Source: Parcubacteria group bacterium GW2011_GWD2_38_11 | Lineage (GTDB): Bacteria > Patescibacteriota > Minisyncoccia > Moranbacterales > GWC2-37-73 | Direction of reading: 5' to 3' | DNA length: 60,994 nucleotides | NCBI GenBank assembly: GCA_000992325.1 | Contig: LBTZ01000001.1 | Coordinates: 1-60,994 of the forward strand | Shown here: piece by piece, positions 1 through 60,994 of the stretch | Position numbering within the stretch: the first letter of the stretch is position 1 | Layout: every line of letters starts with the position of its first letter | Notes under the pieces: model-generated | What the model was told of the DNA's origin: nothing | Databases searched by the model: none | Seen by the model: the letters and a program-made list of their open reading frames with translations, nothing else | Position numbers and translations under genes: made by a program

Positions 1-730
1 ATCTTGAATTTTACAATACTGAAAGACTGCACATGGGCATAGACTTTAAAACCCCAAATTCCTTAGTTAAGTGTTTCCAAGCTATTGGATAGAAGACGGC
101 AAGCAATTTTCCCACCGTGAAATATCCATACGCATTGAAGGTACTAAAATTCATTCAGATATTATGCATTATCGCGATATGAAAAACAGAAGCAGACAAC
201 TGGCAATCCCGCGCACCATCACACTGCAACTTGGCACGCTGTTTGGTTTTTTCTTCTTTAACTCTACATTGGTTGCAATAAAAAGTGTTTTGTTTTCAAT
301 GATCGCACTCTCCTGCTACTACCTATGCATCGGTGTTCAAAAAGCACTTTCAAAAATTTAACAAAAAAATACTTTTATTTTTTCAGAAATGAAATATATG
401 CAAACTGATACGGTAGTATTATGCATCTGAGAAAAAACTTCAGAAAAAAAATTATTTATTAACAATAAATACAATGAGAGGGGGAATCATTTATTTATTA
501 GGCTGTTTTGACTGTGTCAAAAATATGCCACTAAAGGCCGACGAATGTTCATTACAAAAATGTAATGAGTGTCCGTTGGCTTTTTGAATTCCAATAATTA
601 TTAACGTCATTCATTTTAAATTCGAGCAGAGAGGTTTCCATTTTAAATAATGAAATAGAGGAAGGAAATCTTACTTTTTGAAAAAAATGCAGGCAATAGA
701 AAGGCCAGCTAGAAAGAGAGGTGAAAGAAC

Positions 731-1288
731 ATGAAAAAAATATTAGCAATAATTCCAACTCTTGCGCTCGTGTTTGCTTTTTCAACATCATTTGCCTTTG
801 CATCTGATCGAAACAATTCCTGTTGCAATGACTCACATGACAAGAAAGTAACATGCTGCCCATCAGTTGAAATTGAAAATACTAATGATGCAAAAACTTA
901 CAACAATGTCACGTCTTTTTCAGACACCGGACTTAACAAGATTTTATCCAGTTTTGGAAAAAAGACTCATTCATCTCGTCATCATGATGAGGACAATGGA
1001 CTCACGGGTATAGCCAAAATCCTTTCTGGCGCTGCAGAATCATTTGCAGGAACTGAGACCTATGCCAATGACACAAGAATTGTTGTTGACGAACCAGAAA
1101 AAGGAAAAGTTGAAATCGAAAACACGAACGAAGCACTCACCACTAACAATGTGACTTCGTCTGCAAGCACAGGTTACAACTTTATTTCTGCTAAGGGCAT
1201 TAAAAGTGTTATCAAAACTGGATATGCAGGTTCACAATCCAGTGCAATAACAATGGTTAACAGCAATGTGATCAAGATCACAGATTAA
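731..1288 (+). CDS. Small secreted repeat protein (signal peptide, CC..CC motif, two Asn-rich repeat modules)
   Basis: 185-aa ORF. N-terminus MKKILAIIPTLALVFAFSTSFAFA looks like a signal peptide. A CCNDSHDKKVTCC motif is followed by two copies of VEIENTN(D/E)A.T.NNVTS...TG.N.I. The same module occurs in the next ORF. Confidence 0.6.
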   Translation: MKKILAIIPTLALVFAFSTSFAFASDRNNSCCNDSHDKKVTCCPSVEIENTNDAKTYNNVTSFSDTGLNKILSSFGKKTHSSRHHDEDNGLTGIAKILSGAAESFAGTETYANDTRIVVDEPEKGKVEIENTNEALTTNNVTSSASTGYNFISAKGIKSVIKTGYAGSQSSAITMVNSNVIKITD

Positions 1289-1371
1289 TCATTCAATTGA
1301 CGGGAAAAAGAGGGTGGCTTTCTCCACCCTCTGCTCATCCCCTCGGTGACCATTATCTTATAGACAAAAAA

Positions 1372-4173
1372 ATGAAACGTAAGAATTCAAAACAAAAAAA
1401 AGCATCCAGCAAAATGATCAATGAAAAAATAGTTCCGTTGATGATTATTTTTGTTATGATTTTTTATCCACTCCTCTTCCCTCTTTGGATCATTCAAGCA
1501 GAGGAAGAATTAGTTGCAACAACAAACGCAAGCGAAGACATCAAGCCAGCACCCATAGAAAAAGAAGATCCGCCTAAGGACGCTGAAGAAGAAGCGCCAG
1601 CTGAGGAACCCACAAAAGTGGAGGAAAAGATTGTCGAAGAAACAGTGAGCGAAACAGAAACCAATTCAAATCAGACAACCCAAGCAGAAATTTCAGCAGA
1701 TTCAGCCACCAATGATAATAGCATTAACCAAAATCAGATTAGCGACAGTGAAACAGCTGAAGAATCAATTGATTTGAATCTGCCCGAACAGCAACAAGAA
1801 GAAAGCACCCTTGAAAATGAAACTGCCCCAATTCAACAAGATCCAGCAAATGTTTGCTGCGATGTCGACAACAATTGCTGCTCAGATGCTGCAATCGAAA
1901 ATGACAACGACGCAGAAATTTCCAACACCGCAGACTCAATTTCCAATACTGGAAATAATTCTATTAACGATTCACAAAATACAAACACTGATGAAACAAC
2001 AGATAATGACAATGATGATTCCAATGAGTCCACTAGCGATCAATCAACCAACAATGAAACCGAAGATGAGTCGGCTATAAATTCAGAATTAGAAAACGGA
2101 GAAATGTCCACTGGCAATGCGATCGCCGACAACACCATCGTAAATGAGGCGAACACAAATATTGTCAGTGAAAATTATATTGACTCCGTCATAAACATCA
2201 CCGGCGATGAAAGTTATGACATCAATTTACTTGAGCAATTTCAAAACTTGCTTGGAGAAGCTGAGAAATTGAACACTGCCAATCTGGAAGCGCTCACTAT
2301 TGAAAATAACAACACTGCCAACATCACAAACGATATACAGATAATCGCAAATTCTGGTGAGAACACCATTGCTGCAAGTGAAGAAACTGAAGATGCTCAA
2401 ATTGCCACTGGCGATGCAACCGCCGACAGCAACATTATAAATATCATCAACCGCAACTTGATTGGCAACACTTGGATTTTCTCCGTCATTAATGTATTGG
2501 GAAATTGGGTGGGCGATCTCATTGTGCCAGGAGAAGGGCTGCTCGAAACTCCAACTTCTCAACTTGCAACTAATCTGGAAATTATCAATGAAAATGAAGC
2601 AACCATTGTCAACAACAGCAACACCAACGCGGACTCCGGTGGAAATTTGATCGCGGATGCAGAAAATTCCTTAATATCAACCGGAATAACTTCGTCATCA
2701 TCAGAAATAACAAACGTCGTAAACACAAATATAATTCAAAATAACTGGTTTGTTTTGCTCATAAATAATCTTGGAGTATGGTCTGGAAAAATTTTAGGAT
2801 GGGATGAAGCTGACGACGAGAAGAGCAATGTGTATGAATATAATTTCGAAACAAATACTGAAGAAGATTTTCTCACATCAATGTATTCGTTTTTATCAAT
2901 TCATAATATCAATCAAGCAACAATAACAAATAATGCCAGTGCCAGTGCAACTACTGGCAACAATTCAATAACGGGAGGTGGAGAAAACGCAACCATACAA
3001 ACAGGAAATGCATCCGCTAGCACCAACATCGTCAATATTGCAAACACAAATATAGTCGGCAACAATTGGATATTTGCAATTGTGAATGTAATGGGATCCT
3101 GGACTGGAAACACCGTCTTTGCATATCCCGATCTTGCCCTATCTATTAGCGATGGAATCCAACAAGTCAATTCTGGAGGTTTGTTGACCTATACTGTCTC
3201 CTATGAAAATATTGGCCAAGCAAATTGCGATGACGCTCAAGTTTCAATTGAACTTCCCGATACCTTAACTTATCAATCCAGCAGCGCACAGCAATTATCC
3301 AATGCGAAAAATTCTGCCCACATTTGGTCACTAGGAAAAATAAATGCCGGAGAAAAAAAATCATTTGCATTTACGGTGATTGCAAACAATAATGGCGAAA
3401 CTGCTCCAACCAGCGTCAGCGCCACCATTTCAACAAACACCAAGGAAACAGAACTTCTCAACAACTCTGCCTCGGATGAAACAATAATTTTATCCAAACA
3501 AATGACTAGCAATGAACTTGAAGAATTTGAAGAATTTGATCCTGATTCACACTTAAAAATATCCAGACCTGCGATGGATTATCCATCTGTGCCGACCGGA
3601 AACATCGTGGAGCAATTTATATATGTCGAGAATGACGGAGATGACCCACTCGGCAATATCGTTGTCACGGAAGCAGTCATAAATCCAAATGATGAAATAG
3701 TTGGAAAATATTTATGGAACATACCAGTGTTAAACAAAAATGAAAAAGTTATAATCACCTATCAATTGATGATAGGCGCTGATGCAGCAGCCGGAACATA
3801 TACCTATCGCGCACGCGGCGTGGCAGTAAACTCAATAGGCGAAAAAGTAACCAGCAACAAAGCCTTAAACAACCTCATCGTTTTTGCAATGTATTATAAC
3901 AATAAACAAGATGCTACTGATTTTTCGCCGACAAGCATCAACACTAGTGATATTATAAATTATGACAACAAAAATATTTTAGGTGCGGCAACAACCAATA
4001 ACAAAGCTGCTCCACTCTGGCTTCTAGTAACAGCTATTCTCATATACACACTTACGGGAGTTGCCTGGCTTCTGTCAAAAAAACTCAATCTGGAAACAAT
4101 TACATTGAAAGAAAACTTGCTAAAAAATAGAACCGATTGGGGAACTGTTCATAAAATTTATCCTAGGGAATAA
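1372..4173 (+). CDS. Large cell-surface protein: N-terminal TM/signal, acidic low-complexity region, CC..CC motif, repeated IEN.N..A...N....(S/T)G.N modules, two DUF11-like Ig-fold repeats, C-terminal TM anchor
   Basis: The ORF track gives 1297..4173 (TTG start). The ATG at 1372 (MKRKNSKQKK...) precedes a hydrophobic segment. CCDVDNNCC is followed by at least 5 Asn-rich modules, each ending in a (W/Y)I(F/D)..(I/L)N..G.W.G segment. LTYTVSYENIGQA and IVEQFIYVENDGDDPLGNI resemble DUF11 repeats. C-terminal hydrophobic helix PLWLLVTAILIYTLTGVAWLL. Confidence 0.65.
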   Translation: MKRKNSKQKKASSKMINEKIVPLMIIFVMIFYPLLFPLWIIQAEEELVATTNASEDIKPAPIEKEDPPKDAEEEAPAEEPTKVEEKIVEETVSETETNSNQTTQAEISADSATNDNSINQNQISDSETAEESIDLNLPEQQQEESTLENETAPIQQDPANVCCDVDNNCCSDAAIENDNDAEISNTADSISNTGNNSINDSQNTNTDETTDNDNDDSNESTSDQSTNNETEDESAINSELENGEMSTGNAIADNTIVNEANTNIVSENYIDSVINITGDESYDINLLEQFQNLLGEAEKLNTANLEALTIENNNTANITNDIQIIANSGENTIAASEETEDAQIATGDATADSNIINIINRNLIGNTWIFSVINVLGNWVGDLIVPGEGLLETPTSQLATNLEIINENEATIVNNSNTNADSGGNLIADAENSLISTGITSSSSEITNVVNTNIIQNNWFVLLINNLGVWSGKILGWDEADDEKSNVYEYNFETNTEEDFLTSMYSFLSIHNINQATITNNASASATTGNNSITGGGENATIQTGNASASTNIVNIANTNIVGNNWIFAIVNVMGSWTGNTVFAYPDLALSISDGIQQVNSGGLLTYTVSYENIGQANCDDAQVSIELPDTLTYQSSSAQQLSNAKNSAHIWSLGKINAGEKKSFAFTVIANNNGETAPTSVSATISTNTKETELLNNSASDETIILSKQMTSNELEEFEEFDPDSHLKISRPAMDYPSVPTGNIVEQFIYVENDGDDPLGNIVVTEAVINPNDEIVGKYLWNIPVLNKNEKVIITYQLMIGADAAAGTYTYRARGVAVNSIGEKVTSNKALNNLIVFAMYYNNKQDATDFSPTSINTSDIINYDNKNILGAATTNNKAAPLWLLVTAILIYTLTGVAWLLSKKLNLETITLKENLLKNRTDWGTVHKIYPRE

Positions 4174-4184
4174 AACTTACAAAA

Positions 4185-4215
4185 AGCGTCCCGACACATC
4201 GGGACGCTTTTGATT
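4185..4215. terminator. Bidirectional rho-independent terminator between convergent genes
   Basis: Hairpin agcgtcccga-caca-tcgggacgct flanked by A-run and T-run. Confidence 0.7.
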
Positions 4216-4224
4216 TTTTGAAAG

Positions 4225-5622
4225 CTATCTAAGTTTTTCTGTGAAGTATGTTTGCAATGCATCAATTTTAATTCTCTCTTGTTTCATTGTATCACGATCG
4301 CGAACTGTTACAGTGTCATCTTCAAGCGAATCAAAATCAACTGTCACGCAATATGGTGTTCCAATCTCATCTTGTCTGCGATATCTTTTTCCAACATTTC
4401 CGTTGTCATCAAACTCACACATAAAATCTTCGCTCAGATTTTGGAAAATTTCTTTGGCCTTTGCAACTAACTCTGGTTTATTTTTCATCAATGGAAAAAC
4501 TGCCACTTTAATTGGCGCAACAGCTTTGGGAAATTTCATCACAATTCTAGTTCCACCATCCCCGTCTGCCGATGAGGCAGAGTCCAATTTTTCCTCGGTA
4601 TAACCCGCGCAAATCGCAGTCAAAATCAAACGGTCCAAACCAACCGTCGGCTCAAGCACGTGCGGAGTGTAACGCTTATTGGCAACCGCATCAAAATAAT
4701 CCAGTTTTTCTCCAGAGAATTTTGAATGCTGCGTCAAATCAAAATCGCCACGATGTGCCAAACCAAAAAGTTCTCCAAATCCAAACGGGAAATTATATTC
4801 CGTATCAATGGTCTTTTTAGAATAATGCGAAAGTTTCGCCTTCGGATGTTCATAGCGACGCAAGTCTTCTTTTTTGGCACCAATAGAAAGTGCAAATTCC
4901 TCCTGTTCATCCAACCATTTTTCAAATAGCGGTTCCCACTTAGTTTCCGGTTCAATGAAATATTCAATTTCCATTTGTTCAAATTCTCGAATTCTAAAAA
5001 TGAAATTTCTCGCCACAATTTCATTGCGAAATGCTTTTCCAATTTGTGCAATTCCAAATGGAATTTTCACGCGCATTGAATCAACCACATTTTTGTAATC
5101 AGAAAAAATTGCTCCTGCAGTTTCAGGACGAAGATATATTGGACCATCAACACTATTCATTTCGGTTTGAAACATCTGACTCATATTGCGAACATCGGTC
5201 CAGTCTGATTTTCCACACTGCGGACATTTGAGTCCTGCTTGCAAAGTCTGCGTCATTTTTTCTAATTCCCCTTCCATATCCTCTCCAGTCAATTCTTTCA
5301 CAATATGATCAGCCCTAAATCTTTTCTTGCAGTTTTTACAATCAACAGAAGCATCATTGAATCCTCCAATGTGACCGGAAGCTTCCCAGAGTTTAGTGTT
5401 GAGCAAAATCGGTCCATCCATTCCAACAATGTCCTCACGTTTTTGCACAAACTTTTTCCACCACATCTTTTTGATATTGTTTTTCAGTTCCGTTCCATAT
5501 GGACCATAGCTATATGAATTTGCCAATCCTCCATAAATTTCAGAGGTTGGGAAAATAAAACCCCTTCTTTTGCAAAACGACACGATGTCCTCCATCTTTG
5601 TTACCTTCTTTTCTTCAGCCAT
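4225..5622 (-). CDS. glyQS: Glycine--tRNA ligase (single-chain alpha2 type)
   Basis: 465-aa ORF. N-terminus MEDIVSFCKRRGFIFPTSEIYGGLANSYSYGPYGTELKNNIKKMWW and the overall class II aaRS layout are typical of GlyQS. A T-box leader lies upstream. Confidence 0.95.
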   Translation of the reverse strand: MAEEKKVTKMEDIVSFCKRRGFIFPTSEIYGGLANSYSYGPYGTELKNNIKKMWWKKFVQKREDIVGMDGPILLNTKLWEASGHIGGFNDASVDCKNCKKRFRADHIVKELTGEDMEGELEKMTQTLQAGLKCPQCGKSDWTDVRNMSQMFQTEMNSVDGPIYLRPETAGAIFSDYKNVVDSMRVKIPFGIAQIGKAFRNEIVARNFIFRIREFEQMEIEYFIEPETKWEPLFEKWLDEQEEFALSIGAKKEDLRRYEHPKAKLSHYSKKTIDTEYNFPFGFGELFGLAHRGDFDLTQHSKFSGEKLDYFDAVANKRYTPHVLEPTVGLDRLILTAICAGYTEEKLDSASSADGDGGTRIVMKFPKAVAPIKVAVFPLMKNKPELVAKAKEIFQNLSEDFMCEFDDNGNVGKRYRRQDEIGTPYCVTVDFDSLEDDTVTVRDRDTMKQERIKIDALQTYFTEKLR

Positions 5623-5633
5623 ATTTTTATTAG

Positions 5634-5737
5634 AGCGAGGGTATTTTTTATTTTTTCACTAAAAACAAGTCACCTTGGCGTTATGTCAAAAGTTGCAATT
5701 GTTTTTCCGTGACAAAAATAAAATATACCCGAGCGAT
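5634..5737. mobile_element. ~100-nt long-hairpin repeat element (family E), copy 1, in the glyQS 5' UTR
   Basis: Arms gggtattttttattttttcac / gtgacaaaaataaaatataccc. Conserved apical segment ccttggcgttatgtcaaaagttgcaatt. Related copies at 20159-20265 and 53094-53197, partial copy at 46296-46378. Confidence 0.7.
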
Positions 5738-5780
5738 TTTAATTATGAAATAAAAAACCATACTTTCTGCGTCAAACAAG

Positions 5781-5810
5781 GGCTGGATTCCCGTTTTCAC
5801 GGGAATGACA
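5781..5810. repeat. Family A palindromic unit (ggattcccgttttcacgggaatgaca)
   Basis: Hairpin ggattcccg-tttt-cacgggaat plus gaca tail. Same unit at 19578, 23722, 41395, 43107 and 51917. Confidence 0.8.
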
Positions 5811-5814
5811 CAAT

Positions 5815-5990
5815 AAGAAAAAAGACCCATCCTGCACGCACCAAATAAATTGATGTGTACGGGACGAGTCTTGCTCGCGGTTCCACCCGACTTTCCTGTC
5901 ACTCGCGAGTGACGGGACAACTCTTTTTTATGCAAATTGATTCTTGGCTTATCCAAGGGAAAAGGAGCCACCCCTTTCTCAACCTCACAT
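5815..5990 (-). promoter_or_regulatory. T-box riboswitch leader (glycine) of glyQS
   Basis: The minus-strand RNA contains AAGUCGGGUGGAACCGCGAG (plus 5874-5893), matching the T-box consensus GGGUGGNACCGCG. Downstream is a terminator stem GACUCGUCC/GGAUGGGUC plus U6 (plus 5815-5870). A GGC triplet lies in an upstream hairpin loop (GGUGGCU). Confidence 0.8.
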
Positions 5991-5996
5991 AGCTCT

Positions 5997-6025
5997 ATTA
6001 TACTCCTATTGACTAATTTTGTCAA
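5997..6025 (-). promoter_or_regulatory. Sigma70-type promoter for the T-box/glyQS transcript
   Basis: Minus strand reads TTGACA, a 17-nt spacer, then TATAAT (perfect consensus hexamers). Confidence 0.7.
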
Positions 6026-6166
6026 TGATGCTATGATTGTTTTTTATGTTAATACCCTTCAGTTGTTTGGTCATCAAGCGTATCTATACATAAAAAACAT
6101 TTAATTTTTTGTGTATACGATTCTTGCTTGGAAGCTTCTTCCCAGTTTGTTTTGTTTAAAATATAC

Positions 6167-7387
6167 ATGCATAGCAGAAACTTCAAAGCGGGCAGTTCGC
6201 GCCCAACGCGCTCAAGAGCGCCATTCCAAGGCGGACAAAAAAATTCATTCAATAACCAAGGTGGTCGCAAAAAACGTTTTACTGGGTCATATATTGATAT
6301 CAGTCGTTTTATCAATAAGGCTGCCCCAATTGTAGAAGCTGAGGCCTATATCCCAGACACTATTTTTGCTGATTTCAAAATAGAAGAATCAATAAAGAAA
6401 AATGTTATTGCTCGTGGATATTTACACCCAACGCCAATTCAAGATAAAACCATCCCCCACATTCTCGAAGGAAAAGATTTGATTGGACTAGCCAACACTG
6501 GCACAGGAAAAACTGGAGCATTCTTGCTTCCGATGCTTGATAAGATTATCAAAAACCCAAGTGAAAAACTTTTGGTCGTGGTTCCAACTCGCGAACTAGC
6601 TATTCAGATTCAAGAAGAATTCCGCGCTTTTGCTGCTGGACTTCGCATCGGATCAGTGGTGGTGGTTGGTGGTGCCAACATTCGAACTCAAATCGAATGT
6701 CTTCGCTCACGCTACAATGTTGTGATTGGAACACCAGGACGACTCAAGGATTTGATCCAACGCAAAAATCTTCATCTCAACACTTTTGCAAATGTGGTTC
6801 TTGATGAAGCAGACAGAATGCTCGATATGGGATTTATGCCTGATGTGCGATATTTGCTTTCACTTGTTGCCCCAAAAAGACAGACTTTATTTTTCTCAGC
6901 AACACTAGCGCCAGAAATTGAAAAATTGATTCAAGAATTTTTGGTTGATCCAATTAAAATTTCTATCAAGACACGAGAAACTTCTGCCAACATTGATCAA
7001 GATGTTGTGCGTGTCAAACCGGGAGAAGATAAAATTGAAGTCTTGCAAGATCTTTTGCGCAAAGCAAATTTTTCAAAAGTTTTGATTTTTTCTCGAACCA
7101 AACACGGAGCTGAAAAACTTTCAATCATTTTGAGCAAAAACGGATTCAAAGCTCAATCAATTCACGGAGACAAATCACACGCCAAAAGACAAAAGGCTTT
7201 GAAACTTTTCAAAGAAAATTATGTTGAAATTTTGGTAGCAACCGACGTTGCTGCTCGCGGATTGGACATTCCAAATGTTTCGCACGTGATCAACTTTGAT
7301 GTGCCTGCGACGTATGATGATTATGTTCACCGTATCGGACGAACCGGTCGCGCCGGCAAAACCGGAACAGCTCTGACTTTTGTGTAA
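6167..7387 (+). CDS. DEAD-box ATP-dependent RNA helicase
   Basis: Q motif GYLHPTPIQ, motif I ANTGTGKT, PTRELA, DEAD (VLDEADRM), SAT, HRIGRTGRAG. The N-terminal Arg/Gly-rich tail starts at the ATG at 6167; the ORF track's upstream start at 6128 is less likely. Confidence 0.9.
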   Translation: MHSRNFKAGSSRPTRSRAPFQGGQKNSFNNQGGRKKRFTGSYIDISRFINKAAPIVEAEAYIPDTIFADFKIEESIKKNVIARGYLHPTPIQDKTIPHILEGKDLIGLANTGTGKTGAFLLPMLDKIIKNPSEKLLVVVPTRELAIQIQEEFRAFAAGLRIGSVVVVGGANIRTQIECLRSRYNVVIGTPGRLKDLIQRKNLHLNTFANVVLDEADRMLDMGFMPDVRYLLSLVAPKRQTLFFSATLAPEIEKLIQEFLVDPIKISIKTRETSANIDQDVVRVKPGEDKIEVLQDLLRKANFSKVLIFSRTKHGAEKLSIILSKNGFKAQSIHGDKSHAKRQKALKLFKENYVEILVATDVAARGLDIPNVSHVINFDVPATYDDYVHRIGRTGRAGKTGTALTFV

Positions 7388-7415
7388 ACAAATTTCAAAA
7401 ATTGCATACAAAAAA

Positions 7416-7448
7416 ACAAGACTTCATTTCGATAGTCTTGTTTTTTTA
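7416..7448. terminator. Bidirectional terminator
   Basis: Hairpin acaagact-tcatttcgat-agtcttgt with flanking A7/T8 runs, between convergent genes. Confidence 0.7.
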
Positions 7449-7463
7449 TTTCCTAACCAATAA

Positions 7464-9233
7464 TCAAGATTCGCCAATTCCCTTGCTTTGGGCTTGCCAT
7501 AAGCTATGATAAACACCTTTCTTGGCTAAGAGCTCTTTATGATTGCCCTGTTCAACTATTTTTCCTTTTTCCAAGACAACAATATTATCAAAATCAACAA
7601 TCGTTGAAAGCCTGTGCGCAATAACAATAGTGGTAATGTTTCCTTTGGAAAGCTTTTCTATTTCTTCCTGTATTATCTTTTCTGATTTTGTATCAAGTGA
7701 GGCCGTGGCCTCATCAAAAATCAAAATTACAGGATCCTTAATTAACATTCTGGCAATTGCTACGCGCTGCTTTTCTCCACCCGACAATTTCACACCACGC
7801 TCGCCTACTATAGTCTCATAACCTTCAGGCAAATCCTTTGAAATAAAATTATGAATGTTTGCCATCTTGGCGACGCGCTCAACATCCTCTTTGGTTGCAT
7901 CGGGCTTTCCATATGCGATATTATGAAAAATTGTATCATTAAACAAAGTTGTATCTTGCGCCACAATACCAATATGCGCGCGCAAATCCTGCTGCTTAAG
8001 ATCTCTAATATCCACTCCATCAATAATGATTTTTCCACCACTAACATCGTATAATCTTAGCAACAATTTTGGAATGGTTGATTTTCCCGAGCCAGAATAT
8101 CCGACCAATGCAACTCTGTTTTTAAATGGTATAGACAACGATATCCCATTTAGCACCTCCCTTTCGCCAGAATAACCAAAACTCACATTTTCAAATTCGA
8201 TACTGCCAGTCCATTTTTCCAATTTTCTGGCATCAAGTTTATCCTGAATAGTATTTTTTTCCTTAAGCAATTTCATCATTTCATCAACATCGGCAAGCCC
8301 CTCTTTAATAGCGCGATAAGTAAAACCAAGAAATCCCAATGGCACAGCTATGCTTGCCAAATAAGTCGTGACCAGAACGAAATCTCCGATTGTCGCATCC
8401 CCATAAATATAGTGATTAACCGCTAGCACCAGGATAGCGGCCAATCCTGCAGTAATAATCAAACCCTGTCCCATATTCAAATTGGCCCCAGACCTAATAG
8501 ATTTAATAAACATACCAGACCACTTCCTTAGTTGTGTATCATATCTCTTATATTCATATTGTTCATTGGTAAAATATTTTACAGTATCATAATTAAGAAG
8601 TGCATCTATAGACTGACCGGTTGCCTTATCATCAAGTTTATTTGTTTCTAGCAGCAGCTGCTGTCTACGCTCAGTAATATAAATAGTAAAGGCAACATAT
8701 ACAATCACAAAAACCAAAAATGTGACCACGAACGACAAGGGGAAAAGTGCAATAAAAACAGCACCAACAAAAATGATTTGAATAATTGTCGGAACAACAT
8801 TGAATGACATAAACATAAAAATAGTTTCCAAGGCGTTTGTTCCGCGTGTTATCTTGCGAGATACCCTTCCCGTTGAACGATCAGCGTGAAAAGACGAGGG
8901 CAAAGAAAGTAAATGCTGGAAAACTTCTAGCGAAACCAATCTTCTAATATCGGCTTGCACCTTGGCAAAAACATAGTCCTTCATACCATCTAACACATTT
9001 CCACCCCATTGCAAGGCAAAAAACAGCACCAATAAATACGCTATCACAACAATAGAGGCTGAGGTTCCTTGGGTCACCAGCAAATCAATCAGTTTTTTCA
9101 TCACATAAGGCCCAGCCACGACCAACAATTTCGAGACAATAACCAAAAGAATGCTGAGGAAAATCCGACCCCTAAACATTCTGATGTATGGCATCAAATC
9201 CCGAATATTTATTTGTTGCATTTTCTTTTTCAT
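7464..9233 (-). CDS. ABC transporter, fused permease/ATPase (MsbA/ATM1-like exporter)
   Basis: 589 aa. N-terminal six-helix TMD. Walker A GYSGSGKST, signature LSGGEKQRVAIAR, Walker B ILIFDEATASLD. Confidence 0.9.
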   Translation of the reverse strand: MKKKMQQINIRDLMPYIRMFRGRIFLSILLVIVSKLLVVAGPYVMKKLIDLLVTQGTSASIVVIAYLLVLFFALQWGGNVLDGMKDYVFAKVQADIRRLVSLEVFQHLLSLPSSFHADRSTGRVSRKITRGTNALETIFMFMSFNVVPTIIQIIFVGAVFIALFPLSFVVTFLVFVIVYVAFTIYITERRQQLLLETNKLDDKATGQSIDALLNYDTVKYFTNEQYEYKRYDTQLRKWSGMFIKSIRSGANLNMGQGLIITAGLAAILVLAVNHYIYGDATIGDFVLVTTYLASIAVPLGFLGFTYRAIKEGLADVDEMMKLLKEKNTIQDKLDARKLEKWTGSIEFENVSFGYSGEREVLNGISLSIPFKNRVALVGYSGSGKSTIPKLLLRLYDVSGGKIIIDGVDIRDLKQQDLRAHIGIVAQDTTLFNDTIFHNIAYGKPDATKEDVERVAKMANIHNFISKDLPEGYETIVGERGVKLSGGEKQRVAIARMLIKDPVILIFDEATASLDTKSEKIIQEEIEKLSKGNITTIVIAHRLSTIVDFDNIVVLEKGKIVEQGNHKELLAKKGVYHSLWQAQSKGIGES

Positions 9234-9426
9234 AATTCTGGTTATTCCTTACTAATACAATTGGAGTCTTAATATTTTGCCAATCCAGTGTATTTCAAAA
9301 ATTTCCTACTGTTTTTGTTTATAATCCATCTTACTGCAGTTTTTTCTTATTGACCAACCACCCCATAATACAAAAAGAGGTGTCTGCGATCATATGATCA
9401 TTGCAGGCACCCCATATAATTCAGGG

Positions 9427-10551
9427 CTACTTACCCTTGTTTTTTTCATCTTCCCTTTCTTTTTGACGCATTCTGCGCTCCTCGCACGTCATCCTGGTTG
9501 CATCTACAGTTATATAAAGTGGATGAGTCGTAACAACAATTCTCTTGGGAAGATCCTCGCATCCAGCATAGGGATTTTCTATTTTCTTTTCAGGTGGCAA
9601 TGGTTCCATCTGAGGTTCTATTGTGGGAGATGTTTGAGATTCAGATTTATTTTCCAACACTGGCTGAGATTCAGTTTGTGATTGAATTTTTGGCGATTCC
9701 TCTTTCGGCAATTGTTCCAATAAAGGTTTGCACATTGTTACAAAGTTTCCACACACATTAATAACTGAGACCGTACAAATATAATCTTCAAGAACAATAT
9801 TTTCCCATATCATCGCTTCAACTTGATCTACTTTTTTCCAGAAAAAACGAAATTCTGATTGATTGCAGACAACACCATTAGCGTCAGAAACACAATTTGC
9901 ATAATCCCCCTTTTTAATTATTCCAGCAATAGGCTCCTTCTCATTAACTGCTATTTCCATTTGCTGTTTCATATCAGGAAAATGATTTGATTGAAAAATA
10001 CCCTCCAAAACTTTTTGATTTCCCCTTTTTCCCATCGCCCCATAGGGAGATGTGTTATAATTTTTCACATCAATAGTTCCGACATCAGGAAATTTCAATA
10101 ATTCTCCAACAATAATTTTATTTGGATTTATTATACCGTTTTCCCTGGCTATATTTTTAATATAGCGCGATGAACCATACCAGCCCACAGCGATTTCCGA
10201 CAAAGTGTCACCCTTAATGACGGAAATATGAATTGCACCACCTGATTTCAGATTCCTTATGCGCTGGATATTGGCATTGTATTTACTTACTTTGCTTTTA
10301 AAAACAGCCACAGATTTTTCATCTATCGGAAGTTCAAATACCTGTCCCGGCTTAATGAAATTGAAATTTCCCTTTTTTAAGAGCCTTTCATAATTCATTT
10401 TTTTCAGCTCATTCAGCGAAACATTATAGCGCTTTGCGATTTTTCCTAATGTGTCGTTTTTTCTCACAACCACAGATTCAGCCTGAGCAACAACGCAAAA
10501 TAAAATATCTAACACACAAGCCAATATGAAAAACCACATTATTTTTTTCAT
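9427..10551 (-). CDS. Secreted LysM-domain protein
   Basis: Signal peptide MKKIMWFFILACVLDILFCVVAQA. Two LysM-like segments (VVVRKNDTLGKIAKRYNVSLNELKKMN..IKPGQVFELP and ISVIKGDTLSEIAV...NPNKIIVGELLKFP). Confidence 0.75.
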   Translation of the reverse strand: MKKIMWFFILACVLDILFCVVAQAESVVVRKNDTLGKIAKRYNVSLNELKKMNYERLLKKGNFNFIKPGQVFELPIDEKSVAVFKSKVSKYNANIQRIRNLKSGGAIHISVIKGDTLSEIAVGWYGSSRYIKNIARENGIINPNKIIVGELLKFPDVGTIDVKNYNTSPYGAMGKRGNQKVLEGIFQSNHFPDMKQQMEIAVNEKEPIAGIIKKGDYANCVSDANGVVCNQSEFRFFWKKVDQVEAMIWENIVLEDYICTVSVINVCGNFVTMCKPLLEQLPKEESPKIQSQTESQPVLENKSESQTSPTIEPQMEPLPPEKKIENPYAGCEDLPKRIVVTTHPLYITVDATRMTCEERRMRQKEREDEKNKGK

Positions 10552-10764
10552 AACATCCCCCTTCTCCTAATATTTATTATTGTTAAAGTGCAAAATATTT
10601 CACAAAAAACATCAGCACTCACACAAGCACCGAATGCCTTAAAATCTAATCCTTCATATAAGATACTACTAATCCAGGTTTACAATTATTTCTTGGCTTA
10701 TTATTGTCGACAAAAGACGTACTACACGCAAACTTTGCCTATCTTATTTACGCTACATTAATAT

Positions 10765-10798
10765 AAAACAGGTACTTATTTAAATAAGTACCTGTTTT
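10765..10798. terminator. Hairpin terminator downstream of the Fic cassette
   Basis: aaaacaggtacttattt/aaataagtacctgtttt is a perfect 17-bp inverted repeat with flanking A/T runs. Confidence 0.6.
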
Positions 10799-10901
10799 AT
10801 TTTATTGCACGGGCTATAGATACAACTAATCTTGGAAAATTGGGATAGGATTAATGTCAGATTACAGTGTGCAAGCGTGCTGTTAAAGCAAGCTCAGTAA
10901 A

Positions 10902-11789
10902 TTATTTTTCAATATGACCGAGACCTATTTTCCAAACCCCCTTCTCCCTAAAGGCTGGGACGCCTTGTCTTCTAGCAGCATTCAGAAGTGCATGCACCGA
11001 CTGTGAATTCTTTTTTGCATACTCGGACAATTTTATAATTTCATCACCTTTCAAATACGTGATTCTTTTGTGTAATGATTCCATGAGTGCAAGTGACAGA
11101 ACTTTTTCCATTGTCTTTGAATTTTCCTGATATCGATAATCCCCAAATGATTTATAATATTGTGCCTTTTCTTTATCGCGAATAATTATCATCGGAAGTC
11201 CAAGTCTCAAGAATTGATAATTCATAAGAACCCTGCCAATTCTTCCATTGCCATCACAAAAAGGATGTATGGTTTCGAAATCCAAATGAAACTTGGCGAT
11301 CTTGTCTAAAAAATATTCATCCAAATTATTGGTATAATAATTTAAGATATCTTCAATCATAAAGGCAACTTTTTCTGGAGCCGGAGCCACATGTGTTCCA
11401 ACTCGCACATATTCGCCAACATTTCTAAAGCGTCCTGCAAACTCATCATTAATTCCACCAATTAACATTTGATGAAGCAATAAAATTAATTCCTTATCAA
11501 TTTCTTTTTCCTTAGATTTATCACGGATATAATTGATAACTCTGGACAAATTTCTTGCCTCATACACCTCTCGCACACTCACATCGCGAGAAACTTCCAT
11601 CTCCAAGAGAATTTTTTCTGTCTCCTTTAATGTCAACGTCGAATTTTCAATAGCATTAGAATTATAAACACTCTCTGGAATTTCAGCTTCATCAATTAAA
11701 ACAAGGAGTGATTCTTTCCCTTTGCGAAGTTTATCATATTCACTTTTAAGTGCTTGGATGCGCTTTTTGATTGGATTTGTAATTGGCAT
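10902..11789 (-). CDS. Fic/DOC family protein (AMPylase-type) with N-terminal inhibitory motif
   Basis: Fic motif HPFCDGNGRIGR (HxFx(D/E)GNGRxxR). N-terminal SNAIEN fits the (S/T)xxxE(G/N) inhibitory helix motif of class II Fic proteins. Confidence 0.9.
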   Translation of the reverse strand: MPITNPIKKRIQALKSEYDKLRKGKESLLVLIDEAEIPESVYNSNAIENSTLTLKETEKILLEMEVSRDVSVREVYEARNLSRVINYIRDKSKEKEIDKELILLLHQMLIGGINDEFAGRFRNVGEYVRVGTHVAPAPEKVAFMIEDILNYYTNNLDEYFLDKIAKFHLDFETIHPFCDGNGRIGRVLMNYQFLRLGLPMIIIRDKEKAQYYKSFGDYRYQENSKTMEKVLSLALMESLHKRITYLKGDEIIKLSEYAKKNSQSVHALLNAARRQGVPAFREKGVWKIGLGHIEK

Positions 11790-12104
11790 ATTTTTTAGTT
11801 AATATTATACTATAAGTATACATTATTAACATATTATTGTCAATATATCGTTAATATTATGGTAAAGTAAGATAAATTAACTATTTTTTTCGTAAAGTAC
11901 TTGACATCAGAACCAAAAAAGAAGTTTCACTAAGCCTCAATTTTAGTTAAATTTTTCACTGCACGGGGCTATGCCTGCCTGCCCCGCCAGCTGGCGGATG
12001 GACAGGATAGATGTCGGATTACAGCGTGCAAGCGCCTTGTTAAAACAAATGTGAAATAAAAAGGGAGCAGACAATAATATGTCTGCTCCTATAATTCACC
12101 GCCA

Positions 12105-12365
12105 TCAAACATCATCAACAATTCTTCCGTATTTTGTAATGAGACTACCGCGTTTGGTTCTGAAATCATATTCAGCAATGAAAAGTCCAGTAAGCGTATA
12201 GCCAAGGAGCTTAACACGCTCATTTTTCAAAAACTTCGCATCATTTATTCTATGTGGATAATACTCACCTTCAATCTTGAAATACATTTTACCATATTGA
12301 GCATGTAGTTTATCAAATTCTTCCCCGGTAGGTCCATCTTCAATATCGACTCTCACTAGACACAT
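12105..12365 (-). CDS. Hypothetical protein (86 aa)
   Basis: ORF with a strong SD (aaaaggaggatgtt-ATG) at the internal Met of track ORF 12105..12392. No recognisable motif. Confidence 0.5.
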   Translation of the reverse strand: MCLVRVDIEDGPTGEEFDKLHAQYGKMYFKIEGEYYPHRINDAKFLKNERVKLLGYTLTGLFIAEYDFRTKRGSLITKYGRIVDDV

Positions 12366-12379
12366 AACATCCTCCTTTT

Positions 12380-12502
12380 TTAGTTGCCCCATCCGGCAAC
12401 GGGTTTAGGTTTAATTTCTTTATTGCACTTTTTGCAAAAATATTTGCCATGCAAACGATAAACTATTTCGCCACATTTAAGGCAAGTAATATAGCCATTC
12501 AT
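12380..12502 (-). CDS. Small zinc-ribbon protein (40 aa), not in the ORF track
   Basis: Hand translation gives MNGYITCLKCGEIVYRLHGKYFCKKCNKEIKPKPVAGWGN. It has two CxxC pairs and the SD aaaaggggg-taaat-ATG. The stop overlaps the SD region of the next ORF. Confidence 0.5.
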   Translation of the reverse strand: MNGYITCLKCGEIVYRLHGKYFCKKCNKEIKPKPVAGWGN

Positions 12503-12951
12503 ATTTACCCCCTTTTGTTAAAGAACTAACACATTTTTTGGAAATTTTTTAAATAAAAAAACTCCTCATCCTCACTCGCACAATACAAAAAGTATTATGC
12601 GAAAGGACGAAGAGTCTCAAACTCACTTCGTGGTACCACCTTTCTTTTGGAAAAATAAAAAACGCCTCGGAAGGCGCCAGCTAAGTTCCACTCATCAACT
12701 CCAGCTTGCGCCGACATTGATTATCCTTTAATTACGGAGGATGCCGAGTTTCCACTATCGCAGAAACCACTCTTTCACAATTACTTGTAAAAAGTTAGAC
12801 CCAACCCCGAATCTCTTCGGGATCTAACTTGTGAGTTTTATAACTTGTAAAAATTCTTAATTTCAGATTATCAATGTTTGTTAATTTTGTCAAATATGTA
12901 TCATATATTAAACGCAAAAAACGCCTTATTCAAGCGTTTTTTGACCTATTT

Positions 12952-12971
12952 TTGCACGGGCGGCAGGAATC
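12952..12971. repeat. 20-nt exact duplicate of the tRNA-Trp 3' end (att-like)
   Basis: ttgcacgggcggcaggaatc is identical at 12952-12971 and 13131-13150 (the latter covers the T-arm/acceptor 3' half of tRNA-Trp plus 3 nt). Confidence 0.85.
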
Positions 12972-13133
12972 CTCCTCCCCCAAAATTTCTCGCGAGTACA
13001 CAGAGAAATTTCTCCTCCAGAGCCTGGGTTTTCAAAAACGCAAAATCATTTGCGTTTTTGAAATACCCTTCGATTCCTGCGCAAGCAAGATAATAAAACA
13101 GACATCTTAAATGATGTCTGTTTTATTATCTTG

Positions 13134-13204
13134 CACGGGCGGCAGGAATCGAACCCACGCCAACGGTTTTGGAGACCGACGTACTACCACTATACGACGC
13201 CCGC
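13134..13204 (-). tRNA. tRNA-Trp (anticodon CCA)
   Basis: Hand-folded cloverleaf: acceptor GCGGGCG/CGCCCGU, D-arm GUAU..GUAC with GG, anticodon loop CUCCAAA, T-loop UUCGAUU, discriminator G. No CCA is encoded. Confidence 0.85.
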
Positions 13205-13238
13205 ATTTATAAAGGCGAGCAAAGCCCGCCCTTAAAGA

Positions 13239-13403
13239 TTATTTCATTTCCTTATGTTCAGTGTGCTTTCTGCAATGATTGCAGAATTTGTTTAGTTCAA
13301 GCTTTTCTTTGATCTTCTTTTTGTTACGAGAAGTGTAATAGTTAATTTCTTTGCATTCACTGCATTTAAGTTTAACTAGGTTTTCCTTTGTCTTTGTCGC
13401 CAT
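13239..13403 (-). CDS. rpmG: 50S ribosomal protein L33 (54 aa), not in the ORF track
   Basis: Hand translation gives MATKTKENLVKLKCSECKEINYYTSRNKKKIKEKLELNKFCNHCRKHTEHKEMK. This shows the typical L33 CxxC...CxxC layout and the KLEL.KFC motif. Confidence 0.9.
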   Translation of the reverse strand: MATKTKENLVKLKCSECKEINYYTSRNKKKIKEKLELNKFCNHCRKHTEHKEMK

Positions 13404-13579
13404 ATTTGTCTGTGAGGTACGAACAGCTACAAATATGAGCGTTCCGCACCAATTCTATAATTAAAACTTAATATTATCACTTTCTGAGCCGGAGGCGTTT
13501 CCGTGAAATTAATTACCCCTAACATCAATCTCCTTTCGGAATTTGGTGCTGGGATCGCCATACACATTTATTCAACCTG

Positions 13580-13848
13580 AGCCGTTGACCGGAATCGGAC
13601 CGGTGACCTCATCCCTCATTTGCACCTCTATTTTTATATTGCATCTATTGTAGAGGATTAGACTGTATATTAAGCATATCCATTAGACTTAGCTTCCCTT
13701 GTCAGTCGTTCGGGCGTAATTTAGCTTACGCCACGGTCTGAGCCAAATGCTAGGCCTTTAACCGTTATTCAGGATTCGCCACTCAGTTTCCCGAGCGGTG
13801 GGCAATGAGTTCACCAAGGATGTGCTCTACCAACTGAGCTACAACGGC
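13580..13848 (-). tRNA. tRNA-Thr (anticodon GGU) interrupted by a ~196-nt intron between positions 36 and 37
   Basis: Exon 1 (13848-13813) is GCCGUUGUAGCUCAGUUGGUAGAGCACAUCCUUGGU. Exon 2 (13616-13580) is AGGGAUGAGGUCACCGGUCCGAUUCCGGUCAACGGCU. Joined, they fold into a full cloverleaf (acceptor GCCGUUG/CAACGGC, anticodon stem CAUCC/GGAUG, loop UUGGUAG). Confidence 0.8.
13617..13812 (-). ncRNA. Probable group I intron (no ORF) in the tRNA-Thr anticodon loop
   Basis: It follows U36 and ends in G. P2-like hairpin CCGCUCGG-GAAA-CUGAGUGG. P4 CGGU/ACCG. P6 GGCGUAA/UUACGCC. P7 GACUG/CAGUC. AAUAUACAGUC resembles the conserved J8/7-P7 'S' element AAGAUAUAGUC. ACGACUGACAAGGG resembles CAGAGACUCGACGGG of cyanobacterial tRNA introns (recalled from memory). 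Confidence 0.65.
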
Positions 13849-13897
13849 AACATTCACTTTTTATTCAAACATATACCTTCTCTTTTATTCTACGCGG

Positions 13898-13980
13898 TGG
13901 GCAGTGAGGGATTCGAACCCCCGAAGGCGTAAGCCGTGTGGTTTACAGCCACATCCAGTTGACCGCTTTGGTAACTACCC
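13898..13980 (-). tRNA. tRNA-Tyr (anticodon GUA), long variable arm
   Basis: Acceptor GGGUAGU/ACUGCCC, anticodon stem UGUGG/CCACA, loop CUGUAAA, variable arm CGGCUUACGCCUUC, T-loop UUCGAAU. Confidence 0.85.
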
Positions 13981-14087
13981 GAATAAAATGTAAAATAGAA
14001 ATCTCAAAATGAAAAATTATGGAAATCGTCGCAAAGCGACTCATTAATTTTACATTTTGATTTTTTAATTTTCAATTTGCATTTATG

Positions 14088-14159
14088 AGCCACCCACCGG
14101 ATTTGAACCGATAACCTACTGTTTACAAAACAGTAGCTCTACCGTTGAGCTAGGGTGGC
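14088..14159 (-). tRNA. tRNA-Thr (anticodon UGU)
   Basis: Acceptor GCCACCC/GGGUGGC, D-arm GCUC..GAGC, anticodon stem ACUGU/ACAGU, loop UUUGUAA, T-loop UUCAAAU. Confidence 0.85.
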
Positions 14160-14182
14160 AATATTCATCCATCTTACACTAT

Positions 14183-14839
14183 CTATTTCATTCTTTCAAG
14201 TCTTCTAATTCTTAATCGCGCCTTATGATGAACAGGACTCAATTTCAAAACCTGCCTAAAACATTCCAGAGAATCTTGAAAATTTTCACTTTCCAAATAA
14301 TAATCCCCCAATCTTTCATATGCCTCTATATCTCGGGGATTTATTGCGATTCTTTTAATAAGCGCTTCCTCAAGTTTGTTTTTTTCTTTTGTCCTTTTTT
14401 GCTGTGGCATAGTTACGGTTTCCCTAACCATAGGTCTAAGCGCTTGTTTTTCCGGCAAAGAAGTAACATTATTTTTAGGCGCAATATTTTCAACAAAATT
14501 TTCAACTTCATCAATCCGAACTATTTTCTGCTCCTGAATTTCTTTTTGTATCTGCACATTTCTCTGTCTTTTTTCGCGAATTGTCTGAAACCACACATTG
14601 CTCACATTGTGAAATTTAAGTGACAATAATTTTGAATGATGCATCATTCTTTCCAATATCTTTAAACCAAACTGTCCCATTGTTGACATCATTTTTACAG
14701 TATTTTTTTCACTTTCTCTTTTCTGCTCATCCGCAATAAATTCTCCAGCTGGAATTTGCGCAGCTTTGCGAAAAAGAAACATTATCAAAATAGAAATGCT
14801 AACAACAATTATAATTGGCGGTAAAATATAATTCAACAT
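14183..14839 (-). CDS. Membrane-anchored TPR-repeat protein
   Basis: N-terminal TM helix (ILPPIIIVVSISILIMFLF). C-terminal TPR-like EAYERLGDYYLESENFQDSLECFRQVLKLSP. Confidence 0.55.
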   Translation of the reverse strand: MLNYILPPIIIVVSISILIMFLFRKAAQIPAGEFIADEQKRESEKNTVKMMSTMGQFGLKILERMMHHSKLLSLKFHNVSNVWFQTIREKRQRNVQIQKEIQEQKIVRIDEVENFVENIAPKNNVTSLPEKQALRPMVRETVTMPQQKRTKEKNKLEEALIKRIAINPRDIEAYERLGDYYLESENFQDSLECFRQVLKLSPVHHKARLRIRRLERMK

Positions 14840-14865
14840 GTAATTTGAAATTATTTCGAAGGAAA

Positions 14866-15642
14866 TTAGATGAGTGCTTCTTTTTTTACAACCATAACTG
14901 TGCCATCAGCCATTCTTATCTTAACATCTCCAGTCAATACATTCAATTCGATAACCTCACCTTTGCCATCACGAGTCTTCACATGACTTCGTACCTCAGG
15001 CATTCCAGTCATCATTTGCTGATATTGAGCAGCTTCATATGAAAGACAACACATAAGTCGTCCACAAACACCAGAAATTCTTTCACTTCCCCTGTGCGCA
15101 ACTTGTTGCACGCGAGCCATATCAATTGAAATACTAGGCAAGCTTCCTGGAAAGCGCAGACAGCAAAGATCTCTGCCACAAACCCCACATCCTCCCAATT
15201 TCCTGGCTTCATCGCGCGAACCAACTTGATGCATTCTCACGGAGCGATGAAAAATTTTGGAAAGATTTTTTACCAATTCGCGAAAATCAACTCGCTCATC
15301 AGCAGTAAAAAGAATCACAGCGTTACTTCCATCAAGGCTAATATGCACGTCTACCAATTTCATATTAAGCATTAAACGCTTGATTTCAATTTTGCTCAAT
15401 TTCAAAATTTCACCTTTTTTCTCCTCATTTTTTGCCAGCATTTCCAAATCTCTCTCGGTTGCCTTGCGAACAATTGTCGTATTTCTTTCTTTCATTACAA
15501 CACCCTCACCATCTTCTATGTATGCAATTTCACTGGCCAAGTCCTCTTTTATGACAATAACATCACCAGTTTGAAATTCATGCTCGCTCTTACATTGACG
15601 CGCTGGCTCCCAGCTATACACACGAACTGAATATTTATACAT
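14866..15642 (-). CDS. ricT: PSP1-domain protein (RicT/YaaT family)
   Basis: 258 aa with Cys-rich C-terminal segments GGCGVCGRDLCCLRF and CGRLMCCLSYE, typical of PSP1/YaaT. Confidence 0.8.
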   Translation of the reverse strand: MYKYSVRVYSWEPARQCKSEHEFQTGDVIVIKEDLASEIAYIEDGEGVVMKERNTTIVRKATERDLEMLAKNEEKKGEILKLSKIEIKRLMLNMKLVDVHISLDGSNAVILFTADERVDFRELVKNLSKIFHRSVRMHQVGSRDEARKLGGCGVCGRDLCCLRFPGSLPSISIDMARVQQVAHRGSERISGVCGRLMCCLSYEAAQYQQMMTGMPEVRSHVKTRDGKGEVIELNVLTGDVKIRMADGTVMVVKKEALI

Positions 15643-15744
15643 AAATTAACTTACCACTTACGACTTACAACCAACAACGAAGCAACTTATTGTACAGTAA
15701 ATTATTACCCAGCGAGTGATGATACCAAGCTGGTTACTACCAGC

Positions 15745-16320
15745 TTACAATTCGATTCGAGACATTTCACTAATTTCAATTTTTTCCCCCATTTTTCCAA
15801 TAGCTGCCACAATCAAATCATTAATTGTGATTTCAGGATTTTTAACAAAAGATTGAGTTAGAAGTGCTGACTCTTCTCTGAATTTCTTTTCCTTCCCTAG
15901 CATAATTTTTTCAATCATTTCTGCAGGTTTTTTTTCTGTTTCCAAAAGCGCACGCCAAATTTCTTTTTCCTTTTCAATTAATTCAACTGGCATATCTTCC
16001 GGCTTGATAAATTTTGGACTCATTGCTGTTATGTGCATCGCGATATCTTTGGCAAGCGCAACAAATTCTTCATTACGAGCAACAAAATCAGTTTCACAAA
16101 GCAATTTAACCAAAGCTCCAACCTTATTTGAATGAACATAAGAAACAACAACACCTTCTTTCGTAACGCGATCTGCTTTTTTAGCAGCTTTACTCTCTCC
16201 TTGCTTACGAAGGATTTCGATTGCCTTTTCCTCGTCTCCTCCAGCTTCATCAACAGCCTTTTTAATAGCGACCATTCCAGCGCCAGTGCGCTCTCTAATT
16301 TTTTTAACTAATTCAAACAT
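15745..16320 (-). CDS. tsf: Elongation factor Ts (short form, 191 aa)
   Basis: MFELVKKIRERTGAGMVAIKKAVDEAGGDEEKAIEILRKQG is the canonical EF-Ts UBA-like N-terminus. The ATG at 16320 is preferred over the TTG at 16332. rpsB lies immediately upstream, the usual rpsB-tsf order. Confidence 0.9.
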   Translation of the reverse strand: MFELVKKIRERTGAGMVAIKKAVDEAGGDEEKAIEILRKQGESKAAKKADRVTKEGVVVSYVHSNKVGALVKLLCETDFVARNEEFVALAKDIAMHITAMSPKFIKPEDMPVELIEKEKEIWRALLETEKKPAEMIEKIMLGKEKKFREESALLTQSFVKNPEITINDLIVAAIGKMGEKIEISEMSRIEL

Positions 16321-16433
16321 AGTTTTTAACAATACTAATGATGCGAATTTTATGCTAATACACGAATATGCGAATCATTCGTGTCATTTGCGTATTTGCA
16401 TCATTTGCATTCATTTGCGTATTAGTATTTTTA

Positions 16434-17231
16434 TTATGCTTCTTTAATTGCTTTGTATGCGTAAGAAAGAATAAGCCTTAGGGATGAAATTGCATCATCA
16501 TTTGCAGGAATTGGGAAATCAACGTGTGATGGATCAATATTTGTGTCAGCAATTGCAATCACAGGAATACCCATTTTCTTAGCCTCAGTAATCGCCAAAC
16601 TATCTTCCTTGATGCTTGCAGCAAACACCGCTCCTGGCAGATCTGCCATATTTTTGATTCCACCCATTCTTTTTTCCATTTTTTCCAATTCTTCCATTTT
16701 CTTCATTTGCTCAAACTTTGTATATTTTTTGAATTCTCCCCGAGCAAGCATTCCTTCACTGTCAACCAAATATCGAGTTCGGCCGCGAATCACTTTGAAG
16801 TTTGTAAATGTTCCACCAAGCCATCTTTCACTAACAAATGGCATTTGCAGAGCTCCAGCCACGTCGCGCACAAGATCCTTGGCTTGAATTTTAGTTCCCA
16901 CAAAAAGAATGCTTTTACCGCTTTTTTTCACACTCACAAGAAAATCAAGAGCTTCTTGAATTTTTTCTTGTGTCTTTTGAAGATCAATAATGTTGATTCC
17001 TTTACGAGTTGTAAAGATGTATTCATCCATTTTTGGGTTTCTGCGGGCCTTTTGATGACCAAAATGCACACCGGCCTTCATCATTTCCTCAAGACTTTGC
17101 TCAATTTTAGACACATCAAGAGAAGCGAAATAGCTTTCTCGCCCCCCGCCTGCATCGCTATGCGAAGCATTGCGGGCAGGTTCTTTTTCCTCTGCAGCAG
17201 CCGGAGCTACTTGAGTAGTTTCATTTTGCAT
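16434..17231 (-). CDS. rpsB: 30S ribosomal protein S2 (N-terminal extension uncertain)
   Basis: The core MMKAGVHFGHQKARRNPKM...IFTTRKGINIIDL is canonical S2. The first ~40 codons include a family B palindrome (ARNASHSDAGGG). An in-frame GTG at ~17111 would give a conventional N-terminus. Confidence 0.9.
   Translation of the reverse strand: MQNETTQVAPAAAEEKEPARNASHSDAGGGRESYFASLDVSKIEQSLEEMMKAGVHFGHQKARRNPKMDEYIFTTRKGINIIDLQKTQEKIQEALDFLVSVKKSGKSILFVGTKIQAKDLVRDVAGALQMPFVSERWLGGTFTNFKVIRGRTRYLVDSEGMLARGEFKKYTKFEQMKKMEELEKMEKRMGGIKNMADLPGAVFAASIKEDSLAITEAKKMGIPVIAIADTNIDPSHVDFPIPANDDAISSLRLILSYAYKAIKEA
17144..17180. repeat. Family B palindrome (cccgcctgcatcgctatgcgaagcattgcgggcagg) inside the annotated rpsB 5' end
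   Basis: Near-perfect inverted repeat. Copies at 19781, 41463, 46314, 55592 and split at 49863/49951. Confidence 0.85.
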
Positions 17232-17513
17232 ATTTTTTTACCCTAACCAAATCTCCCCAAAAATGAGGCTCTCCGGTGCGAGTTTCCTTTTATGTCGCAG
17301 AGCGACCACCTACTTTTTCCCTTATATTAGCCAGAAATCTCAATTTATCGAGACAGGACCAGCCAGAAAAAGTATGCTTTTTGTTAATTAGTAATACAAG
17401 ACTTAGTATAGCCCAGGACCCACCCCTTGTCAATTTTCTCTTACTATGTTAGGCTTTCTGAGTACAAATTTAACGCTATCTAACATTAATCGAATTCTTA
17501 AACGATAAACTAT

Positions 17514-17759
17514 ATGAAAAAGAAAATTCACCCCGAATATCACAGCGATGCAAAAATTATCTGTTCTTGTGGGGCAACACTGCAAACAGGTTCAACAATA
17601 AAAGAAATGAACGTTGAAATATGCTCAGCTTGTCATCCTTTTTACACTGGTAAAAAGAAGGTCCTAGACACAACTGGACGTGTTGATCGCTTCAAGAAAC
17701 TTGCTGAAAAAGCTGCTGCCAAGAAAGTTGCACCAAAAAAAGCACGAGTTAAAAAATAA
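17514..17759 (+). CDS. rpmE: 50S ribosomal protein L31
   Basis: MKKKIHPEY...CSCG...[22 protein letters not shown] is the canonical L31. Confidence 0.9.
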
Positions 17760-17793
17760 GTAACCAAATAATCTTTCCGCTAGCATTATTCAG

Positions 17794-17821
17794 AAGAAGC
17801 CCTGTGGGGCTTCTTTTTTTG
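17794..17821 (+). terminator. Rho-independent terminator of rpmE
   Basis: agaagcccc-tgt-ggggcttct (9-bp stem) followed by T7. Confidence 0.8.
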
Positions 17822-17829
17822 TTGATAAA

Positions 17830-17858
17830 TTGACAATAAAGACATTGATTGATATATT
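17830..17858 (+). promoter_or_regulatory. Sigma70-type promoter
   Basis: TTGACA, a 17-nt spacer, then TATATT. Confidence 0.6.
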
Positions 17859-17864
17859 CTATGT

Positions 17865-17989
17865 GTTCGCCACCGGAATGGAGATATGCGAACCAAGGAC
17901 CCATATTCCACGGTTTATGGGAACCGAGACCACTCAGGGCAAGAATGCGGAACATCGCATGACTTGCTCGGGTGGTTTTTTATTTTTTT
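17865..17989 (+). ncRNA. ~125-nt terminated leader or small RNA upstream of prfA (class unknown)
   Basis: Three hairpins: GUUCGC..GCGAAC; CCCAU..AUGGG; and a long interrupted hairpin CCAC-GCAAG-AUGCG..CGCAU-CUUGC-GUGG followed by U5AU7. GC is above that of the flanks. Confidence 0.45.
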
Positions 17990-18030
17990 AGCTTTACAAT
18001 GCACCGAAAAAGCGCTACAATCCAATAGCT

Positions 18031-19104
18031 ATGAAAAATCAACTAGACGCAATAAAAAAGGAATACGATGAGATAACAGCTGAGCTAAGTTCTCCGGATA
18101 TTTTTAATAATGCCAAAAAAATGGCACAGCTTGGCAAGCGTCAAAGTGAACTTCAGGGTTTGATGCAAAAAATCAATGAGTATGAAAAAATCCAGCAAGA
18201 AATGAAAGGCAATGCTGAAATTATGAACACTGATGAAGATGCTGAAATGAAAGAGATGGCAACAACTGAAAACATCCAACTTGCGCAAAGAAAAGCCGAG
18301 ATTGAAAAAGAACTTGAAATTATGCTTTTACCAAAGGACCCCAATGATGACAAAAATATCATTGTGGAAATTCGTGGTGGCGCAGGTGGAGATGAATCTG
18401 CTCTTTTTGCCGCTAGCCTTTTTCGTATGTATTCCAAATTTGCTGAAAAAAATAATTGGAAATTAGATGTACTAAACTCAAATCGCACAGAATTAGGAGG
18501 ATTTAAAGAAGTTGTTTTCGAAATTAGCGGAACTCCTTCAAACCCAGTTTATCAAAAAATGAAATTTGAGTCCGGCGTGCATCGTGTGCAAAGAATTCCC
18601 GAGACTGAAAAACAAGGACGGATCCACACTTCAACCGCAACTGTCGCCGTTCTCGCCGAAGCTGAAGAAGTTGATTTGGTCATCAGTGAAAACGACTTGC
18701 GAATCGACACTTTTTGCTCGTCTGGTCCAGGTGGACAATCAGTAAACACAACCAAAAGCGCTGTGCGTATTACTCATATTCCAACTGGCGTGGTTGTTTC
18801 CTGCCAAGATGAAAAATCCCAACTAAAAAACAAAGACAAGGCTATGAAAGTTTTGCGCTCTCGCCTCTTGCAAGCTGAAGAAGAAAGAAAGGCCAAAGAA
18901 TTGGGAGATGCTCGCAAAAGCCAAGTTGGAACCGGCGATCGATCTGAAAAAATCAGAACGTACAACTATCCACAAGATCGCATCACCGACCATCGCATCA
19001 AGCAGTCTTGGAGTAATATGGAAGGAATTTTGGATGGAAACATCGACCCCATTATTGACGCTATTCGAGAAGAAGACATAAAGTTAAAAATGTCTAATTC
19101 CTAA
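18031..19104 (+). CDS. prfA: Peptide chain release factor 1
   Basis: GGQ motif ([11 protein letters not shown]), RF1-type P-x-T tripeptide ([14 protein letters not shown]), 357 aa. Confidence 0.95.
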
Positions 19105-19162
19105 TTTTTTGCCTCAAGCTTATCCTTTAAGGACTAATGTCCAATAAAATCTCAATTTCAAA

Positions 19163-20158
19163 ATGACAATTTCAGAAATTATCCAAAAATATAAAAATCA
19201 ACTAGACTATTTAGATTTAGAAATCCTAATAGCAAACTCTCTTGGTAAAACAAGGGAGTTTGTTTTAACGTACCCGGAGTTTAAAATTCCATCATTGAAA
19301 ATTGAAAATTTAAAATTGAAAATTGCCCGCAGGGTTAAGGGTGAGCCTATTGCTTATATACTTGGACACAAGGAGTTTTATGGATTGGATTTTATCGTAA
19401 ACAATCACACTCTAGTTCCAAGACCAGAAACAGAAATGATGGTCGAAATGGCAATTGCTGACTTACAACTTACAACTTACAACTTACAACAAGATACAAC
19501 ATTTATTGATGTTGGTACTGGCAGTGGAAATATTATCATTTCAATAGCAAACGAATTAGAAAAAACCAAAAACAGCCGTGTCATTCCGGACTTGATCCGG
19601 AATCCAGAACGGAGCACAAACCTGGATTCCAGCCTCCACGGGGATGACAGGGTTAAATACTTTGGAATTGACATAAGCAAAGAGGCTTTAATGATCGCCA
19701 AAAAAAATGCAAAAATAAATGGAGTTAATAAAAAAATTAAGTTTTTTTATGGATGTTTACTTGAACCATTTATTGGAAATTGCCCGCCTGCTTCGATATG
19801 CGAAGCATTTCGGGCAGGGAAATTGGAAATTGGAAATTCCACGATAGTAATCGTGGCTAATCTTCCCTATCTATCAAAAGAAATTTACAATTCCGCATTG
19901 ATTGATGTGAAAAAATTCGAACCAAAATCCGCACTATACAGCGCCGAGGCAGGGCTCTCCCATTATAAAAAACTATTAAAACAAATCAAAAAAATTTATG
20001 CTCCATATTCCATGTTACGTATTATATGTTTTTTTGAAATTAGTCCCGAGCAAAAACCTGCACTCACAAAACTCATCAAAAGTATCCTGCCTTCTGCCAA
20101 AATAGAATTCCAAAAAGACCTTGCCAAAAAATGGCGTGCTTGCAGAATAGAACTTTAG
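19163..20158 (+). CDS. prmC: Release-factor glutamine N5-methyltransferase (PrmC/HemK) carrying several in-frame repeat insertions
   Basis: VPRPETE, SAM motif DVGTGSGNI, catalytic NLPY (NPPY variant). It lies immediately after prfA. At 331 aa it is longer than I would expect for PrmC, and the excess maps to repeat elements. Confidence 0.85.
   Translation: MTISEIIQKYKNQLDYLDLEILIANSLGKTREFVLTYPEFKIPSLKIENLKLKIARRVKGEPIAYILGHKEFYGLDFIVNNHTLVPRPETEMMVEMAIADLQLTTYNLQQDTTFIDVGTGSGNIIISIANELEKTKNSRVIPDLIRNPERSTNLDSSLHGDDRVKYFGIDISKEALMIAKKNAKINGVNKKIKFFYGCLLEPFIGNCPPASICEAFRAGKLEIGNSTIVIVANLPYLSKEIYNSALIDVKKFEPKSALYSAEAGLSHYKKLLKQIKKIYAPYSMLRIICFFEISPEQKPALTKLIKSILPSAKIEFQKDLAKKWRACRIEL
19578..19650. 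mobile_element. Complete family A double-hairpin element inserted in-frame in prmC
   Basis: gtgtcattccggacttgatccggaatccag ... cctggattccagcctccacggggatgacag, translated as RVIPDLIRNPERSTNLDSSLHGDDR. Confidence 0.8.
19781..19819. repeat. Family B palindrome in-frame in prmC
   Basis: tgcccgcctgcttcgatatgcgaagcatttcgggcaggg, translated as CPPASICEAFRAG. Confidence 0.8.
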
Positions 20159-20265
20159 CAGTTCGTATACTTTTTATTTTTGCACTTAAAACAAGTCTCC
20201 CTGGTGTTGCTTTTAAAGGTTGCAATTGTTTTTCCGTGCAAAAATAAAAAGTATACGAACTGCGA
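20159..20265. mobile_element. Family E long-hairpin element, copy 2
   Basis: Arms gttcgtatactttttatttttgcac / gtgcaaaaataaaaagtatacgaac. Apical segment ...ggttgcaattgtttttcc. Confidence 0.7.
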
Positions 20266-20350
20266 TCTCAACTCACCTTATCTATCTTGATCACAAGACA
20301 TCTCTCCCAGAAAGAAAATTTTTGAAACAAAAAAATCATCACTTTAAGCA

Positions 20351-20383
20351 AACTAAAACCCGCCAAATTGGCGGGTTTTAGTT
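20351..20383. terminator. Bidirectional terminator
   Basis: aactaaaacccgcc-aaat-tggcgggttttagtt. Confidence 0.7.
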
Positions 20384-20442
20384 TGTTGATATATTCAAGC
20401 TTACAATGAAGCCAAAAAAATAAAAACTATATTAAAAGAATA

Positions 20443-20616
20443 TTACTTCTTTCGTTTTGCAACCTTCTTTGCTTTTTTTGCAACTTTCTTTGGAGCTGCT
20501 TTTTTAACTGCTTTTTTTACAGTTTTAACTGCTTTTTTTACAGCTTTTTTTGCAACTTTTTTAACTGCTTTTTTAACTGTCTTTTTTACAGCTTTTTTAG
20601 CTTTTTTTACTGCCAT
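20443..20616 (-). CDS. Lys/Ala-rich basic protein (57 aa, histone H1/Hc1-like composition), not in the ORF track
   Basis: Hand translation gives MAVKKAKKAVKKTVKKAVKKVAKKAVKKAVKTVKKAVKKAAPKKVAKKAKKVAKRKK. Strong SD aaaggaggtg 6 nt upstream of the ATG. Confidence 0.6.
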   Translation of the reverse strand: MAVKKAKKAVKKTVKKAVKKVAKKAVKKAVKTVKKAVKKAAPKKVAKKAKKVAKRKK

Positions 20617-21294
20617 GTGTGAAACACCTCCTTTCGTAAATTTGCTCTTATACGAGTATCAAGCAGGACTCGTCTGTCCCACACCTATTCCTTTTATTTT
20701 TTTGAAATCGTCAGAAAAGGTGTGGGTTAGAGTTAGAAAAAACTTGATACTTTTTGGAAAACAAATTATTTTAATTTTTATTTTCAAATGAACAAAAATA
20801 TTTTTAAAATATTTTTTCTTTAACTTAATTATAGTGGATATTTTATAAAAAGCAATGCAAAAAAGTTATCCACAGTCTTGAAAATTAAAAATTGAAAAAT
20901 CAAAATGAAAAATGACAATAAAAAAATATTAAATTTCAAATTCATATGATTTTATCTCCCATATTTACTAATTAAAAACAGTTTCATTTAAATCATACAA
21001 ACAAAAACTTAATTAATTTCAAAAAAAATAAACACTAACTATAAATAAATTTCCACACACAAATTAACACGACATTTTTAGAATAAAACAACATACTCAA
21101 TAAAAAAATATTTTATATGTTTTTGAATTTCTTATTTTTTAAATTTTAATTTATCATTTTTCATTTTAATTTTTTCATTTTTAATTCAGCAAATATCTTT
21201 ACGATATCAACGTATATTATTTTTACCATATTCCATATGTAGTATGTTGTATGTTTTACGCTTTATTACGCCAAAAAACAGACTTTTTGTCTAG

Positions 21295-21323
21295 TTGACG
21301 CTCGAATTTTGCTAAGATACAAT
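21295..21323 (+). promoter_or_regulatory. Sigma70-type promoter
   Basis: TTGACG, a 17-nt spacer, then TACAAT, about 165 nt upstream of the ATG at 21489. Confidence 0.55.
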
Positions 21324-21488
21324 AAAGTCACTAAAGGAAGAATTTATCCTGATCTTTTCGGGATAAAGCTTCAACGAAAGCGCCCTTTGACAATTAATCC
21401 GCTAATCTTGTATCCCCAGGGAAACAAGACAAGTCTGGCGCCCTAACCAGGCACGGGCAGTAAACTAGAAAGGAAGGTGACATCATAT

Positions 21489-22079
21489 ATGGAAGAATAC
21501 ACACCAGAATCACAAGAAGCAAAATCTGAGCAACTGAAAAGATGGTTTCAAGATAATCTTCGCATCATTATCAGTGTGGCGCTTGTTATAGTTATCGCAG
21601 GAGGAATTTATTCTTATTCAAAAAGAACAGATTCTCCAATCGTAGCTGACCAAAGCCAAGTAACTGATATTGAAGCTACTGAGGAAGGTCAAGCAGACGA
21701 AACTCCAGCAATCGAGAAAGCAGTTGCAGAAAACAAGGAGGCCAAACAAGAAGTATCCTCTGCAGCAGTAAGCAAAGAAACTGAAGGTTCATTTATTGAA
21801 ACCGCCGGAAGAAATGATAGCATTACTATTCTTGCTCGTAGAGCAACTGCAAATTATCTTGAAAAGAACCAGGACTCGGCTTTGACAAAGGAACATAAGA
21901 TCTATATTGAAGATTACCTAAGAAAAAACGTTTCACAAAAAGGTGGAGCTAAGATTGGAACATCCGTAGAATTTTCAAAAGATCTTATTCAGAAAGCAAT
22001 TGAGAAGTCCAAAACACTCAACGAAAACCAACTAAAGAATCTGCAAAAATATTCGGCTCGAGTGTCTTCACTGACATAA
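21489..22079 (+). CDS. Membrane-anchored hypothetical protein
   Basis: The ATG at 21489 is preceded by aaggaaggtga. One TM helix (IIISVALVIVIAGGIY), then an acidic linker and a C-terminal domain of ~90 aa. Confidence 0.6.
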   Translation: MEEYTPESQEAKSEQLKRWFQDNLRIIISVALVIVIAGGIYSYSKRTDSPIVADQSQVTDIEATEEGQADETPAIEKAVAENKEAKQEVSSAAVSKETEGSFIETAGRNDSITILARRATANYLEKNQDSALTKEHKIYIEDYLRKNVSQKGGAKIGTSVEFSKDLIQKAIEKSKTLNENQLKNLQKYSARVSSLT

Positions 22080-22134
22080 TAGACTATATTTAGTGCCTGA
22101 TTCGCAACTTAAGTATACTTTCGTTCTTTTCAGA

Positions 22135-22174
22135 AACAACATAAAACCCCGCAAACGCGGGGTTTTATGTTGTT
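22135..22174. terminator. Bidirectional terminator
   Basis: aacaacataaaaccccgc-aaac-gcggggttttatgttgtt. Confidence 0.75.
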
Positions 22175-22192
22175 TATTTTTACACATTCCAT

Positions 22193-22642
22193 TTAAAAAC
22201 TAGCAATATCCCCCACTTTTATTCCTAATTCATCCACACTTCCGGCATTAATCTCCAAGACCACATCAGCATTTTCAGTTGATACAACCGTGCCAACAAA
22301 ATCAGGATCCACATTTTTTTCCAAGTGCACGATTTTATTTTTCCCAATCCAGATGATATCAATTGGAAAATTCATATCTTTCATCCAAAAAGAATATCTG
22401 CCGGATTGTTGAAACTTAAAAAGCATCCCACATTCATCGCATAAACCATTTCTCTTTCCCAACCCCTTTTGCATTTTTTCACTATTTGACACAACCTCAG
22501 CTAGAAAAACCGCTTCTTTAATATTTACTGATACTATTTTATTACCAGCAAAAGAATAAATTCTTGTTGAAATATACTCAACCACAAATATAAGAAAAAC
22601 AATCACTAAAATCAGAACTGCTATTTTTTTTACCCTAGACAT
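22193..22642 (-). CDS. DUF192-family protein
   Basis: N-terminal TM, then MLFKF......FWMKDMNFPIDIIWI...VLEINAG, which matches my recollection of DUF192/COG1430. Confidence 0.6.
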   Translation of the reverse strand: MSRVKKIAVLILVIVFLIFVVEYISTRIYSFAGNKIVSVNIKEAVFLAEVVSNSEKMQKGLGKRNGLCDECGMLFKFQQSGRYSFWMKDMNFPIDIIWIGKNKIVHLEKNVDPDFVGTVVSTENADVVLEINAGSVDELGIKVGDIASF

Positions 22643-22656
22643 ATATCTGATATTTT

Positions 22657-23709
22657 TTAGAATAAATTCATTTTAACTTTTTTCAGTAATGTTATTTTAC
22701 GACGAATTGCAAAAAATACTCCCGTCATAAATACGGAGATTAGCATAAATGCAACAGCTTTTCCCAATGCATTTGTATTAAGCGCAATCACAGCAACTAG
22801 CGCAGTAACGCCATAATAAAATAAACAAATTTTTCTAGGAGACCATCCTAGTTCCAGCAACTTGAAATGCAAATGTCTTTTGTCCGCCGAAAAAATTGAA
22901 TCCCCCGCACTGAAGCGCTCACCAATAACCCAGAGCGCATCAATGATTGGTATAGCCAGCATAAGCAAAGTGGTAGCTATTTTGGCTCCAGCAAAAATAG
23001 CCAAAACTGCCAAAATAAATCCCATAAACATTGAGCCGCTCGTGCCAGCCAAAATTTTTGCAGGATGAAAATTAAAAAGTATAAATGCAACAAGTGAACC
23101 TATAAGAACAGCTGCAATAATACCGACTGGGGGTTGATTAACCTCTGGACGTAAACTCAAAAAAAATATGGTCAGCGCGCCAATAAAAGTGACGCCCCCA
23201 GAGACACCATCAATACCATCAACCCAATTCATAGCATTCATAAGAAAAACAACCCACACAATAGAAACAAGCAAACCAATAACATATCCAACGCCATCTT
23301 GAAACAAGAAGATACCACCAAAAGGATTACTCACGTATTGAAGTCGCACTCCTACTATATAAACAAATACTACAATAATTAATTGCAGCAAAAGTTGAGT
23401 TTTCCAAGATATTTGCCTGAAATCATCAACAACACCCAAAACTAAAATCGCAACGGATGCAAAAAGCACACCCAGTAAGGGCGTGCTTATCACCAATTGT
23501 TTATCTAAAAAGATTGCAGCCAAAAAAGATACAATCAGCGCCATTCCGCCAAGACGAGAAATTCCCTGCTTATGAAGATGTCTCTCGCAAGTTCTGGTAT
23601 CACAAACCGCATATTTGCGACCAGCCGCAATCAATACCATTAACAGCAATGCTGCGATTACAAAAGAAACAAGTAGTGGTATTAAAAAAAGAGAATAATT
23701 ACTGAACAT
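22657..23709 (-). CDS. Polyprenyl-phosphate N-acetylhexosamine-1-phosphate transferase (MraY/WecA family)
   Basis: Polytopic, 350 aa, with VVDDF and NAMNWVDGIDGVSGG motifs typical of the MraY/WecA superfamily. Confidence 0.8.
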   Translation of the reverse strand: MFSNYSLFLIPLLVSFVIAALLLMVLIAAGRKYAVCDTRTCERHLHKQGISRLGGMALIVSFLAAIFLDKQLVISTPLLGVLFASVAILVLGVVDDFRQISWKTQLLLQLIIVVFVYIVGVRLQYVSNPFGGIFLFQDGVGYVIGLLVSIVWVVFLMNAMNWVDGIDGVSGGVTFIGALTIFFLSLRPEVNQPPVGIIAAVLIGSLVAFILFNFHPAKILAGTSGSMFMGFILAVLAIFAGAKIATTLLMLAIPIIDALWVIGERFSAGDSIFSADKRHLHFKLLELGWSPRKICLFYYGVTALVAVIALNTNALGKAVAFMLISVFMTGVFFAIRRKITLLKKVKMNLF

Positions 23710-23721
23710 ATCTTATATTCA

Positions 23722-23837
23722 TGTCATTCCCGTGAAAACGGGAATCCAGACCCGACACCAATTTTACTATATTATTTGAAATAAGAAATTTTCCGAGACT
23801 AAGAAGGGCTGGATTCCCAGTCAAGCTGGGAATGACA
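23722..23837. mobile_element. Family A double-hairpin element (~115 nt)
   Basis: tgtcattcccgtgaaaacgggaatccag ... gggctggattcccagtcaagctggggaatgaca-type ends. The internal ~55 nt is homologous to the copy at 51917-52035. Confidence 0.8.
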
Positions 23838-23843
23838 AAGGTT

Positions 23844-25529
23844 TTATTTTTTACGTATTTTGTCTGTTACCCAAAATTCTCCAAAATATCGCTTAAACAA
23901 AATACGTGTCTGGGAATCAATAGCTGGAATTGCTCCAAGCGTAGGTGCAATAATTGGAGCCAAAAACCATTGCAAGAACATATAAATGTAACGCTTTTTT
24001 CCATATTTAGCGGGACGCGGAGGTAAAAGGACAAAGCTAAGAAACATAGAAATTACCAATCCACCCATTGCAAGAGTCATCAAATAACGAGTCACGAAAG
24101 GCAAATTATGCGCCAACACACTCTGATTAAATGTAGGCCCACCAAAGATAAGAGGAAGCCAACCCAGAAGTGCCAAGATGAAGGCTGAAGTTGCCCAGGA
24201 ATGATGACCTTCGATCATTTCAAATCCTATTCTGAATTTTTTGTAAAATGAAATTGTCTTATCTGGCCAAAGAGCTCGCATAATCACCGGGAAATTTTCA
24301 ATTCCATACGCCCAACGTCTTTTTTGTTTATACTGATTTTTAATAGTTTTCCAATATGTTTCAGCCAAAACTGCATCAAGAGAAATTGGCAAATAAATAG
24401 GTCTAACCATATAATCCCCATGATAATAAGCGTAACATTTCCAATATATAATAGAGTCTTCACTGATCATATCTAACGGCCAAAAATCAACCTTCACCAA
24501 AGTATCAAAAGGTTCAGAGTGCGACGAAAAAGTCACCATTTGCACACGTGTGCTTTGAAACATATGCCAAAATGATGAACCAGTCACAATCACACGCACA
24601 AAGGCGTTGGTGTCCCAAATATTATTGTGATACATCGGGAGAGGCTGATATGACCGCTGCAGGCGTTTTGGATCAGTGATGTATGCGTGCGTGAGCGCCG
24701 CAAAGTATTGGGGATGACAAACACTGTCACAATCAAAATTGGAAAAAATAACCCTCTTATAATCAATTTTTCTTTCATCCAAATAAATCATCAGCTTTTT
24801 GGCAGCATAAGTAGCATTAGATGCCTTGCATTTCATTTCATTTGATTGCACCTCATGAGTTGTCACCAAGAAATCTTTGAAAACACCTTTGAATTTTTTT
24901 TGCAAATAATCCACTTTCTCCAAACGTTGTTGTTCATTTTCACGCTCCTCCGTGGCCAAAAGAATAACAATCTGTTGATTTGGAAAATTACTCTCAGCAA
25001 CAGCTTGGATAGCTGGCTCAATTATTTCTGCCGGCTCATTGGCTGTTGGCAAAAGAACCACATTAACAACTTTTCGCCAATCCATAATCTCATTACCCTG
25101 TGCACAAATTTGAGCCACCTCTTTTTGATATTCAGAGAGACGATAAATTTCATTTTTTATCTTACGTCTCTCACCAAAAGCAGAGACTTCACGCAAACTT
25201 TGTTTGAAAGACTTTATTCTTTCCTCTATAGCCAAAGCGTATTCTTTGGGGTGCACAATGTTCTGACAGCGCTCCCACCAATCTATTTTTTTGCCATTTT
25301 GCAGTTTATTGTATGCAATAATCGAATAATACGTAATAAAAATAGTTCGATAAATCCAATAAATATCAAACATTATAATAAATACTGCAATCCAAATTGG
25401 CAAAACAAAAGAGGCTACCAGCATTCCAATAAGTGTAACCCAAGTCAAAATACCCGGAATCATTTCCAGTGTGCGCTGCACGCGCCATTGTTTTGGATCA
25501 GTTGTTTTTGGACTTGGGAAATAAAACAT
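23844..25529 (-). CDS. Membrane-embedded family 2 glycosyltransferase (cellulose/chitin synthase-like, processive type)
   Basis: TM helices flank a GT-A domain with LLPTANEP, FDCDS and the Q(K)RRW motif (QKRRWAYG). Confidence 0.75.
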   Translation of the reverse strand: MFYFPSPKTTDPKQWRVQRTLEMIPGILTWVTLIGMLVASFVLPIWIAVFIIMFDIYWIYRTIFITYYSIIAYNKLQNGKKIDWWERCQNIVHPKEYALAIEERIKSFKQSLREVSAFGERRKIKNEIYRLSEYQKEVAQICAQGNEIMDWRKVVNVVLLPTANEPAEIIEPAIQAVAESNFPNQQIVILLATEERENEQQRLEKVDYLQKKFKGVFKDFLVTTHEVQSNEMKCKASNATYAAKKLMIYLDERKIDYKRVIFSNFDCDSVCHPQYFAALTHAYITDPKRLQRSYQPLPMYHNNIWDTNAFVRVIVTGSSFWHMFQSTRVQMVTFSSHSEPFDTLVKVDFWPLDMISEDSIIYWKCYAYYHGDYMVRPIYLPISLDAVLAETYWKTIKNQYKQKRRWAYGIENFPVIMRALWPDKTISFYKKFRIGFEMIEGHHSWATSAFILALLGWLPLIFGGPTFNQSVLAHNLPFVTRYLMTLAMGGLVISMFLSFVLLPPRPAKYGKKRYIYMFLQWFLAPIIAPTLGAIPAIDSQTRILFKRYFGEFWVTDKIRKK

Positions 25530-25533
25530 TGAA

Positions 25534-25690
25534 TTAACTTACAACTTACAACTCATAACTCACAACATAAGATTAACTTACAAATCACGACTTACAAACT
25601 ACAACAGAAATGCATTCAAGATGTTGTTAGTTATTAGTTGTCGGTTGTTAGTTTTCGGTTGTTAGTTGTCAGTTATTAGTTGTGGGTTAG
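25534..25690. repeat. Low-complexity long inverted repeat built from (acaactt)n-like words (family D)
   Basis: aacttacaacttacaactcataactcacaac... is mirrored by ...gttgttagttattagttgtcggttgttagtt. Confidence 0.75.
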
Positions 25691-25692
25691 TT

Positions 25693-26088
25693 TTAGTAGT
25701 TTATCAATAAAAGGCTTGCAACCGCAATAGTGATGCAGATTTGAACTATAAAGGTCGCTAAAACCAGCAAATGAGCCACAATACGCTCCTTTTGTTGGTA
25801 AAATAAGTACCCCAGCACGGTATTTACACTCAAAATAACCAGCCCAATCAGAGGTAAAAAGTACATTTGCCACCATGCCCCAATCACATCCACCCCGAAA
25901 TATACATTATAGTGAAGTATTATAGGAAAATCAACTGGCCTAATAAAAAAAGCGATCAACCCCCAATTAAGAGCATTGATCAACAGCGCACCAATAAAAA
26001 CCCATTGAACCAATGAACTGCGAAAAAACTCCTGCGAAAAAAAGTATCTTAGTCTTAATTTTGTATTTTCAATTTTAAAAAAGTTCAT
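25693..26088 (-). CDS. Small polytopic membrane protein (4 predicted TM)
   Basis: 131-aa hydrophobic ORF overlapping the rmuC stop by 14 nt (operonic). Confidence 0.5.
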   Translation of the reverse strand: MNFFKIENTKLRLRYFFSQEFFRSSLVQWVFIGALLINALNWGLIAFFIRPVDFPIILHYNVYFGVDVIGAWWQMYFLPLIGLVILSVNTVLGYLFYQQKERIVAHLLVLATFIVQICITIAVASLLLINY

Positions 26089-27199
26089 GTGGTTTTTCCA
26101 GTGCTAATGGTTCAATCGTTTTTTCCTGATCAGTAATTCTAGCTACATCCTTATCAATTTTGCCCAATTCTTTATAGGCAGTATTAAAATGGTTTACTGT
26201 GGTGCCAAAACTTTTGCCAAGATTCTGCATATAAACATCATATTGCTGTATATGTTTGCCAAGCTTCTCCACATTAGCTCGAATCTCTTTGGCATTTTCC
26301 TCAATCTGAAAAGCTCTCAGACCTTGAAGCACTGTTTGCAGATATGCCAAAAACGATGTTGGAGAAACAATGATAACTTTCTTCTCTTGAAACGCATATT
26401 CGATCAGGTCGCGTGTGTTGATCTGAGCAGCTCCAACTTTATTTACAAGCAAATCGTAATAAATTGCTTCGGAAGGAATAAACATAAAGGCAAAATCCAT
26501 TGTTCCCATTTCAGGACGAATATATTTGGCAGTTTCATCAATACGATTTTTCAAATCCTGCTTGAATAATTTTTCAAATTTTTCACGTTCTGTACTATCC
26601 GTGCAATTCAAGATTCTTTCATAATTTTCAAGTGAAAATTTTGAATCAATTGGCACGATCTTCTCTTTTACAAAAACCACCGCATCCACAATCAAATCCT
26701 GATCAGTTTTTTCACTCTTGCCCAGTTTATATTGCATCTGATATGATTTCGGTCCCAACACATTTTTAAGTGTTTCTTCCAAAAAATATTCCCCCAGCAC
26801 TCCGCGTTGTTTTGGATTTTTCAAGATATCCTGCAAATTTTGAAGTTGCGCTGAAAAGTTCACCACTTGCCTATTTGTTTCGTCAAGCTTTGTCAATTTT
26901 TCAGTAACATTACTAATAAGTTTGGCTGATTGACCAGTGATTCCCTTAACTGTTTCGATTGTGTCGCGCATATGCTCACTGGAAGAACGCCTGGCTTCGG
27001 TTAACTTTGTGTCAATTTCAGTACGCATTTGATGATTTTGCTCGCTCAAATTTCGAAGCCGCTCCAAAATTGCCGTCATTTTTTCTCTCTCCTCCCTATT
27101 ATCGCTACTCGCCACAACCTTCATTTTTAAATCAAAAACAAGCCACAAAAGAGCGGCCAAGATTCCTATTATAATAATCGTGACAAGAATTGATGACAT
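26075..27199 (-). CDS. rmuC: DNA recombination protein RmuC
   Basis: N-terminal TM, coiled coil, and the C-terminal nuclease-like region DFAFMFIPSEAIYYDLL...VIIVSPTSFLAYLQ typical of RmuC. Confidence 0.8.
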   Translation of the reverse strand: MSSILVTIIIIGILAALLWLVFDLKMKVVASSDNREEREKMTAILERLRNLSEQNHQMRTEIDTKLTEARRSSSEHMRDTIETVKGITGQSAKLISNVTEKLTKLDETNRQVVNFSAQLQNLQDILKNPKQRGVLGEYFLEETLKNVLGPKSYQMQYKLGKSEKTDQDLIVDAVVFVKEKIVPIDSKFSLENYERILNCTDSTEREKFEKLFKQDLKNRIDETAKYIRPEMGTMDFAFMFIPSEAIYYDLLVNKVGAAQINTRDLIEYAFQEKKVIIVSPTSFLAYLQTVLQGLRAFQIEENAKEIRANVEKLGKHIQQYDVYMQNLGKSFGTTVNHFNTAYKELGKIDKDVARITDQEKTIEPLALEKPHELF

Positions 27200-27352
27200 A
27201 TTTGTTTTATATTTTCAGAAGTTACGCGTTTCGAAACATTTCTTTTTTGGCCAATGGTTGGCGACAGCGACTCTTTGAGCTTTTGGATATTGAGTATTTA
27301 TCCAAAAGCGTGCCAAAGAAGAAGTGGTTGAGAAAATGCGTAAGTCCCAATT

Positions 27353-27958
27353 TTAGTATTTTTTGCGACCGAGAATAAATCTTTTGAGTCCTGGGATTTT
27401 ATCAATCAACTCTAAATGAGATCCTTCTATAAAATCCAACAGAAAACGATCAAGCATATCTAAACGATATTTGAATTCATCACTATTCATAAGCACGAAA
27501 CTCACTTCTTTTCCAATTTCAGCTTCCAGACTACTCATTACACTCTTTAATTTCCCACGGCTAACATTGTTTGCAACCAAAACCATATCAACTTTGCTTT
27601 TTGGATAATTAAGAAAAATACCACTCACCAAGGCAAGCTTCACATCTCCGATATTTTTCAATCGTGACAAACTTTTGGATTCCGGAGAAGCAGTTGATTT
27701 TGCAAACAAACTCTTAAGTTCTGAATGAAAACAAAAATCTTGATCTAAAGTATAATATTTTGTTCCTTTTTTTGTTTTTTCAATCAAAAATTTTATTTTT
27801 TTGAGCTCTCCTATCTCTTTGCGCACAGAAGCCGCTGCTAGCATATTTTTCTTTGCAATATCAGCAACACTATATTCTTTCTCGCAATTAAGTAAAAAGA
27901 ATCTTAAAATTCTGGTTTTTGCCTTTGAGCCAAAAAGCGCTTCAAGGATTTCCGACAT
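27353..27958 (-). CDS. Winged-helix transcriptional regulator
   Basis: The N-terminus AKTRILRFFLLN.EKEYSVADIAKKNMLAAASVRKEIGELKKIKFL resembles an ArsR/MarR-type wHTH. Confidence 0.55.
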   Translation of the reverse strand: MSEILEALFGSKAKTRILRFFLLNCEKEYSVADIAKKNMLAAASVRKEIGELKKIKFLIEKTKKGTKYYTLDQDFCFHSELKSLFAKSTASPESKSLSRLKNIGDVKLALVSGIFLNYPKSKVDMVLVANNVSRGKLKSVMSSLEAEIGKEVSFVLMNSDEFKYRLDMLDRFLLDFIEGSHLELIDKIPGLKRFILGRKKY

Positions 27959-28273
27959 AAGTTTAACAGTGATTAATAGAAATTAAGTATTTCCTCTGCT
28001 CTCAAAAGCAGTAATATTGGCATTATACAACCAACAAAATTAAAAGTAAACCCAAGGACAAGAAACAAAAAACAAGATACAAACATCAAACAACATTCGA
28101 AGCAACAACTATTTTAAGCGTTTGAGTTTTGTAATTTTGGATTTGTTTGGTTATTGTGTCTTGTATCTTGGTTATTCCCATCAGGGTCAATTGCATTTGA
28201 ACGAAAATTACTATATTATATAGAAAGATACTTGAGGGCTTTTTATGCCAAATTATGGTCTCAGAAAAAACCA

Positions 28274-30889
28274 ATGTCCCCAAGAAACTCCGATAAAAAC
28301 AAAGATGTGATAAAAGAACTGGAAAAAACAATTTCCCCAATTTTGGTTGTCAATAATTCTTCCCTAAAACCATATGTGGAATTATTTGAATACGCACCAG
28401 AAAACATCTACCAGCAACCACTTGGCAGTCTTGTTGGTTTTTTCGAGGTCAAAGAATTCTCTGATGAATCTGCTTATGTTGTAAACTTTCTAACATCTGT
28501 TTTAAAAAAAGAATATTACATCAACCCCAAAAGACCGGTCACTGAAAGCCTGGACAGTGCCCTGCATAAAGTGAATATGGCGCTGTCTGAGTTGGCAAAA
28601 CACGGAAACGTTGAATGGTTGGGCAAAATAAATGCTGCCATATGCGTGTTGGAGAAAAACAACGCTCATTTTAGCGTTTCAGGCGATGCCAAAATCTTCT
28701 TATACCGCAATCAGGGACTTTCCGAAATAAGTGAAGATCTTGCATCAGATTCTCTTGAACCACATCCTCTTAAAACATTTGTTAATGTTTCCAGTGGACG
28801 GCTTGAAAAAAATGATCGAATGCTGATAACGTCAGCTGATATTTTTCATATTCTTCCAACCAGTGAAATAAAAAAGAACTTCCAACGCTTCGAGGGAGAT
28901 AAATTTGTACAATTTTTAAAAACCGCGCTTTCAAACCAAATAGAAATGATTGTGTCGATAGTTGTCGAAATGACAGAAGTGATTCCAGTCGTCACAACAA
29001 AAGCGCTGCCTCGCAAAAAATCTCCTCAAGCAGCCAATGCCTTTAGCGAACAAACCTTTGCCAACACATCGCCCGCAAACAATTTGGCGCAGGAGAATGA
29101 GCTTGCTATGGCTATGGAAGCAGAAGAGAATGAGCAGGAATATACCGATGAAAAAACCGGACATATCTACATCCAAGGAGAAACCATCGCAAGCCAAGAA
29201 GCTGCTCATGCTCAAATGAATCTCTACTGGGATATGGTCAAAGAAAAAATATCCCAAGGATCATACCTTACAAAAAATGAAATTAGAAAACGTTTTTCTT
29301 TATACAAAAAACAATTAGCAAAGAAAAAAGCGCTTCGCAAAATTGAAAAAGAACAGCGCGAGCAGCTGAGGGCTGAGGAAAATAAGCGCCTTGAAGAAGA
29401 AAGAGTTCTCCAGGAAGTTCAGCGCGAGCAACAACTTGCCCAAGAAGCGCAACTTCAGCAAGTTCGCCTCAAAGAAGAAAGTGAACGCCAGCAACTTTAT
29501 TTGGAGCAAGAAGCTCTTCTTGCAAAAACAGCCAACTCCAAGAAAAAGTTGGAAACAAAAATCAAAATTAAAGACAATTACACGGAGACACTCTCTTCAA
29601 GCTCACAACTAAGCTTTAAAGAAAAACTTCAATTGGCAAAGTTAGAACAGCAAGGAAATGCTGTCATTGATTTGAAAAACAAAACCACCCAGGAAGCTGA
29701 GATCTTCGAAGAAGAAATTATCACTGAGCCAGAAATAAAATTTGAATCCCCTGAAAAACAATCAGAAGCAATGAAGCTCAGAACGTTAGCTTTGGAAAAT
29801 ATCAGCAAGATATTACCACTATCAAAAAAAATAATTGCTTATGCAAAAATTGGACTAAACAAACTTTCTTCAGCAATAACAAAAAACGAAGCCGGTGTCG
29901 CAAAACCAAATCAATTAACAAGCATCATAACTCCTCATTTTTCAAAAATTGGAAAATTATTCTCACATTTTTCAGGAAAACAAAAATTGTTCATTCTTTT
30001 TGCACTAGCTCTTATTTTTATCGCACCACTTTTTATTGTGCGCTTCTTAAATAGGCCAAAAGCTCCAACGATCGTTGAACTTCAGGATGCACCTATGACT
30101 CAAATTGGAGCATTGGCAAATGAAAAAGGTATTGATTTTAACACGCAAATTCAAACAATTTTATCAAACTCAAATATCGTTACCACCCTTATCGCAAACA
30201 ACAACCCAACAGTTGTGACCAAAAACAGCGTCATTGTTTTGCAAAATAATCAACCAAAAGAATTTCCGATTCCTGCTGACTCTGGAGTTGTTGCTGCCGC
30301 AACATATATGAAAGATTTATCACTAATTTTGATTTTCACAGATAGCAACAGGATTCTTTCCTTCAGCCCAATTTCAGAAAAATTTTCAAACAACAATATA
30401 AATTTATCAAATCTTTCATCAGCAAATCCGATTGGAACATATTTGACATATATGTATGTGCTTGATCAAAAAACCAATCAGATTTATCGTTTCCCGCGCG
30501 CAGACGGTGGATTTGGAGAATCAACAAATTGGCTGAAAGATTCAACACCTCTTGCAGATGTTTCAGAAATAACAATCGACGACAACATTTACGCAGTTGC
30601 CAATAATAAAGTTTTAAAATTCTTCAAAGGAAAAGCTGTGGATTTCACACTTGAATCATCAACCACCCCAGTTAATTTTGACAAAATATATACAACTCCA
30701 GATCTGCAAAACTTCTACGCACTAGACACACAGAACTCGCGTCTAGTTTCATATAGCAAAGACGGCAACATTCTTACACAATACCACAATGAAGCGTTTA
30801 AAGACGCAATTTCATTATCAGTCGACGAACAAAACAAACTCGCATACATTGCAACTTCACAAGGTTTAATTTCACTTGAACTCCAATAG
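28274..30889 (+). CDS. Large membrane protein: N-terminal PP2C-like (possibly degenerate) domain, Glu/Gln/Arg-rich coiled coil, one TM, C-terminal beta-rich domain
   Basis: AAICVLEKNNAHFSVSGDAKIFLYRNQGLSEISED and GRLEKNDRMLITSADIF mirror PP2C/SpoIIE strand motifs. The coiled coil spans about 29300-29560. TM helix LFILFALALIFIAPLFIV. The start at 28274 is tentative. Confidence 0.6.
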   Translation: MSPRNSDKNKDVIKELEKTISPILVVNNSSLKPYVELFEYAPENIYQQPLGSLVGFFEVKEFSDESAYVVNFLTSVLKKEYYINPKRPVTESLDSALHKVNMALSELAKHGNVEWLGKINAAICVLEKNNAHFSVSGDAKIFLYRNQGLSEISEDLASDSLEPHPLKTFVNVSSGRLEKNDRMLITSADIFHILPTSEIKKNFQRFEGDKFVQFLKTALSNQIEMIVSIVVEMTEVIPVVTTKALPRKKSPQAANAFSEQTFANTSPANNLAQENELAMAMEAEENEQEYTDEKTGHIYIQGETIASQEAAHAQMNLYWDMVKEKISQGSYLTKNEIRKRFSLYKKQLAKKKALRKIEKEQREQLRAEENKRLEEERVLQEVQREQQLAQEAQLQQVRLKEESERQQLYLEQEALLAKTANSKKKLETKIKIKDNYTETLSSSSQLSFKEKLQLAKLEQQGNAVIDLKNKTTQEAEIFEEEIITEPEIKFESPEKQSEAMKLRTLALENISKILPLSKKIIAYAKIGLNKLSSAITKNEAGVAKPNQLTSIITPHFSKIGKLFSHFSGKQKLFILFALALIFIAPLFIVRFLNRPKAPTIVELQDAPMTQIGALANEKGIDFNTQIQTILSNSNIVTTLIANNNPTVVTKNSVIVLQNNQPKEFPIPADSGVVAAATYMKDLSLILIFTDSNRILSFSPISEKFSNNNINLSNLSSANPIGTYLTYMYVLDQKTNQIYRFPRADGGFGESTNWLKDSTPLADVSEITIDDNIYAVANNKVLKFFKGKAVDFTLESSTTPVNFDKIYTTPDLQNFYALDTQNSRLVSYSKDGNILTQYHNEAFKDAISLSVDEQNKLAYIATSQGLISLELQ

Positions 30890-31116
30890 GCTCATTTCCA
30901 CATTTCTTTTTCCGCAAAAGAAACGTGGAGCAAAGAAAACTCGCACCTGATGAAGGTACTGTGGCAAAAACTTCGCTCTTCGCTAGAATTTACACTTCGC
31001 TCGTAGTCTACTGACTCTCGCTACGTTTCAAAATTCTTTAACGCTCATCACTCGTTTTTCGCCTACGTACTTCATATGGTGCAAAGGGAATGCGGGATGC
31101 AAATACAATAAATCCA

Positions 31117-31145
31117 TTGACTCAACATCTACGACACGCTATATT
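31117..31145 (+). promoter_or_regulatory. Sigma70-type promoter of the orphan RNA
   Basis: TTGACT, a 17-nt spacer, then TATATT. Confidence 0.6.
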
Positions 31146-31151
31146 TTAAAC

Positions 31152-31503
31152 ACCACGGAGAGGTGAATTTTGTTGAGGCAAATTGCGGCGGATTAGATAC
31201 CTGCAAACGTGATTGCCAGCGCAGAATGCTGGATCTATGCGCAAGTCGGAAAGCTGTCGTCAATGAAAAAACAGCAGACGCCATGCATAACAAAGGCCAC
31301 TGCCCGACCCTGTATCTTTACGGGGATTTCCAGAATCTGCGTTTTATTACGAAAATATCTTGGCTAATCTTAGTAATGAGCCGTAAAACGGCCATGAAAA
31401 TCTTGGCGCGCCAACTATTGCATACAGTGGAGAACCCAGGAGGTTCCGCGAAACTGCATGCTGGGATGATTTTTCGCAAGCCACCTCTCCGTGGCTTTTT
31501 TTC
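31152..31503 (+). ncRNA. Orphan ~350-nt structured RNA, class unknown
   Basis: 12-bp closing helix cacggagaggtg (31154-31165) / cacctctccgtg (31482-31493), then a U-run. There are many internal hairpins (ccagc..gctgg, gccgt-aaa-acggc, gcatacagt..actgcatgc, gaacc..ggttc). GC is clearly above the surroundings. The overlapping 148-aa ORF is not protein-like. Confidence 0.6.
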
Positions 31504-31674
31504 TTTTTATGCACAAAAAAATCCACGTACCTTTAGGGCACATGGACACTATCTTTATATTATACAACTAAATAATCAAAAAGTCAATATAGGCACAAAA
31601 AACGGCTAGCTATAGCCGTTTTTAGGTGTAAGAATTTTTCACGGTAGAGACGCATTGCAATGCGTCTCTACGTG

Positions 31675-34161
31675 TTAGAAAGATGATTCTTTCATCACAC
31701 TTCTTGCAAATCTGGCGCGTTCCATGATCTCACGGTTTACAATGGCTGCGTCGCGACCATATTTGAGGCGTGAGAGCTCTTTGAGATAATTAGCGGCCTC
31801 TTGATTCCCTCGAGTTGGCGGATAAAATTTAATATTGAATGGTTTGGAAAGTTCGCCATTAACCAGCATCCGAGTAAAACCACTATAGTTATCCACATTA
31901 ACCAAATCGTTGGCGGTAAAAATAGGTTCAAATTGTTTTTCCAAAAATTCTGCATCCTCCGGTCCAACTCGCAGCGCCACCATTGAACCAACATTACCAA
32001 ACACGGCTTTGGAAATTTCTTCCTTGAGCTGTCCAATGAATTGATGAGCTATAATCAAACACAAGCGATATTTTCGCGCTTCAGAAAGAATTTGAGAAAT
32101 CGATTCGGTTGTGACATTTTGAAATTCATCCAAATAAAGATAAAAATCGCGACGCTGATCTTCAGGCATATCTCCGCGTGCCAAAGCATTCATTAAAATT
32201 TTTCCCACAATAACCATTCCCAAAAGATGAGCGTTAATTTCACCAATTTTTCCCTTAGAAAGTTTCACCAGTAAAATTTTTCCAGAGTCCATCACTTCGC
32301 GAAAATTAATTGTGCTTTTTTGTTGAGCGATAATTGGACGCATCATATCATTAGAAACAAACGTGGTGAGTTTGGAAGTGATATACGGAACCATATTGGC
32401 AAGTGCCGCTTCCCCGCCAGCCTTCTCAGCTTCTTTGATCCAGAAATCTGAAACAACAGGATTGTTGCATTTGGACAATTTCATTTTCCGAAAATCCTCA
32501 TCTGCCAAAACCTTGGAAATTTCCATAAGAGTTGAACCTGATTCTGGATCTTCCATAATAAGAAGCATTGCGTTTCGCACGTATTGTTCAAACATCGGAC
32601 CTCCCGTAGCTTTAAGATCATACAACTGATCAAAAATACCAATCATTTCGTTGATAACAAAAGTTTTTTGCTCGGGATGGCTTGGATCATATTCAAGCAT
32701 ATTAAGTCCAAATGGTCGTTCCATATCAGACGGATCAAACACGATCACATCTTCCGCGCGCTCCTTTGGAATGGCGGTCAAAATATCCTCAATAGCATCG
32801 CCGTGTGGATCAATAAAACAAAAACCCCTGCCGTCGCGCGCATCTTGTTTGGCCATTTCTTGCAAGAAATTTGACTTACCAACACCAGTTTGACCAATGG
32901 TATACAAATGCCTTCTTCTGTCGCCATCACTAAGCCTGATATCCGTTTTCACTCCGCGATAATCATTATAACCAAGCACTAAACCTTCTTTTGGTATATT
33001 GAGTGGTGGCGGTGCAGCTCCAGCTTTCAGCCATTTAATTTTTGGCGTTTCAGTGGTGGAAATTGGAAAATGAAAAATGCTGGCAATTTCTTCTGTAGAC
33101 AAAATGATAGAATGCTCTTCGTCAAAATTTCTGAAGATATAATCAAAAGATATTTTCTTGGATTTTATTCTTTTTTGCACCACAAAATGATTGACGTCGT
33201 GATTTTCAAATTGCGCAAAAGAATTTTCCATATGCGCCAAGACTTCATCCGCCTTTTGCTGACTCATCGCAGACGCAAGCAAGCGAACATTCACCTTAAA
33301 TCCAGCCTTTCCAGATTTTGCTTCAATTTTCTTTACAAGCTCCTGTTCTTCCGGAGTAAGCTGCACTGAGTCCTTGTGCATAATTTCTTCCTTTGGCTTG
33401 TTTTGAATCACTTGCACCACACCTTTTCCAAGCTCCATTGCAATCGAATTTGAATGTGCATCCTTAAGCTGTTTTCCTTGTTGCATCTTGTGTGCAATTC
33501 CTCTTCCCAATTTTCGCCAATTTTTTCCCGCAGGACGCAAAACAATTTGAATAGCTGCACCTTCCCCTTCTGTTTGCAATTTACTAAGCGCATTTGAAAT
33601 TTCATTGAGCGGGTCAACATCAATATTTTCATATGTAAGAACTGGCAAAGCATATGAACGCTTAAGTCCAAGTGTTGCAGCAGCAGTAAAACTCCCCGGT
33701 GAAAAAATTGTATAGTCAGGAATTTTTTCAATAGAAGAATGAGGGAAATATGAATGAACTTGCTTCTCAATGCTGTCACGAAATTTCTTCGGCACTGCCA
33801 AATAAAAAGAAATTTCTTCATTCCCACACGGATTGGCAATTTCTAGTGCCATATATGGCTCACTATACAAAAAATGAGCCCAGAGTGATTTTTTTTCTTT
33901 AATATTGGAAAGTGTGGTGAGCAATTGCTCCATAGCACCAATTTCTTCTTTCCAAGCTTCTCCATTTTCATTTCGCTCACCTCTTTCTTTGAAAATTTTT
34001 GTCACCCGCACAACTTCAAGATCCATATTCATTGAACGGTTGATTTGAGCGCGATAATTCAAAAAACTTCGCACAATCAAAAAAGCCCCACTCAAAAGAG
34101 TCAACGTGCCAAAAACCCAAAGCAAAGGAATCAAAATAACATTAAGGTCAAGAGTATTCAT
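31675..34161 (-). CDS. TM-anchored P-loop translocation ATPase of the FtsK/HerA/VirB4-VirD4 superfamily
   Basis: 828 aa. N-terminal TM helix. Walker A GQTGVGKS, then FIDPHGD. Walker B YLYLDEFQNV. ARKYRLCLIIAHQ (RK..TQ-like motif). A ~400-aa N-terminal domain of unknown function. Confidence 0.75.
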   Translation of the reverse strand: MNTLDLNVILIPLLWVFGTLTLLSGAFLIVRSFLNYRAQINRSMNMDLEVVRVTKIFKERGERNENGEAWKEEIGAMEQLLTTLSNIKEKKSLWAHFLYSEPYMALEIANPCGNEEISFYLAVPKKFRDSIEKQVHSYFPHSSIEKIPDYTIFSPGSFTAAATLGLKRSYALPVLTYENIDVDPLNEISNALSKLQTEGEGAAIQIVLRPAGKNWRKLGRGIAHKMQQGKQLKDAHSNSIAMELGKGVVQVIQNKPKEEIMHKDSVQLTPEEQELVKKIEAKSGKAGFKVNVRLLASAMSQQKADEVLAHMENSFAQFENHDVNHFVVQKRIKSKKISFDYIFRNFDEEHSIILSTEEIASIFHFPISTTETPKIKWLKAGAAPPPLNIPKEGLVLGYNDYRGVKTDIRLSDGDRRRHLYTIGQTGVGKSNFLQEMAKQDARDGRGFCFIDPHGDAIEDILTAIPKERAEDVIVFDPSDMERPFGLNMLEYDPSHPEQKTFVINEMIGIFDQLYDLKATGGPMFEQYVRNAMLLIMEDPESGSTLMEISKVLADEDFRKMKLSKCNNPVVSDFWIKEAEKAGGEAALANMVPYITSKLTTFVSNDMMRPIIAQQKSTINFREVMDSGKILLVKLSKGKIGEINAHLLGMVIVGKILMNALARGDMPEDQRRDFYLYLDEFQNVTTESISQILSEARKYRLCLIIAHQFIGQLKEEISKAVFGNVGSMVALRVGPEDAEFLEKQFEPIFTANDLVNVDNYSGFTRMLVNGELSKPFNIKFYPPTRGNQEAANYLKELSRLKYGRDAAIVNREIMERARFARSVMKESSF

Positions 34162-34331
34162 TTATGTTTTATATTTATTTGAGTTTTATGCCTTTATTTT
34201 GTCTGAAAATTTTCAATAATCAATTTTCAATTTTCATTGAATTTACAATGATTCAATGATCAATTCCTGGTTTGAAAATTTCAAAATTGAAAATTGATTG
34301 TAAATTGAAAATTGTGAATTGAAAATTGAAC

Positions 34332-34772
34332 TTAAAGCTCTTTTATCATTCCCTTCTCCACCAACGCATTATGCAGCTCTTCGCCAAGCATACGGTCGTG
34401 AAAAGTGTCGAGCACATAATTGTCTTGCATATGTTGAGCGACTTTCACAGCGTGCACAACACCTTTTTGACCTGCAATATCAATCAAATGTTGCACTTGC
34501 GATTGAGCGTCCATTTTTTCGTAGCCAGTTTTAGCATCATTGACAATAACTGCTTGATCTATTTCATCATCACTTTGCACTGTCTGAACTTTAGAAAGAA
34601 TTTTACCATAGGCATCATCCTTTTCGGCTGCACTAATTTCCTGTGGCATTTCACGCTCAATAGTGGCAAATGGAGATGACTCCTCACGAGAAAAATCTAC
34701 GCGCCCATTTTTAAGCTTACCCTCCAAGTCCAAATCACTTTCCTCAATCGGCTCTAAGTTACTCTTTAGCAT
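34332..34772 (-). CDS. Acidic hypothetical protein (146 aa)
   Basis: ORF in the same-strand block, with no recognisable motif. Confidence 0.5.
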   Translation of the reverse strand: MLKSNLEPIEESDLDLEGKLKNGRVDFSREESSPFATIEREMPQEISAAEKDDAYGKILSKVQTVQSDDEIDQAVIVNDAKTGYEKMDAQSQVQHLIDIAGQKGVVHAVKVAQHMQDNYVLDTFHDRMLGEELHNALVEKGMIKEL

Positions 34773-34921
34773 AAATTTCTAATTTCTAATTTCCAATTTT
34801 TTGCCCCAAGCTTATCCCTTGAGGGCTAAACAATTTCCAATGAATAAATTTCCAAATGTTTGAAAATTAATGAATTGAAAAATTGAAAATTAATTGAAAA
34901 TTGAAAATTGTGAATTGAAAA

Positions 34922-35236
34922 TTATTTGTTAGCATTCATCATCTCTCCTCTAAATTCCTCGATAATCCCCTGCACCATTTCATCATAATCATTGATTCTC
35001 TCCTTGAAAAATTCTTCCACCTGCGCTGGAGAGACTTCGCCTTCTGACATTTTTTCATATTCTTCGCGACCCTCTTCTCCAAGCTTATCCATTGTTTCCA
35101 GAAAAATTCTCTTTAGCAAAACTTCAGTCATCTTAATGATGAGTTCATTTTGTTTGTCCTGGGAAAGCGTGTCGATTCCCATATCTTTAATCAATTGACC
35201 CAGAGCCTCTGCTTGCGCAGTATTATGTTCTTCCAT
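34922..35236 (-). CDS. Acidic helical hypothetical protein (104 aa)
   Basis: ORF in the same-strand block, rich in Glu and predicted helices. Confidence 0.5.
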   Translation of the reverse strand: MEEHNTAQAEALGQLIKDMGIDTLSQDKQNELIIKMTEVLLKRIFLETMDKLGEEGREEYEKMSEGEVSPAQVEEFFKERINDYDEMVQGIIEEFRGEMMNANK

Positions 35237-35256
35237 ATAAATTATTTTTTAAATTT

Positions 35257-37614
35257 TTATTCAATATTTATACCCAGACGCTTCTTTATGGTAACTTCTT
35301 TTACGCGATAAAGCCATTTTCCAAAAGTAGTATTGCTATTAGGAAAATTACTAGTATTACCAAACTCTTTTTTATATTCCTTTGCCATTTCTTTCATAAT
35401 TGGACGCAATTTATCATCAGCATAGGCAGAACTATAATCCAAATTTTTAATATCATCCCATTTATAGCCAGTAACCTTGTATATACTATTTGTAGCTGCC
35501 TTTATATCCTTAAAGCAAGTCTCTTTTGCATTCGCCAAATTTTCAACCGTCAAAGCTGCCGATTTGCGCGCCTCATCAGCGCGACCCATATCTTCATATT
35601 GAGATACTGATGGTCCATCTCCTCCAGCAGGATGATTAACTGCAGCATCAGCTGCTTGGACATATTCAGCATTAGCGCTTTTAAACATCTCCTTTGCTGT
35701 TGATATATTTTGCTCCGTGTCACCAGTGTGTCCTAAAACATCAGCATTTCCTACCACCGCAGCTGCTGACGGCTTTGGAATATCAGTTGGCCCAACACCA
35801 GCGCCCGCGCCTTGCCCACCTTCAACAGCAGTGCCACCAACAGAATGATGCCCATCCAGGTGTGAAATTTTTCCACTAATATCTTTCAATTCAAATTTCA
35901 ATGGATTATGTTCATCGATAATCATAGTCGTCCCAGGCTTCACATTAACCATTCCATCTTTTAACATTTTATAATATTCAGTCTCTCCAACTTTCTTAAT
36001 AAGATCTTGCTTATTATCATGCATATAGTCCAACCACATTCGGTGAGCCGCTGCTCCAGGATTTTTCATATCTGGATGGATTTTCCTAATATGATCAATC
36101 AGTGTTTTTTCAATACTTGAACCTTTTTCAATGGTCAAAGATTCAGCTGGCGCCTGAGTATGTAAAGCTTCTTGAAAATTTGCTGGGACGTGCGTAACTG
36201 GCATCTTTCCATGTTCAACAAAATTAGCTGGCACACTTTTTGGGTGTTCAAATGCAGCAGTAATTGGTGTCTCACCATCTTGGGGATTCAAATTACTTAC
36301 ATTTTCAGTAATTCCACCAGAAAAAACTCCTGATTTTGGAATTGGTGGTAATTTTGCACCAACATCCTTCGCATTAGGCACATTTGTTGCAATATGTTCA
36401 GCGCCAACACCACTTCCTTGAAGTGCATGTGCTATACCACTAAAAGCCATTGTTCCGAATATCGCTACCATTCCAACCGCCACAACTTTATTAACCTTTG
36501 AGCGTAAAACATACTTGTCTAATTTTTTATCTACATTTTCAATTTCACCATTCAAAATTCCTTTAAACTTTTCAAAATCAATTTTTCCACTTTCAACTGT
36601 AACATCCTCAATGTTCTTCTTGCCATCCTTATTACTAAAATATTTATCCACGAATTGAGCAGCGGCGTCTAGTTGCATTCCGCCAGTAGTTGCCATTATA
36701 AGAGACCCCCAAACTCTTTTTCCAGTTGAAAAAGCACCCGCACCGGCCACAAAAGATCCAACTGCCAATCCACCCTTCACCCAAAACGGAACTTCTTTAT
36801 TATACCAATTTGCAACACTAGTCATCTTTAAACTTACATTGTCCCAGACCTTTCGTGCGCCAGATTTGTCAGCGGAATCTTCTTTTTTATAAGCAATGAT
36901 TTCTTCAGTTCTAGCATTATACAAATCATGGGCAGCCTTAACGTTGTAATAAGTATACAATTCCTTAAGTTCAACTTGCAATTTCTTTTCATCAATTTCA
37001 CCTTTATCACTTTTTGATTGCAACTCAAAAATTTCCTTGTCCAATTTAGTCTTGAGCAATTTTTCATATGCCTCACGCTCACTTTTTATAGTTGCGTTTT
37101 CTGGATATTTTTTTCCAATTTTTGAAAGATTAAATTTGGAATGCTTTTCCAAATTTTCCATTGCCTTTTGCTCCCTGAATTCAGTTCTGGCATATCGCTG
37201 TCTTGCTTCAATCAAAGCTTCCTCAAGAGGATCCTTTAATTTCTCAGGTTGAACATTTACTTTTTTTTCAATTTCAGCGATTTTTTCTGATTCAATTTTT
37301 TCCTGAACACCTTTCTTTTCTTTTTCAGCCAGCCTTCTCGCGGCATTTTCCTTGTTTTTGATTTTTTCATCAACAACATTATCAACATCCAAAGTTACTA
37401 TTGGAGAAGGTGCAGCTTCCGGCTGAGCAACTGCAACTTTTGCATCATCAATAACAGGTGGAATATTTTCCACCAAAACTGTACCAGAGAAATCTACCAA
37501 TTCTTCATTTTTTGCATCAGCAGCATCATTTAAAACACGGAAGCGATTTCTAGCCTCTTCCCGAGATGTTTTTATCAAATCTCCTGCAATTTTTAGCATA
37601 TCTTCAGCTGCCAT
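35257..37614 (-). CDS. Large membrane protein (785 aa): N-terminal coiled coil, central TM helices, C-terminal domain of unknown function
   Basis: Hydrophobic segments FWVKGGLAVGSFVAGAGAFS, WGSLIMATTGGMQL and VVAVGMVAIFGTMAFSGIAHAL. No catalytic motif recognised. Confidence 0.6.
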   Translation of the reverse strand: MAAEDMLKIAGDLIKTSREEARNRFRVLNDAADAKNEELVDFSGTVLVENIPPVIDDAKVAVAQPEAAPSPIVTLDVDNVVDEKIKNKENAARRLAEKEKKGVQEKIESEKIAEIEKKVNVQPEKLKDPLEEALIEARQRYARTEFREQKAMENLEKHSKFNLSKIGKKYPENATIKSEREAYEKLLKTKLDKEIFELQSKSDKGEIDEKKLQVELKELYTYYNVKAAHDLYNARTEEIIAYKKEDSADKSGARKVWDNVSLKMTSVANWYNKEVPFWVKGGLAVGSFVAGAGAFSTGKRVWGSLIMATTGGMQLDAAAQFVDKYFSNKDGKKNIEDVTVESGKIDFEKFKGILNGEIENVDKKLDKYVLRSKVNKVVAVGMVAIFGTMAFSGIAHALQGSGVGAEHIATNVPNAKDVGAKLPPIPKSGVFSGGITENVSNLNPQDGETPITAAFEHPKSVPANFVEHGKMPVTHVPANFQEALHTQAPAESLTIEKGSSIEKTLIDHIRKIHPDMKNPGAAAHRMWLDYMHDNKQDLIKKVGETEYYKMLKDGMVNVKPGTTMIIDEHNPLKFELKDISGKISHLDGHHSVGGTAVEGGQGAGAGVGPTDIPKPSAAAVVGNADVLGHTGDTEQNISTAKEMFKSANAEYVQAADAAVNHPAGGDGPSVSQYEDMGRADEARKSAALTVENLANAKETCFKDIKAATNSIYKVTGYKWDDIKNLDYSSAYADDKLRPIMKEMAKEYKKEFGNTSNFPNSNTTFGKWLYRVKEVTIKKRLGINIE

Positions 37615-37654
37615 TTTTTTGTTTTATGAATTTTTGCAAATTATTTCTTGATTC

Positions 37655-39457
37655 TTATTTTACCAACTCCGTTAAAACTTTTTTAATAAAAACTTCTTTT
37701 TTATCATCCGCAACAACCTTTTCCTGCTCAAGCAGTTCGTCCAAAAACGCCACCACTTGACCCTCCAGGAAACTTTCCTGATATTCCGTCCTAAGTTTTT
37801 TATATTCTTCATTTCCCCGCAATAATATCACCAATTTATCCCTAAAATCTTTTGCCAATTCCAAAGATAACTCAAAAACCTCATTGGGATCTTTTTCATT
37901 TTTTTCTTCAGTTTTACCCTCAACAACAGCATCTGGTTTGAAATTCCTATCAACCATATAAGTTTTACCCTCAATAACAACCAATCTCTTGGGATAATTT
38001 GGATCATTTATTTTTCCAACAAATTCTTGATAAAAAGCAAGACTATCCCAAAAATCTTTATGTTGTTCCCTTGATGCAGCATCTGTGTGTTCGAATTCTA
38101 TAAGATCAGCATATTCCATTAGTTTTTTAACCATATCATCGCCACTGGCCAACTTATCCACCAGGCTAATTCCAAATTCTTTTTCAAAACGCTCAACGGA
38201 TAAATGCTTCTCTATGATATTCCTAGCAGCATTTCTGAATTCACTGGCAATTTTACTATTCTCATCTTCAATATTTTCATTTTTTTCAACATCAACTTTT
38301 GTTTCCACCTTTTTAACTACGGGTTTTTTCTTTTTTTCAGTCTCACTTAAATCCTTCTTTCTTTTTTCTAATATTTTTGAAATCTCTTTTTTGGCACCAG
38401 CAACAAGACCCTCAAACTCTTTGGATTCTTCTTCAGACAAATCCTCTGTTTTTATTTGATCAAAATTTTCCAAATAATGCTGCTTGTCTTTTAAATTAAC
38501 CGCAAATTGCGTTTTTCCTATTTCATCTTTGGCAATATCAAAAATATTAACAACCAATTTTTTGCAATTTTCGAAATTTTGTTTATCTTTTTTTGATTCA
38601 ACTCTTTTAAATTGTTCCTTGTTTTTTTCGTATTCATCTTGCAATTGTGCAAGTTTTTCAATATGACTCTGGAAAAAACTTAACACTTCGTCAGAATATT
38701 CTGAAATCGAACCATCTGATTTAACTCTGCCATTAATTTCATCAATTAGGGCATTTACTTTATCTGCCTCTTCCTTAAAAAAAGCTACTGAGTCTTCAAC
38801 ATATTGGCCACTCTCCCAATCAATATTTGTTTGCTTATTAAGCCCATCAGCCAAATCACAAATCTTATTCCAAGTATCATTGATTTCTTTTTTTAATTCT
38901 TCATCAACCTTTTCCTCCTCCACAGCAACAGCATTATTATCTTTATTGCAGACGGCTTCAATGGCCAGTTTAGTGTCGGCAGATTCACATGCAATATTGT
39001 TCAGGTTGGAAAGACAAAATCTTTTAATATAAGCATCCACCTCACTTTCTTTCAAATTATCATCATTTCCATATTCCTGAATAAATAATTTTTTGAGCAG
39101 ATCCAATGCGCCACCATCAAAAAGCAGTGCATTGCGAAGCAAGGTGCCGACTTTTTTTATTTTCCCATGATCTTTCTGACTTTCTATTCTCACATCCTCA
39201 TTATTTTCCTTGCTGAAAACATTCACGAATGAATTTTCAATAATCTCTTTTATTTTTTCATTACCTGTTTCAACATCAGCAACTGGATTTTCAATAACTG
39301 CCTGTTCCATTTCTCTAGCGGATGCCAATGATTCATCTTCAATTATTTTTATCTTAAGTGAACGCATAGGATCAGGTAAAACCCCAAAACCAGCAGGTTT
39401 TGTTTCAGAACTATTTAATAAAGTTATCGGGTGTTTTATAACATCAAAAAGTTTCAT
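37655..39457 (-). CDS. Large acidic coiled-coil protein (600 aa), no recognisable domain
   Basis: Long uninterrupted ORF, highly Glu/Lys/Asp-rich, 40 nt upstream of the next gene. Confidence 0.6.
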   Translation of the reverse strand: MKLFDVIKHPITLLNSSETKPAGFGVLPDPMRSLKIKIIEDESLASAREMEQAVIENPVADVETGNEKIKEIIENSFVNVFSKENNEDVRIESQKDHGKIKKVGTLLRNALLFDGGALDLLKKLFIQEYGNDDNLKESEVDAYIKRFCLSNLNNIACESADTKLAIEAVCNKDNNAVAVEEEKVDEELKKEINDTWNKICDLADGLNKQTNIDWESGQYVEDSVAFFKEEADKVNALIDEINGRVKSDGSISEYSDEVLSFFQSHIEKLAQLQDEYEKNKEQFKRVESKKDKQNFENCKKLVVNIFDIAKDEIGKTQFAVNLKDKQHYLENFDQIKTEDLSEEESKEFEGLVAGAKKEISKILEKRKKDLSETEKKKKPVVKKVETKVDVEKNENIEDENSKIASEFRNAARNIIEKHLSVERFEKEFGISLVDKLASGDDMVKKLMEYADLIEFEHTDAASREQHKDFWDSLAFYQEFVGKINDPNYPKRLVVIEGKTYMVDRNFKPDAVVEGKTEEKNEKDPNEVFELSLELAKDFRDKLVILLRGNEEYKKLRTEYQESFLEGQVVAFLDELLEQEKVVADDKKEVFIKKVLTELVK

Positions 39458-39491
39458 GCATTGATTGCTAAAAGATTTTATTTACCTAAAA

Positions 39492-39500
39492 ATTATATCA
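39492..39500 (-). promoter_or_regulatory. Extended -10 promoter element (TGATATAAT) upstream of the 600-aa gene
   Basis: The minus strand reads tgTGaTATAAT ~35 nt upstream of the ATG at 39457, just after a terminator. Confidence 0.4.
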
Positions 39501-39543
39501 CAAAATTCGTTTTTCTCCCATAGCAAAATTTTATGAAAAATTA

Positions 39544-39580
39544 AAAGGCGCAGTAATGGAAAATTCCATACTGCGCCTTT
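39544..39580 (-). terminator. Terminator after the 282-aa membrane protein gene
   Basis: aaaggcgcagta-tggaattttcca-tactgcgccttt followed by a T-run on the minus strand. Confidence 0.65.
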
Positions 39581-39610
39581 ATTTCATCACCTCCTTTTGT
39601 GCATTATTGT

Positions 39611-40459
39611 TTAGCTCGATGATTTCATTAAGCCAAGTCCGCGAGCTTTGTTCAATGCGTCTTCATATTCCTTGGGAAGCTTGACGCCAGGATTTGCCTT
39701 TTGCCATGCTATCACCCCATCCACGAATTCGTTGTCGATCTGCTCTTGCTGCTTTTTTTGAATGGCAGTCAGATCGTTGACGCGTTTTGCTGTAGAAGCT
39801 GAAATTACATTGACCTTGTTACCAATGAGTCCATCGAGATAAAAGCCAACGTGTGGGAAAAGTACAAATACCAATCCCACAGCATAAGCAACAACTGCAA
39901 CCTTAACTGTAAATCGCGACATTTTTTTGAATGATGTGAAATTGTCAATTGCGACAACCACCATCAACATCAAGATTACAATCGCCGCAGTCATTCCGCC
40001 AAATGTATAATTGACATACAGCGGAAGAATCAGAAACAGTGCGGTTTGTGCCAGGAAAATTTTGGAAATTACTGTAAGATAAGCCCGGATGAATTCATTA
40101 TCGAAGACTCCAGTCTCCTCCTGATTTTCAACGGGCCTTCCACGCAATTTTTTTAATTCATTACTGAGTGCCGTCAAAAATTCGAAGCTTTCTCCTGTCA
40201 GATGCATATTGAGCATGCGCCGAACCGAACACAACCTGTATAGCGTGAACAGCCATGGAATCAAAGTGATGCAAATAGAAACTTTGATGGACGGGCTAAT
40301 CAACAGAATCAACGCAGACCCCAAAATTGTTGCGCCCAATACCGTCATCAGTGTCCAGCGAATTCTAACGAGCTCACCAGAAACTGCATTCCACATTGTC
40401 GAAAAAAATCTTGCTATCATAATTGCCTCCCTTTTTAGTTGAGAAATATTTTCTTCCAA
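39611..40459 (-). CDS. Polytopic membrane protein (282 aa, about 5 TM)
   Basis: Hydrophobic helices throughout. It overlaps the upstream gene by 25 nt, so an alternative start at 40420 is possible. Confidence 0.55.
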   Translation of the reverse strand: MEENISQLKREAIMIARFFSTMWNAVSGELVRIRWTLMTVLGATILGSALILLISPSIKVSICITLIPWLFTLYRLCSVRRMLNMHLTGESFEFLTALSNELKKLRGRPVENQEETGVFDNEFIRAYLTVISKIFLAQTALFLILPLYVNYTFGGMTAAIVILMLMVVVAIDNFTSFKKMSRFTVKVAVVAYAVGLVFVLFPHVGFYLDGLIGNKVNVISASTAKRVNDLTAIQKKQQEQIDNEFVDGVIAWQKANPGVKLPKEYEDALNKARGLGLMKSSS

Positions 40460-41205
40460 AGTGGACGATTGTTAAACTCCTCATTCCTGTCCGCAACCAT
40501 TGTCTCCATTTTTGCCAAAGAGCAATCAACTGAATCATAGATTCCGATCGCCCTTGATTTTAGGAGTGGCCACAATGTATCCTTACCAAATTTCAAAAAA
40601 TTTTCCAAACTCGATGAAGCATCCTGCATTGCACCAACAGCAATTATTCGCGTGAATACTTCCGCACTAGAAGTGCATGTTGTCGCAAGTTCCTGCAAAA
40701 TGGTAATTCCCGGACGAATGCATGCGGGAACAGCCGGAATAGCAGCGACCGCTGGCGAACCAGGTATTGCGGGTTTTGCAGCAGTAGTACTAGTAGCTGG
40801 CACAGCTGGTGTGGCAGCAACCGCAGACTTACCTGGAACAGCAGGAGAGCCAATAGTGCTTGGGAAATCCAAATCGTGAATAGTAACAAGTATTCTGAAG
40901 TTTTTTGCATACGTTGTGCCATTTGCATCATCCGCTTGTTCTACAAATATCATTGCTTGCTCAATCATTTTCTTTTGAGCAGGTGTAGCAATAGCTTCAG
41001 CAAGATCAAGAGCAAAATAGTGTTCATCCAACCAGCCTTTTGGGTCAATAAGACGTTTCTTTATTTCCTCTCCAACCGTTTTTCCAGCAATCTCGCCAAC
41101 ACCCAAAAAACCAATGATTCTGCCCGCCCAAGTCCATGCATGTTTCAACATACCCAGAAATGCGCCTTCTCCCAATGCCTCTGCCATAAATCTCCCCAGT
41201 GCCAT
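40435..41205 (-). CDS. Hypothetical protein with central Pro/Ala-rich tract (256 aa)
   Basis: Strong SD (aaaaggggagg) before the ATG. Tract SPAVPGKSAVAATPAVPATSTTAAKPAIPGSPAVAAIPAVP, with a local GC spike. Confidence 0.6.
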   Translation of the reverse strand: MALGRFMAEALGEGAFLGMLKHAWTWAGRIIGFLGVGEIAGKTVGEEIKKRLIDPKGWLDEHYFALDLAEAIATPAQKKMIEQAMIFVEQADDANGTTYAKNFRILVTIHDLDFPSTIGSPAVPGKSAVAATPAVPATSTTAAKPAIPGSPAVAAIPAVPACIRPGITILQELATTCTSSAEVFTRIIAVGAMQDASSSLENFLKFGKDTLWPLLKSRAIGIYDSVDCSLAKMETMVADRNEEFNNRPLWKKIFLN

Positions 41206-41286
41206 GATAAACCTCCCCTTTTCCTTTATTTAGTGTGTGTATATTATATTGTCAAAGAGCCTGTTTAAGGCCCTTTTTGGCCTTGC

Positions 41287-41303
41287 TATAGGACCATCCT
41301 ATA
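41287..41303. promoter_or_regulatory. Operator-like perfect palindrome TATAGGA-N3-TCCTATA
   Basis: It lies between the TTGACA-17-TAAGAT promoter and the SD of the 256-aa gene. Confidence 0.4.
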
Positions 41304-41310
41304 ACCATCT

Positions 41311-41339
41311 ATCTTAGCACAAAAAAGACATTATGTCAA
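41311..41339 (-). promoter_or_regulatory. Sigma70-type promoter of the 41205<-40435 gene
   Basis: Minus strand reads TTGACA, a 17-nt spacer, then TAAGAT. Confidence 0.55.
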
Positions 41340-41394
41340 GCTCGCTGAAAGCTGAAATTGGTGGTATAATTTAAAAATAAAAATCATAATCTTT

Positions 41395-41512
41395 TGTCAT
41401 TCCCGCGTAGGCGGGAATCCAGGACTGAGCCAGACGGAAACGCGAACCTAGATTCCGGAACACCTGCCCGCAATGCTTCGCATAACGATGCAGGCGGGAG
41501 TCCGGAATGACA
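41395..41512. mobile_element. Family A double-hairpin element with a family B palindrome nested in its second hairpin
   Basis: tgtcattcccgcgtaggcgggaatccagg ... gattccgga[acacctgcccgcaatgcttcgcataacgatgcaggcggga]gtccggaatgaca. Confidence 0.8.
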
Positions 41513-41529
41513 AATAAAAAAATAAAAAA

Positions 41530-43089
41530 ATGAACAAAAAAATCGTCTGGGGGCTATTGTTGGCAATTTTGATTACGGCTTTTGCACTGCGAGTAACCAA
41601 CATCAAAAACATTCCGGCGGGAATATATCCTGACGAAGCTCAAAATGGCGTGGATGCGCAGCAAGCGAATGCCACTAGGGAGTACAAACTTTTTTATGAA
41701 GGAAACCAAGGTCGCGAAGGATTATTTATAAACCTGCAAGCACTCTCGATCAAAGCATTTGGTCCAACTGAATTTGCGCTCAAGCTTTGGTCGATCATTT
41801 TTGGCACACTGACAGTGCTGGGAGTTTTCCTTCTAGCCAAAGAACTTTTCAAAAGCTATGCAGCTGGTCTGATCGGCGCATATCTGATTGCTTTTTCATA
41901 TTGGGCAATCAATTTTTCCCGCATAGGCTTTCGAGCTATTATGGTTCCATTTCTTCTTTCTTTTGCTTTTTATTTCATCTTCAAGGGTCTTCGGACAAAA
42001 AAACTTCATACCTTTGTCATTGCTGGCCTCATCTATGGTCTTGGTCTACACACCTATATCGCCTTTCGAGTTTCCCCATTGGTTTTGATTGCACTTTTCG
42101 TTTCACTCCTCATTACTCGTAAAAACTTTTTTAAAGAATATTGGAAACATATTCTTGTTTTTGCTTTTGCAATGTTTGTCACTGCCGCACCAATGCTCCT
42201 TGATTTTTTTGTTTACAACCCGGACCATTATGCATCGCGCACCAGTGCAATTTCCGTTTTCAATCCTGTCACAAACGGTGGGAACCTGCCACTAACAATT
42301 GCCAGAACATTCGGATTAAGTTTGCAAAAATATTTTGTGATGGGCGATCTCAATATGAGACACAACTATCCACCTTACGCACTGCTTAACCCTATTGTGA
42401 GTGTCACATTTTTGATTGGGCTTATTTATATTGCTAGCAAATTTCTGCATTTATTATGGCTACGCATAGCAAAAGGACAAAGAGACGAAAGAATGGACAT
42501 CTATGTCTTTTTGTTGTCTTGGTTTCTCGTGCTACTCATTCCTGAATTTTTGGCTAACGAAGGAAATCCTCACGCTCTGCGTTCCATTGGGACCCTGCCT
42601 GTAGTTATCATCATCTCAACTATTCCCTTCCTTTGGATATTTAAAAAATATAATCAATTTGGACATAGCTATAAAATGTTCACCATTTCCATTTTTATTG
42701 GGGCGTTTATTTTTATTGGACTCGCTGATCCAATAAAATATTTTGTATTTTTTGCTAACAGCCCAAAACAACATCAGGTTTTTGAAGCCAACACGAGAGC
42801 AATCTCTGATTATATTCGAATTCTTCCTCAGAGCGAAAAGAAATATATTGTTACGGGTGCTATGCCAAGACTAACAATCAATTATCTCAATCCGACACTG
42901 CCAAACACTTTCTATCTCTATCCTTCTCAGCTTGATCAAATCAAAACCAACAGCAACGAGAAGTTGACGATTATTTTCACCGGCTGGGATTGGGATTCGA
43001 TCAATGCCCTCCGCGCGCGAATTCCCAATCTTACTTTCCAAGAACATAAAAACAAATTTGGAGATGTATTTATAACATTAAGCAACTAA
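41530..43089 (+). CDS. GT-C fold glycosyltransferase (ArnT/PMT, GT39/GT83-like)
   Basis: 519 aa, polytopic. The first loop carries GIYPDEAQNG (a DE motif characteristic of lipid-carrier-dependent GT-C enzymes). Confidence 0.75.
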   Translation: MNKKIVWGLLLAILITAFALRVTNIKNIPAGIYPDEAQNGVDAQQANATREYKLFYEGNQGREGLFINLQALSIKAFGPTEFALKLWSIIFGTLTVLGVFLLAKELFKSYAAGLIGAYLIAFSYWAINFSRIGFRAIMVPFLLSFAFYFIFKGLRTKKLHTFVIAGLIYGLGLHTYIAFRVSPLVLIALFVSLLITRKNFFKEYWKHILVFAFAMFVTAAPMLLDFFVYNPDHYASRTSAISVFNPVTNGGNLPLTIARTFGLSLQKYFVMGDLNMRHNYPPYALLNPIVSVTFLIGLIYIASKFLHLLWLRIAKGQRDERMDIYVFLLSWFLVLLIPEFLANEGNPHALRSIGTLPVVIIISTIPFLWIFKKYNQFGHSYKMFTISIFIGAFIFIGLADPIKYFVFFANSPKQHQVFEANTRAISDYIRILPQSEKKYIVTGAMPRLTINYLNPTLPNTFYLYPSQLDQIKTNSNEKLTIIFTGWDWDSINALRARIPNLTFQEHKNKFGDVFITLSN

Positions 43090-43106
43090 AAAATAATTTG
43101 CATATT

Positions 43107-43188
43107 TGTCATCCCGCACTTGATGCGGGATCCAGAAAGTCTCACTAAATAAAAAATAACCTGGATTCCCGTTTTCACGGGAATGACA
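43107..43188. mobile_element. Family A double-hairpin element (short spacer)
   Basis: tgtcatcccgcacttgatgcgggatccag ... cctggattcccgttttcacgggaatgaca. The annotated ATG at 43183 lies inside it. Confidence 0.8.
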
Positions 43189-45057
43189 ACAAAAATACAA
43201 AACGCTATGGAAAATTTCCTCAAAAAGCACTACCACTGGATTGTTCTCATCATTATGTCTTTTTTTGTCACAGTGTCATTGCTAAACGCAAAAAATGACA
43301 CCGCCACCTTTGACGAGGTTGCACACATTCCTGCAGGATACAGCTACATCACTCAGCAGGATATGCGTCTTAATCCTGAACATCCACCACTACTCAAAGA
43401 TCTGATTGGCATACCGCTAGCATTTCTCGATCTTAAATTCGACACTACCCAACCATTTTGGACTGGCGAAGGATTAAATAAGATTTGGGACGATGGACAA
43501 TGGGCTGCTGGCAAACATTTGCTCTATGAAGCTGGCAACAATCCTGACCAAATTCTTTTTTGGGCTCGACTTCCAATTGTTTTAATCTCAGTGATTCTTG
43601 GTTTATTTCTTTTTATGTGGGGCAAGGAAATCGCTGGGATTTTGGGCGGACTATTTGTCCTCACACTTTATGCTTTTGATCCAAATATTCTTGGGCACAA
43701 TCATTATGTCACCACAGACATCGGCATTGCTGCCTTTCTAACTTTTGCTTTTTATTATTTCCTTAAATTTATCAAGAATCCAACTTGGAAAAATGTTGCT
43801 GTTGGTGGAATTTTTCTGGGACTTGTAAGCTCAGTAAAATTTTCATCACTAATGGCTTTTCCAATTCTCGGACTTGTTCTTCTTGGCTATCCTTTGATTA
43901 AAAAAATATCTCATAATGATATCGAAATAAAAGAGAAATTTTTACGCACAAAATTATTTTTTTCATATCTAATAAAAGGTGTTGCAGCTTTTGCAATTTC
44001 AATGGTTATTGTTTGGATTTTATATTTTGCAAACACATACAATATGCCGCAAGATGTTATTGCTAGACAAATTAATTTCTCCTTTCCTTCTAATGATACA
44101 AATCCTCTCAGCATAGCAACCAACAGCGCATTGACCGCTCTTAATTCATCAACGATGCTTCGCCCATACGCAGAATATTTCCTTGGAGTCACAATGGTGT
44201 TCAAACGTGTCGCTGGAGGAAATGGAGCATATTTTTTAAATAATGTTTCCGGCAAGGCATCTACGATATATTTCCCATTAGTATTTCTCATCAAAGAAAC
44301 GCTGCCATTTCTGGTATTAATTCTCTTTTCATTGCTTTACACTGGCGGACAAATTGTTAACAGCTTCAAAAAATCAATAATTGAAAAAGCTGTCAGGAAA
44401 AATTTCAAACGCTTTTTGCAAACAGGCGTAATGCAATATTCTCTTTTCGGTTTTATTGTTCTGTACTCATATCTCAGCATTACTGGCAATCTGAACATTG
44501 GACTCAGACATCTCTTTCCGATTATGCCACTAGCATATCTCCTCGTGACCAAAAAAGTTTTCGACTTTCTAAGGCATAAGCACTTTGTCACAAAACATCA
44601 ACTGCACGTGCTTTTTGCAATCTTGATTATCTGGATCGTTATGATTCCTGTTTTTAGTTATCCCAACTACGTTTCATATTTCAATGAAACAGTTGGTGGT
44701 AGCAAAAATGGCTACAAGATTGTCACTGACTCAAATGTGGATTGGGGGCAAGATCTAGGCAGGCTAAAGATATTTTTAGATCAAAATCCACAAATAGAAA
44801 AAATTAATGTGGATTATTTTGGCGGCGGAAACCCAGCATATTATCTGGGAGACAAATATATTTCCGGTTGGGACTCCAAGCGACCAATTGAAGCTGGTTG
44901 GTATGCTATCTCAGTAAATTCACTGCAAGTTAGTATTTATGACAAAATGAATAAGACGCCTGAAAATAATTACGCTTGGACACAGCAATATGAGCCAGTG
45001 GATATGATTGGAAATTCAATTATGATTTATTACATACCCTTTACAATAGAGCAATAG
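43183..45057 (+). CDS. GT-C fold glycosyltransferase (PMT_2-like), second paralogue
   Basis: 624 aa, polytopic. The first loop has ATFDEVAHIPAGYSY. The start may instead be the ATG at 43207 (MENFLKK). Confidence 0.7.
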   Translation: MTTKIQNAMENFLKKHYHWIVLIIMSFFVTVSLLNAKNDTATFDEVAHIPAGYSYITQQDMRLNPEHPPLLKDLIGIPLAFLDLKFDTTQPFWTGEGLNKIWDDGQWAAGKHLLYEAGNNPDQILFWARLPIVLISVILGLFLFMWGKEIAGILGGLFVLTLYAFDPNILGHNHYVTTDIGIAAFLTFAFYYFLKFIKNPTWKNVAVGGIFLGLVSSVKFSSLMAFPILGLVLLGYPLIKKISHNDIEIKEKFLRTKLFFSYLIKGVAAFAISMVIVWILYFANTYNMPQDVIARQINFSFPSNDTNPLSIATNSALTALNSSTMLRPYAEYFLGVTMVFKRVAGGNGAYFLNNVSGKASTIYFPLVFLIKETLPFLVLILFSLLYTGGQIVNSFKKSIIEKAVRKNFKRFLQTGVMQYSLFGFIVLYSYLSITGNLNIGLRHLFPIMPLAYLLVTKKVFDFLRHKHFVTKHQLHVLFAILIIWIVMIPVFSYPNYVSYFNETVGGSKNGYKIVTDSNVDWGQDLGRLKIFLDQNPQIEKINVDYFGGGNPAYYLGDKYISGWDSKRPIEAGWYAISVNSLQVSIYDKMNKTPENNYAWTQQYEPVDMIGNSIMIYYIPFTIEQ

Positions 45058-45072
45058 AAAAAACTTTCAAAT

Positions 45073-45102
45073 AAAAACGCTCTCAATCTTGAGAGCGTTT
45101 TT
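45073..45102. terminator. Bidirectional terminator
   Basis: aaaaacgctctcaa-tc-ttgagagcgttttt. Confidence 0.8.
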
Positions 45103-45386
45103 ATTATTCTACATATTTTAAACGGATCATGCACAATATAGGGTTTCAGAAAGAATGACTTGGAATTTTTATTTACCTGTTTTCTTTTTGGCCAATTATT
45201 GCGACAGCAATTCTTGAGTTCTTGACCATAGTCTTGGGTCAAGAACGTGCTCAAAAAGGAAACAGGCAAATAAAAATAAGTGGTGACAATCAATAGTTAA
45301 AACCCCATATTGCGCATGACTCTTTTTAAACTAACAATTTCCCGTTACAATATACTGAAATATTGCAATGGAAGTGATTTTAAATT

Positions 45387-46271
45387 TTATTCTTTCTCTG
45401 TGTTTTCAGTTGACGGATTGTCTATTACCGGCGGTTCAATATTTTTGAATTTATAAAAAGCTTTGTTTTCATTACGAAGGTCAATATAAGCAATTTCACT
45501 TTTCTTATCCTCTGGAATTTCTTTTTTCAAAATAGTTGTCAGTGTTCGCATAGCTGAATCCAAAGAAAATTGAGTAGAAAAATAAAATTCTGTTTCCTGA
45601 TTTGTTTTAACATTGATTTCCTCAGCCATTCGTGATGGCGTGAAATATTGACCAGTTATTTCAAAACCATCAATCCTCAAAGCATCTTTAATGGCAAGCA
45701 CATATTGCTCATAAAAAGGTTCGATAATCTTAGTTCCAATTACCACCTCTCGTCCATTTGTCTCATTTATTTGTAAAAGATTATTACCCAAAAGCTCAGG
45801 CGATGAAAAATCAGCTTCACTATATGCTGTGCCATTTTCATCAAGCAAATAACATTTCTCATTACTGCACCAAACCAGCAAGGCTTTGCGTTCGTCAATA
45901 TCTATATTCACGGTATCTGGAAATTTTTTAATCACACTCAATGTGCGAATTTTTTTAAATTTATCATTCAAAAGATTCTCGAACTTTCCTTGCGAAACGA
46001 ACAAGAAGTTGTTTTTTGGAATTATTCCCAAATATTTTCCTGCCAGTGAATCACTAACAATCTGCTGAATTTCCTGCCCATCAAGCTCTTTCGTGCCTGA
46101 AACAACAATACTGGTAATTTGAAGGTGTTGAGAAAAAAACATAACATATCCAGTCACAGCAATAAAACAAACCAGCAACGTATAGAAAATAAACACCGAG
46201 AAAAATCGTGAAGCTTTTTTTTCTTCCTCACAATCATTTCCTGTGCAATTTTTGATATATTTTCTTCCCAT
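45387..46271 (-). CDS. ftsQ: Cell division protein FtsQ/DivIB-like (TM + POTRA)
   Basis: N-terminal TM (FFSVFIFYTLLVCFIAVTGYVMFF) followed by the POTRA-like LQITSIVVSGTKELDGQEIQQIV. Confidence 0.6.
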   Translation of the reverse strand: MGRKYIKNCTGNDCEEEKKASRFFSVFIFYTLLVCFIAVTGYVMFFSQHLQITSIVVSGTKELDGQEIQQIVSDSLAGKYLGIIPKNNFLFVSQGKFENLLNDKFKKIRTLSVIKKFPDTVNIDIDERKALLVWCSNEKCYLLDENGTAYSEADFSSPELLGNNLLQINETNGREVVIGTKIIEPFYEQYVLAIKDALRIDGFEITGQYFTPSRMAEEINVKTNQETEFYFSTQFSLDSAMRTLTTILKKEIPEDKKSEIAYIDLRNENKAFYKFKNIEPPVIDNPSTENTEKE

Positions 46272-46295
46272 TTTTGTGTTAATTTATGTTTATAT

Positions 46296-46378
46296 AATGT
46301 TGCAATTGTTTTTCCCCGCCCGCAATGCTTCGCATAGCGATGCGGGCGGGCGTGACAAAAAGAAAAATGTATCCGAGC
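46296..46378. mobile_element. Partial family E element with a nested family B palindrome
   Basis: gttgcaattgtttttcc[ccgcccgcaatgcttcgcatagcgatgcgggcggg]cgtgacaaaaagaaaaatgtatccgagcgac. Confidence 0.7.
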
Positions 46379-46382
46379 GACA

Positions 46383-47282
46383 CTACATATCCATAAACAA
46401 TGTTTCTAAAATAAGTCTGCTGTTAGCATTGGTACGTTTCAAAACTGTCATAGCTTTCTGAATTTTTTCAATGATAGCGCAGGCCCTATTGCTTTCTACT
46501 TGATCCACACCAATAGCAATCTTTCTGATCTCCCAAAGCCAAACATTCAATTTATCCAAAGTTCGAACCGCATCCTTGGAAAGATCTTCCGCCAACTTAA
46601 ATTTTTCATTTAATGTTCCCTTTCTTATTTTTTCAAGCTCCACCAAGGCATTGGTTCTAAAAAGTCTTTCGTCATTGTGCTCGCTCAAATATTGCGCCAA
46701 GCCAGGCCTACCAATAGAAAGCTCTACGCAATCTTTTTGAAAAGAAAAATTTTCCGCAAAACCAATTTTTATATCTTCATCGTCAACCAAGCCAAAATTA
46801 ACAACTTGCAAACGCGAAAGTATTGTAGGCAAAATCCTATCAATCTCATTAGTTACCAGAATAAGAATAGTTGTCGGGTTGGGCTCTTCAAGAATTTTCA
46901 ACAATGCGTTTTGACAACCATTTGTCATACGATGAGCATCGTCAATAATAAGAACTTTATATTTTCCGTGATAAGGAAAAAGACTAAGACTAAGTTTGGC
47001 ATCCCTTATCGATTCAATTGAAATATCACGCTGTTTTGAAATACCATTTTTCTCTGTAATCTCAGGCTGCACAATCACCAAATCAAGCATCGCATCCCTA
47101 TCCACATTATCAATATCCAAATTTAATTTACCACTAGAAATAGCACTAAGCGCAAACATTTTCGCCAATGTAAATTTCCCAACCTTTTCCGGCCCAGAAA
47201 AAAGATAAGCATGTCCCAATGTTTTATTTTGGATGCTTCTTTGAAGGATATCTGCTGCTTTTTTATTACCGATAAAATCCAT
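46383..47282 (-). CDS. holB: DNA polymerase III subunit delta'
   Basis: GHAYLFSGPEKVGK, KVLIIDDAHRM, NALLKILEEP and ILPTILSRLQ motifs. ATG at 47282 preferred. Confidence 0.85.
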   Translation of the reverse strand: MDFIGNKKAADILQRSIQNKTLGHAYLFSGPEKVGKFTLAKMFALSAISSGKLNLDIDNVDRDAMLDLVIVQPEITEKNGISKQRDISIESIRDAKLSLSLFPYHGKYKVLIIDDAHRMTNGCQNALLKILEEPNPTTILILVTNEIDRILPTILSRLQVVNFGLVDDEDIKIGFAENFSFQKDCVELSIGRPGLAQYLSEHNDERLFRTNALVELEKIRKGTLNEKFKLAEDLSKDAVRTLDKLNVWLWEIRKIAIGVDQVESNRACAIIEKIQKAMTVLKRTNANSRLILETLFMDM

Positions 47283-47397
47283 AGTATAGAAAATAACAAA
47301 TTCCAAATTAAAAATTTCAAATGAATTACAAAATCCAAATGACTAAAAAATAATTTTTAATTTTGAAATTAAATCATTCATTTGATATTTGGAATTT

Positions 47398-48612
47398 TTA
47401 ATTTGAAATTATCTTTTCAACATATTCCCCAAACTCCCTCCTAAATCTTTCTCTCGAAAATTCTTCTCCTCTTTTTTTAATCACGTCTTTATCATATTTA
47501 TCCTTGTTATCCAAAAATCGTCTCACTCCATCTGCCAGCACTTCCGGTGTCTGAGCATCAAAAAATTCTCCAGTAATTCCCTCCTGCACTGTTTCTTGCG
47601 CGCCACCTTTTCTATATGCAATCACGGGCACACCAACAAGCATCGCCTCCACTGGTGCGATGCCAAAATCATCTTCTGTTGGAAAAATAAAAGCCTCAGC
47701 ATTTTGATAATATTGTGCAACAATTGAGTCTTCTTGCCAACCCAAAATTTTGATATTTTCTTTGGCAATTTTTCTTAGATATTTTTCTTGCTCTCCAGTT
47801 CCAATAACAACCAAGGGAAGTCCGAGCTTATTAAAAGCCTCCACCACCAAATCAACTTTTTTATATGCCGACAATCTTGACACAACTAGAAAATAGGATT
47901 TGGGTTGTAGGTTGTAGGTTGTAGGTTTATGTTTTTCTAATTCCAAATTCCTATTTCCTAATTCCTGATTTACCGGTGGATAAATAACATTGCTCTCTCT
48001 TCTATAATATTTTTCAATCCGCTTTTGTGTATAGACAGAGTTTGCAATCAAATAATCAGGCCTGTCCGCTGCCAAGCGATCCCAGACACGCAGATAATTA
48101 AAAATTATTCTTATCAAAAAATTCATTTTTTTATGTTCAGTTTCTTTGACGTATCTTTCATTATAATCCCAAACAAAACGCATCGGCGAATGAAGATATG
48201 CGATATGCACAGTATCCAATTTTGTGACAATTCCCTTTGACCAAGCGCCAGAAGAAGAAATCACCAAATCATACTCTCGCAGATCAAAAGTTTCAGGAAT
48301 CACTGGAAAAAATGGTAGAAGCCAACGATAATTTTTTCTTAAAAACTTAGGAAACTTTTGCAAATATGATGGCCTAATATCTTTGCCAGCAAAAATACCA
48401 TGCATTTTTTCTTTATCATACAGCAATGTGAAAATCGGTGCCTCTGGATACATCTCCGAAAGTTCCTTAAGCACCCTTTCCGCTCCACCCCACTGCACCA
48501 AAAAATCATGCACCAGGGCTATACGCAGCTTCCTTACTACTCCCTCTCCCTCTGGGAGAGGGTTGAGGTGAGGGGTCACTATGATATTCTTTTTTACTTG
48601 ACTATTTTCCAT
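47398..48612 (-). CDS. Family 4 glycosyltransferase (GT-B) with in-frame repeat insertions
   Basis: N-terminal RIALVHDFLVQWGGAERV. C-terminal EDDFGIAPVEAM (E-x7-E region). Repeat-derived segments LNPLPEGEG (48540-48576) and ELGNRNLELEKHKPTTYNLQP (about 47895-47960). Confidence 0.8.
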   Translation of the reverse strand: MENSQVKKNIIVTPHLNPLPEGEGVVRKLRIALVHDFLVQWGGAERVLKELSEMYPEAPIFTLLYDKEKMHGIFAGKDIRPSYLQKFPKFLRKNYRWLLPFFPVIPETFDLREYDLVISSSGAWSKGIVTKLDTVHIAYLHSPMRFVWDYNERYVKETEHKKMNFLIRIIFNYLRVWDRLAADRPDYLIANSVYTQKRIEKYYRRESNVIYPPVNQELGNRNLELEKHKPTTYNLQPKSYFLVVSRLSAYKKVDLVVEAFNKLGLPLVVIGTGEQEKYLRKIAKENIKILGWQEDSIVAQYYQNAEAFIFPTEDDFGIAPVEAMLVGVPVIAYRKGGAQETVQEGITGEFFDAQTPEVLADGVRRFLDNKDKYDKDVIKKRGEEFSRERFRREFGEYVEKIISN

Positions 48613-48670
48613 ATTTATTATATATTCATTTGAAGTCTTTGACTTCTATTTTAGTTCCTTGGAGGTTATT

Positions 48671-48976
48671 ATGATAACAGAAAAATCTTTATTAACGGTT
48701 AGCATATCTTTACAGCTTCTCGATTTCCTAATTCTCAAGGAACTAGTTTCGGGAGGATGCCCAAAAGAACAACTATCATTCTGTTTTGAAAATGTTGCTA
48801 CTGAAGCAAGTATGGATAATACTGTCAGTTTCAAAGTAACCTTTCCTGTTGATTTAAGTGGCACCAAAACCTACATCGATAACCAGAAAAGACTTTCTCA
48901 AATATTAACAAATGTTTCCGAGATTTCAAACGAAATACGAGAAATACTAAAGCAAAAAGTACTTGCGGTACTATAA
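48671..48976 (+). CDS. Hypothetical protein (101 aa) on the opposite strand between two GT4 genes
   Basis: GGAGG lies 5 nt before the ATG at 48671. A rho-independent terminator (gcagac-tacg-gtctgc plus T8) follows at 48998-49021. Confidence 0.55.
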   Translation: MITEKSLLTVSISLQLLDFLILKELVSGGCPKEQLSFCFENVATEASMDNTVSFKVTFPVDLSGTKTYIDNQKRLSQILTNVSEISNEIREILKQKVLAVL

Positions 48977-49019
48977 CAGTACCATGAAGCTCAATGAGCA
49001 GACTACGGTCTGCTTTTTT

Positions 49020-50291
49020 TTATTTCAAAAGAACCTCCGCGATTTCCTGTGCGCACTTGTCCCAACTAAATCTTTTCACATTTTCCAGGCCTTTCTGTAT
49101 TATAGCATTTTTTAGGGTTTCGTCCGAGATTATTTTATATAAAGCTTGGGCAATGTCTTGAGGGTCTTGAGGGTTGACCAATTGTAGAGGCGCGATTAAT
49201 CGCGCCTCTACGGCTATGATTTCGGGAATCGAAGAATTATTACTAGCCACAACAGCACAACCAACACTTTGCGCTTCCAAAACAGGAATTCCAAAACCTT
49301 CATACAAGGTTGGGAAAACAAAAACATCAGCTTTTTTTAATAATTCCCATTTTTCTTCTTCAGATACAAAGCCTAGTTCAGCAATACTTTCCTTGTATTT
49401 GGAATTTGTAATTTGATATTTAATATTTTCATATCCGTGCCCCGGCTTTCCAGCCAGTACCAACTTGTGCAAAATATTATATTCCTCTTTTAAAATTTCA
49501 AAAGCTTTGATAATATTGCCAACATTTTTACGCTCTTCAATACGACCAACGAATAATAAAAACTTGTCATCAGTCATCAGTAATCGGTCATCGCTTTTAT
49601 CTGAAGTTTTTGTTTCTTGATGACTGATAGCTGATGACTGATGACTATCATAGCCCTCATAAATAACCCTTATTTTTTCATCAGGAACTTTATATAATTT
49701 AATTAAATCTAGTTTAGTGTTGTTAGATACGGATATGATAGTTTTCGCCCACTGACATGATTTCTTAATTGTCCCGCGCATATAAACACGATCCCACCAA
49801 GAATAAGCATTAGGACAAAATTCATATTCCAACCCATGAATAACCACAATAGTATTTTTAGGCCCGCCTGCAACACTATGCGAATATTGCCAATCTTCTT
49901 TATTATTGAAAAATTTTCGAATATACCACACAAACGAATTATTAAATAAACGCGTAGCATTGCGGGCAGGATGAACAGCTGGAACAGTGTGAGCAGGCAC
50001 AAAAAGCACGTCCACGGGATGCAGAATCATTTCCAAAGACAAACCAAGCTGCGTCCAAAATCTTGGAAACTTAATCACCTTTATTTGCCAACTTTTTGGC
50101 AATTCCAAATCATTGATTTTAACGACTCCGTTGTAAGTTGTAAGTTGCAAGTTGTAAGTTTTTTTAACATACAAAACAACCTGCCGATCCTTTAATTTAT
50201 CACGCAGGTTTTTAATGACTTGATATGAATATTCTTCAATACCAGTTCTATTTTTTATAAAAGCCCGAGAAGCATCGATTCCGATTTTCAT
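49020..50291 (-). CDS. Family 4 glycosyltransferase (GT-B) with three in-frame repeat insertions
   Basis: C-terminal LYEGFGIPVLEAQ motif. Insertions: KTYNLQLTTYN (50129-50160); ARNATR...SHSVAGG (49863-49970); HQSSAISHQ...DDRLLMTDD (49566-49645). Confidence 0.8.
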   Translation of the reverse strand: MKIGIDASRAFIKNRTGIEEYSYQVIKNLRDKLKDRQVVLYVKKTYNLQLTTYNGVVKINDLELPKSWQIKVIKFPRFWTQLGLSLEMILHPVDVLFVPAHTVPAVHPARNATRLFNNSFVWYIRKFFNNKEDWQYSHSVAGGPKNTIVVIHGLEYEFCPNAYSWWDRVYMRGTIKKSCQWAKTIISVSNNTKLDLIKLYKVPDEKIRVIYEGYDSHQSSAISHQETKTSDKSDDRLLMTDDKFLLFVGRIEERKNVGNIIKAFEILKEEYNILHKLVLAGKPGHGYENIKYQITNSKYKESIAELGFVSEEEKWELLKKADVFVFPTLYEGFGIPVLEAQSVGCAVVASNNSSIPEIIAVEARLIAPLQLVNPQDPQDIAQALYKIISDETLKNAIIQKGLENVKRFSWDKCAQEIAEVLLK

Positions 50292-50293
50292 AA

Positions 50294-50336
50294 ACCGATA
50301 CGAAACTACGAATTATACACGAATCTACGAACATTC
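50294..50336. repeat. Family C repeat arm (ccgatacgaaactacgaa..cgaatctacgaac)
   Basis: The inverted partner is at 50729-50768. The same paired arms occur at 55690/55773 and 60600/60651. Confidence 0.8.
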
Positions 50337-50717
50337 GCTTAATACTCGTTTCGTTTTAATAAAATCATCTCTAAAATTAACAATCAACCCAAGTTTTTTA
50401 TTAGTATCAATCAAATATCTTTTTGTTTGATAAAAATCTTCTTTTGTAACAAATTTTTTAGCTTTAATCTCAACAACAATACATTCATTAACAATAAAAT
50501 CCAATATATTTCTAGTAAACTCACCTTCTTTATATATTCTATTCTCTCTTAAATAAACTAAGCCCTTTTCTTTTAAGCACCGCTCTATTTCATCACCATA
50601 TTGTTTTTCCTTGCTATATCTTCCTATTTTCCGATGGACTTCAAAAAATATTCCGTTCAATAAGTAAGATAATTCTGGATACAAAATTGTAATACTCTTT
50701 TTAATTTGGCCTTTCAT
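50325..50717 (-). CDS. GxxExxY-family protein (PD-(D/E)XK nuclease fold)
   Basis: LNGIFFEVHRKIGRYSKEKQYGDEIERCLKEKGL...DFIVNECIVVEIKA...KRYL..T..KLGLIVNF matches the GxxExxY/PDDEXK layout as I recall it. The track ORF extends to 50771, but those codons are the repeat arm. Confidence 0.7.
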   Translation of the reverse strand: MKGQIKKSITILYPELSYLLNGIFFEVHRKIGRYSKEKQYGDEIERCLKEKGLVYLRENRIYKEGEFTRNILDFIVNECIVVEIKAKKFVTKEDFYQTKRYLIDTNKKLGLIVNFRDDFIKTKRVLSECS

Positions 50718-50728
50718 TTTTATTTTTT

Positions 50729-50768
50729 GTTCGTAGATTCGAAATCCTTTTCGTAGTTTCGAATCGGT
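50729..50768. repeat. Family C repeat arm (inverted partner of 50294-50336)
   Basis: gttcgtagattcgaaatccttttcgtagtttcgaatcggt. Confidence 0.8.
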
Positions 50769-51775
50769 CACTTAGAAAGTGTAATTGTCCTTTTATAAAC
50801 CTCAAGATTATCGAGTGCAATTCCGATTCCTTTGATCACGCAAAATAATGGATCATCAGCAACATAACATGGCACGCCAATTGTTTTCGTGATTAGTTGA
50901 TCAAGATTACGAAGCAATGCTCCACCTCCGGAAAGAATCATTCCCTTATCCATAATGTCCGCAGCCAATTCTGGAGGAGTTTCTTGAAAAACTTTTTTAA
51001 TCGCATTGATAACTTCTCGCAATTCATCTTGAAGAGCCTCTGTTACCTCATTGGAAGAAATTTTAATTGTTTTTGGCAGTCCACCCATAAGATCTCGTCC
51101 GCGCACTTCCATATGCTCTTCTTTGACTTGCGCTATTGCAGATCCAATTTCTTTTTTAATATCCTCAGCAGTTCTATCGCCAACTGCCAAACCATATTTT
51201 CTTTTGATATAATCAGAAATAGCTTGATCAAATTTATTACCACCCACGCGTGCGCTGTGAGCTGCCACAACACCACCCAACGAAATTACTGCGATTTCAG
51301 ATGTACCACCACCAATATTAATAATCATATTACCAGAAGCATTATGAATCGGAATTCCAGCACCGATTGCAGCAAGCAATGGTTCCTTCACAACGTACGC
51401 TGATTTTGCTCCAGCTTTCACGGCCGCATCAATCACAGCGCGACGCTCAGTCGAAGTCACCCCGGCCGGAATTGAAATCATAATCTCAGGTTTAAAAATG
51501 CGAACTTTTCCAGTCACCTTATTGATAAAATATTTCAACATCGCTTCCGTTACGCGATAATCCGCAATCACACCATCTTTCATGGGGCGGCTTGCCACAA
51601 TATTATCTGGCGTGCGTCCAAGCATTTCGCGCGCTTGATTCCCCACAGCCAAAACAATATTCTCAATTGGAGAAACTGCCACCACCGACGGCTCATTTAC
51701 TACAATGCCCTTACCCGGTATAAAAACCAAAGTATTTGCTGTTCCTAAGTCTATACCTATCCTCCTAATAAACAT
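50768..51775 (-). CDS. mreB: Rod shape-determining protein MreB
   Basis: IGIDLGTANTLVF, actin-fold phosphate motifs, GGGTSEIAVISLGG, ILSGGGALLRNLD. Confidence 0.95.
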   Translation of the reverse strand: MFIRRIGIDLGTANTLVFIPGKGIVVNEPSVVAVSPIENIVLAVGNQAREMLGRTPDNIVASRPMKDGVIADYRVTEAMLKYFINKVTGKVRIFKPEIMISIPAGVTSTERRAVIDAAVKAGAKSAYVVKEPLLAAIGAGIPIHNASGNMIINIGGGTSEIAVISLGGVVAAHSARVGGNKFDQAISDYIKRKYGLAVGDRTAEDIKKEIGSAIAQVKEEHMEVRGRDLMGGLPKTIKISSNEVTEALQDELREVINAIKKVFQETPPELAADIMDKGMILSGGGALLRNLDQLITKTIGVPCYVADDPLFCVIKGIGIALDNLEVYKRTITLSK

Positions 51776-51916
51776 ATCTGTATAAGATAATTAACAAATT
51801 ATAATCCAATCAAGATCTCAGCCAAAGGCTGATCAGCCTTTGGCTGAAATTCCAATTCTTCGTATAAACATAAGCGTAAAAAATTTCTAATTACTAATTT
51901 CTAAAGTTGAGTATTG

Positions 51917-52035
51917 TGTCATTCCCGTGAAAACGGGAATCCAGGCCCGATGCAAATTAATACTATATTTCCTGAAATAATAAATTATATTGAGATAAAG
52001 ACGGGCTGGATTCCGGGTCTTCGCCCGGAATGACA
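51917..52035. mobile_element. Family A double-hairpin element (~119 nt)
   Basis: tgtcattcccgtgaaaacgggaatccagg ... gggctggattccgggtcttcgcccggaatgaca. Confidence 0.8.
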
Positions 52036-52041
52036 AACGAT

Positions 52042-52368
52042 TTAGCTCTTAAATTCGGACACTCTAAAATTTCCGTTTTCTAATTTTCTTTTTTCCCTGC
52101 TCATTATTTTCATATGCTTTTTCCAAAATGCTTCTTCAAATTCTTCCACAGGAATCCCAGTGCTGATCAAATTTCCTAAAATCAAAACAACCAGATCAAC
52201 ATTTTCTTCTAAAAATTCCTCGCGCGATTTCCCTTTTGTCACGGCCTGCGCCAACTCGCCCAGTTCCTCAGTCATCAAATTCAAACGAAATTGCATATCC
52301 TCATTATTCGTCCCCTTCATTTCATTCTTTTTATGAAATTCTGCAATTGCATTATAAAATTTCTCCAT
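52042..52368 (-). CDS. MazG-like nucleotide pyrophosphohydrolase (small all-alpha NTP-PPase)
   Basis: LMTEELGELAQAV...EENVDLVVLILG (EExxE/D metal-binding helices). Confidence 0.65.
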   Translation of the reverse strand: MEKFYNAIAEFHKKNEMKGTNNEDMQFRLNLMTEELGELAQAVTKGKSREEFLEENVDLVVLILGNLISTGIPVEEFEEAFWKKHMKIMSREKRKLENGNFRVSEFKS

Positions 52369-52377
52369 AAGATTTTT

Positions 52378-53079
52378 TTATAAAATTCCCTCAGCCTCTT
52401 TTTCCACTCGAGCTAAAAACATATTAACAAATTTAAGTCTTTCGTTCGCAACTTTTTTTGCAGTTTTCGTATGCATCACACTTGGAAGTTTTTTGGCTTT
52501 TATTTCATGTTCATAAAAAACATTATGCAAACTATTGTCTTTTATCCTGCCAGTGAGTTTTCCTCCAACCAAATTTAATTTTGCATATTTTTCCAACTCC
52601 ATCTTAGGAAAAATACTGCAACCATTTCTACCCATCCACATCCCAGCGCGCAGAATTACAATTGCACCCAGTGAATCCAATTTATCCGCATCAAACAATA
52701 TCCTTGCCTCAATTGTCTCTGGTTTATTGTTTGTCTTGTAGCGATGAGCTGAAATACAGTGCCTAACTTTCTCTATTTTTCCATCAGAATATCCTATTTT
52801 TTTCAAGATAGGCGCACACATTTTTGCAGATTCCTCAGCATGACAAGTATTGCCAGTTTTATCATCATCTTCTTTTACGCGCGCAATATCATGCAGCAAT
52901 GTCGCCATTTTCAAAATATCCAAATCAACTTTCTTTTCATGCTTCGCAATTGAAAGTGCCGTGTTATATACGCGCATGACATGATCCATATCATGAGCAC
53001 TGCAAGATAATTCTTTTTCAACTATTTCTTGAATTTTTCCATACTTTCCAGCCAATCTTCTTTGTTTCCAAATTTTCAT
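52378..53079 (-). CDS. HD-domain phosphohydrolase
   Basis: H..H (AHDMDHVMRV) and LLHDIAR motifs. Confidence 0.75.
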   Translation of the reverse strand: MKIWKQRRLAGKYGKIQEIVEKELSCSAHDMDHVMRVYNTALSIAKHEKKVDLDILKMATLLHDIARVKEDDDKTGNTCHAEESAKMCAPILKKIGYSDGKIEKVRHCISAHRYKTNNKPETIEARILFDADKLDSLGAIVILRAGMWMGRNGCSIFPKMELEKYAKLNLVGGKLTGRIKDNSLHNVFYEHEIKAKKLPSVMHTKTAKKVANERLKFVNMFLARVEKEAEGIL

Positions 53080-53093
53080 AAGATAAATATTAG

Positions 53094-53197
53094 AGTGAGC
53101 ATACTTTTTATTTTTTGCATTGGAATAATCCTCCTTGGCGTTATGTCAAATAGTTGCAATTATTCCACCGCACAAAAATAAAATGTATGCGAACGAC
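53094..53197. mobile_element. Family E long-hairpin element, copy 3, in a 5' UTR
   Basis: Arms gagcatactttttattttttgc / gcacaaaaataaaatgtatgc. Inner helix ggaataat/attattcc. Apical segment ccttggcgttatgtcaaatagttgcaatt. Confidence 0.7.
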
Positions 53198-53215
53198 TAA
53201 CACAAAAAAATAAAC

Positions 53216-54481
53216 TTATTTTGAAACCCTTTTAATATCCGCACCAAGTGCAGCCAAGCGTTCTTCAATCCTCTCATATCCGCGGTCAACTTGATAAATT
53301 TCATCAATAGTTGTGGTTCCTTTGGCGCAAAGCGCTGCAATAATAAGCGATGCTCCGGCGCGAAGATCAAAACTTTTGATTGAACTACCTTTCAATTGAA
53401 CCGGTCCAGTAATGACAGCTTGATGAGGATTCAGAATTTTGGAATGCGCTCCCATTTTTTCAAGCTCGCTTAGATAATTAAAGCGTCCTTCAAAAATTGT
53501 ATCAAAAATCATCGTTTCCCCTTCAGCTTGCGTCGCCAAAACTCCAAGAGGTTGCTGCACATCAGAAGGTACACCGGGATATGTGCGAGTATCAATCTTT
53601 TCGATTGCAAATAATTTTTCTTGCGGAATAACAGTAATTGCGTTGTCTTTGATTTCAAAAGCTGCGCCAAATTGCCTAAGTCTTTCCAAAACAATATCCA
53701 GATTTTCTTCGCGCGCGTTATTAACAGTAATTGGACTTTTTGTTGCCACACCCATAATTAAAAATGTTGCAGCTTCATTAGCATCAGGAATTATTTTATG
53801 CTCAGCGCCAGAAAGTTTTTCATTTCCAGTAATCTCCAAAGTATGCGTTCCAAGTCCTATTATTTTCGCTCCCATAGAAATCAAAAATCTTCCCAAATCT
53901 TCAACGTGTGGTTCGCAAGCCGCAATCTTAATAGTTGTCTTATCTGGCAGCGCCGCAGCCAACATCATTGCATTTTCAGTTGCTGTAACTGAAAATTCTC
54001 TAAGCACAACCTTGCCTGCATTTCGTGAGCTCGCATCAACAATATAACAATTTTCATCTTGCGTGATATTTACTCCCATTTTTTCCAAAGCATCAAAATG
54101 AGTTCCGACGGGACGCTTACCAATCGTACAACCTCCCGGATGAGCAATCTTGAAATTGTCGACACGCGCACTTAAGCTACCCAACAACAAAATTGAGGAG
54201 CGTAGCTTTTTCACGATTTGCAAATCTATTTTGGCTGGATCAAGATCTTTGGCGCAAATTCTCACTGTGCGCTCGCCTTCCCAGACAACCGTCACATTCA
54301 TACTCTCCAAGATTTCAAGCATTCGATACACATCTTCAATAAGCGGTATATTAGAAATAACACATTCCTCATTGGTCAAAAGCGTGGCAGCCAAAATAGG
54401 CGTGGTCGCATTTTTTGACCCCCTAACATCTATTGTTCCTGAAAGTGTTTTACCACCTTGTATTTCAAAATATTCAGTCAT
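53216..54481 (-). CDS. murA: UDP-N-acetylglucosamine 1-carboxyvinyltransferase
   Basis: 421 aa. SGSKNATTPILAATLL-type N-terminus, catalytic loop HPGGCTIGKRPV, C-terminal RGYERIEERL. Confidence 0.95.
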   Translation of the reverse strand: MTEYFEIQGGKTLSGTIDVRGSKNATTPILAATLLTNEECVISNIPLIEDVYRMLEILESMNVTVVWEGERTVRICAKDLDPAKIDLQIVKKLRSSILLLGSLSARVDNFKIAHPGGCTIGKRPVGTHFDALEKMGVNITQDENCYIVDASSRNAGKVVLREFSVTATENAMMLAAALPDKTTIKIAACEPHVEDLGRFLISMGAKIIGLGTHTLEITGNEKLSGAEHKIIPDANEAATFLIMGVATKSPITVNNAREENLDIVLERLRQFGAAFEIKDNAITVIPQEKLFAIEKIDTRTYPGVPSDVQQPLGVLATQAEGETMIFDTIFEGRFNYLSELEKMGAHSKILNPHQAVITGPVQLKGSSIKSFDLRAGASLIIAALCAKGTTTIDEIYQVDRGYERIEERLAALGADIKRVSK

Positions 54482-54597
54482 ATTTGTCTTATTTTAAGCC
54501 TAAATTTCTATTATCCCACCTATAGACCCATTATACAGACTTATGACTTTTTTTCAAGACCAGTCATTCACGAATGACGGGTCAAGCCCAATTAAAA

Positions 54598-54626
54598 AAA
54601 CGATACCTTTAGTATCGCTTTTCTAT
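54598..54626 (-). terminator. Terminator after the CAP-domain gene
   Basis: The minus strand reads agcgatac-taaa-ggtatcgt followed by T7. Confidence 0.6.
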
Positions 54627-54637
54627 TTGCAATATCT

Positions 54638-55480
54638 TTATGCATGTCTATTTCTGACATCATGCAAGATAAACAACTGATTATGTTTTTTATGAATCAA
54701 AGCAGCAACATCCACAATAATAATCAGGAAAGCAATTCCGAAAACAGCAAGCCATCCAAATAATGTAGGTTTATTATTTTGATAAATTTCATTTAAATCT
54801 ATTTTATTTGAAATTTTTTCAGCAGAATTATTTTGCAATAAAGATACCACACCTGCTCCAGCAACGCTAGATTCTTGCTTGGGCGTATTAGAAACAACTG
54901 TTGCAATAGATTTTTGAGGAAGTTTAGTGCCAAACATCTGCACAGCAACAATTGTTTTGTGCCCATCAATAACCCCCTGCTTCACTGCAACACCAATTTC
55001 TTGATAATCAGAATTTAAAATATTTTTTCGATGAAGAGGACTATTCATCCAAGCTATTTGCTGATCTTCAGCATTTGTATAATTTATAGCTAAATTCTCT
55101 CCAGCATAATGATAATCATAACTCGCATTTTCAATCCATAGCCAAGGAGATTTTCCGCTGGGAGAAATGTGAGCAAAATAATTATTACTAATCATATCTT
55201 GAGCTTTATCTTGGGCAGCCTTTTGCAAAAGGTCATTTTTTGTAAGCACAGCAACATTGGCACTGACGCGAGCATTATTGACCAAATTGATAACATTTTC
55301 AGCTGTGATGTCAGAAGCTTGAGTAATGGCAATATTAAAAACAGAAAACATTGCGACAGCCACAAAAACCTCCGCAGCGAAGCCTTTTTTACGAGTGTTA
55401 TCAATTTTTTTGTTTATATGCAGCATACCCAGTAGTAGAAATTCGAATGGGCTTTGCCCCTTCCAAATTATCCCTTTCAC
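54638..55480 (-). CDS. CAP/SCP (YkwD-like) domain protein with C-terminal TM anchor
   Basis: NNYFAHISPSGKSPW...YAGENLA...WMNSPLHRKNIL..YQEIGVAV is the bacterial SCP/CAP signature. Confidence 0.75.
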   Translation of the reverse strand: MKGIIWKGQSPFEFLLLGMLHINKKIDNTRKKGFAAEVFVAVAMFSVFNIAITQASDITAENVINLVNNARVSANVAVLTKNDLLQKAAQDKAQDMISNNYFAHISPSGKSPWLWIENASYDYHYAGENLAINYTNAEDQQIAWMNSPLHRKNILNSDYQEIGVAVKQGVIDGHKTIVAVQMFGTKLPQKSIATVVSNTPKQESSVAGAGVVSLLQNNSAEKISNKIDLNEIYQNNKPTLFGWLAVFGIAFLIIIVDVAALIHKKHNQLFILHDVRNRHA

Positions 55481-55591
55481 TTATTTACCAATATTATAAA
55501 TTTTCATCCATGCCTCATATAGCTTAAATTATTTCGAATTTTCACCACTGGGCATATATTTGTTTAAAAGAAAAAGGGCGCTCCGCAAGCG

Positions 55592-55629
55592 CCTGCCCGC
55601 AATGCGTGAGCATAGCGATGCAGGCGGGG
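55592..55629. repeat. Family B palindrome (intergenic)
   Basis: cctgcccgcaatgcgtgagcatagcgatgcaggcgggg. Confidence 0.85.
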
Positions 55630-55689
55630 AAACACCCTTCTTTTAACCTCTTATATACAATTATAGCATACTTTTAGACAAAAAGCAAA

Positions 55690-55810
55690 CCCGATACGAA
55701 ACTACGAATTAAACACGAATCTACAAAAACTAACAAAAAATCTTACATTAAAAAATCAAGGCTCGGCATTTTGTTCGTAGATTCGAATATGTTTCGTAGT
55801 TTCGTATCGG
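55690..55810. repeat. Family C paired inverted arms with ~45-nt spacer (empty version of the unit that holds the GxxExxY gene)
   Basis: cccgatacgaaactacgaattaaacacgaatctac ... gttcgtagattcgaatatgtttcgtagtttcgtatcgg. Confidence 0.8.
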
Positions 55811-55811
55811 A

Positions 55812-57209
55812 TTACTTAAGTTTCTTCACTGCATCTCGGAATTTATCCCCGCGATCAAATTCATTAGCAAAGAGTCCGAAGCTGGCAGCCCCTGGTGAAA
55901 GCAAAACAACATCACCTTGCTCTGCTTTCTTTTGAGCAAGTGTGGTTGCCTCCGCCATTGAACTGACGGTTTCAATATTGCCCAAAAATTCCTCGCTAGC
56001 AATTTTTCTAAGTTTTTCAAGAATTTTTTCTGTTGCATTACCTTTCAATAAAATAGTATTTTTGGTTTTTTCCAAAATTTCCCCTGCAAACTCCGTAAAG
56101 TCTAAATTTTTATCTGTTCCCCCTGCAATCAAAATGATTGGTTTCTCAAAAGCATTGAGACCTGAAATAGCCGCATCCGGAATTGTCGCCGCAGTATCAT
56201 TATAATATTTCACACCTCTAAGCTCGCGCACAAATTCCAATCGATGAGCAACCCCCTTCAATTGAGGCAGAGCCTTTTTAATTTCTACCGCGCTAATCCC
56301 AAAAGCATATACTGCTCCGATTGCTGCCATCACGTTAGAAAGATTATGTCTCCCGGGAATAAGCACATCCTTAATCGCAGCTAGTTTTTTAACATCAATT
56401 CCATTGTTAAGATATATTGCCTCATCTTCAATAAACACGGCTCTGCTTCGCTTTAGCGGCTGGTATGAAAAACGCACGACTTGTGCAGACACCTCCTTGG
56501 TTGCCTCCTTGAGAAGTTCGTCATCATTATTCATAACTAGCCAATCTTTGGGCTTCTGATTTGTGAAAATATATTTTTTATCCTGAAAATATTTTTCCAT
56601 CGTACCATAATAATTAAGATGGTCCGGCATAATATTTTTAAACACAGCAATGTGCGGACTAAGTTTTGCCCGACCCAGTCCAGAAAGACGCCAAGAAGAT
56701 AATTCAAAAACCACCACTGAATCTTTTTTTAGTAGCAACAACTTGTCCAACACGGAAACTTGTCCGATACCAATTTTTATCGGATTTTTTCCAACTGTTT
56801 TTAATATTTCATAGATAAGAGTGGCGGTAGTCGTTTTTCCCTTGGTGCCAGTCACCCCGATTATTTTGTTTTTGCAAATCTTAAAGAAAAGACTGGAATC
56901 CATTTCAACCGGAACTTTGTTTTCAAGAGCAAATTTAATATGTTTGTCAGACCAAGATGCAGCTGGATTCTTGATCACCATATCAACCTTTGAAAAATCT
57001 TCCATCCTATGATGACCCAAAACATACTCCACATTTTTAAGACCTTTAAGTTTTTCCAGCGATGCACCGAGCTGCTCCTTTGTTCGCAAATCAGTTGCAA
57101 TAACTTTTGCTCCCTGCGTCACTAAAAACTTCACCGTGCCAACTCCGCCACCATGAAGACCGATACCCATTACTGTTATTTTCTTGTTCTTGAAAAAAGA
57201 TAACTCCAT
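55812..57209 (-). CDS. murD: UDP-N-acetylmuramoylalanine--D-glutamate ligase
   Basis: GIGLHGGGVGTVKFL, P-loop GVTGTKGKTTT, Mur ligase C-terminal domain. The ATG at 57209 is preferred; the upstream 21 codons of the track ORF are repeat sequence. Confidence 0.9.
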   Translation of the reverse strand: MELSFFKNKKITVMGIGLHGGGVGTVKFLVTQGAKVIATDLRTKEQLGASLEKLKGLKNVEYVLGHHRMEDFSKVDMVIKNPAASWSDKHIKFALENKVPVEMDSSLFFKICKNKIIGVTGTKGKTTTATLIYEILKTVGKNPIKIGIGQVSVLDKLLLLKKDSVVVFELSSWRLSGLGRAKLSPHIAVFKNIMPDHLNYYGTMEKYFQDKKYIFTNQKPKDWLVMNNDDELLKEATKEVSAQVVRFSYQPLKRSRAVFIEDEAIYLNNGIDVKKLAAIKDVLIPGRHNLSNVMAAIGAVYAFGISAVEIKKALPQLKGVAHRLEFVRELRGVKYYNDTAATIPDAAISGLNAFEKPIILIAGGTDKNLDFTEFAGEILEKTKNTILLKGNATEKILEKLRKIASEEFLGNIETVSSMAEATTLAQKKAEQGDVVLLSPGAASFGLFANEFDRGDKFRDAVKKLK

Positions 57210-57369
57210 AAAAATACAGTCATCAGTCATCAGCAAACAATCATCACAGATAAACCCAGACGATTTATCCAATAAAATAGATGACTAATGACAAGTGACT
57301 GATAACTTTTTATATTTACAATAGACTGCAGTTTACACGATAATCAATAAATAATCAACCAGTCAACAT

Positions 57370-58962
57370 TTAAAACTCGAACAATGATGATTTTCTGCGA
57401 AGTACGACGCCAGCACGCTCCTCTAAGATTTTTCCATTTTTAATTGCAGGACGTCCATTGACAAGCACCCATTCGATGCCTTGTGAATATTGATATGGAT
57501 TTTCGATTGTGGCAAGATCCTGAATATTTGCCGGATCAAAAACTACGATATCAGCAAAATTTCCTTTTGTAATAATACCCCGCTTTTCAATGTTGAATTT
57601 TTCTGCAGGTAAGCCTGACATTTTACGAATAGCTTCTTCCCAACCAACAACACCTCTTTCCCGCACGTAATCCGCTAGTACTCTTGGAAATGAACCGAAG
57701 TTGCGAGGATGCACAACTTCACCAGTTTCCCTGTGTTCAATACTATATCCTGATCCGTTTGAAGAAATAATTGAAAAAGGATTAATAACTCCTTTATCCA
57801 CATTCTTTTCACTAAGCACTTCCATCATCGTCACCACTCGACCTTCACTGGCAATAAGAACATCAACAATTGTGTCTTCAATGCTTTTTCCCTGAGCCTG
57901 CGCAATTTCAGTTATTTTTTTGCGATTAAGTGCTTTGTCCAAAGCTGAAATTGAAATTGTTATTTTAGAATAATCATATTCACTTGCTTTCATTTCTTTA
58001 ATAACACGTTTCCGTGTGTCTTGATCTTTGAGTCGCGAAAGCATCATATTACGCCCACCCTCAGTAACCCAATCGGGAAGCAAAATATACAAAACACTAC
58101 CCGTAGATGTATACGGATACACATCAAAATGAACATCAATTCCACTGGTGCGCGCTGTTTCAATTAAATTCAAAGCCTCTTCCATGAGTGGCCAATTTTT
58201 TTTGCCCATCACTTTAAGATGTGAAATTTGAAGCCTTACTCCTGTGATTTGCGCAACGCGAATTGCTTCTTCAACAGCCCTAATAAGCTCATGCGCTTCT
58301 CCACGAATATGCGTCGTGTACACGCCATTATATTTTTTCACAACCTCAGCTAACTCTGCAATTTCACGCGAAGATGCCAATTTGGCGTGTGTATAAACCA
58401 AGCCTGTTGAAAAACCCAGCGCCCCTTCTTTCATCGCCTGTGTCAACATTTTTTTCATTACCTTCATTTCAGCCGGACTAATATCACGAACTTCATCACC
58501 AACCAAACCTCTTCGAAGTGTTCCATGCCCTACAAGTGTTGCAAAATTCAAAGCCATTTTTCTTTGTCCAGCTTCAGCAAGAAATTCTTTCATACTAAGC
58601 CAATTAAAGCTGACATTTTTCATATCAGTCCATTTCTGAATCGATTTTATAACATCATGATTGGCCAGCGGTGCGAGGGATGATCCGCAATTTCCACCAA
58701 TAATTGTGGTAACACCCTGACATAACAAACTTTCAAGTGCAGGATCAATAAAAATTCGCCAATATGTGTCGGAATGATTGTTTACATCAATAAAACCAGG
58801 AGAGATATATTTTTTAGTCGCATCAATTTCAACTTCCGCATGCTCGTTATGCAGGTCGCCAATATCAGTGATGACACCCTCGCGAATTCCCACATCGGCG
58901 CGATACATTGGCTTACCACTACCATCAATAATTGTTCCATTTTTTATGATTACATCGAGCAT
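57370..58962 (-). CDS. Amidohydrolase-superfamily protein (D-aminoacylase / N-acyl-D-amino-acid deacylase-like)
   Basis: MLDVIIKNGTIIDGSG...ADVGIREGVITDIGDL...PGFIDVNNHSD and the length of 530 aa fit the D-aminoacylase family layout. Confidence 0.7.
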   Translation of the reverse strand: MLDVIIKNGTIIDGSGKPMYRADVGIREGVITDIGDLHNEHAEVEIDATKKYISPGFIDVNNHSDTYWRIFIDPALESLLCQGVTTIIGGNCGSSLAPLANHDVIKSIQKWTDMKNVSFNWLSMKEFLAEAGQRKMALNFATLVGHGTLRRGLVGDEVRDISPAEMKVMKKMLTQAMKEGALGFSTGLVYTHAKLASSREIAELAEVVKKYNGVYTTHIRGEAHELIRAVEEAIRVAQITGVRLQISHLKVMGKKNWPLMEEALNLIETARTSGIDVHFDVYPYTSTGSVLYILLPDWVTEGGRNMMLSRLKDQDTRKRVIKEMKASEYDYSKITISISALDKALNRKKITEIAQAQGKSIEDTIVDVLIASEGRVVTMMEVLSEKNVDKGVINPFSIISSNGSGYSIEHRETGEVVHPRNFGSFPRVLADYVRERGVVGWEEAIRKMSGLPAEKFNIEKRGIITKGNFADIVVFDPANIQDLATIENPYQYSQGIEWVLVNGRPAIKNGKILEERAGVVLRRKSSLFEF

Positions 58963-59259
58963 ATATTTTTATATTAAAAAGTTTTATTTTTGCAATTATA
59001 TTATACCAATTTTGAAGGTTTTTCGCAATAAATCATACCAACAATTTTCAATAACCAATAATCAATTTTCATTCAATTTTCAAATATTTAAATTTACAAT
59101 AAGTAATTTAATTTTGTCATTAATTCATTGAGATTTTATTGGAAATTGCCTGCCCGGCCAGGGGAAATTGACCATTGGTAATTTAAAAGGTTCGCAATAA
59201 TTGCGAACCTAGTTGGCATAGAAAATATAATTTTACAATAAAACAAAAAGCGAAGTTTT

Positions 59260-59943
59260 CTAGATCCAGCTTTTCGCTTCCAATCCCAATCTGGCGGCCT
59301 CACGCTGAGCTTCTTGCTTTGAATTTCCCTCACCTTCAGCAACCAATTCATCTGCCAAATAAACTCCCACCACAAAATGCTTGTCATGATCAGGTCCCCA
59401 TTCTTTCATTACGCGATATGAAGGTGTTACCTTGCTGTTTTCCTGCGCTTTTTCTTGAAAATAACTCTTCGGATCAAGATACAATTTTTTCTCAATTATC
59501 TCACTCAATTTCGTTGCCACATTTTTTAGTACGAATTTTTTTGTTGCATCATAACCTTGATCAAGATAGGCTGCACCAATAATAGCCTCCAATGCATTAG
59601 CTAGCAAATATTGCCGAGCGCGCCCTTTGTCCTTGGCTTCACCGCGACTCATTAATAAATATTTTTCTACTCCAATTTCCTGAGAAACAACTGCTAGCAT
59701 TTCACCGTTTACTAGTGCGCTGCGCCAACTTGTAAGTTCCCCTTCCGGGTTCTTATAGTTATTGTATAAATGTTCAGTAATAATAAGCTCAAGAACTGCA
59801 TCGCCCAAAAATTCCAAACGCTCATTGTGATCAAGCGCATAATCCCTGTTTTCATTTAAATAACTGCGATGAGTCACTGCTTGACGCAGTAATTCAATAT
59901 TATCAAACTTAATGCCAATTTTTTTAGCCAAAGAATCGATCAT
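59260..59943 (-). CDS. rnc: Ribonuclease III
   Basis: Signature ERLEFLGDAVLEL, a second catalytic region (LANALEAIIGA), and a C-terminal dsRBD. The ATG at 59943 is preferred; upstream track codons are (tttcgaa)n repeat. Confidence 0.9.
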   Translation of the reverse strand: MIDSLAKKIGIKFDNIELLRQAVTHRSYLNENRDYALDHNERLEFLGDAVLELIITEHLYNNYKNPEGELTSWRSALVNGEMLAVVSQEIGVEKYLLMSRGEAKDKGRARQYLLANALEAIIGAAYLDQGYDATKKFVLKNVATKLSEIIEKKLYLDPKSYFQEKAQENSKVTPSYRVMKEWGPDHDKHFVVGVYLADELVAEGEGNSKQEAQREAARLGLEAKSWI

Positions 59944-60083
59944 AAAATAAAAAATTTCGAATTTCGAATTTCGAATTTCGAAACAAATCCTAATGACCAA
60001 ATTCTTAAACAATTAAAAATTAGAACATTAAAAATTCATTTCAAATTAAAAATTTTAAATTAAAAATTTTAAAAAACTAATTA

Positions 60084-60590
60084 TTACGCTTCAATTTTTT
60101 CCTCCTCCACTTTTTCTATCTTTTCTTCAGATATTTCCTTATGTTTCTTCGTGCTATCATCCTTCATTGGTTCACCCATTTCACGATAAATTGTACCCAA
60201 GACGCCATTTACAAAACGCGCAGAGCTCTCACCGCCAAAAGTTTTGGCAAGCTCAATAGATTCATTGATGGCAACCTTCGGAGGGACTTCCCCATAATTG
60301 CCATGCATAAGTTCATAAATTCCCAGGCGAAGAATGTTACGATCAATAATTGTCACTTGTTCTAATGGCCATTCAGGTGCGCATTTTTCAATCAATGCGT
60401 CTATAACAGCGCGTTTTTCAAGTGTTCCTTTTGCAAGTGCCCTGACAAACTCAGACTCCTCAATACCTGGAGCAAACTCCAACACATTGCGCGCAACTAT
60501 TTCATCTATAAGCTCATCATGCTTACCTTGAAAATCCCACTCAAAAAGAGCCTGCATTGCTACTGATCTTTGAAGGTGCCTATTCGCCAT
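60084..60590 (-). CDS. nusB: Transcription antitermination factor NusB
   Basis: [13 protein letters not shown]..., [28 protein letters not shown] motifs. Confidence 0.85.
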
Positions 60591-60599
60591 TTATGTTTA

Positions 60600-60689
60600 C
60601 CGATACGAAACTACGAAACTGGTACAAATCTACGAACAAATCTTAAATTCTTTTCGTAGATTCGGATGTCATTCGTTGTTTCGGATCGC
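60600..60689. repeat. Family C paired inverted arms
   Basis: ccgatacgaaactacgaaactggtacaaatctacgaac ... ttttcgtagattcggatgtcattcgttgtttcggatcg. Confidence 0.75.
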
Positions 60690-60692
60690 TTG

Positions 60693-60893
60693 TTATTTTT
60701 GTTTTTTAACTGCTTTTTTGATTGTGTTTACAATTTCATTTCCTTTGTAAAATCCACAGTGAGTACAAACTCTGTGTGCGAGTTTTTCCTTTCCACATTT
60801 TGTGCAAGTTTGAGTTTTTACAGCTTCAATTGCAAAGCGATCACGCTTAGCGTCACGTCGTTGTTTTGTGTGTCGTTGTTTTGGTACTGACAT
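60693..60893 (-). CDS. rpmF: 50S ribosomal protein L32
   Basis: MSVPKQRHTKQRRDAKR...CTKCGKEKLAHRVCTHCGFYKG is the canonical L32. Confidence 0.9.
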   Translation of the reverse strand: MSVPKQRHTKQRRDAKRDRFAIEAVKTQTCTKCGKEKLAHRVCTHCGFYKGNEIVNTIKKAVKKQK

Positions 60894-60994
60894 ATAATTA
60901 GTTCTTAAAGTTCGTAAAGTTTACAAAGTTCATAAAGTTTAACAAAATACCTTTATTACAGCCTTAATAAATCCCAGAACATTTTTAATTAGCA

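Follow-up and report, generated by a model that had tools for sequence, protein, structure and literature searches.

A compact ORF-less intron, very probably of group I, in the anticodon loop of a Patescibacteria tRNA-Thr(GGU) gene

Group I introns in bacterial tRNA genes are known from cyanobacteria and from alpha- and beta-proteobacteria, where they interrupt tRNA-Leu, tRNA-fMet, tRNA-Ile, and tRNA-Arg (PMC4033280, PMC8450103). No mention of tRNA-Thr as a group I host was found in either of these reviews, in agreement with the remark in a preliminary description of the present locus that this tRNA is not a classical case. Lui et al. [quoted passage not shown] 2025 (bioRxiv 10.1101/2025.07.03.662931), as cited in PMC12641178. 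The earlier Patescibacteria reports share with the case described here the phylum, the kind of element, and tRNA genes that are hidden from standard tools by their introns.

Here we analyse an interrupted tRNA-Thr(GGU) gene in the window, by which we mean the whole stretch of 60,994 nucleotides under study, obtained from a Rifle groundwater metagenome (PRJNA268031); its features are collected in Table 1. The gene lies on the minus strand, a point on which the preliminary description was silent. It is part of a conserved cluster in the order tRNA-Thr(UGU), tRNA-Tyr, tRNA-Thr(GGU), rpmG, and tRNA-Trp, of which it is the only tRNA-Thr(GGU), and genes for a TPR protein, a PSP1 protein, and EF-Ts are located upstream. 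With ARAGORN at default settings, and with Rfam searched at its gathering thresholds, the neighboring tRNA genes alone were called and the split gene was missed. Its 5' exon contributes the acceptor, D arm, 5' anticodon stem, and loop bases UUGGU, and its 3' exon consists of AG, the 3' anticodon stem, the variable loop, the T arm (ACCGGUCCGAUUCCGGU, with the loop UCCGAUU), the acceptor, and the discriminator U; CCA is not encoded in the 3' exon. The insert holds no ORF of 20 aa or more, which bears out its earlier characterization as ORF-less.

Table 1. Coordinates of the interrupted tRNA-Thr(GGU) gene, its neighbors, and the structural elements assigned to the insert.
Feature	Position	Strand	Sequence or pairing	Remarks
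tRNA-Thr(UGU)	14159..14087	minus		ARAGORN default mode and Rfam gathering thresholds
tRNA-Tyr	13980..13896	minus		ARAGORN default mode and Rfam gathering thresholds
pre-tRNA-Thr(GGU)	13848..13580	minus		269 nt including the insert
5' exon, tRNA positions 1-36	13813..13848	minus	GCCGUUGUAGCUCAGUUGGUAGAGCACAUCCUUGGU	36 nt, direct read; last bases are the anticodon GGU
3' exon, tRNA positions 37-73	13580..13616	minus	AGGGAUGAGGUCACCGGUCCGAUUCCGGUCAACGGCU	37 nt, direct read; first bases are A37 G38
Insert	13812..13617	minus	begins GAACUC, last bases AAAUG	196 nt
P1	13801..13815	minus	exon GGU and intron GA with internal guide UUGCC	U36.G wobble at the 5' splice site
P2	13777..13800	minus	10-bp hairpin, GAAA tetraloop	compensatory changes in 9/10 pairs
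P3, 5' strand	13771..13773	minus	CCU	partner GGG at 13696-13698
P4 around P5	13733..13765	minus	P4 ACGGU/ACCGU, P5 GGCC/GGCU	A-rich J4/5 and J5/4
P6 hairpin	13713..13732	minus	GGCGUAA/UUACGCC	compensatory changes in 4/6 pairs, including the closing pair G-C to A-U
P7, 5' strand	13703..13707	minus	GACUG	expected guanosine-binding helix; preceded by J6/7 CGAAC; partner CAGUC at 13661-13665
P3, 3' strand	13696..13698	minus	GGG	after the 4-nt joiner ACAA
P8 hairpin	13672..13695	minus	GCUAAG...UAUGC	11-nt-type GAAA-tetraloop receptor; 5/5 pairs covary
J8/7 and P7, 3' strand	13661..13671	minus	AAUAUA-CAGUC	
P9.0 around P9	13618..13658	minus	P9.0 AU (13658-13657) with AU (13619-13618); P9 CCUCUA/UAGAGG (13656-13625)	
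Terminal (omega) G	13617	minus	G	at the 3' splice site; G in 48/48 class A members
rpmG (ribosomal protein L33)	13403..13239			54 codons; between the split gene and tRNA-Trp; Pfam E 2.7e-18
tRNA-Trp	13204..13133	minus		ARAGORN default mode and Rfam gathering thresholds

Our analysis of the joined exons revealed a complete tRNA. All 17 pairs of the acceptor, anticodon, and T stems form between the two halves, and ARAGORN identifies the joined 73-mer as a tRNA-Thr(ggt) of 73 nt and, when run with its intron option, a 196-nt intron in the precursor. The resulting cloverleaf has the anticodon GGU, a restored A37, and the anticodon loop UUGGUAG, so that the direct reading of the sequence and ARAGORN agree on what had been proposed, namely halves of 36 nt and 37 nt, 196 nt apart, that join into a cloverleaf with this loop. 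The insert begins after a U and its last base is G, again as described. The T-loop UCCGAUU, to whose unusual C55 attention had been drawn, is present here and also in the uninterrupted genes of relatives.

Such uninterrupted genes came from a scan of metagenome contigs for the predicted spliced junction. Three contigs (L269, L266, and L220) carry a tRNA-Thr(GGU) gene without an insert that is identical at 73 of 73 positions to the window's joined exons, the odd T-loop included. By BLASTN they are syntenic with the window, with 74-88% identity in protein genes and spacers and higher identity in tRNA genes, and the genes they have in common with it are those for EF-Ts, the PSP1 protein, the TPR protein, tRNA-Tyr, rpmG, and tRNA-Trp. 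In these empty-site contigs the bases that correspond to window positions 13616 and 13813 lie side by side, and a fourth syntenic relative (L211) lacks the insert as well. Given an identical uninterrupted gene in syntenic relatives, the insertion is exactly 196 nt long, and close relatives are polymorphic for it. The interrupted gene sits in the orthologous slot of the cluster.

The same site is interrupted in many other genomes. One genome per species was scanned for tRNA-Thr-like 5' halves in which position 37 is not A, yielding at least 119 loci, and pairing each 5' half with its best downstream 3' half gave three classes of interrupted genes. Class A, the class of the window's intron, comprises at least 54 loci, all of them tRNA-Thr(GGU) genes interrupted at the 36/37 junction; the inserts measure 176-214 nt, apart from a single one of 266 nt. 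The core of these introns reads GAAUCCCGAAUWACGGUUAA, P5, AAGACCGUGGCG, P6 loop, CGCCCGAACGACUGACAAGGG, P8, AAGAUACAGUCUAG, P9, and GGUGUAARCG. Their hosts, with labels taken as written, are assigned to Patescibacteria (Kaiser-, Nomura-, Taylor-, and Vogelbacteria, Paceibacteria, and Saccharibacteria) or are unlabelled; the exception is L044, which is labelled Bdellovibrionales and whose intron is identical to that of L080. Among the matches listed, the class A introns closest to that of the window are only about 70% identical to it. Class B consists of at least about 30 loci in which tRNA-Phe(GAA) is split between U33 and G34 by canonical introns that score 75-83 bits on RF00028, the Rfam group I model. 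A reading of these loci, which start with TTTCGGTCC, as tRNA-Thr introns was rejected, as the terminal-G and U.G rules together with ARAGORN place them in tRNA-Phe(GAA) at 33/34. Class C includes at least five alphaproteobacterial-type loci (L005, L046, L075, L089, and L115), one of them from the cultured Crenalkalicoccus roseus (L089), with a canonical group I intron at the same tRNA-Thr(GGU) site; the L075 intron scores 44.8 bits on RF00028. tRNA-Thr(GGU) is a common group I host, with class A introns in Patescibacteria and a canonical intron in alphaproteobacteria.

The group I fold was assessed on an alignment (A1) of the window's intron with 47 distinct class A introns (48 sequences), over which a group I structure was written with its P3/P7 pseudoknot. 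Standard pairs are formed in 93.5% of the cells of this alignment, compared with 79.1% after shuffling of the 3' letters (none of 500 shuffles reaches the observed value) and 32-42% when the partners are slid by 1-3 columns. Double-sided changes are found in 29 of the 50 pairs. The helices follow the order P3-P4-P5-P5'-P4'-P6-P6'-P7-P3'-P8-P8'-P7'-P9, with covariation in P5, P6, P8, and P9, while P3, P4, and P7, of 3, 5, and 5 bp respectively, are constant throughout class A and are therefore neutral for the fold. P3 and P7 can be paired in every copy, from tRNA and phage, yet are without variation, and a second phage scan, anchored at J3/4-P4, returned no P7 variants. Since P3 and P7 never vary, support for the defining P3/P7 pseudoknot comes from identity with the consensus sequence and not from covariation.

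At the 5' splice site, the three exon pairs of P1, including the U.G, are present in 48 of 48 sequences, and the next two pairs, which extend P1, covary (GU/UA/GC and GC/AU). The P2 loop of class A introns is always a GNRA tetraloop. The P3 pairs are invariant or U.G in class A, a consistent pairing without covariation, and in L113 the helix is longer by one pair through a coordinated change. A longer P3, UCCUG/CA(A)GGG, had originally been drawn for the window; its bases are present and its center stands, but the comparison backs a helix of 3 bp, CCY/GGG, and not the extension. Extending P3 by the U-A pair was rejected since it clashes with the first pair of P8. Extension by the G-C pair over an AA bulge is not supported by comparison. 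P4, with its 5 bp, is invariant in the tRNA class, and three of the four P5 pairs covary. The P7 pairing, which makes the pseudoknot with P3, has the same sequence in all copies, and the window's GACUG/CAGUC corresponds to the canonical GACUA/UAGUC plus one double change; J7/3 is 4 nt long.

Toward the 3' end, the element AAUAUACAGUC in the insert matches the group I J8/7-P7 consensus AAGAUAUAGUC at 9 of 11 positions, and the class A family consensus, AAGAUACAGUC, does so at 10 of 11. Both pairs of P9.0 covary (GC/AU and CG/UA, with 14 and 20 double changes), as do four of the five pairs of P9. No convincing P10 pairing of the 3' exon with the guide region was found. The other elements listed in the preliminary description, comprising the GAAA hairpin, CGGU/ACCG (within ACGGU/ACCGU), GGCGUAA/UUACGCC, GACUG/CAGUC, CCUCUA/UAGAGG, and the 9/11 J8/7-P7 match, are all present. 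A GAAA loop on P2, as in the window, occurs together with an 11-nt-type P8 receptor in 21 of 24 introns, and GUAA, GCAA, or GCGA (GYRA) loops do so in 0 of 24; this coupling follows two clades, so that it reflects few independent events and is confounded by phylogeny. A placement in subgroup IC3, that of the tRNA-type group I introns, is possible: the location in the anticodon loop, the lack of P5abc and P7.1/7.2, and the coupling of P2 loop and P8 receptor would fit it.

What is the meaning of the failure of the curated model? The search with RF00028 that had been suggested as a check left the window unmatched at E<=10, both on a stretch of 601 nt and on one of 231 nt, for which the filters are at their most permissive. 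None of six class A introns (L012, L039, L010, L077, L080, and L037) was matched at E<=1, and L053 scored 21.6 bits against a gathering threshold of 50 bits. Taken alone, the failure of RF00028 would speak against the group I reading. Rfam returned no group II or other intron match for the insert. A covariance model (R1), built from 47 class A relatives with the window left out, has a sole match in the 61-kb window, at 13820..13613(-), which is full length with exact ends and scores 165.5 bits (E 8e-52, the E-values of R1 being rough). R1 also picks up four more class A members from outside its training set, has no match in 541 kb of control loci, and aligns weakly over the full length, at 13-28 bits, with canonical group I introns of classes B and C and with an rRNA-type intron. 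Its alignment to L029 is colinear for P1, P2, J3/4-P4, P8, J8/7-P7, and P9. Because the family model cross-matches canonical group I introns over their full length, and because the phage members described below bridge to the canonical P4-P5, the RF00028 miss reads as a sensitivity gap of that model.

The invariant core motif of class A was found in 24 IMG/VR contigs, to which a second motif adds more, and in these contigs R1 detects 37 class-A-like copies at 75-145 bits. ARAGORN called no tRNA at the phage copies in the six loci checked. In one contig (L140), three copies lie within a single gene, which comes after those for portal and scaffold. Removal of 6280-6469, 6746-6935, and 7569-7752 produces a single ORF of 442 aa, with all three introns positioned between codons and ending in G exactly where the reading frame resumes. 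The 442-aa product resembles the PHROG major head protein family (E 1.1e-5), in a match that spans two of the junctions. The L140 junctions are confirmed by L158, whose 88%-identical capsid protein is uninterrupted at all three of these sites; this homolog has one intron further downstream, and other phage contigs carry introns at yet other positions of homologous genes. In the phage copies the guide tracks the exon (GGU/GCC, GCU/GGC, and GAU/GUC). P4 differs between the two groups by compensated changes: its outer pair, A-U in introns of the tRNA class, is U-A in most phage copies, and its inner pair is U-A versus G-C. Two contigs, L133 and L126, have the canonical CGGGGGAA...AAUCCCG where the tRNA class has CGGUUAA...AGACCG. 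These features of the phage copies support real splicing of the family and its tie to canonical tRNA-type group I introns.

We conclude that 13812..13617 (-) is very probably a compact ORF-less group I intron located between U36 and A37 of tRNA-Thr(GGU). We favor this reading because a family of introns occupies the same site, helices and P9.0 covary, the guide tracks the exon, and the empty site is exact. The original proposal of a group I-type intron after position 36 of this tRNA is thus upheld by a family of at least 54 loci, by covariation, by the R1 match, and by the empty site. The closest competitor keeps the descent from group I and supposes that the intron no longer splices by itself and folds only with help from the host, for instance from a maturase-like or synthetase-like protein cofactor. 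The core is indeed trimmed, with a P3 of 3 bp, a J7/3 of 4 nt, and no peripheral domains; the curated group I model fails to recognise the insert; and a length of 176-214 nt lies at or under the 205 nt of the Azoarcus intron, the smallest self-splicing intron that has been studied well. We nevertheless consider protein dependence unlikely, as the joiners and helices of the catalytic core are all conserved, the tetraloop-receptor pairing is kept, and the occurrence of the family in contexts as unrelated as a bacterial tRNA gene and phage capsid genes argues against one host factor.

One may also consider the gene dead, with an insertion that is never removed and with ACC and ACU decoded by another tRNA-Thr. 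The gene for tRNA-Thr(UGU) is 240 bp away, a second intact tRNA-Thr(GGU) could exist elsewhere in a genome of which the 61-kb window was examined, and C55 is unusual. Furthermore, no spliced read of this organism turned up, and the metatranscriptome contigs, which came from its relatives, hold no decisive spliced joint: they show unspliced junctions, and their intron-less forms are indistinguishable from intron-less genes. A dead gene is nonetheless very improbable, considering that both halves are intact and identical to the relatives' uninterrupted gene, C55 included, that at least 54 species-level genomes keep perfect halves around an insert with compensatory changes, and that the orthologous slot of the cluster is occupied. 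The metagenome origin of the window could raise the suspicion of an assembly artefact or chimeric join, which is hardly conceivable for an interrupted gene of 269 nt that is found, identical, in four assemblies (L120-L123) and that has homologous inserts in at least 54 other genomes. Nor do we see a realistic case for another intron type: although the position in the anticodon loop, next to the canonical archaeal and eukaryal site at 37/38, might call to mind a protein-spliced bulge-helix-bulge tRNA intron, or else group II, the empty-site alignment fixes the site at 36/37 and not at 37/38, 196 nt with the helix order of group I fit neither type, Rfam has no group II or other match, and the host is bacterial.

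For a group I intron at this position, standard chemistry makes the following course of splicing the most likely. In the folded precursor, exon GGU would be paired with GCC of the guide, and docking of the P2 GAAA loop into the P8 receptor is probable. The first attack would come from a free guanosine, seated in P7, and would fall just after U36, the base that the U.G wobble keeps in P1. The terminal G, placed by P9.0, would then take the position of the guanosine cofactor, and the freed 3' end of the 5' exon would attack after this G, yielding joined exons with the loop UUGGUAG and A37. Normal end processing and CCA addition would come afterwards; since the gene encodes no CCA, maturation of the end must follow splicing.

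The polymorphism and the phage relatives suggest that the intron was gained or lost recently. Because no homing endonuclease is encoded, reverse splicing or recombination would be the likely route. Going further, one may speculate that the intron stands for a minimal lineage of group I ribozymes that is as yet undescribed, 176-214 nt long and thus smaller than the Azoarcus intron, with a 3-bp P3, invisible to RF00028, and lacking an endonuclease yet currently mobile. Such a lineage would move between two kinds of site, the major-capsid genes of phages and the tRNA-Thr(GGU) anticodon loop of Patescibacteria. We advance this idea tentatively and lean somewhat against it. A prior description of the class A intron is possible.

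Genomes like this one seem to lack tRNA-Thr(GGU) because the gene is missed by tRNA finders and Rfam, and surveys based on RF00028 would miss class A and hence undercount the group I introns of Patescibacteria. If active, a family of 176-214 nt would rank among the smallest natural group I ribozymes, and its roughly 50 natural variants and phage relatives provide material for studies of minimal ribozymes. An exact polymorphism at one tRNA site, combined with relatives in capsid genes, offers a clean case for group I mobility without an endonuclease. Should the reading as an undescribed mobile lineage be true, the intron could mark links between these phages and their hosts.

In form, the closest well-studied relative is the tRNA-Ile intron of Azoarcus. 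Like class A, it is small, ORF-less, and bacterial, and it interrupts the anticodon loop 3' of the anticodon; the two share the helix set P1-P9 without P5abc or P7.1/7.2, and in both, P2 and P9 are capped by GNRA loops, P8 carries a receptor, the 5' splice site has a U.G pair, and the last intron base is G. The crystal structure of the Azoarcus intron reportedly displays docking of GNRA loop and receptor, and its standing as the smallest well-studied self-splicing intron, at 205 nt, is said to go back to work by Tanner and Cech in 1996. Unlike the Azoarcus intron, class A resides in tRNA-Thr-GGU, has a P3 cut to 3 bp and a 4-nt joiner after P7, carries ACGGUUAA as its P4-J4/5 in place of UCGGGGAA, and has G-C rather than A-U as the last pair of P7; it is missed by RF00028 and includes members as short as 176 nt.

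The group I intron of tRNA-Leu is inserted at position 34/35. The introns of cyanobacterial and plastid tRNA-Leu(UAA) and of cyanobacterial tRNA-fMet are likewise group I introns in anticodon loops (Paquin et al. 1997; Biniszkiewicz et al. 1994, both as cited in PMC8450103). They differ from class A in their tRNAs and insertion position, in being longer, and in being matched by RF00028. For the tRNA-fMet intron, a polymorphism of presence and absence has been read as lateral transfer (cited in PMC8450103), and the presence and absence of the window's intron resembles this pattern. The class C introns share with class A the host tRNA-Thr(GGU), the 36/37 site, the guide core UUGCC, and a P2 with a GAAA loop, and are distinguished from it by a length of 204-267 nt, a G+C-rich composition, and a canonical P3-P7, the class A model giving weak scores of 16-17 bits. 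Among phages, the orf142 gene of Staphylococcus phage Twort reportedly contains three group I introns of subgroup IA2 with extra helices. The likeness lies in the presence of several short ORF-less introns in a single phage gene, the counterpart here being the capsid gene of L140 and L147; unlike those of Twort, the phage copies described here share the class A core with the intron of tRNA-Thr.

The split tRNA-Thr(GGU) lies in a cluster reading tRNA-Thr(UGU), tRNA-Tyr, tRNA-Thr(GGU), rpmG and tRNA-Trp (window 13580-14159(-) and 13133-13403(-)). No tuf gene lies between the tRNAs and rpmG in this cluster, no secE or nusG is recognisable beyond tRNA-Trp in the window, and the ORF that follows on the same strand (12105-12392, 95 aa) is without a Pfam match.

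Position 55 of the tRNA T-loop is almost universally U, and the preliminary description had singled out the loop of the split tRNA, UCCGAUU (window 13590-13596(-)), for its unusual C55. This observation held up: the remaining three window tRNAs carry the usual U55, and the same loop is found in the intron-less orthologues of four syntenic relatives (L269, L266, L220 and L211), in locus L113, and, within the same phylum, in tRNA-Phe genes that are unrelated (L006, L007, L016, L029, L082, L108 and L114). Such recurrence in orthologues and unrelated genes shows that C55 is no sequence error but a genuine, tolerated feature.

A wetland metatranscriptome (run X22, contig 9) contains a 137-nt fragment, with adapter at each end, lying entirely within the class-A intron of a relative, class A being the compact family of the window intron; it aligns to window 13649-13792 with 8 mismatches and fits either excised intron RNA or a precursor.

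The family also occurs in phage major-capsid genes. In the phage contig L140, introns of 184-190 nt interrupt the gene three times, each between codons, and L147 shares these interruptions. The L158 gene is without the three and has one intron at a different position, and homologous genes in L132, L138, L144, L146 and L209 are interrupted at yet further positions. Phage copies in L133 and L126 (the latter identical in L142 and L149) join the class-A P7/P3' core CGAACGACUGACAAGGG to a canonical P4-P5, CGGGGGAA...AAUCCCG, and by sequence appear intermediate between this compact class and the usual group I introns of tRNA type. The class-A model also scores 27.8 bits at L051 5958-6168(+), where a group I intron of canonical appearance (GUAGAGACUA...GAAGAUAUAGUCC) sits in an apparent ribosomal RNA gene of an unclassified bacterial bin.

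Introns and interrupted genes in other loci
Feature	Locus	Position	Strand	Remark
Split tRNA-Phe(GAA)	L015	3991-4303	-	
Split tRNA-Phe(GAA)	L065	1676-1989	-	
Split tRNA-Phe(GAA)	L067	1729-2042	+	
Split tRNA-Phe(GAA)	L001	2415-2736	+	
Split tRNA-Phe(GAA)	L007	7248-7538	+	
Thrice-interrupted major-capsid gene	L140	6187-8079	+	IMGVR_UViG_3300020570_000137
Capsid gene, 88% identical	L158	1234-2656	+	
Mixed-core phage copy	L133	4399-4603	+	
Mixed-core phage copy	L126	2615-2804	+	
Canonical intron, tRNA-Thr(GGU) 36/37	L089	2470-2759	+	Crenalkalicoccus roseus YIM 78023
Canonical intron, tRNA-Thr(GGU) 36/37	L075	6033-6308	-	
Canonical intron, tRNA-Thr(GGU) 36/37	L046	1524-1824	+	
Canonical intron, tRNA-Thr(GGU) 36/37	L005	4046-4335	+	
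Canonical intron, tRNA-Thr(GGU) 36/37	L115	2936-3274	-	

Canonical group I introns of 219-252 nt (RF00028 scores 75-83 bits; P1 GGACU/GGUCC) separate U33 from G34 in tRNA-Phe(GAA) genes, whose joined exons ARAGORN reads as tRNA-Phe(gaa). Besides the five tabulated, about 25 more were among the matches listed in a tRNA-half scan (one genome per species). Their record labels read Moranbacteria, Magasanikiibacteriota or Patescibacteria, and for some TPA bins Gammaproteobacteria or Bdellovibrionales. At the very site of the window intron, 36/37 of tRNA-Thr(GGU), alphaproteobacterial-type genomes hold group I introns that are canonical, rich in G+C and 204-267 nt long (five loci, of which L089 belongs to a cultured strain). 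Beyond Patescibacteria as well, then, tRNA-Thr(GGU) recurs as an intron host.

Follow-up and report, generated by a model that had tools for sequence, protein, structure and literature searches.

Heptanucleotide tandem repeats of the STRR type, together with small dispersed repeats (SDR), were reportedly described in cyanobacteria by Elhai et al. in 2008, and to our knowledge the cyanobacterial heptamer arrays with embedded mini-palindromes have never been explained. Arrays of about four units are also preferred among the heptamers of Nostoc and Xanthomonas, and the formation of G-rich quadruplexes has been proposed for these repeats. CPR genomes are about 1 Mb long and are regarded as streamlined. 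Among the systems most similar to the present case are the Rickettsia palindromic elements (RPEs; Ogata et al. 2000, 2002, summarised in passages of PMC10969869). Other hairpin repeats, NTS, dRS3 and SRM, are associated with GIY-YIG single-strand nucleases: according to passages of PMC11893778, SsnA cleaves NTS in Neisseria, shaping the integration of transforming DNA, the ssn gene (GIY-YIG, cd10448) is often flanked by the motif in SRM systems, and Rickettsia is listed among the SRM-rich genomes. The words "intragenic", "in-frame" and "Patescibacteria" were absent from the passages searched in that paper. Finally, REP and REPIN elements are mobilised by RAYT transposases (PMC3116915). Here, we describe repeats carried inside genes of Parcubacteria group bacterium GW2011_GWD2_38_11, an ultra-small bacterium of groundwater that belongs to the Moranbacteria within the candidate phyla radiation (CPR), in a stretch of 60,994 nucleotides (contig LBTZ01000001.1) that we call the window and to which all coordinates refer. 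A literature search found no description of such repeats in genes for this lineage.

The prmC gene lies on the forward strand at 19163..20158 and was assigned, from its ORF and from profile, PDB and AlphaFold matches, to the release-factor N5-glutamine methyltransferases. Its product has 331 aa, while orthologues typically have 283-305 aa. The ORF translation and the profile search confirmed what the initial annotation had stated, namely an intact frame with the motifs VPRPETE, DVGTGSGNI and NLPY (in full LVPRPETE, IDVGTGSGNI and ANLPY). DVGTGSGNI is the SAM-binding motif, and the catalytic motif is NLPY, not NPPY, invariant in 30 of 30 aligned relatives. The protein scored 199.2 bits with TIGR03534, only 0.1 bit above the cut-off of 199.1, a margin that is narrow because the inserts break up the profile match; the PrmC N-terminal domain (PF17827) scored 37.9 bits. 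HemK chains of the PDB matched with an E value of 1e-20, and the top Foldseek matches of the AlphaFold model were 1nv8 and 2b3t (E ~1e-19, target-normalised TM 0.81-0.87), which have the two-domain HemK fold. The window protein is a PrmC/HemK release-factor glutamine methyltransferase. Methylation of RF1/RF2 is predicted from the position of the gene directly downstream of prfA (release factor 1; 18031..19104, forward strand, Pfam PCRF and RF-1 domains). L001, the closest orthologous contig, has these genes in the same order, rpsB-rpmE-prfA-prmC, and in the window a (CTAATTN)n run, together with a repeat module (repeat family D11) that recurs at 34772-34830, overlaps the last codons of prfA and the spacer to prmC. 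Within prmC, three 7-base tandem repeat runs and two hairpin repeat elements are all contained in the open frame. At the gathering threshold, Rfam gave three tRNAs only and no RNA family over the repeat elements, and the sequence was absent from all three metatranscriptome runs of the same study. The tryptic peptides that would mark read-through of this PrmC are VIPDLIR, STNLDSSLHGDDR, FFYGCLLEPFIGNCPPASICEAFR and LEIGNSTIVIVANLPYLSK.

Four repeats in prmC had been taken for insertions by the initial annotation. They lie where it had placed them and all four of its translations were correct, but four insertions are too many. In the orthologue alignment that it had proposed as a check, families A and B indeed appear as inserted and are the only true insertions, whereas the site 1 run goes without any length change and the site 2 run adds merely ~1-6 residues, native sequence being otherwise replaced. 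Sites 1 and 2 were defined by tandem-repeat search and orthologue alignment. Site 1 (19291..19326, forward strand; called as (ATTGAAA)4.6 at 19294-19325) is a (TTGAAAA)n array that encodes SLKIENLKLKIA, replaces native sequence and maps to helix 44-58, which is confidently modelled by AlphaFold. Its third unit reads TTTAAAA, whereby an in-frame TGA is avoided, and at identical codons, with no indel, L001 has (TTTCAAA)n. Site 2 (19458..19493, forward strand; called as (ACTTACA)4.3 at 19461-19490) is an (ACTTACA)4 array encoding DLQLTTYNLQQ, located in the model at the end of helix 88-105 and in the loop preceding strand 1; its units in orthologues are AATTTCC, AAAAGTC, AAAATGC and AGTCATC. At site 4, codon alignment with L001 identified the first unit (GGAAATTG) of an ancestral (GGAAATT)4 array at 19775..19782 (forward strand), severed by the family B insertion from the remaining three units, which encode KLEIGNS (19817..19842, forward strand; called as (GGAAATT)3 at 19818-19838). 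This array is uninterrupted in L001, L007 and L160.

The family B palindrome of site 4 (19783..19818, forward strand), recognised by repeat search and alignment with L001, measures 36 nt and reads as (C)PPASICEAFRAG over its 12 codons. It was inserted cleanly into the (GGAAATT)4 array at TTG^GAA, leaving no target-site duplication, and L001, the closest orthologue, has no family B in prmC. Comparison with L001 revealed another copy (17145..17180, reverse strand), which encodes PARNASHSDAGG in the reading frame of rpsB, within its N-terminal extension; rpsB of L001 is without exactly those 36 nt, and downstream of them the two DNAs agree base for base over the codons compared. Measured against the closest orthologous contig, family B can thus be shown to have entered both prmC and rpsB recently. 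The repeat search also found a copy nested in a family C inverted-repeat element (46315..46350) and an intergenic copy of 37 nt (55592..55628); one more (41463-41498) is nested in the right hairpin of a family A element, and another lies inside an (AAATTCN)n array in metagenome contigs. GC-rich palindromes of 21, 33 and 45 nt were present inside heptamer arrays of the related loci L134, L117, L133 and L103, that of L134 at the same TTG^GAA position as in the window, and in L141 a palindrome sits inside an NTS hairpin. As tiny hairpins placed within heptamer arrays and within other repeats, these elements share the architecture reported for SDR. For families A and B, neither target-site duplications nor a shared target motif were seen, except TTG^GAA in two (GGAAATT)n arrays.

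Site 3 (19579..19649, forward strand) is the family A double hairpin, delimited by repeat search, alignments and folding. It consists of TGTCATTCCGGACTTGATCCGGAATCCAG, 14 nt and CTGGATTCCAGCCTCCACGGGGATGACA, 71 nt in all, and encodes (R)VIPDLIRNPERSTNLDSSLHGDD(R), about 25 aa. Repeat and motif searches located intergenic full family A elements at 23722..23837, as an inverted NTS-type hairpin pair with an AT-rich core of ~60 nt, and at 51917..52035, an intergenic family A element with nested family B at 41395..41512, and a single intergenic NTS-type hairpin at 5783..5810 (reverse strand). A short intergenic copy with a 25-nt spacer (43107..43188) is well folded (z = -5.1), as opposed to the copy in prmC (z = -1.6), for which 15 of 200 shuffles fold as well. 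The NTS consensus CGTCATTCCCGCGMAVGCGGGAATCYRG had five window sites at no more than two mismatches against 0 expected, and the degenerate SRM pattern had six matches in the window; the intergenic family A copies are NTS/SRM repeats by this motif, and the inverted hairpin pair has the architecture of a REPIN. The prmC copy falls outside three mismatches of NTS and shares the TGTCAT flank, the 8-bp stem and the AATCCAG tail, and in some related loci GTCATTCCCGCGCAGGCGGGAATCCAG fits the consensus exactly. In L001 only the right half is retained (LDSRLRGND), which fits a 69-nt deletion between CAAAC microhomologies. The prmC family A element is an older, decaying and diverged inverted pair of the NTS/SRM type, whose right arm has decayed. 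No GIY-YIG match was found among 10 small window ORFs, nor by a crude Ssn motif scan of the window and loci, and no RAYT or transposase gene among the window ORFs scanned.

In the AlphaFold model, residues 139-163 (site 3) and 207-225 (site 4) are coil with a pLDDT of ~43-51, directly before strands 164-170 and 226-232, respectively. Both sites face gaps in the alignment with T. maritima HemK and flank the SAM-binding and NLPY strands. The model and these gaps support the earlier placement of the last two elements in loops, before the second beta-strand and before the NPPY strand. The site 3 loop is occupied by family A or other hairpin elements in many orthologues, and many orthologues have short loops with no element. 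The initial annotation had also proposed that the elements may be selected to be frame-neutral and free of stop codons. Such selection is not needed: family A has stops in two of three sense frames, and family B has 0-1 stop-containing frames of six, as good as in 52% of shuffles of the same composition. Designed stop-freeness of family B was rejected, its stop count being typical for its composition.

The elements are not otherwise intergenic in the window, as had been claimed, since rpsB and two glycosyltransferase genes carry them in frame. In the glycosyltransferase ORF 49020-50291, orthologue comparison identified an in-frame element of ~111 nt (about 49863..49975, reverse strand), which has the ends of family B around an AT-rich core and encodes PARNATR...SHSVAGG. 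The two closest glycosyltransferase orthologues are without this element and distant ones have it at the same site, a distribution that needs repeated precise loss, site-specific reinsertion or recombination. Tandem-repeat search gave in this ORF an (ACTTACA)n array (50127..50162, reverse strand), which at 50130-50160 encodes KKTYNLQLTTYN and has the LQLTTYN peptide in common with prmC site 2. In the ORF 47398-48612 it gave two heptamer arrays, (AACCTAC)n and a (GGAATTA)-like one, in the interdomain linker (47896..47970, reverse strand), and further arrays are present in both ORFs. Glycosyltransferase orthologues of 350-474 aa have the same element classes at hot spots. Together with the family B insertions and the shared loop sites, they support the initial proposal of an RPE-like phenomenon in a distant lineage.

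Then, the arrays were considered over the whole window and across orthologues. At the strict threshold, the window has arrays of period 7 (and of its multiple 14), none at other periods from 4 to 13, and Markov shuffles gave 0. At the relaxed threshold, there were 19 period-7 (lag-7) arrays against at most four at any non-multiple period, and 30 of the 78 TRF rows had period 7. Several heptamer families are dispersed over the window, as in STRR-type tandem heptanucleotides. A GTDB genome scan with the whole-protein alignment gave at least five Moranbacteria among the matches listed, and the other 75 loci served as a control. Fifty distinct related prmC genes contained 48 strict, near-perfect period-7 arrays, clustered at five sites and built from 32 different units. 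Other periods gave almost no arrays (none for 4-6 or 9-12), and codon shuffles gave none. The density of strict arrays per kb was 1.05 in prmC, 0.03 in neighbouring long ORFs and 0.24 in non-ORF DNA. Among the matches listed, non-CPR prmC loci had no arrays, and at least three other CPR lineages share the hot-spot positions that are conserved throughout the clade. Peptides at site 1 diverge among orthologues (LKIENLKLKI, FQISNFKFQI, FQFSIFNFQI and STRNSQLTTL), LKIENLKLKI being recurrent in many of them. Units were stop-free in 40 of the 48 arrays against 46% expected, and where a unit contains a stop triplet, the imperfection falls exactly on the would-be stop codon; this stop-free state looks like a survivor filter. 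In the folding test, the arrays showed no nucleic-acid structure, and their units are free to differ between orthologues. Programmed frameshifting at slippery heptamers was rejected, the X XXY YYZ pattern fitting only some units, and selection for peptide heptads was rejected as well, the period being 7 nt and common to intergenic DNA, and the peptides different. The quadruplex model of the G-rich repeats cannot apply here because the units are AT-rich.

Folding and orthologue comparison delineated a hairpin over codons 24-34 (19231..19264, forward strand), of up to 14 bp including G-U pairs, the peptide NSLGKTREFV being conserved. About half of the orthologues also have a hairpin at this place, formed by different base pairs. 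Covariation is weak here, with 61% of cells paired versus 58.1% in shuffles and 27-52% in slid controls, and kin sequences can pass such a test without structure; conservation of this hairpin is suggestive only. The same approach gave a 7-bp hairpin, CCACGATAGTAATCGTGG, at 19839..19856 (forward strand), where strand 4 (STIVIVA) is encoded immediately ahead of NLPY, and four orthologues have a hairpin there with different pairs. Hairpins in the coding sequence were about 3-fold in excess over codon shuffles (94 versus 33.7). This excess, with some covariation at one hairpin, hints at selection on nucleic-acid structure. In addition, prmC alleles are mosaic, with identity blocks that begin and end beside site 1 and site 3.

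Altogether, these results are probably best explained by selfish repeat DNA of three kinds, of which selection for an open frame leaves only what permissive segments of PrmC can take up. The explanation builds on the presence and positions of the repeats, the polarity of the family B insertion, the recurrence at these sites in ~50 orthologues and the stop-avoidance signature. The gene would have been colonised by repeat DNA found genome-wide, all of it translated within the enzyme. One kind would be the heptamer arrays, of 4-6 units, which would settle at fixed permissive segments and replace rather than lengthen native sequence. Whole arrays differ at the same site between orthologues, and their units would turn over in concert, presumably by slipped-strand conversion or replacement by like arrays from elsewhere in the genome. 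Another kind would be family B (36 nt) and its relatives of 21-45 nt, small palindromes that would have been recently active in this lineage, moved by a putative enzyme and inserting preferentially into heptamer arrays and other repeats with no target duplication. The remaining kind would be the older NTS/SRM-type inverted hairpin pair, family A, decaying in the loop before strand 2. We infer that all three are neutral; none of them would require a function. Repeats would persist where the protein tolerates change, that is in low-confidence loops, helix ends and one surface helix, and copies breaking the frame or adding a stop codon would be removed by selection. The higher density of strict arrays in prmC than in non-ORF DNA is not predicted by pure tolerance; faster decay of intergenic arrays or constrained sequence in the non-ORF class could explain this gap.

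A wider reading, doubtful in our opinion and yet worth stating, joins an active heptamer-specific system with array landing pads and NTS-hairpin ends of recombination tracts, in Moranbacteria and other CPR. Concerted conversion or templated replacement may continually rewrite the arrays where they stand, essential coding sequence included, and the arrays may be the landing pads of 21-45 nt palindromes that insert without target duplication. An Ssn-like single-strand nuclease acting at intragenic NTS-type hairpins may produce mosaic housekeeping alleles, and the heptamer system may belong to Moranbacteria and be rarer in other CPR lineages. It is unlikely that the repeats are kept for work at the DNA or RNA level, with coding read-through merely as a constraint, either as Ssn-type cleavage sites (the NTS-type hairpins) limiting recombination tracts or as pause, stability or recombination signals in the prfA-prmC operon. 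The match of intergenic family A copies to the motif cleaved by SsnA in Neisseria would fit such a role, and so would the mosaic blocks ending beside sites 1 and 3, the excess of coding hairpins, the pairing kept at codons 24-34 with different bases and the denser strict arrays in prmC than in non-ORF DNA. However, folding of the prmC family A copy is largely lost, the arrays are structureless with units varying freely between orthologues, the window scans described above gave no GIY-YIG ORF resembling Ssn, the covariation is weak, and the mosaic blocks could be strain-chimeric assemblies arising at shared repeats.

That the encoded peptides are adaptive, forming lineage-specific loops or helices that alter PrmC binding to release factors or partners, seems to us quite improbable. 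Site 1 is a confident helix where one peptide recurs in many orthologues, the strands of SAM binding and of NLPY have sites 3 and 4 at their flanks, and the hot spots are conserved in the clade and in at least three other CPR lineages among the matches listed. Contrarily, peptides at the same site are very different between orthologues (four at site 1), many orthologues have short loops without an element, both palindromic inserts are low-confidence coil, and the same peptides occur in unrelated proteins (rpsB, glycosyltransferases). An artefact, arising from chimeric assembly through repeats or from the low-complexity composition of an AT-rich genome, is largely refuted and retains hardly any probability. 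In the source metagenomes, repeat words reach a depth of 60 to >1000 versus ~4-8 for unique gene sequence, short-read contigs break at repeats and 19606-19623 is spanned by no single contig. However, L004, which was assembled independently, shows 3 differences in 3943 bases and has an identical PrmC product, contigs from four groundwater runs span 19100-19490, 19463-19606, 19623-19804 and 19775-20161, and contigs from several runs cross all unique/repeat junctions; the sequence is no assembly error, which the initial annotation had named as a possible refutation of its proposal. Moreover, the 331-codon frame is open, dozens of unrelated samples yielded orthologues with the same sites, no array arose in Markov or codon shuffles, and period 7 alone is enriched.

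Dense selfish repeats in prmC, rpsB and cell-wall glycosyltransferases run counter to what is expected of streamlined CPR genomes. They offer a series, provided by nature, in which repeat DNA has become coding sequence at defined loops and helices, and ~50 orthologues show the states before and after. With clean insertion polymorphisms in another, unrelated lineage, the mechanism of heptamers and palindromes becomes testable, and the family A hairpin ties CPR to the newly described Ssn/NTS system. Unrelated proteins come to look falsely similar through repeat peptides like LDSRLRGNDK, PARNASHSDAGG and LQLTTYN, which also lower family scores, as in the margin of 0.1 bit for PrmC, and repeat words at a depth >1000 break contigs and may chimerise CPR assemblies. 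If the joint reading were true, palindromes of 21-45 nt would be among the smallest mobile elements known, and genomes that rank with the most streamlined known would be gaining new coding sequence from selfish repeats.

As a whole, the system appears to resemble both the RPEs and the heptamer and mini-palindrome structure reported from cyanobacteria. STRR reportedly comprise many tandem heptamer families dispersed in one genome, and SDR tiny hairpin elements that sit within heptamer arrays and within other repeats. In contrast to these, the window belongs to another phylum, its units are AT-rich (TTGAAAA, ACTTACA, GGAAATT), differing from the cyanobacterial ones in unit and lineage, and conserved sites of essential coding sequences harbour its arrays and palindromes. 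Like REPINs, family A consists of two inverted hairpins with a short spacer, accompanied by single hairpins, without target-site duplications. However, no RAYT was found among the window ORFs scanned, REPs are by definition extragenic, and the window hairpin matches the NTS motif rather than any REP known to us. With NTS/SRM repeats it shares oriented hairpins with a GTCAT flank, but the window hairpins occur in inverted pairs and some copies are translated inside genes. As for RPEs in passages of PMC10969869, inverted-repeat elements are inserted in frame in unrelated housekeeping genes and read as protein, at fold-compatible positions and with recurrence in related genomes, and a dispersed repeat lies in frame within genes without disrupting them. 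The differences are the host, CPR here and Alphaproteobacteria there, the accompanying tandem heptamer arrays that replace coding sequence, and the size, 36 nt and 71 nt here versus ~100-150 bp for RPEs; with these smaller sizes, the elements are classed as an RPE analogue and not as a member. A link of the window elements to the RPEs through SRM motifs is possible.

The prmC gene (19163-20158) follows prfA (18031-19104) in an AT-rich window (37% G+C) whose proteins have their best relatives in Candidatus Moranbacteria, within the candidate phyla radiation (CPR). Its 331-aa product contains the PrmC N-terminal domain, also matches HemK chains in the PDB, and passes the TIGR03534 cut-off by 0.1 bit (199.2 vs 199.1). 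An AlphaFold model (mean pLDDT 82.5) had 1nv8 and 2b3t as top structural matches (target-normalised TM 0.81-0.87), and NLPY, present in place of NPPY, was invariant in 30/30 aligned relatives. Sequence and repeat searches returned the four repeat features of prmC where the initial annotation had placed them and with its translations; as delimited here they are (TTGAAAA)n at 19291-19326, (ACTTACA)n at 19458-19493, the family A hairpin pair at 19579-19649 and the family B palindrome at 19783-19818 (sites 1 to 4). Assembly error was considered as their source. An independent assembly from a Rifle groundwater run (L004) differed from the window at 3 of 3943 bases and gave an identical protein, and contigs from four groundwater runs crossed all junctions between unique and repeat DNA (19100-19490, 19463-19606, 19623-19804 and 19775-20161), indicating that the repeats are real. 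Groundwater contigs left uncrossed only a 17-base stretch at the centre of family A, where word depth was above 1000 vs about 4-8 in prmC itself. Word depths in the family A hairpin (19551-19632) were 1100-1350 in groundwater runs X4-X7, compared with 4-8 in the surrounding gene, and the motif must be common to many community organisms.

We then looked at prmC in relatives, fetched with a Moranbacteria-specific C-terminal alignment, from which 50 distinct full-length genes were extracted. With a strict array defined by at least 19/21 matches at the lag, 48 arrays of period 7 and two of period 8 were found, built on 32 different heptamer units; periods 4-6 and 9-12 gave none in these 50 genes, and neither did codon-shuffled prmC genes. 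Strict arrays reached 1.05 per kb in prmC vs 0.03 in neighbouring long ORFs and 0.24 in non-ORF DNA, and occupied five sites, at window residues of about 43-55, 96-114, 131-167, 203-230 and 276-290. Control loci of other bacteria (75 in number, 267 kb in total) gave four period-7 calls only, two of them overlapping, all in other CPR lineages (L013, L015 and L030; Patescibacteria group, Falkowbacteria and Saccharibacteria), and at least two lay inside the prmC match, at approximately the Moranbacteria sites. These results indicate that heptamer arrays are a bigger phenomenon than the four repeats noted at first. At one site, the same codons carried (TTGAAAA)n in the window and (TTTCAAA)n in L001, the closest orthologous contig, without indel and with every unit changed in concert, so that within-array homogenisation or whole-array replacement is needed. 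Within the window, ACTTACA recurs at 15649, 19461, 25535 and 50130, and TTGAAAA at 19294, 34272 and 34860. Intergenic arrays are frequently in inverted pairs, which could form long imperfect hairpins between genes; examples in which an array faces its reverse complement are 25535-25605/25623-25689 and 34208-34263/34272-34327.

Insertion status was judged by codon alignment with L001, which has the same rpsB-rpmE-prfA-prmC order and a 296-aa PrmC, and with five GTDB Moranbacteria among the matches listed. The initial annotation had proposed four insertions. This was borne out for families A and B but not for (TTGAAAA)n, where no orthologue differs in length and which encodes residues 44-55 in a helix with pLDDT above 90, while (ACTTACA)n added about 1-6 residues only, at a helix end and loop. 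By alignment, family B is a clean insertion in prmC: site 4 of L001 is an uninterrupted (GGAAATT)4 array (GGAAATTGGAAATTGGAAATTGGAAATTCC), the 36-nt palindrome of the window sits between TTG and GAA of this array, and downstream of it both DNAs are the same for about 50 nt. A second copy (17145-17180, minus strand), in the N-terminal extension of rpsB (ribosomal protein S2), is likewise a clean 36-nt in-frame insertion missing from L001, with identical downstream DNA over the codons shown, and no target duplication was seen at either copy. Other prmC genes carry related palindromes: 21 nt (CCTGCCTGTCCGGTAGGCAGG) at the same TTG^GAA position of (GGAAATT)n at site 4 in L134, 33 nt in (GTTACGA)n and 45 nt in (GGTCACT)n at site 5 in L117 and L103, and, at site 3, 21 nt in (CAAACTA)n in L133 and about 21 nt within an NTS hairpin in L141. 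In the window, a family A element (41463) and a family C element (46315) each host a nested family B copy, and another copy lies within an (AAATTCN)n array on one metagenome contig. Altogether, the small palindromes appear to target heptamer arrays and other repeats. Every copy in coding DNA has a length divisible by three, as it should if in-frame insertions alone survive.

Family A lengthens PrmC by about 25 residues relative to short-loop orthologues. L001 retains its right half alone (CTGGATTCCCGCCTCCGCGGGAATGAC, LDSRLRGND) and lacks the native ELEKTKNSR, a state that fits the loss of 69 nt between a pair of CAAAC motifs; since a remnant is kept, the insertion is older than the divergence of the window and L001 lineages. 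The fold of the prmC copy is largely lost (z = -1.6) vs a well-folded intergenic copy (z = -5.1). In its intergenic copies, the family A hairpin matches the 'Neisseria transformation sequence' (NTS) CGTCATTCCCGCGMAVGCGGGAATCYRG, with five window sites at no more than 2 mismatches vs 0 expected, six fitting the published degenerate SRM pattern, and exact consensus matches in related loci. The searched passages of PMC11893778 describe NTS as an extension of the dRS3 repeat ATTCCC-N8-GGGAAT targeted by the GIY-YIG single-strand nuclease SsnA, report such motifs across phyla with Rickettsia among the richest genomes, and make no mention of intragenic, in-frame or CPR copies. No ssn gene was found in the window by a domain search of 10 small ORFs and a crude motif scan.

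The elements had been thought to be otherwise intergenic in the window, which was not the case: they are also coding in rpsB and in two ORFs. The first, encoding a GT4 glycosyltransferase (49020-50291, minus strand), carries four heptamer arrays and a 111-nt element whose ends are of family B; two of the arrays, (AGTCATC)n and (GATGACT)n, lie in the interdomain linker as an inverted pair, and its (ACTTACA)n encodes LQLTTYN, the same peptide as in prmC. Its orthologues vary from 350 to 474 aa, with the same element classes at a small number of hot spots, among them NTS-derived peptides such as CHSGLDPESR...LDSRFHGND. Further arrays lie in the linker of the second (47398-48612). A PD-(D/E)XK nuclease ORF (50325-50771, PF13366) adjoins a repeat family (AAACCGATACGAAACTACGAA...) present as inverted pairs at 50291-50333, 55688-55814 and 60591-60691.

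The heptamer arrays seem to be read as codons, and the initial annotation had suggested that the elements are selected to be stop-free. The unit of 40/48 arrays is free of sense-strand stop triplets, vs 46% expected for that composition. In the arrays with TGA or TAA in the unit, the single imperfect repeat falls precisely where an in-frame stop would otherwise arise, with TTGAAAA changed, for example, to TTTAAAA (window, L005, L103) or TTGTAAA (L118). Family B has 0-1 stop-containing frames, typical of shuffles of the same composition. This indicates that stop-freeness is a survivor filter and not a designed property.

A role at the nucleic-acid level was also considered. prmC exceeds non-ORF DNA in strict-array density, coding-sequence hairpins are about 3-fold over shuffles, and prmC alleles are mosaic, and together these leave room for it. 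A hairpin at 19231-19264 (codons 24-34, conserved peptide NSLGKTREFV) keeps its pairing with different bases, the covariation test being weakly positive. Its synonymous Ser and Arg codons co-vary (TCT with AGA, TCC with AGG); it occurs in L089, L103, L107, L112, L126, L136 and other loci, and is similar to the family A hairpin ATTCCC...GGGAAT. Mosaic blocks end beside sites 1 and 3: the window shares 92-95% identity with L001 in codons 1-40 and diverges from it beyond; L001 shares 92-100% identity with L112 in a block that runs from about codon 38 to about codon 125 and stops about 10 nt short of site 3. Recombination or strain-chimeric assembly may account for this mosaicism.

Other repeats were noted as well. 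Family C elements span about 100 nt and have inverted-repeat arms of about 30 nt (GCAGTTCGTATACTTTTTATTTTTGCAC...). One copy comes immediately after the stop codon of prmC (20158-20263), and others are at 5636-5738, 53096-53198 and 46290-46380, the last hosting the nested family B. A module of (CTAATTN)n followed by TTGCCYCAAGCTTATCCYTTRAGGRCTAA is common to 19084-19140 (prfA end and prfA-prmC spacer) and intergenic 34769-34830. A 57-aa Lys/Ala-rich protein (MAVKKAKKAVKKTVKK...; 20444-20617, minus strand), whose coding DNA consists of 12- and 36-nt tandem repeats, resembles histone H1, and L001 has a 56-aa gene at this position.

The analogy drawn at first with Rickettsia palindromic elements (RPEs) holds, as repeat elements lie in-frame within coding DNA, and a passage of PMC10969869 gives in-frame selfish palindromes as the hallmark of RPEs. 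Heptamers are over-represented in bacteria and little studied, four units being preferred in Nostoc and Xanthomonas; our literature search found no paper linking CPR to heptamers or to MITEs inside genes. The initial observation was essentially right, but the picture is broader and differs in details: heptamer arrays, mini-palindromes and NTS hairpins form a system that lies within coding DNA across the clade. It is like the cyanobacterial STRR/SDR repeats, for which Elhai et al. reportedly described in 2008 several families of tandem heptamers in which tiny hairpin elements are embedded and nested.

Follow-up and report, generated by a model that had tools for sequence, protein, structure and literature searches.

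Several stand-alone bacterial RNAs of several hundred nucleotides, including raiA, OLE, ROOL and GOLLD, are noncoding, combine covariation-backed helices with conserved junction or loop bases, have a limited phylogenetic range and lack an assigned function. RNase P RNA and tmRNA are about 300 to 350 nt long, and a helix joins their two ends around a branched interior. Lineage-restricted orphan structured RNAs have been found by comparative genomics (Weinberg et al. 2010, PMC2864571). Terminator-embedded small RNA genes in spacers between convergent genes have a sigma-70-type promoter of their own and end at an intrinsic terminator. The Moranbacteria RNA described here has the general features of raiA, OLE, ROOL and GOLLD and differs from them in having no Rfam 15 match, a far narrower range and no association with phages or tRNA loci, and in being missing at the locus in sister species. 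It has the size, the closing helix and the branched interior of RNase P RNA and tmRNA, but lacks their conserved core sequences, tRNA-like end and tag reading frame, and is missing at the syntenic site in its two closest relatives (L002 and L003) and at about 100 other loci. Its predicted promoter, terminator and position resemble those of a terminator-embedded small RNA gene, but in size and degree of structure it goes far beyond typical base-pairing small RNAs, and the bases that are conserved belong to a multi-helix junction and not to a single-stranded seed. The orphan RNAs from comparative genomics appear to be its nearest analogues, with only their general character in common.

The Candidate Phyla Radiation (CPR) accounts for a large part of bacterial diversity, and its members have tiny genomes. 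The non-coding RNAs of the CPR are, to our knowledge, almost wholly uncharacterized, and nothing relevant to work on non-coding RNA in these organisms was found in the literature. The window analyzed here is the whole 60,994-nt stretch of DNA from Parcubacteria group bacterium GW2011_GWD2_38_11 (contig LBTZ01000001.1). A first-pass annotation of the window had proposed a stand-alone non-coding RNA of unknown class; the items that it described are all present in the sequence, with small corrections needed. The evidence given below indicates that the locus is probably an independently transcribed gene for a structured non-coding RNA belonging to a previously undescribed family.

The candidate RNA is held in a 786-bp spacer between two converging protein genes. 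A neighboring structured element, designated U, lies at about 30913-31105. The upstream gene (28154-30889, + strand) encodes 911 amino acids and has no Pfam match. The gene on the other side (31675-34161, - strand) encodes a VirD4-like ATPase with TrwB/TraG-type coupling-protein domains identified by Pfam, and the protein is identical to one from Parcubacteria group bacterium GW2011_GWD2_38_11 and 70 to 98% identical to proteins annotated as Candidatus Moranbacteria. The RNA had been described as convergent with the ATPase gene, and its position in the spacer of a convergent pair confirms this. The convergent pair formed by the 911-aa gene and the ATPase gene is kept across Moranbacteria, with an intervening spacer of -21 to 2884 bp. 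About 105 syntenic Moranbacteria loci were compared, 80 of which were fetched via the ATPase from species-representative genomes. Contig look-ups for ATPase homologues added about 16 further loci, and the sole new RNA member among them was L104.

A consensus scan placed a sigma-70-type promoter, TTGACT-17-TATATT, at 31117-31145 on the + strand with 10 of 12 consensus positions matched. This is the promoter proposed in the first-pass annotation, and it is conserved in the homologues. All five members of the family have a TTGAC(T/A) box and a 16- to 17-nt spacer upstream of the RNA; four members carry TATATT as the -10 box, and L104 carries a weaker CACATT. The distance from the end of the -10 box to P1, the helix that closes the RNA, is 7 nt in every member, which places the start of P1 at the predicted 5' terminus of the RNA. 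A terminator scan identified an intrinsic terminator at 31478-31502 (+ strand) that consists of AAGCCAC-CTCTCC-GTGGCTT followed by a T7 run. Its local hairpin, GCCAC-CTCTCC-GTGGC, lies within 31478-31497 and had been recognized before; the clean U8 tract reported with it is instead T7-C-T5. The promoter and the terminator define both ends of a predicted non-coding transcript of ~350 nt (31151-31503, + strand). Hairpin and U-run are kept in all five members, with hairpin energies of -7.4 to -10.6 kcal/mol. The terminator stem changes from GCCAC/GUGGC in the window to GUCAC/GUGAC in L104, a compensatory change that preserves the hairpin and breaks the last pair of P1. The hairpin is kept at the expense of the P1 end pair, which indicates that the hairpin itself is under selection.

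The 354-nt stretch has a predicted folding energy of -117.1 kcal/mol (z = -3.64), and none of 100 shuffled sequences folded as well. Folds of the homologues also beat their shuffles, with z-scores from -2.45 to -5.75. The reverse complement folds just as well (z = -4.42), and the strand thus cannot be assigned from energies by themselves; the + strand is indicated by G-U pairs, the promoter and the terminator. The RNA has a GC content of 0.44 to 0.475 compared to 0.35 to 0.41 in the immediate flanks. The rise in GC noted earlier is therefore present and is only modest.

P1 is formed by CCACGGAGAGGTG (31153-31165, + strand) and CACCTCTCCGTGG (31482-31494, + strand), and 13 of the 13 pairs are standard. 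The closing helix had been described as 12 bp; the helix stands and its length is corrected to 13 bp. The P1 duplex energy in the window copy is -25.8 kcal/mol. Across the family, P1 joins the first 11 to 14 nt of the RNA to the last 11 to 14 nt. Nine of the 13 P1 pairs are invariant in sequence, compared to a mean column identity of 58% over the whole alignment, and a compensatory change from G-C to A-U is found in L007 and L009. The 3' strand of P1 overlaps the terminator, where it also makes the loop and the 3' half of the local hairpin. P1 energies range from -20 to -28 kcal/mol versus -7 to -11 kcal/mol for the terminator hairpin, and P1 dominates every predicted fold.

P2 (31188-31204, + strand) is a hairpin in which GCGG and CTGC enclose the loop ATTAGATAC. 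The 9-nt loop consensus AUYRGAUAC is present in all five members and is the best-conserved loop of the family, and the stem covaries (G-C versus A-U, and G-C versus G-U). P2 is followed by a variable 5' domain of branched hairpins (31205-31349, + strand) that is weakly conserved and gapped in the alignment. Two subtypes of this domain are distinguished, one in the window and L104 and the other in L007 and L009, and the placement of L011 is less clear.

The 3' half of the RNA contains a conserved three-way junction that is closed by P3 and carries Px and Pj-Py. RNAalifold run on this half predicted P3, Px and Pj independently. P3 is a long-range helix between 31350-31359 and 31465-31476 (+ strand), and its 3' strand, which is supported by both RNAalifold and the pair counts, lies inside the conserved block CUGAUUUUUC. 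The P3 strands are GAAGAAUC and GAUUUUUC, and compensatory changes occur in two of their pairs. Px (31363-31407, + strand) lies inside the junction as a GCTAA ... TTGGC hairpin with an inner CCGTAAAACGG hairpin, and four of its nine pairs have compensatory changes. The conserved junction strand GCGCCAAC (31408-31415, + strand) belongs to a near-invariant block, GYGCGYCAAC. Pj is a 3-bp helix at the base of Py (31410-31412 with 31464-31466, + strand) with covarying Y/R positions; the Y of GYGCGYCAAC covaries with a 3' R, the pair being U-A in two members and C-G in two or, under some alignments, three. Py itself (31420-31461, + strand; GCATACAGT ... ACTGCATGC) is a hairpin of variable sequence, and the single-sequence fold of every member has a stem-loop at the equivalent position. 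The best-conserved bases of the family are those of the P2 loop and the junction joining strands UUG, GYGCGYCAAC and RGRCU. The 12-nt palindrome ttggcgcgccaa, pointed out in the first-pass annotation, is in the sequence at 31403-31414 and is palindromic in none of the homologues; it arises because a helix strand abuts the conserved junction sequence at this point.

An alignment of the five full-length sequences with five marked helices (P1, P2, P3, Px and Pj; 37 pairs) was used for the structure counts. Standard pairs occupy 89.7% of the cells in the 37 helix pairs compared to 37 to 46% when the partners are slid by 1 to 3 columns. Changes on both sides that maintain pairing occur in 10 pairs, a number matched by 1 of 500 shuffles that ignore relatedness, and the covariation score of 0.281 calculated from the five sequences was equalled by no shuffle of this type. 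The 3' core alone gives a like covariation result. At the low power of five sequences, these pair statistics are indicative and not proof, and support is present in every helix. A search for homologues and covariation had been suggested with the original proposal, and it yielded both homologues and compensatory changes in five helices.

The RNA was compared with known families. Rfam 15 at the gathering score matched only three tRNAs, elsewhere in the window, when the whole window was searched. At E <= 10 the region and the L007 and L011 homologues gave only noise, most of it terminator-like. ARAGORN found three tRNAs and no tmRNA in the window. RNase P RNA (RF00010/RF00011) was rejected on the basis of no covariance-model match at the gathering score or at E <= 10 in three members, and the invariant alignment columns do not spell the P4 and CR-I to CR-V motifs (GAGGAAAGUCC ... 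ACAGAA). A resemblance to RNase P RNA, ACAG...AACCC, is confined to the window copy and is not in the homologues. tmRNA was rejected because a tRNA-like end and a tag reading frame are lacking and ARAGORN and Rfam are negative. SRP RNA and 6S RNA gave no covariance-model match in Rfam at the gathering score or at E <= 10, and OLE, ROOL, GOLLD, HEARO and raiA gave none at E <= 10. These searches agree with the earlier failure to find RNase P, tmRNA or SRP motifs in the sequence. The likeness to large ornate RNAs or a ribozyme that had been drawn holds as a size analogy only, and no family match accompanies it. The novelty of the RNA consists in the lack of a match to any known family; no new mechanism is demonstrated.

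An open reading frame of 148 aa (31163-31609) overlaps the RNA, and its composition had been called non-protein-like. Pfam gave nothing for the ORF at E <= 0.01, and the frame occurs only in the window copy. The ORFs of the homologues are short, unrelated to it and placed in different frames or strands, and the five-sequence alignment contains indels that are not multiples of three. A protein-coding role for the ORF was rejected on these grounds, the unconserved frame and the missing Pfam match. The RNA could in principle be a divergent housekeeping RNA (RNase P, tmRNA, large SRP or 6S), given a size and a 5'/3' closing helix like those of RNase P RNA and tmRNA, or the ORF that spans the region could be a true gene. 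Both versions are already largely refuted and have a negligible probability, since three members lack an Rfam match even at E <= 10, ARAGORN finds no tmRNA, the P4 motif is missing from the invariant columns, the RNA is missing at the locus in the nearest relatives and at about 100 syntenic loci, and the ORF is neither conserved nor matched in Pfam. The first-pass annotation had named three results that would count against it, and none of them occurred: Rfam gave no significant match for the window copy or two homologues, homologues with covarying helices exist and the ORF is not conserved as a protein. The description "stand-alone non-coding RNA of unknown class" thus stands.

Homologues were identified with nhmmer, with motif searches and with a profile made of the resulting matches. 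Within the loci and collections searched, the family comprises five distinct sequences (the window, L007, L009, L011 and L104), all from one Moranbacteria clade, and is much narrower than the "CPR" wording of the first-pass annotation implies. The L007, L009, L011 and L104 copies occupy the same spacer in the same orientation with promoter, P1 and terminator in register. A covariance model of the 3' core recovers the five members and nothing else in 878 kb, and the nhmmer profile and the 3' core model found no member beyond the five in about 0.88 to 0.98 Mb of related DNA. An exact-pattern scan of JGI metagenome contigs returned 10 matches. Two of them are real, contigs L083 and L084, whose copies do not differ from L011 and L007, respectively; the other 8 fall by chance within coding sequence. 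The exact pattern is too strict and would miss L104, which has the loop AUCAGAUAC. This same pattern had no match in viral contigs, and the viral contigs contained no relatives of the ATPase. No copy was detected by blastn in phage and plasmid collections. All five members belong to related groundwater Moranbacteria.

The closest relatives, L002 and L003, have ATPases 97 to 98% identical to that of the window but no RNA gene at the syntenic site, and the gene is therefore at least not fixed at the locus. L002, designated UBA12142, is missing about 620 bp, from about 30890 to about 31512. In L003, about 440 bp (about 31107 to about 31546) have given way to 140 bp of a palindromic repeat that also has three copies in the window. 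The RNA is also absent from about 100 further syntenic loci that were searched at the locus. RNA-positive genomes are scattered among RNA-negative genomes on the ATPase identity matrix, and this scatter is best explained by an ancestral gene that was lost repeatedly; relocation within the RNA-negative genomes is possible.

The local hairpin, which is the canonical terminator, would form first and terminate transcription, and the released RNA would then refold into the much more stable P1 with both ends sealed, which should shield them from exonucleases. Both pairings are conserved, and termination followed by refolding into P1 is the simplest reading and a full account of them. Conformational switching had been suggested from the mutually exclusive pairings; their conservation supports that observation, and a regulatory switch is possible, but termination and refolding account for the arrangement and nothing in the data requires a switch. 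The RNA has no adjacent co-oriented gene to control, so a role in trans is the best guess. By elimination, a trans-acting RNA that most likely binds protein is favored, and the P2 loop and the junction would probably be the surfaces recognized by a protein or other macromolecule. Sister species appear to have lost the gene from the locus, and the RNA is therefore probably accessory rather than housekeeping. An RNA of ~350 nt with a conserved three-way junction that is kept despite strong streamlining likely has a specific role. Rfam would gain a new family, and metatranscriptomics and structural studies would have a defined RNA to aim at. What limits the importance of the RNA is the very narrow range, the absence at the locus in sister species and the lack of a functional clue.

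Other origins for the conserved sequence were weighed against an independent RNA gene. The terminator scan detected no convincing + strand terminator between the stop of the 911-aa gene (30889) and the RNA, so read-through from this gene could also produce the RNA. The RNA might then be a structured 3' UTR of the 911-aa gene, or be processed from it, with the terminator at 31478-31502 ending the mRNA. L008, which has the terminator sequence CCACCTCTCCGTGG and a T-run directly after the stop of the upstream-gene homologue without the RNA body, is in line with a 3' UTR, as is L104, in which the RNA gene begins only about 40 nt after the stop. This origin is nonetheless unlikely because the promoter is held at a fixed 7 nt from P1 in all five members while the spacer around the promoter is unalignable or very different in length (about 40 to about 340 nt), and P1 begins at the predicted transcription start. 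The RNA's own promoter and read-through are compatible with each other. A base-pairing regulatory RNA is quite unlikely. Its invariant CCUCUC terminator loop of 6 nt would bind the Shine-Dalgarno sequence (GGAGAG) of an mRNA, and P1, through an internal Shine-Dalgarno look-alike, would mask the loop in an on/off switch. In small RNAs of Gram-positive bacteria, C-rich loops are known to act on ribosome-binding sites, and this general precedent adds to the conservation of both conformations and of P1 strands beyond the needs of pairing, with 9 of 13 pairs never varying. However, P1 exceeds the hairpin in stability by 10 to 18 kcal/mol, which should keep the loop hidden once the RNA is mature, and the double constraint of P1 and terminator can by itself slow sequence change. 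Base pairing through the loop also leaves the conserved three-way junction and the P2 loop unexplained, and no target is identified.

The conserved unit could also act as DNA, either as a miniature transposable element that ends in inverted repeats of 13 bp or as a transfer origin beside the VirD4-like gene. The ends are perfect 13-bp inverted repeats (31153-31165 and 31482-31494), both strands fold equally well, close relatives differ in its presence, the neighboring gene encodes a VirD4/TraG-like ATPase, and small palindromic repeats of other kinds occur in these genomes, with one in place of the element in L003. A DNA element is still highly improbable. The boundaries of the absences in L002 and L003 fall outside the inverted repeats at 31153 and 31494, and this mismatch argues against a transposable element. 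The element is single copy in the window and at every locus and always occupies the same site; a repeat search within the window found no second copy, and phage, plasmid and viral collections contained no match. The promoter and terminator persist around an interior in which identity is down to about 60%, and the internal helices covary and tolerate G-U pairs. An independently transcribed structured RNA remains the preferred reading of the locus.

The P2 loop has a look-alike in the small-subunit rRNA. The sequence GGAUUAGAUACC (31190-31201), which comprises the P2 loop and its closing pairs, is identical to 16S rRNA helix 24 (790 loop), and GGAUUAGAUACC(C) equals positions 785-797 of the E. 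coli 16S rRNA, hairpin context and both closing G-C pairs included. What helix 24 and P2 have in common is the 9-nt loop AUUAGAUAC with its two closing G-C pairs; however, the match covers only 12 to 13 nt and is not significant, and the rest of the Moranbacteria RNA is unrelated to 16S rRNA. GGATTAGATACC has a single occurrence in the window. Local alignment to E. coli 16S rRNA gave scores that were reached by 11 to 71 of 200 shuffles (5 to 35%), and these scores lend descent from a 16S rRNA fragment no significant support. P2 could alternatively be an rRNA decoy that copies the 790 loop and titrates a factor or toxin that binds the small-subunit platform. The exact match to 785-797 in the same hairpin context and the status of the P2 loop as the most conserved in the family speak for a decoy, which is very unlikely in view of the shuffle scores, the lack of other co-linear similarity to 16S rRNA in the searches made, the lack of a known partner and the variation of the loop itself, where position 789 is C in L104 and position 790 is G in L009 and L011. 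A platform mimic in which the 790 loop, possibly together with the anti-Shine-Dalgarno-like CCUCUCC, captures a ribosome-binding factor, an rRNA-modifying enzyme or an rRNA-targeting toxin has an equally slight probability; the ultra-small CPR bacteria would then possess a "ribosome decoy" as an accessory RNA. Nothing relevant on mimics of the 790 loop was found in the literature, and the 16S look-alike is best taken as a low-probability lead suggested by the sequence and not as a finding. The likeness to 16S rRNA extends further in L011, where about 19 of 25 nt (76%) match, including GUCCACG at similar spacing after a one-base gap adjustment.

At the about 60 syntenic Moranbacteria loci among L002-L081 for which both gene ends were located, the spacer between the VirD4-like ATPase gene and the 911-aa gene varies in length from -21 to 2884 bp. 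The two genes are conserved and convergent, and different species carry unrelated inserts between them. The spacer behaves as a hotspot where small elements are gained and lost. A family of palindromic repeats of ~91 nt, with inverted ends of 34 nt each, has three copies in the window (5642-5732, 20168-20258 and 53102-53192). The copy in L003 (about 6605-6743), one of the closest relatives of the window locus, occupies the exact site of the window's RNA gene, which encodes the predicted ~350-nt structured non-coding RNA. In L008, the homologue of the 911-aa gene has, immediately behind its stop codon, the terminator sequence of this RNA, CCACCTCTCCGTGG followed by a T-run (7239-7268, minus strand); the RNA body is absent there. 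This L008 sequence is either what is left of an RNA gene that was deleted or the ancestral terminator.

A second conserved non-coding element, termed U, lies directly upstream of the RNA gene promoter in the window (30913-31105, plus strand). Seven copies from six other loci were aligned with the window copy: L003 (6744-6964), L011 (7391-7593), L013 (6532-6720), L014 (3739-3942), L015 (two copies, 6691-6866 and 6880-7065) and L103 (4193-4372). Compensatory changes occur in 14 of the 30 predicted pairs in this 8-copy alignment, for example in GCACC/GGTGC and GGCAAAAAC/GTTTTTCGCC. Element U has no match in Rfam. It is found both with and without the RNA gene, in one case across the ATPase gene on its other side and in one case as an inverted pair.

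The minus strand of the window at 31521-31587 contains a near-consensus promoter-like site, TTGACT-17-TATAAT, that matches at 11 of 12 positions and is directly followed by a terminator hairpin and T-run. The site is kept in L002 and L003, both of which are without the RNA gene at this locus. It probably belongs to the ATPase terminator region; less probably, it gives rise to a tiny antisense transcript.

Two families of short GC-rich hairpin repeats, TGTCATTCCCGTGAAAACGGGAATCCAG and CCCGCCTGC...GCGGGCAGG, are intergenic on both strands of the window (at 5783, 23722, 41395, 43161 and 51917, and at 17145, 19783, 41463 and 46315) and resemble REP elements. Units similar to ATTGAAAATTG form long AT-rich arrays, in direct and inverted orientation, between the genes of the putative type IV secretion cluster (34208-34328, 34873-34924 and 59042-59121).

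Follow-up and report, generated by a model that had tools for sequence, protein, structure and literature searches.

Coupling proteins (T4CPs) of the VirD4/TrwB type, such as R388 TrwB (PDB 1e9r/1e9s/1gki), combine an N-terminal membrane anchor with an FtsK-HerA P-loop nucleotide-binding domain (NBD) and an all-alpha domain inserted between the Walker A and Walker B motifs. A DUF8128 subclass is present on conjugative plasmids of monoderms and archaea and in large Bacillus phages (e.g., WP_248290882.1 of Shouchella clausii plasmid NZ_CP012476, proteins of Natrinema plasmids, phage G gp156, and phrog_5156). On plasmids of Bacillota and haloarchaea it serves conjugation modules as their coupling-protein ATPase, and VirB4, a relaxase-family gene, and further conjugation genes are encoded beside it; the S. 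clausii homologue adjoins a Replic_Relax gene as well as a separate VirB4 (AAA_10, E = 1e-115), and its context resembles those in phage G and on one Natrinema plasmid. VirB4/TrwK (PDB 8rtd, 7o42) has an ~800-aa two-domain layout, with an N-terminal domain and a C-terminal ATPase. Small acidic helical proteins encoded beside a T4CP are known from Cagbeta-CagZ (PDB 8dol) and DotL-IcmS/IcmW (PDB 6sz9). Within Patescibacteria, 5,713 T4CPs have been catalogued (Quinonero-Coronel et al., 2025; PMC12102498), and the authors of that survey themselves raise the possibility of exaptation.

We analyzed a locus of Parcubacteria group bacterium GW2011_GWD2_38_11 within a 60,994-nt stretch of contig LBTZ01000001.1 (hereafter, the window). 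A preliminary description had read the locus as seven same-strand genes in two transcription units, encoding a candidate undescribed envelope machine that might be T4SS-like. Re-reading the ORFs of the window recovered the same seven genes, all on the minus strand and with unchanged boundaries:

40435-41205, minus strand: g256, 256 aa, opens the upstream unit; contains a tract rich in Pro and Ala
39611-40459, minus strand: g282, 282 aa, basic polytopic membrane protein; TTG start
37655-39457, minus strand: g600, 600 aa, very acidic helical protein; hypervariable "slot 3"
35257-37614, minus strand: g785, 785 aa, bitopic and fast-evolving
34922-35236, minus strand: g104, 104 aa, small acidic helical protein, Pfam DUF5663
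34332-34772, minus strand: g146, 146 aa, acidic cytoplasmic protein, partner of the T4CP
31675-34161, minus strand: ATPase KKQ53622.1, 828 aa, membrane-anchored T4CP of the VirD4/TrwB type

The 828-aa ATPase is a coupling protein of the VirD4/TrwB type and belongs to the DUF8128 subclass; purifying selection on it is very strong (dN/dS = 0.024). Within the FtsK-HerA superfamily, its earlier motif-based placement in the VirB4/VirD4 branch is upheld by Pfam matches above cutoff to TrwB_AAD_bind (32.3 bits vs. a cutoff of 20.5) and TraG-D_C (28.7 vs. 22 bits), and NCBIfam TraD and VirD4-like models also match. The motifs themselves (GQTGVGKS at residue 423, FIDPHGD at 449, LYLDEFQNV at 675, and ARKYRLCLIIAHQ at 695) and the N-terminal TM helix (residues 8-26) were likewise found as described. 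The catalytic residues are all intact, and alignment A1 shows no variation in Walker A, Walker B, R696-K697-Y698, Q707, or Q711. The preliminary description had recognized this one fold in the block; it overlooked the Pfam domain DUF8128 in the N-terminal 350 aa, which precomputed annotation assigns to the ATPase and its homologues. The TM helix is followed by DUF8128 (~45-400) and by the NBD with its all-alpha domain (~400-820); all three domains are cytoplasmic, behind one N-terminal anchor. T4CPs usually carry two TM helices.

By sequence, TrwB is the best match in the PDB both to the single protein (E = 0.0056) and to the family profile (E = 5.4e-8), and the AF2 model (pLDDT 86) superimposes on TrwB in Foldseek with a TM-score of 0.67 over an alignment of ~444 columns that takes in the helical insertion (497-602). 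Unlike TrwB, to which it is only ~16% identical, the ATPase has one TM helix instead of two, an extra ~350-aa DUF8128 domain between anchor and NBD, and a chromosomal setting among housekeeping genes with no relaxase or T4SS gene nearby. The plasmid and phage DUF8128 T4CPs align with it across both DUF8128 and the T4CP portion (~95-815) at 22-30% identity; unlike them, the Patescibacteria clade is a core gene that is inherited vertically. Other Foldseek matches were VirB4, Cagbeta, and DotL. VirB4, whose ~800-aa two-domain layout the ATPase shares, gave the best E-values, with alignments across both halves, but a TM-score of only 0.30; we rejected it as an identity for the ATPase, which has no AAA_10 or CagE_TrbE_VirB Pfam match and no significant profile similarity to genuine VirB4 (probability 5.5%).

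Here and elsewhere, the ATPase locus is flanked by housekeeping genes (ftsQ, holB, rmuC, dnaX, ndk, map, adk, secY), with ftsQ and holB in this genome and dnaX, secY, and adk in others. The flanks do not vary among Moranbacteria, and the gene itself is near-universal phylum-wide. In the window, we found neither an integrase nor a relaxase, nor any tRNA-flanked boundary. The ATPase is a core chromosomal gene of Patescibacteria, outside any mobile element. KKQ53622.1 is itself one of the catalogued orphan VirD4-like T4CPs, listed in Table S3 of the survey as t4cp1 (90.9% coverage) and "T4CP, not near virB4" (PMC12102498). A complete Patescibacteria T4SS cluster, comprising six VirB2, VirB3, TrsD, VirB4, and VirB6, lies in the same genome at CDS 657-679, ~200 genes from the ATPase, and the genuine VirB4 (KKQ53039.1) is encoded away from the block.

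The synteny comparison covered 81 related loci, 72 of them informative for the state of g146, and among the seven-gene block's partners g146 alone tracks the ATPase. In 19-21 loci it is a separate gene directly upstream, and in 27 of the 72 it is joined to the N-terminus of the ATPase as a fusion; an unrelated small upstream gene takes its place in 15 loci and nine have none. None of the 27 fused ATPases has a TM helix, vs. 47 of 51 unfused ones. g146, a protein not named before, is the one phylum-wide companion of the ATPase, present either as an upstream gene or as an N-terminal fusion that replaces the TM helix. The fused domain occurs in 19 of the best 150 family representatives; the two plasmid and one phage DUF8128 T4CPs that we inspected showed no domain resembling g146. 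In the g146 protein (pI 4.4, dN/dS 0.14), the acidic N-terminal tail varies and a C-terminal helical motif of ~55 aa (V..LV.IA..KG...AV.VA....D.Y.LD.FHD.L) is conserved; the protein has no match in Pfam, NCBIfam, or the PDB.

The link between the ATPase and DUF5663 is looser. A DUF5663 gene occurs in 10 of the 81 loci, is not constantly adjacent to the ATPase, and is mainly confined to Moranbacteria; in locus L090 a PDDEXK_3 gene separates it from g146. The partners had been said to lack any recognizable domain, which is not strictly true of g104: it scores 21.3 bits against Pfam DUF5663, just under the cutoff of 23.7, and its orthologues are annotated as PF18908. This small protein (pI 4.1) is 95% identical at strain level, with a dN/dS of 0.055.

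The four genes farther upstream are fast-evolving and lineage-restricted, and belong to no conserved new machine. g256, g282, and g600 were found in none of the 81 loci and are restricted to very close relatives; at 98% ATPase identity, they either share 53-60% of their residues or have been exchanged altogether. Homologues of g256 are limited to L088 (60%), L090 (58%), and L084 (43%), and those of g282 to the same three loci (53, 47, and 36%); g600 is matched only in L083 (40%) and L084 (31%). Where ATPase identity is 97-98%, slot 3, the g600 position, is filled by unrelated proteins of 771 and 580 aa; the occupants of this slot are mosaics, with no Pfam domain in any. Most physical descriptions of the partners given earlier held, including the Pro/Ala tract of g256 (residues ~119-161), the local GC rise (0.43 at 40-42 kb vs. 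~0.37), the five hydrophobic segments of g282, and the acidity of g600 (pI 4.6, D+E 22%), g104, and g146. The functional roles suggested for two of them found no support: g282 has no VirB6/TrbL match, nor one to any other family in profile searches, and g785, proposed as a scaffold, has no recognizable fold (AF2 pLDDT 46, no fold match). g256, which overlaps g282 by 25 nt here and in L088, has no family match except a weak one to a phrog of unknown function.

Only seven relatives of g785 were detectable among 5.8 billion proteins searched. The family occurs mainly in Moranbacteria, always directly upstream of the DUF5663 gene, and at 98% ATPase identity the g785 proteins share 57% (dN/dS 0.37). 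From N- to C-terminus, g785 consists of a helical/coiled-coil region, a TM helix (374-392), a disordered linker rich in Pro (~400-480), a conserved small module of alpha/beta type (~490-580), and a final helical part; of the two to three central TM helices previously proposed, the one at 374-392 is strong and the others are weaker hydrophobic helices at ~285-330. Across the cassette, gene-wide dN/dS is below 1 and no common C-terminal signal was found, neither of which favors a substrate role.

Signals bearing on transcription were located as follows:

41311-41339, minus strand: promoter-like TTGACA-17-TAAGAT with upstream TG, 5' of g256 (candidate site, read from sequence)
39536-39577, minus strand: terminator-like hairpin (39577-39547) and T-run 3' of g282 (dG -24.5 kcal/mol, z = -6.8)
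39492-39502, minus strand: extended -10 element TGTGATATAAT, 35 nt 5' of the g600 start (consensus match only)
34773-34921, minus strand: structured g104-g146 gap, a repeat-hairpin of the type in the next gap (z ~ -3.7 to -4.1)
34162-34331, minus strand: structured g146-ATPase gap, tandem TTTTCAA repeats then inverted copies forming a long hairpin (z = -4.3 to -4.7)
31521-31547, minus strand: terminator-like hairpin and T-run, ~130 nt downstream of the ATPase stop

The proposed division into two units stands in that the terminator (none of 200 shuffles folds as well) and the extended -10 element lie between them, and the consensus-like promoter of g256 is accompanied, as reported, by a very strong SD (GGGGAGG at ~41212-41218, ahead of the first ATG). 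Promoter-like sites are not enriched in the region (38 vs. 29.9 +/- 5.8 expected from shuffles). Because of the strong hairpins in the g104-g146 and g146-ATPase gaps, the second unit may be subdivided, and the ATPase gene may possess its own promoter, with candidates at 34325-34256. Relatives have analogous gap hairpins made of unrelated repeats; with z < -3 in 11 of 19 gaps of this genome, structured gaps are a generic feature here.

We favor, at a probability of roughly 55%, a reading of the block as a chromosomal T4CP with a dedicated partner, g146, beside a hypervariable accessory or substrate cassette. Against it speak the single TM helix of the ATPase, which is absent in the fused forms, and the loci in which g146 is replaced or missing. 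A connection to the distant T4SS is weakened by the wider distribution of T4CP homologues than of VirB4 (96 vs. 80% of genomes) and by the reported finding that in Saccharibacteria t4cp is non-essential and the T4SS essential. Both observations would suit a tentative and rather unlikely alternative, an exapted T4CP: the DUF8128 ATPase and g146 would be a core Patescibacteria translocase independent of the T4SS, possibly moving nucleic acid (in uptake, segregation, or division) or exporting substrates of its own, with g282 and g785 as a possible local membrane partner in Moranbacteria. The housekeeping context of the ATPase and the extreme purifying selection on it are in keeping with such a role, as are the small share of catalogued T4CPs that lie near virB4 (only 148 of 5,713), the Se T4SS cluster with no recognizable coupling protein, and the fixed position of the g785 family beside the module throughout Moranbacteria. 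However, the T4CP surplus may stem from MAG incompleteness or from several T4CP paralogues per genome, and 15 of 17 T4CP-bearing genomes sampled from the survey table also have VirB4. The extra-phylum relatives reside in classical conjugation modules, ftsK is annotated separately in Saccharibacteria at least, g282 is missing beyond close relatives, and no DNA-binding or other functional domain was found.

We consider it improbable that the block amounts to a self-contained T4SS-like envelope machine, whether minimal or highly diverged, in which g282 would act like VirB6 and g785 would be the scaffold. The genes are tightly packed on one strand, two membrane proteins adjoin a secretion-type ATPase, and the seven-slot architecture recurs in the close relatives L084, L088, L090, and L002. 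Yet this reading is largely refuted by the lack of synteny between the ATPase and its neighbors in related genomes, an outcome that the preliminary description had itself named as counting against it: g256, g282, and g600 are missing from every locus compared, the g600 slot is swapped at 98% ATPase identity, g785 is largely Moranbacteria-confined, and L001, at the site of the four genes, has just a short g785-family protein of 313 aa and no counterparts of the other three. The block contains no relaxase, pilin, or hydrolase, as had been noted, nor VirB4, the T4SS hallmark, and no partner gives a VirB6, VirB8, or VirB1 signal; the ATPase was already catalogued, and the genome encodes a full T4SS at another site. 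A defense system with a HerA- or mad8-like NTPase, or a decaying integrated element with a leftover ICE T4CP and its neighbors as cargo, is most improbable of all, since the PADLOC mad8 match (E = 8.7e-13) is limited to the generic P-loop core of the NTPase domain with other MADS/HerA-partner genes absent, and the weak HerA matches, phage and plasmid homologues, hypervariable neighbors, and PDDEXK_3 insertion are set against constant flanks, near-universal occurrence, the low dN/dS of the ATPase, and the absence of integrase, relaxase, and tRNA-flanked boundary from the window.

What survives of the earlier reading is the phylum-wide link between the ATPase and g146, which is real. The accessible part of PMC12102498 describes no T4CP neighborhoods, g146 partner or fusion, DUF5663 link, or hypervariable cassette, and the pairing and fusion appear to be undescribed so far. 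In the favored reading of a T4CP with a dedicated partner, gene adjacency and fusion suggest that g146 would bind the membrane-proximal N-terminal face of the ATPase, on the DUF8128 side. The binding site of CagZ is the all-alpha domain and that of IcmSW the C-terminal tail; g146, by contrast, is fused at the N-terminus, and with no detectable sequence similarity to any solved structure its likeness to these proteins is one of analogy only. By that analogy, it could be an adaptor, tether, or regulator, as CagZ is for Cagbeta or IcmS/W for DotL, and the DUF5663 protein may be a second small accessory protein in Moranbacteria. The products of g256, g282, g600, and g785 would constitute a cassette of rapidly diverging, in part mosaic, membrane proteins and acidic coiled-coil proteins, which we conjecture are most likely accessory, envelope, or substrate proteins for the ATPase. 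The ATPase itself, probably a membrane hexamer, would use ATP to deliver substrates to the T4SS encoded ~200 genes away.

The seven open reading frames of the block lie on the minus strand exactly where the preliminary description placed them and encode proteins of 256, 282, 600, 785, 104, 146 and 828 aa. The last is referred to here as the ATPase, the other six by their lengths (g256 and so on), and g256, g282, g600 and g785 together as the cassette. The Pro/Ala tract of g256, the five hydrophobic segments of g282 and the acidity of g600, g104 and g146 (pI 4.1-4.6) were likewise recovered. The block and its surroundings are laid out as follows:

41530-45057, plus strand: two tandem PMT_2 (dolichyl-phosphate-mannose-type) glycosyltransferase genes, divergent from the block
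41385-41515, intergenic: GC-rich palindromic element
40435-41205, minus strand: g256
39611-40459, minus strand: g282, with a TTG start
37655-39457, minus strand: g600
35257-37614, minus strand: g785
34922-35236, minus strand: g104, a DUF5663-like protein
34773-34921, intergenic: repeat-hairpin gap
34332-34772, minus strand: g146
34162-34331, intergenic: repeat-hairpin gap
31675-34161, minus strand: the ATPase (KKQ53622.1, locus tag US70_C0001G0026)
28154-30889, plus strand: 911-aa protein, convergent to the ATPase gene

The ATPase is almost certainly a type IV coupling protein (T4CP) of the VirD4/TrwB/TraD family. It matches the Pfam models TrwB_AAD_bind (32.3 bits, cutoff 20.5) and TraG-D_C (28.7 bits, cutoff 22), and its NCBIfam matches are to TraD- and VirD4-type models. 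It is also already known and catalogued: Table S3 of a survey of Patescibacteria (Quinonero-Coronel et al., 2025; PMC12102498) enters KKQ53622.1 as a T4CP on a CONJScan t4cp1 match with 90.9% coverage, with VirB4 proximity given as "No." The motifs first read from the sequence were borne out, with GQTGVGKS at residue 423, FIDPHGD at 449, LYLDEFQNV at 675 (DEF at 678) and ARKYRLCLIIAHQ at 695. Across 22 diverse homologues G423, G426, K429, D678, E679, R696, K697, Y698, Q707 and Q711 are all invariant, and because Walker A, Walker B and the R-K-Y...Q...Q pattern are thus kept throughout the family, the enzyme should be catalytically active. A single strong N-terminal transmembrane (TM) helix, also as described, spans residues 8-26; T4CPs usually have two. 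The remainder of the N-terminal region carries DUF8128 (PF26449), which is precomputed for the ATPase itself and for all listed homologues. TrwB is the closest solved structure by sequence, followed by DotL. In an AlphaFold2 model predicted from 22 diverse homologues (pLDDT 86, pTM 0.76), the C-terminal half aligns with TrwB in Foldseek at TM 0.66-0.71 over ~440 columns, and helices 497-602 form an all-alpha insertion between Walker A and Walker B, a defining trait of T4CPs; Cagbeta, DotL and HerA rank after TrwB, with HerA at rank 42. A search of the 61-kb window for relaxase and mating-pair-formation genes found none, so the gene lacks that linkage here; some T4CPs are encoded apart from their type IV secretion system (T4SS), and such separation does not exclude membership in the family.

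Other identities for the ATPase were rejected. The top Foldseek E-values were to TrwK/VirB4, aligned across both halves, but this co-linear likeness reaches a TM-score of only 0.30; the VirB4 Pfam models (AAA_10, CagE_TrbE_VirB) gave no match at E up to 1, and hhalign against a genuine VirB4 returned a non-significant probability of 5.5%. A VirB4-like ancestry for the DUF8128 domain alone may still be considered. An FtsK/SpoIIIE identity fails on the lack of any FtsK_SpoIIIE match in Pfam or NCBIfam and on the single TM helix, and the PDB sequence and fold matches are to T4CP, VirB4 and HerA proteins, with none to FtsK. As for a HerA-NurA pair or HerA defense protein, DUF87 scores 22.1 bits, below its cutoff of 23.2, PADLOC HerA matches have E-values of 1e-4 or weaker, and no partner gene lies alongside.

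Synteny was assessed in 80 species-level Patescibacteria loci plus nine closer ones. By tblastn, a counterpart beside the ATPase gene was detected for g146 in 16 of 81 loci, for g104 in 8, for g785 in 1, and for g256, g282 and g600 in none. Iterative profile searches raised g146 to 47 of the 81, again found no relatives of g256, g282 or g600, and placed a g785 family in eight Moranbacteria loci, directly upstream of a DUF5663 gene each time. Across the wider phylum the ATPase gene has housekeeping neighbors (dnaX, ndk, map, adk, secY, and cysS). Its flanks do not vary within Moranbacteria: the two PMT_2 genes, ftsQ and holB lie to one side, and rmuC, with genes for a 740-900-aa and a 201-aa protein, to the other. 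The ATPase locus is core chromosomal and not a mobile element. The PMT_2 pair marks the upstream boundary of the block in all Moranbacteria loci, and the convergent 911-aa protein, which has no Pfam domain and a strong TM helix at residues 611-629, is a conserved neighbor in all of them as well, with a moderately rapid rate of divergence (81% identical where the ATPase is 98% identical; dN/dS 0.14). Several MAG contigs in the comparison (L002-L005, L018, L019, L021, L023, and others) are titled "uncultured Bdellovibrionales," "Gammaproteobacteria" or "Saccharibacteria" and carry Moranbacteria/Patescibacteria gene order, with T4CPs 50-83% identical; these titles are probably taxonomic mislabels.

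The position of g146 was scored in the 72 loci that have sequence upstream of the ATPase gene. A separate g146 gene lies directly upstream in 19 of them (21 with tblastn-only matches), and another 27 carry the g146 domain as an in-frame extension of the ATPase N-terminus; the same fusion occurs in 19 of the top 150 family representatives. A TM helix is present in none of the 27 fused ATPases vs. 47 of 51 unfused ones, so that fusion and membrane anchor are mutually exclusive. Such a Rosetta-stone fusion is strong evidence of a physical or functional partnership between g146 and the ATPase, which we consider likely. Conservation in g146 is confined to a helical motif of ~55 aa at the C-terminus (V..LV.IA..KG...AV.VA....D.Y.LD.FHD.L, with D122 invariant), preceded by a variable acidic tail. 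Searches of Pfam, NCBIfam, PADLOC, PHROG and the PDB (including a profile against PDB sequences) returned nothing significant, all database copies are labeled "hypothetical," and g146 has no Pfam family and no paper that we could find. A weak NCBIfam TraY match (E 0.0016) was dismissed because it falls in the acidic tail, outside the conserved motif. As g146 has no TM helix, it is not VirB3-like. By analogy with CagZ-Cagbeta and IcmSW-DotL, g146 may be an adaptor or regulator. The phylum-wide pairing of g146 with the T4CP, with exchange of fusion and TM anchor, appears to be new. At 15 further loci an unrelated small gene (~166 aa) lies upstream of the ATPase gene; hhalign shows no relation between this family and g146, and it was rejected as a divergent form of it.

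The same seven-slot architecture recurs in the close relatives L084, L088, L090 and L002, with sequences that diverge very fast. The contrast within the block is clearest against L088.

Divergence of block and flanking genes, window vs. L088 (amino-acid identity; dN/dS)
ATPase: 98%; 0.024
g104: 95%; 0.055
g146: 84%; 0.14
Flanking genes: 81-97% (housekeeping 86-97%); 0.02-0.14
g256: 60%; 0.25
g282: 53%; 0.23
g785: 57%; 0.37
g600: no counterpart, slot occupied by an unrelated 771-aa protein; no dN/dS

The g600 position is filled in L090 by an unrelated 580-aa protein, and the proteins found in this slot are mosaics drawn from three or more unrelated families. In L002, whose ATPase is 83% identical, the architecture is kept and three of the four cassette proteins have no detectable similarity to those of the window, and in L001 (ATPase 73%) the four cassette genes are replaced by one encoding a 313-aa protein, assigned to the g785 family by jackhmmer. 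Only seven relatives of g785 were detectable among 5.8 billion proteins; a model from these seven database homologues reached a pLDDT of 46, and its Foldseek search returned nothing below E = 3. The stretch at about residues 490-570 of g785 ("TIEKGSSIEKTL...VKPGTTMII") looks LysM-like by eye, a lead only, as Pfam LysM gives no match. The preliminary description's "no recognisable domain" holds for the cassette proteins of the window and its relatives, which match nothing in Pfam or NCBIfam. It probably does not hold for g104, which aligns with 82 of the 84 profile positions of PF18908 (DUF5663) at a score below the cutoff (21.3 against 23.7 bits) and whose orthologues, 76-95% identical, are flagged PF18908 in precomputed data. 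Two further candidates within the slot-3 (g600-position) proteins were rejected. A DHH-phosphoesterase motif in the 771-aa protein of L088 has no support from Pfam, and a common C-terminal "translocation module" (XVIPCD-like) is not general: a C-terminal module of ~80-95 aa is limited to the slot-3 proteins of L083, L088 and L090 and is absent from g600 and from that of L084.

Cassette dN/dS is raised (0.23-0.37) and stays below 1, with dS near saturation, so gene-wide positive selection was rejected, and the divergence may reflect either relaxed constraint or local diversifying selection. The ATPase is among the most constrained genes locally, and the adjoining cassette turns over even between near-identical Moranbacteria strains, and this juxtaposition of a highly conserved T4CP and a hypervariable cassette is apparently new. 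In one strain with an ATPase 97% identical (L090, 8942-9340), a gene for a 132-aa PDDEXK_3 nuclease-family protein sits between the DUF5663 and g146 genes.

The transcription signals were largely as described. After g282 comes a hairpin with a T-run behind it (dG -24.5 kcal/mol, z -6.8) that makes a convincing intrinsic terminator, an extended -10 element (TGTGATATAAT) precedes the g600 start by 35 nt, and a promoter-like site (TTGACA-17-TAAGAT) and Shine-Dalgarno sequence (GGGGAGG) both precede g256. Two more strong hairpins lie within the proposed second unit, as do promoter-like sites before g146 and the ATPase gene, so two transcription units stand as a minimum. The first 25 nt of g282 lie within the end of g256 (40435-40459), and retention of the same 25-nt overlap in L088 (3455-3479) suggests that the pair may be translationally coupled. 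Both gaps flanking g146 hold ~7-nt tandem repeats followed by inverted copies, giving long hairpins, and equivalent gaps occur in L001, L002, L007, L008, L083, L088 and L090 (z -2.4 to -6). The repeat unit varies by lineage, TTTTCAA in the window and CTAAAGA, ACATGTA, ATACGAA, ATTTCTAA or CAGCTTT in others; since the repeats are wholly different between lineages, the hairpin structure is conserved and its sequence is not. A role as a locus-specific regulator was rejected, because in a control 11 of 19 window gaps had z below -3, making such hairpins generic in this genome. When folded, the GC-rich palindromic element ahead of g256 forms a closed multibranch hairpin (dG -55 kcal/mol, z -4.9). 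Further copies lie near 202, 5798, 19637, 23723, 43176 and 51918, with terminal inverted repeats GTCATTCC...GGGAATGAC, and the window has 7 occurrences of its motif C[A/G]CGGGAATGAC vs. 1.8 expected (0 of 100 shuffles reach 7); the element looks REP- or MITE-like.

An exhaustive search with the ATPase yielded 5,582 clusters at 50% identity (E < 1e-30), most of them aligned over the full length. Full-length DUF8128 plus T4CP relatives with 22-30% identity are carried by plasmids from Streptomyces, Bacillus, Sulfolobus and haloarchaea as well as by large Bacillus phages. In a plasmid of Shouchella clausii, the gene for such a homologue directly precedes a Replic_Relax gene and lies near a separate, unambiguous VirB4 (AAA_10, E 1e-115), and on a Natrinema plasmid it comes after a pilin gene and one annotated "conjugal transfer protein." From these contexts, the DUF8128 subclass is a true coupling protein in the conjugation systems of monoderms and archaea, and the Patescibacteria clade is its chromosomal descendant. 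Literature searches returned no papers on DUF8128 or DUF5663. Bacillus phage G (L085, 87045-97159) and 80 other phage records encode full-length homologues (phrog_5156, E 9e-86), the named carriers being G (gp156), SP-10, CP-51, Goe26 and the Thrax phages; in phage G the adjoining gp155 is a VirB4-like P-loop protein (AAA_10, P-loop_TraG), which makes a T4CP/VirB4 pair in a lytic phage. Some family members (P0171, P0173, P0174, P0184, and P0187) reach 1,267-2,006 aa, with C-terminal extensions that recall the P/A tract of g256. They were rejected as Rosetta-stone fusions, as these Pro/Ala-rich tails of low complexity contain no domains and do not resemble cassette proteins.

According to Table S3 of the survey (PMC12102498), CDS 657-679 of the 936-kb source genome form a full T4SS cluster of the Patescibacteria type, comprising six VirB2-like pilins, VirB3/PrgI, TrsD, VirB4 and VirB6. 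The genome also has a second, weaker T4CP match. The ATPase gene, at CDS 879, lies ~200 genes away, and none of its six block partners is entered in that table as a mating-pair-formation or T4SS component. Across Patescibacteria the survey reports 5,713 VirD4-like T4CPs in 2,918 of 3,035 genomes, with 148 near virB4.

The block thus holds a membrane-anchored, strongly conserved T4CP with intact catalytic residues and a dedicated partner domain. In our preferred reading, to which we assign a probability of about 0.55, g146 would bind DUF8128, the membrane-proximal N-terminal face of the ATPase, as a tether, adaptor or regulator, and the putatively hexameric ATPase would pick and energize substrates on behalf of the distant T4SS. 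The g785 and DUF5663 proteins, which are specific to Moranbacteria, and g256, g282 and g600, which vary from strain to strain, would be accessory, envelope or substrate proteins and not core parts. Coupling to the distant T4SS, taken by itself, has slightly less than an even chance. The main rival, which we regard as unlikely, is that the ATPase is an exapted translocase acting independently of any T4SS. It draws on the occurrence of T4CPs in 96% of genomes vs. 80% for VirB4, and on data from Saccharibacteria, where t4cp is non-essential and the T4SS essential, from which the survey concludes that exaptation stays possible; Wang et al. (2023) found an essential T4SS cluster without a coupling protein. 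Less probable again is a VirB4-independent, Patescibacteria-wide translocation module of DUF8128 ATPase and g146, its partner interchangeable with a TM anchor, with the cassette and its unrelated positional replacements serving as fast-evolving substrates or as a host-facing envelope conduit. If true, this would add a new route for secretion or uptake, one at the center of the epibiotic lifestyle. The self-contained T4SS-like machine of seven genes first proposed is very improbable, as its own synteny test failed, with g256, g282 and g600 absent from all 81 loci, and searches of Pfam, NCBIfam, PADLOC and PHROG matched none of the six partners to VirB4, VirB6 (TrbL), VirB3, VirB8, VirB1 or pilin families; with the ATPase itself catalogued in the survey's Table S3, the claim of an undescribed machine was not upheld. 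A defense or mobile-element origin of the ATPase conflicts with its fixed housekeeping context and purifying selection and is less probable still.

Nearly all Patescibacteria genomes keep a T4SS, which is essential in the sole species tested. Substrate choice in such systems is normally the task of the coupling protein. In Patescibacteria the T4CP is encoded away from the T4SS, in a context previously unexamined. This orphan T4CP comes with a dedicated, unnamed partner domain, which is either a protein of its own or a fusion that takes the place of the membrane anchor. Together with the cassette, these results provide concrete candidates for adaptor and for substrate or accessory proteins, and allow a simple test, by genetics and biochemistry, of whether T4CP and T4SS act together in the first place.
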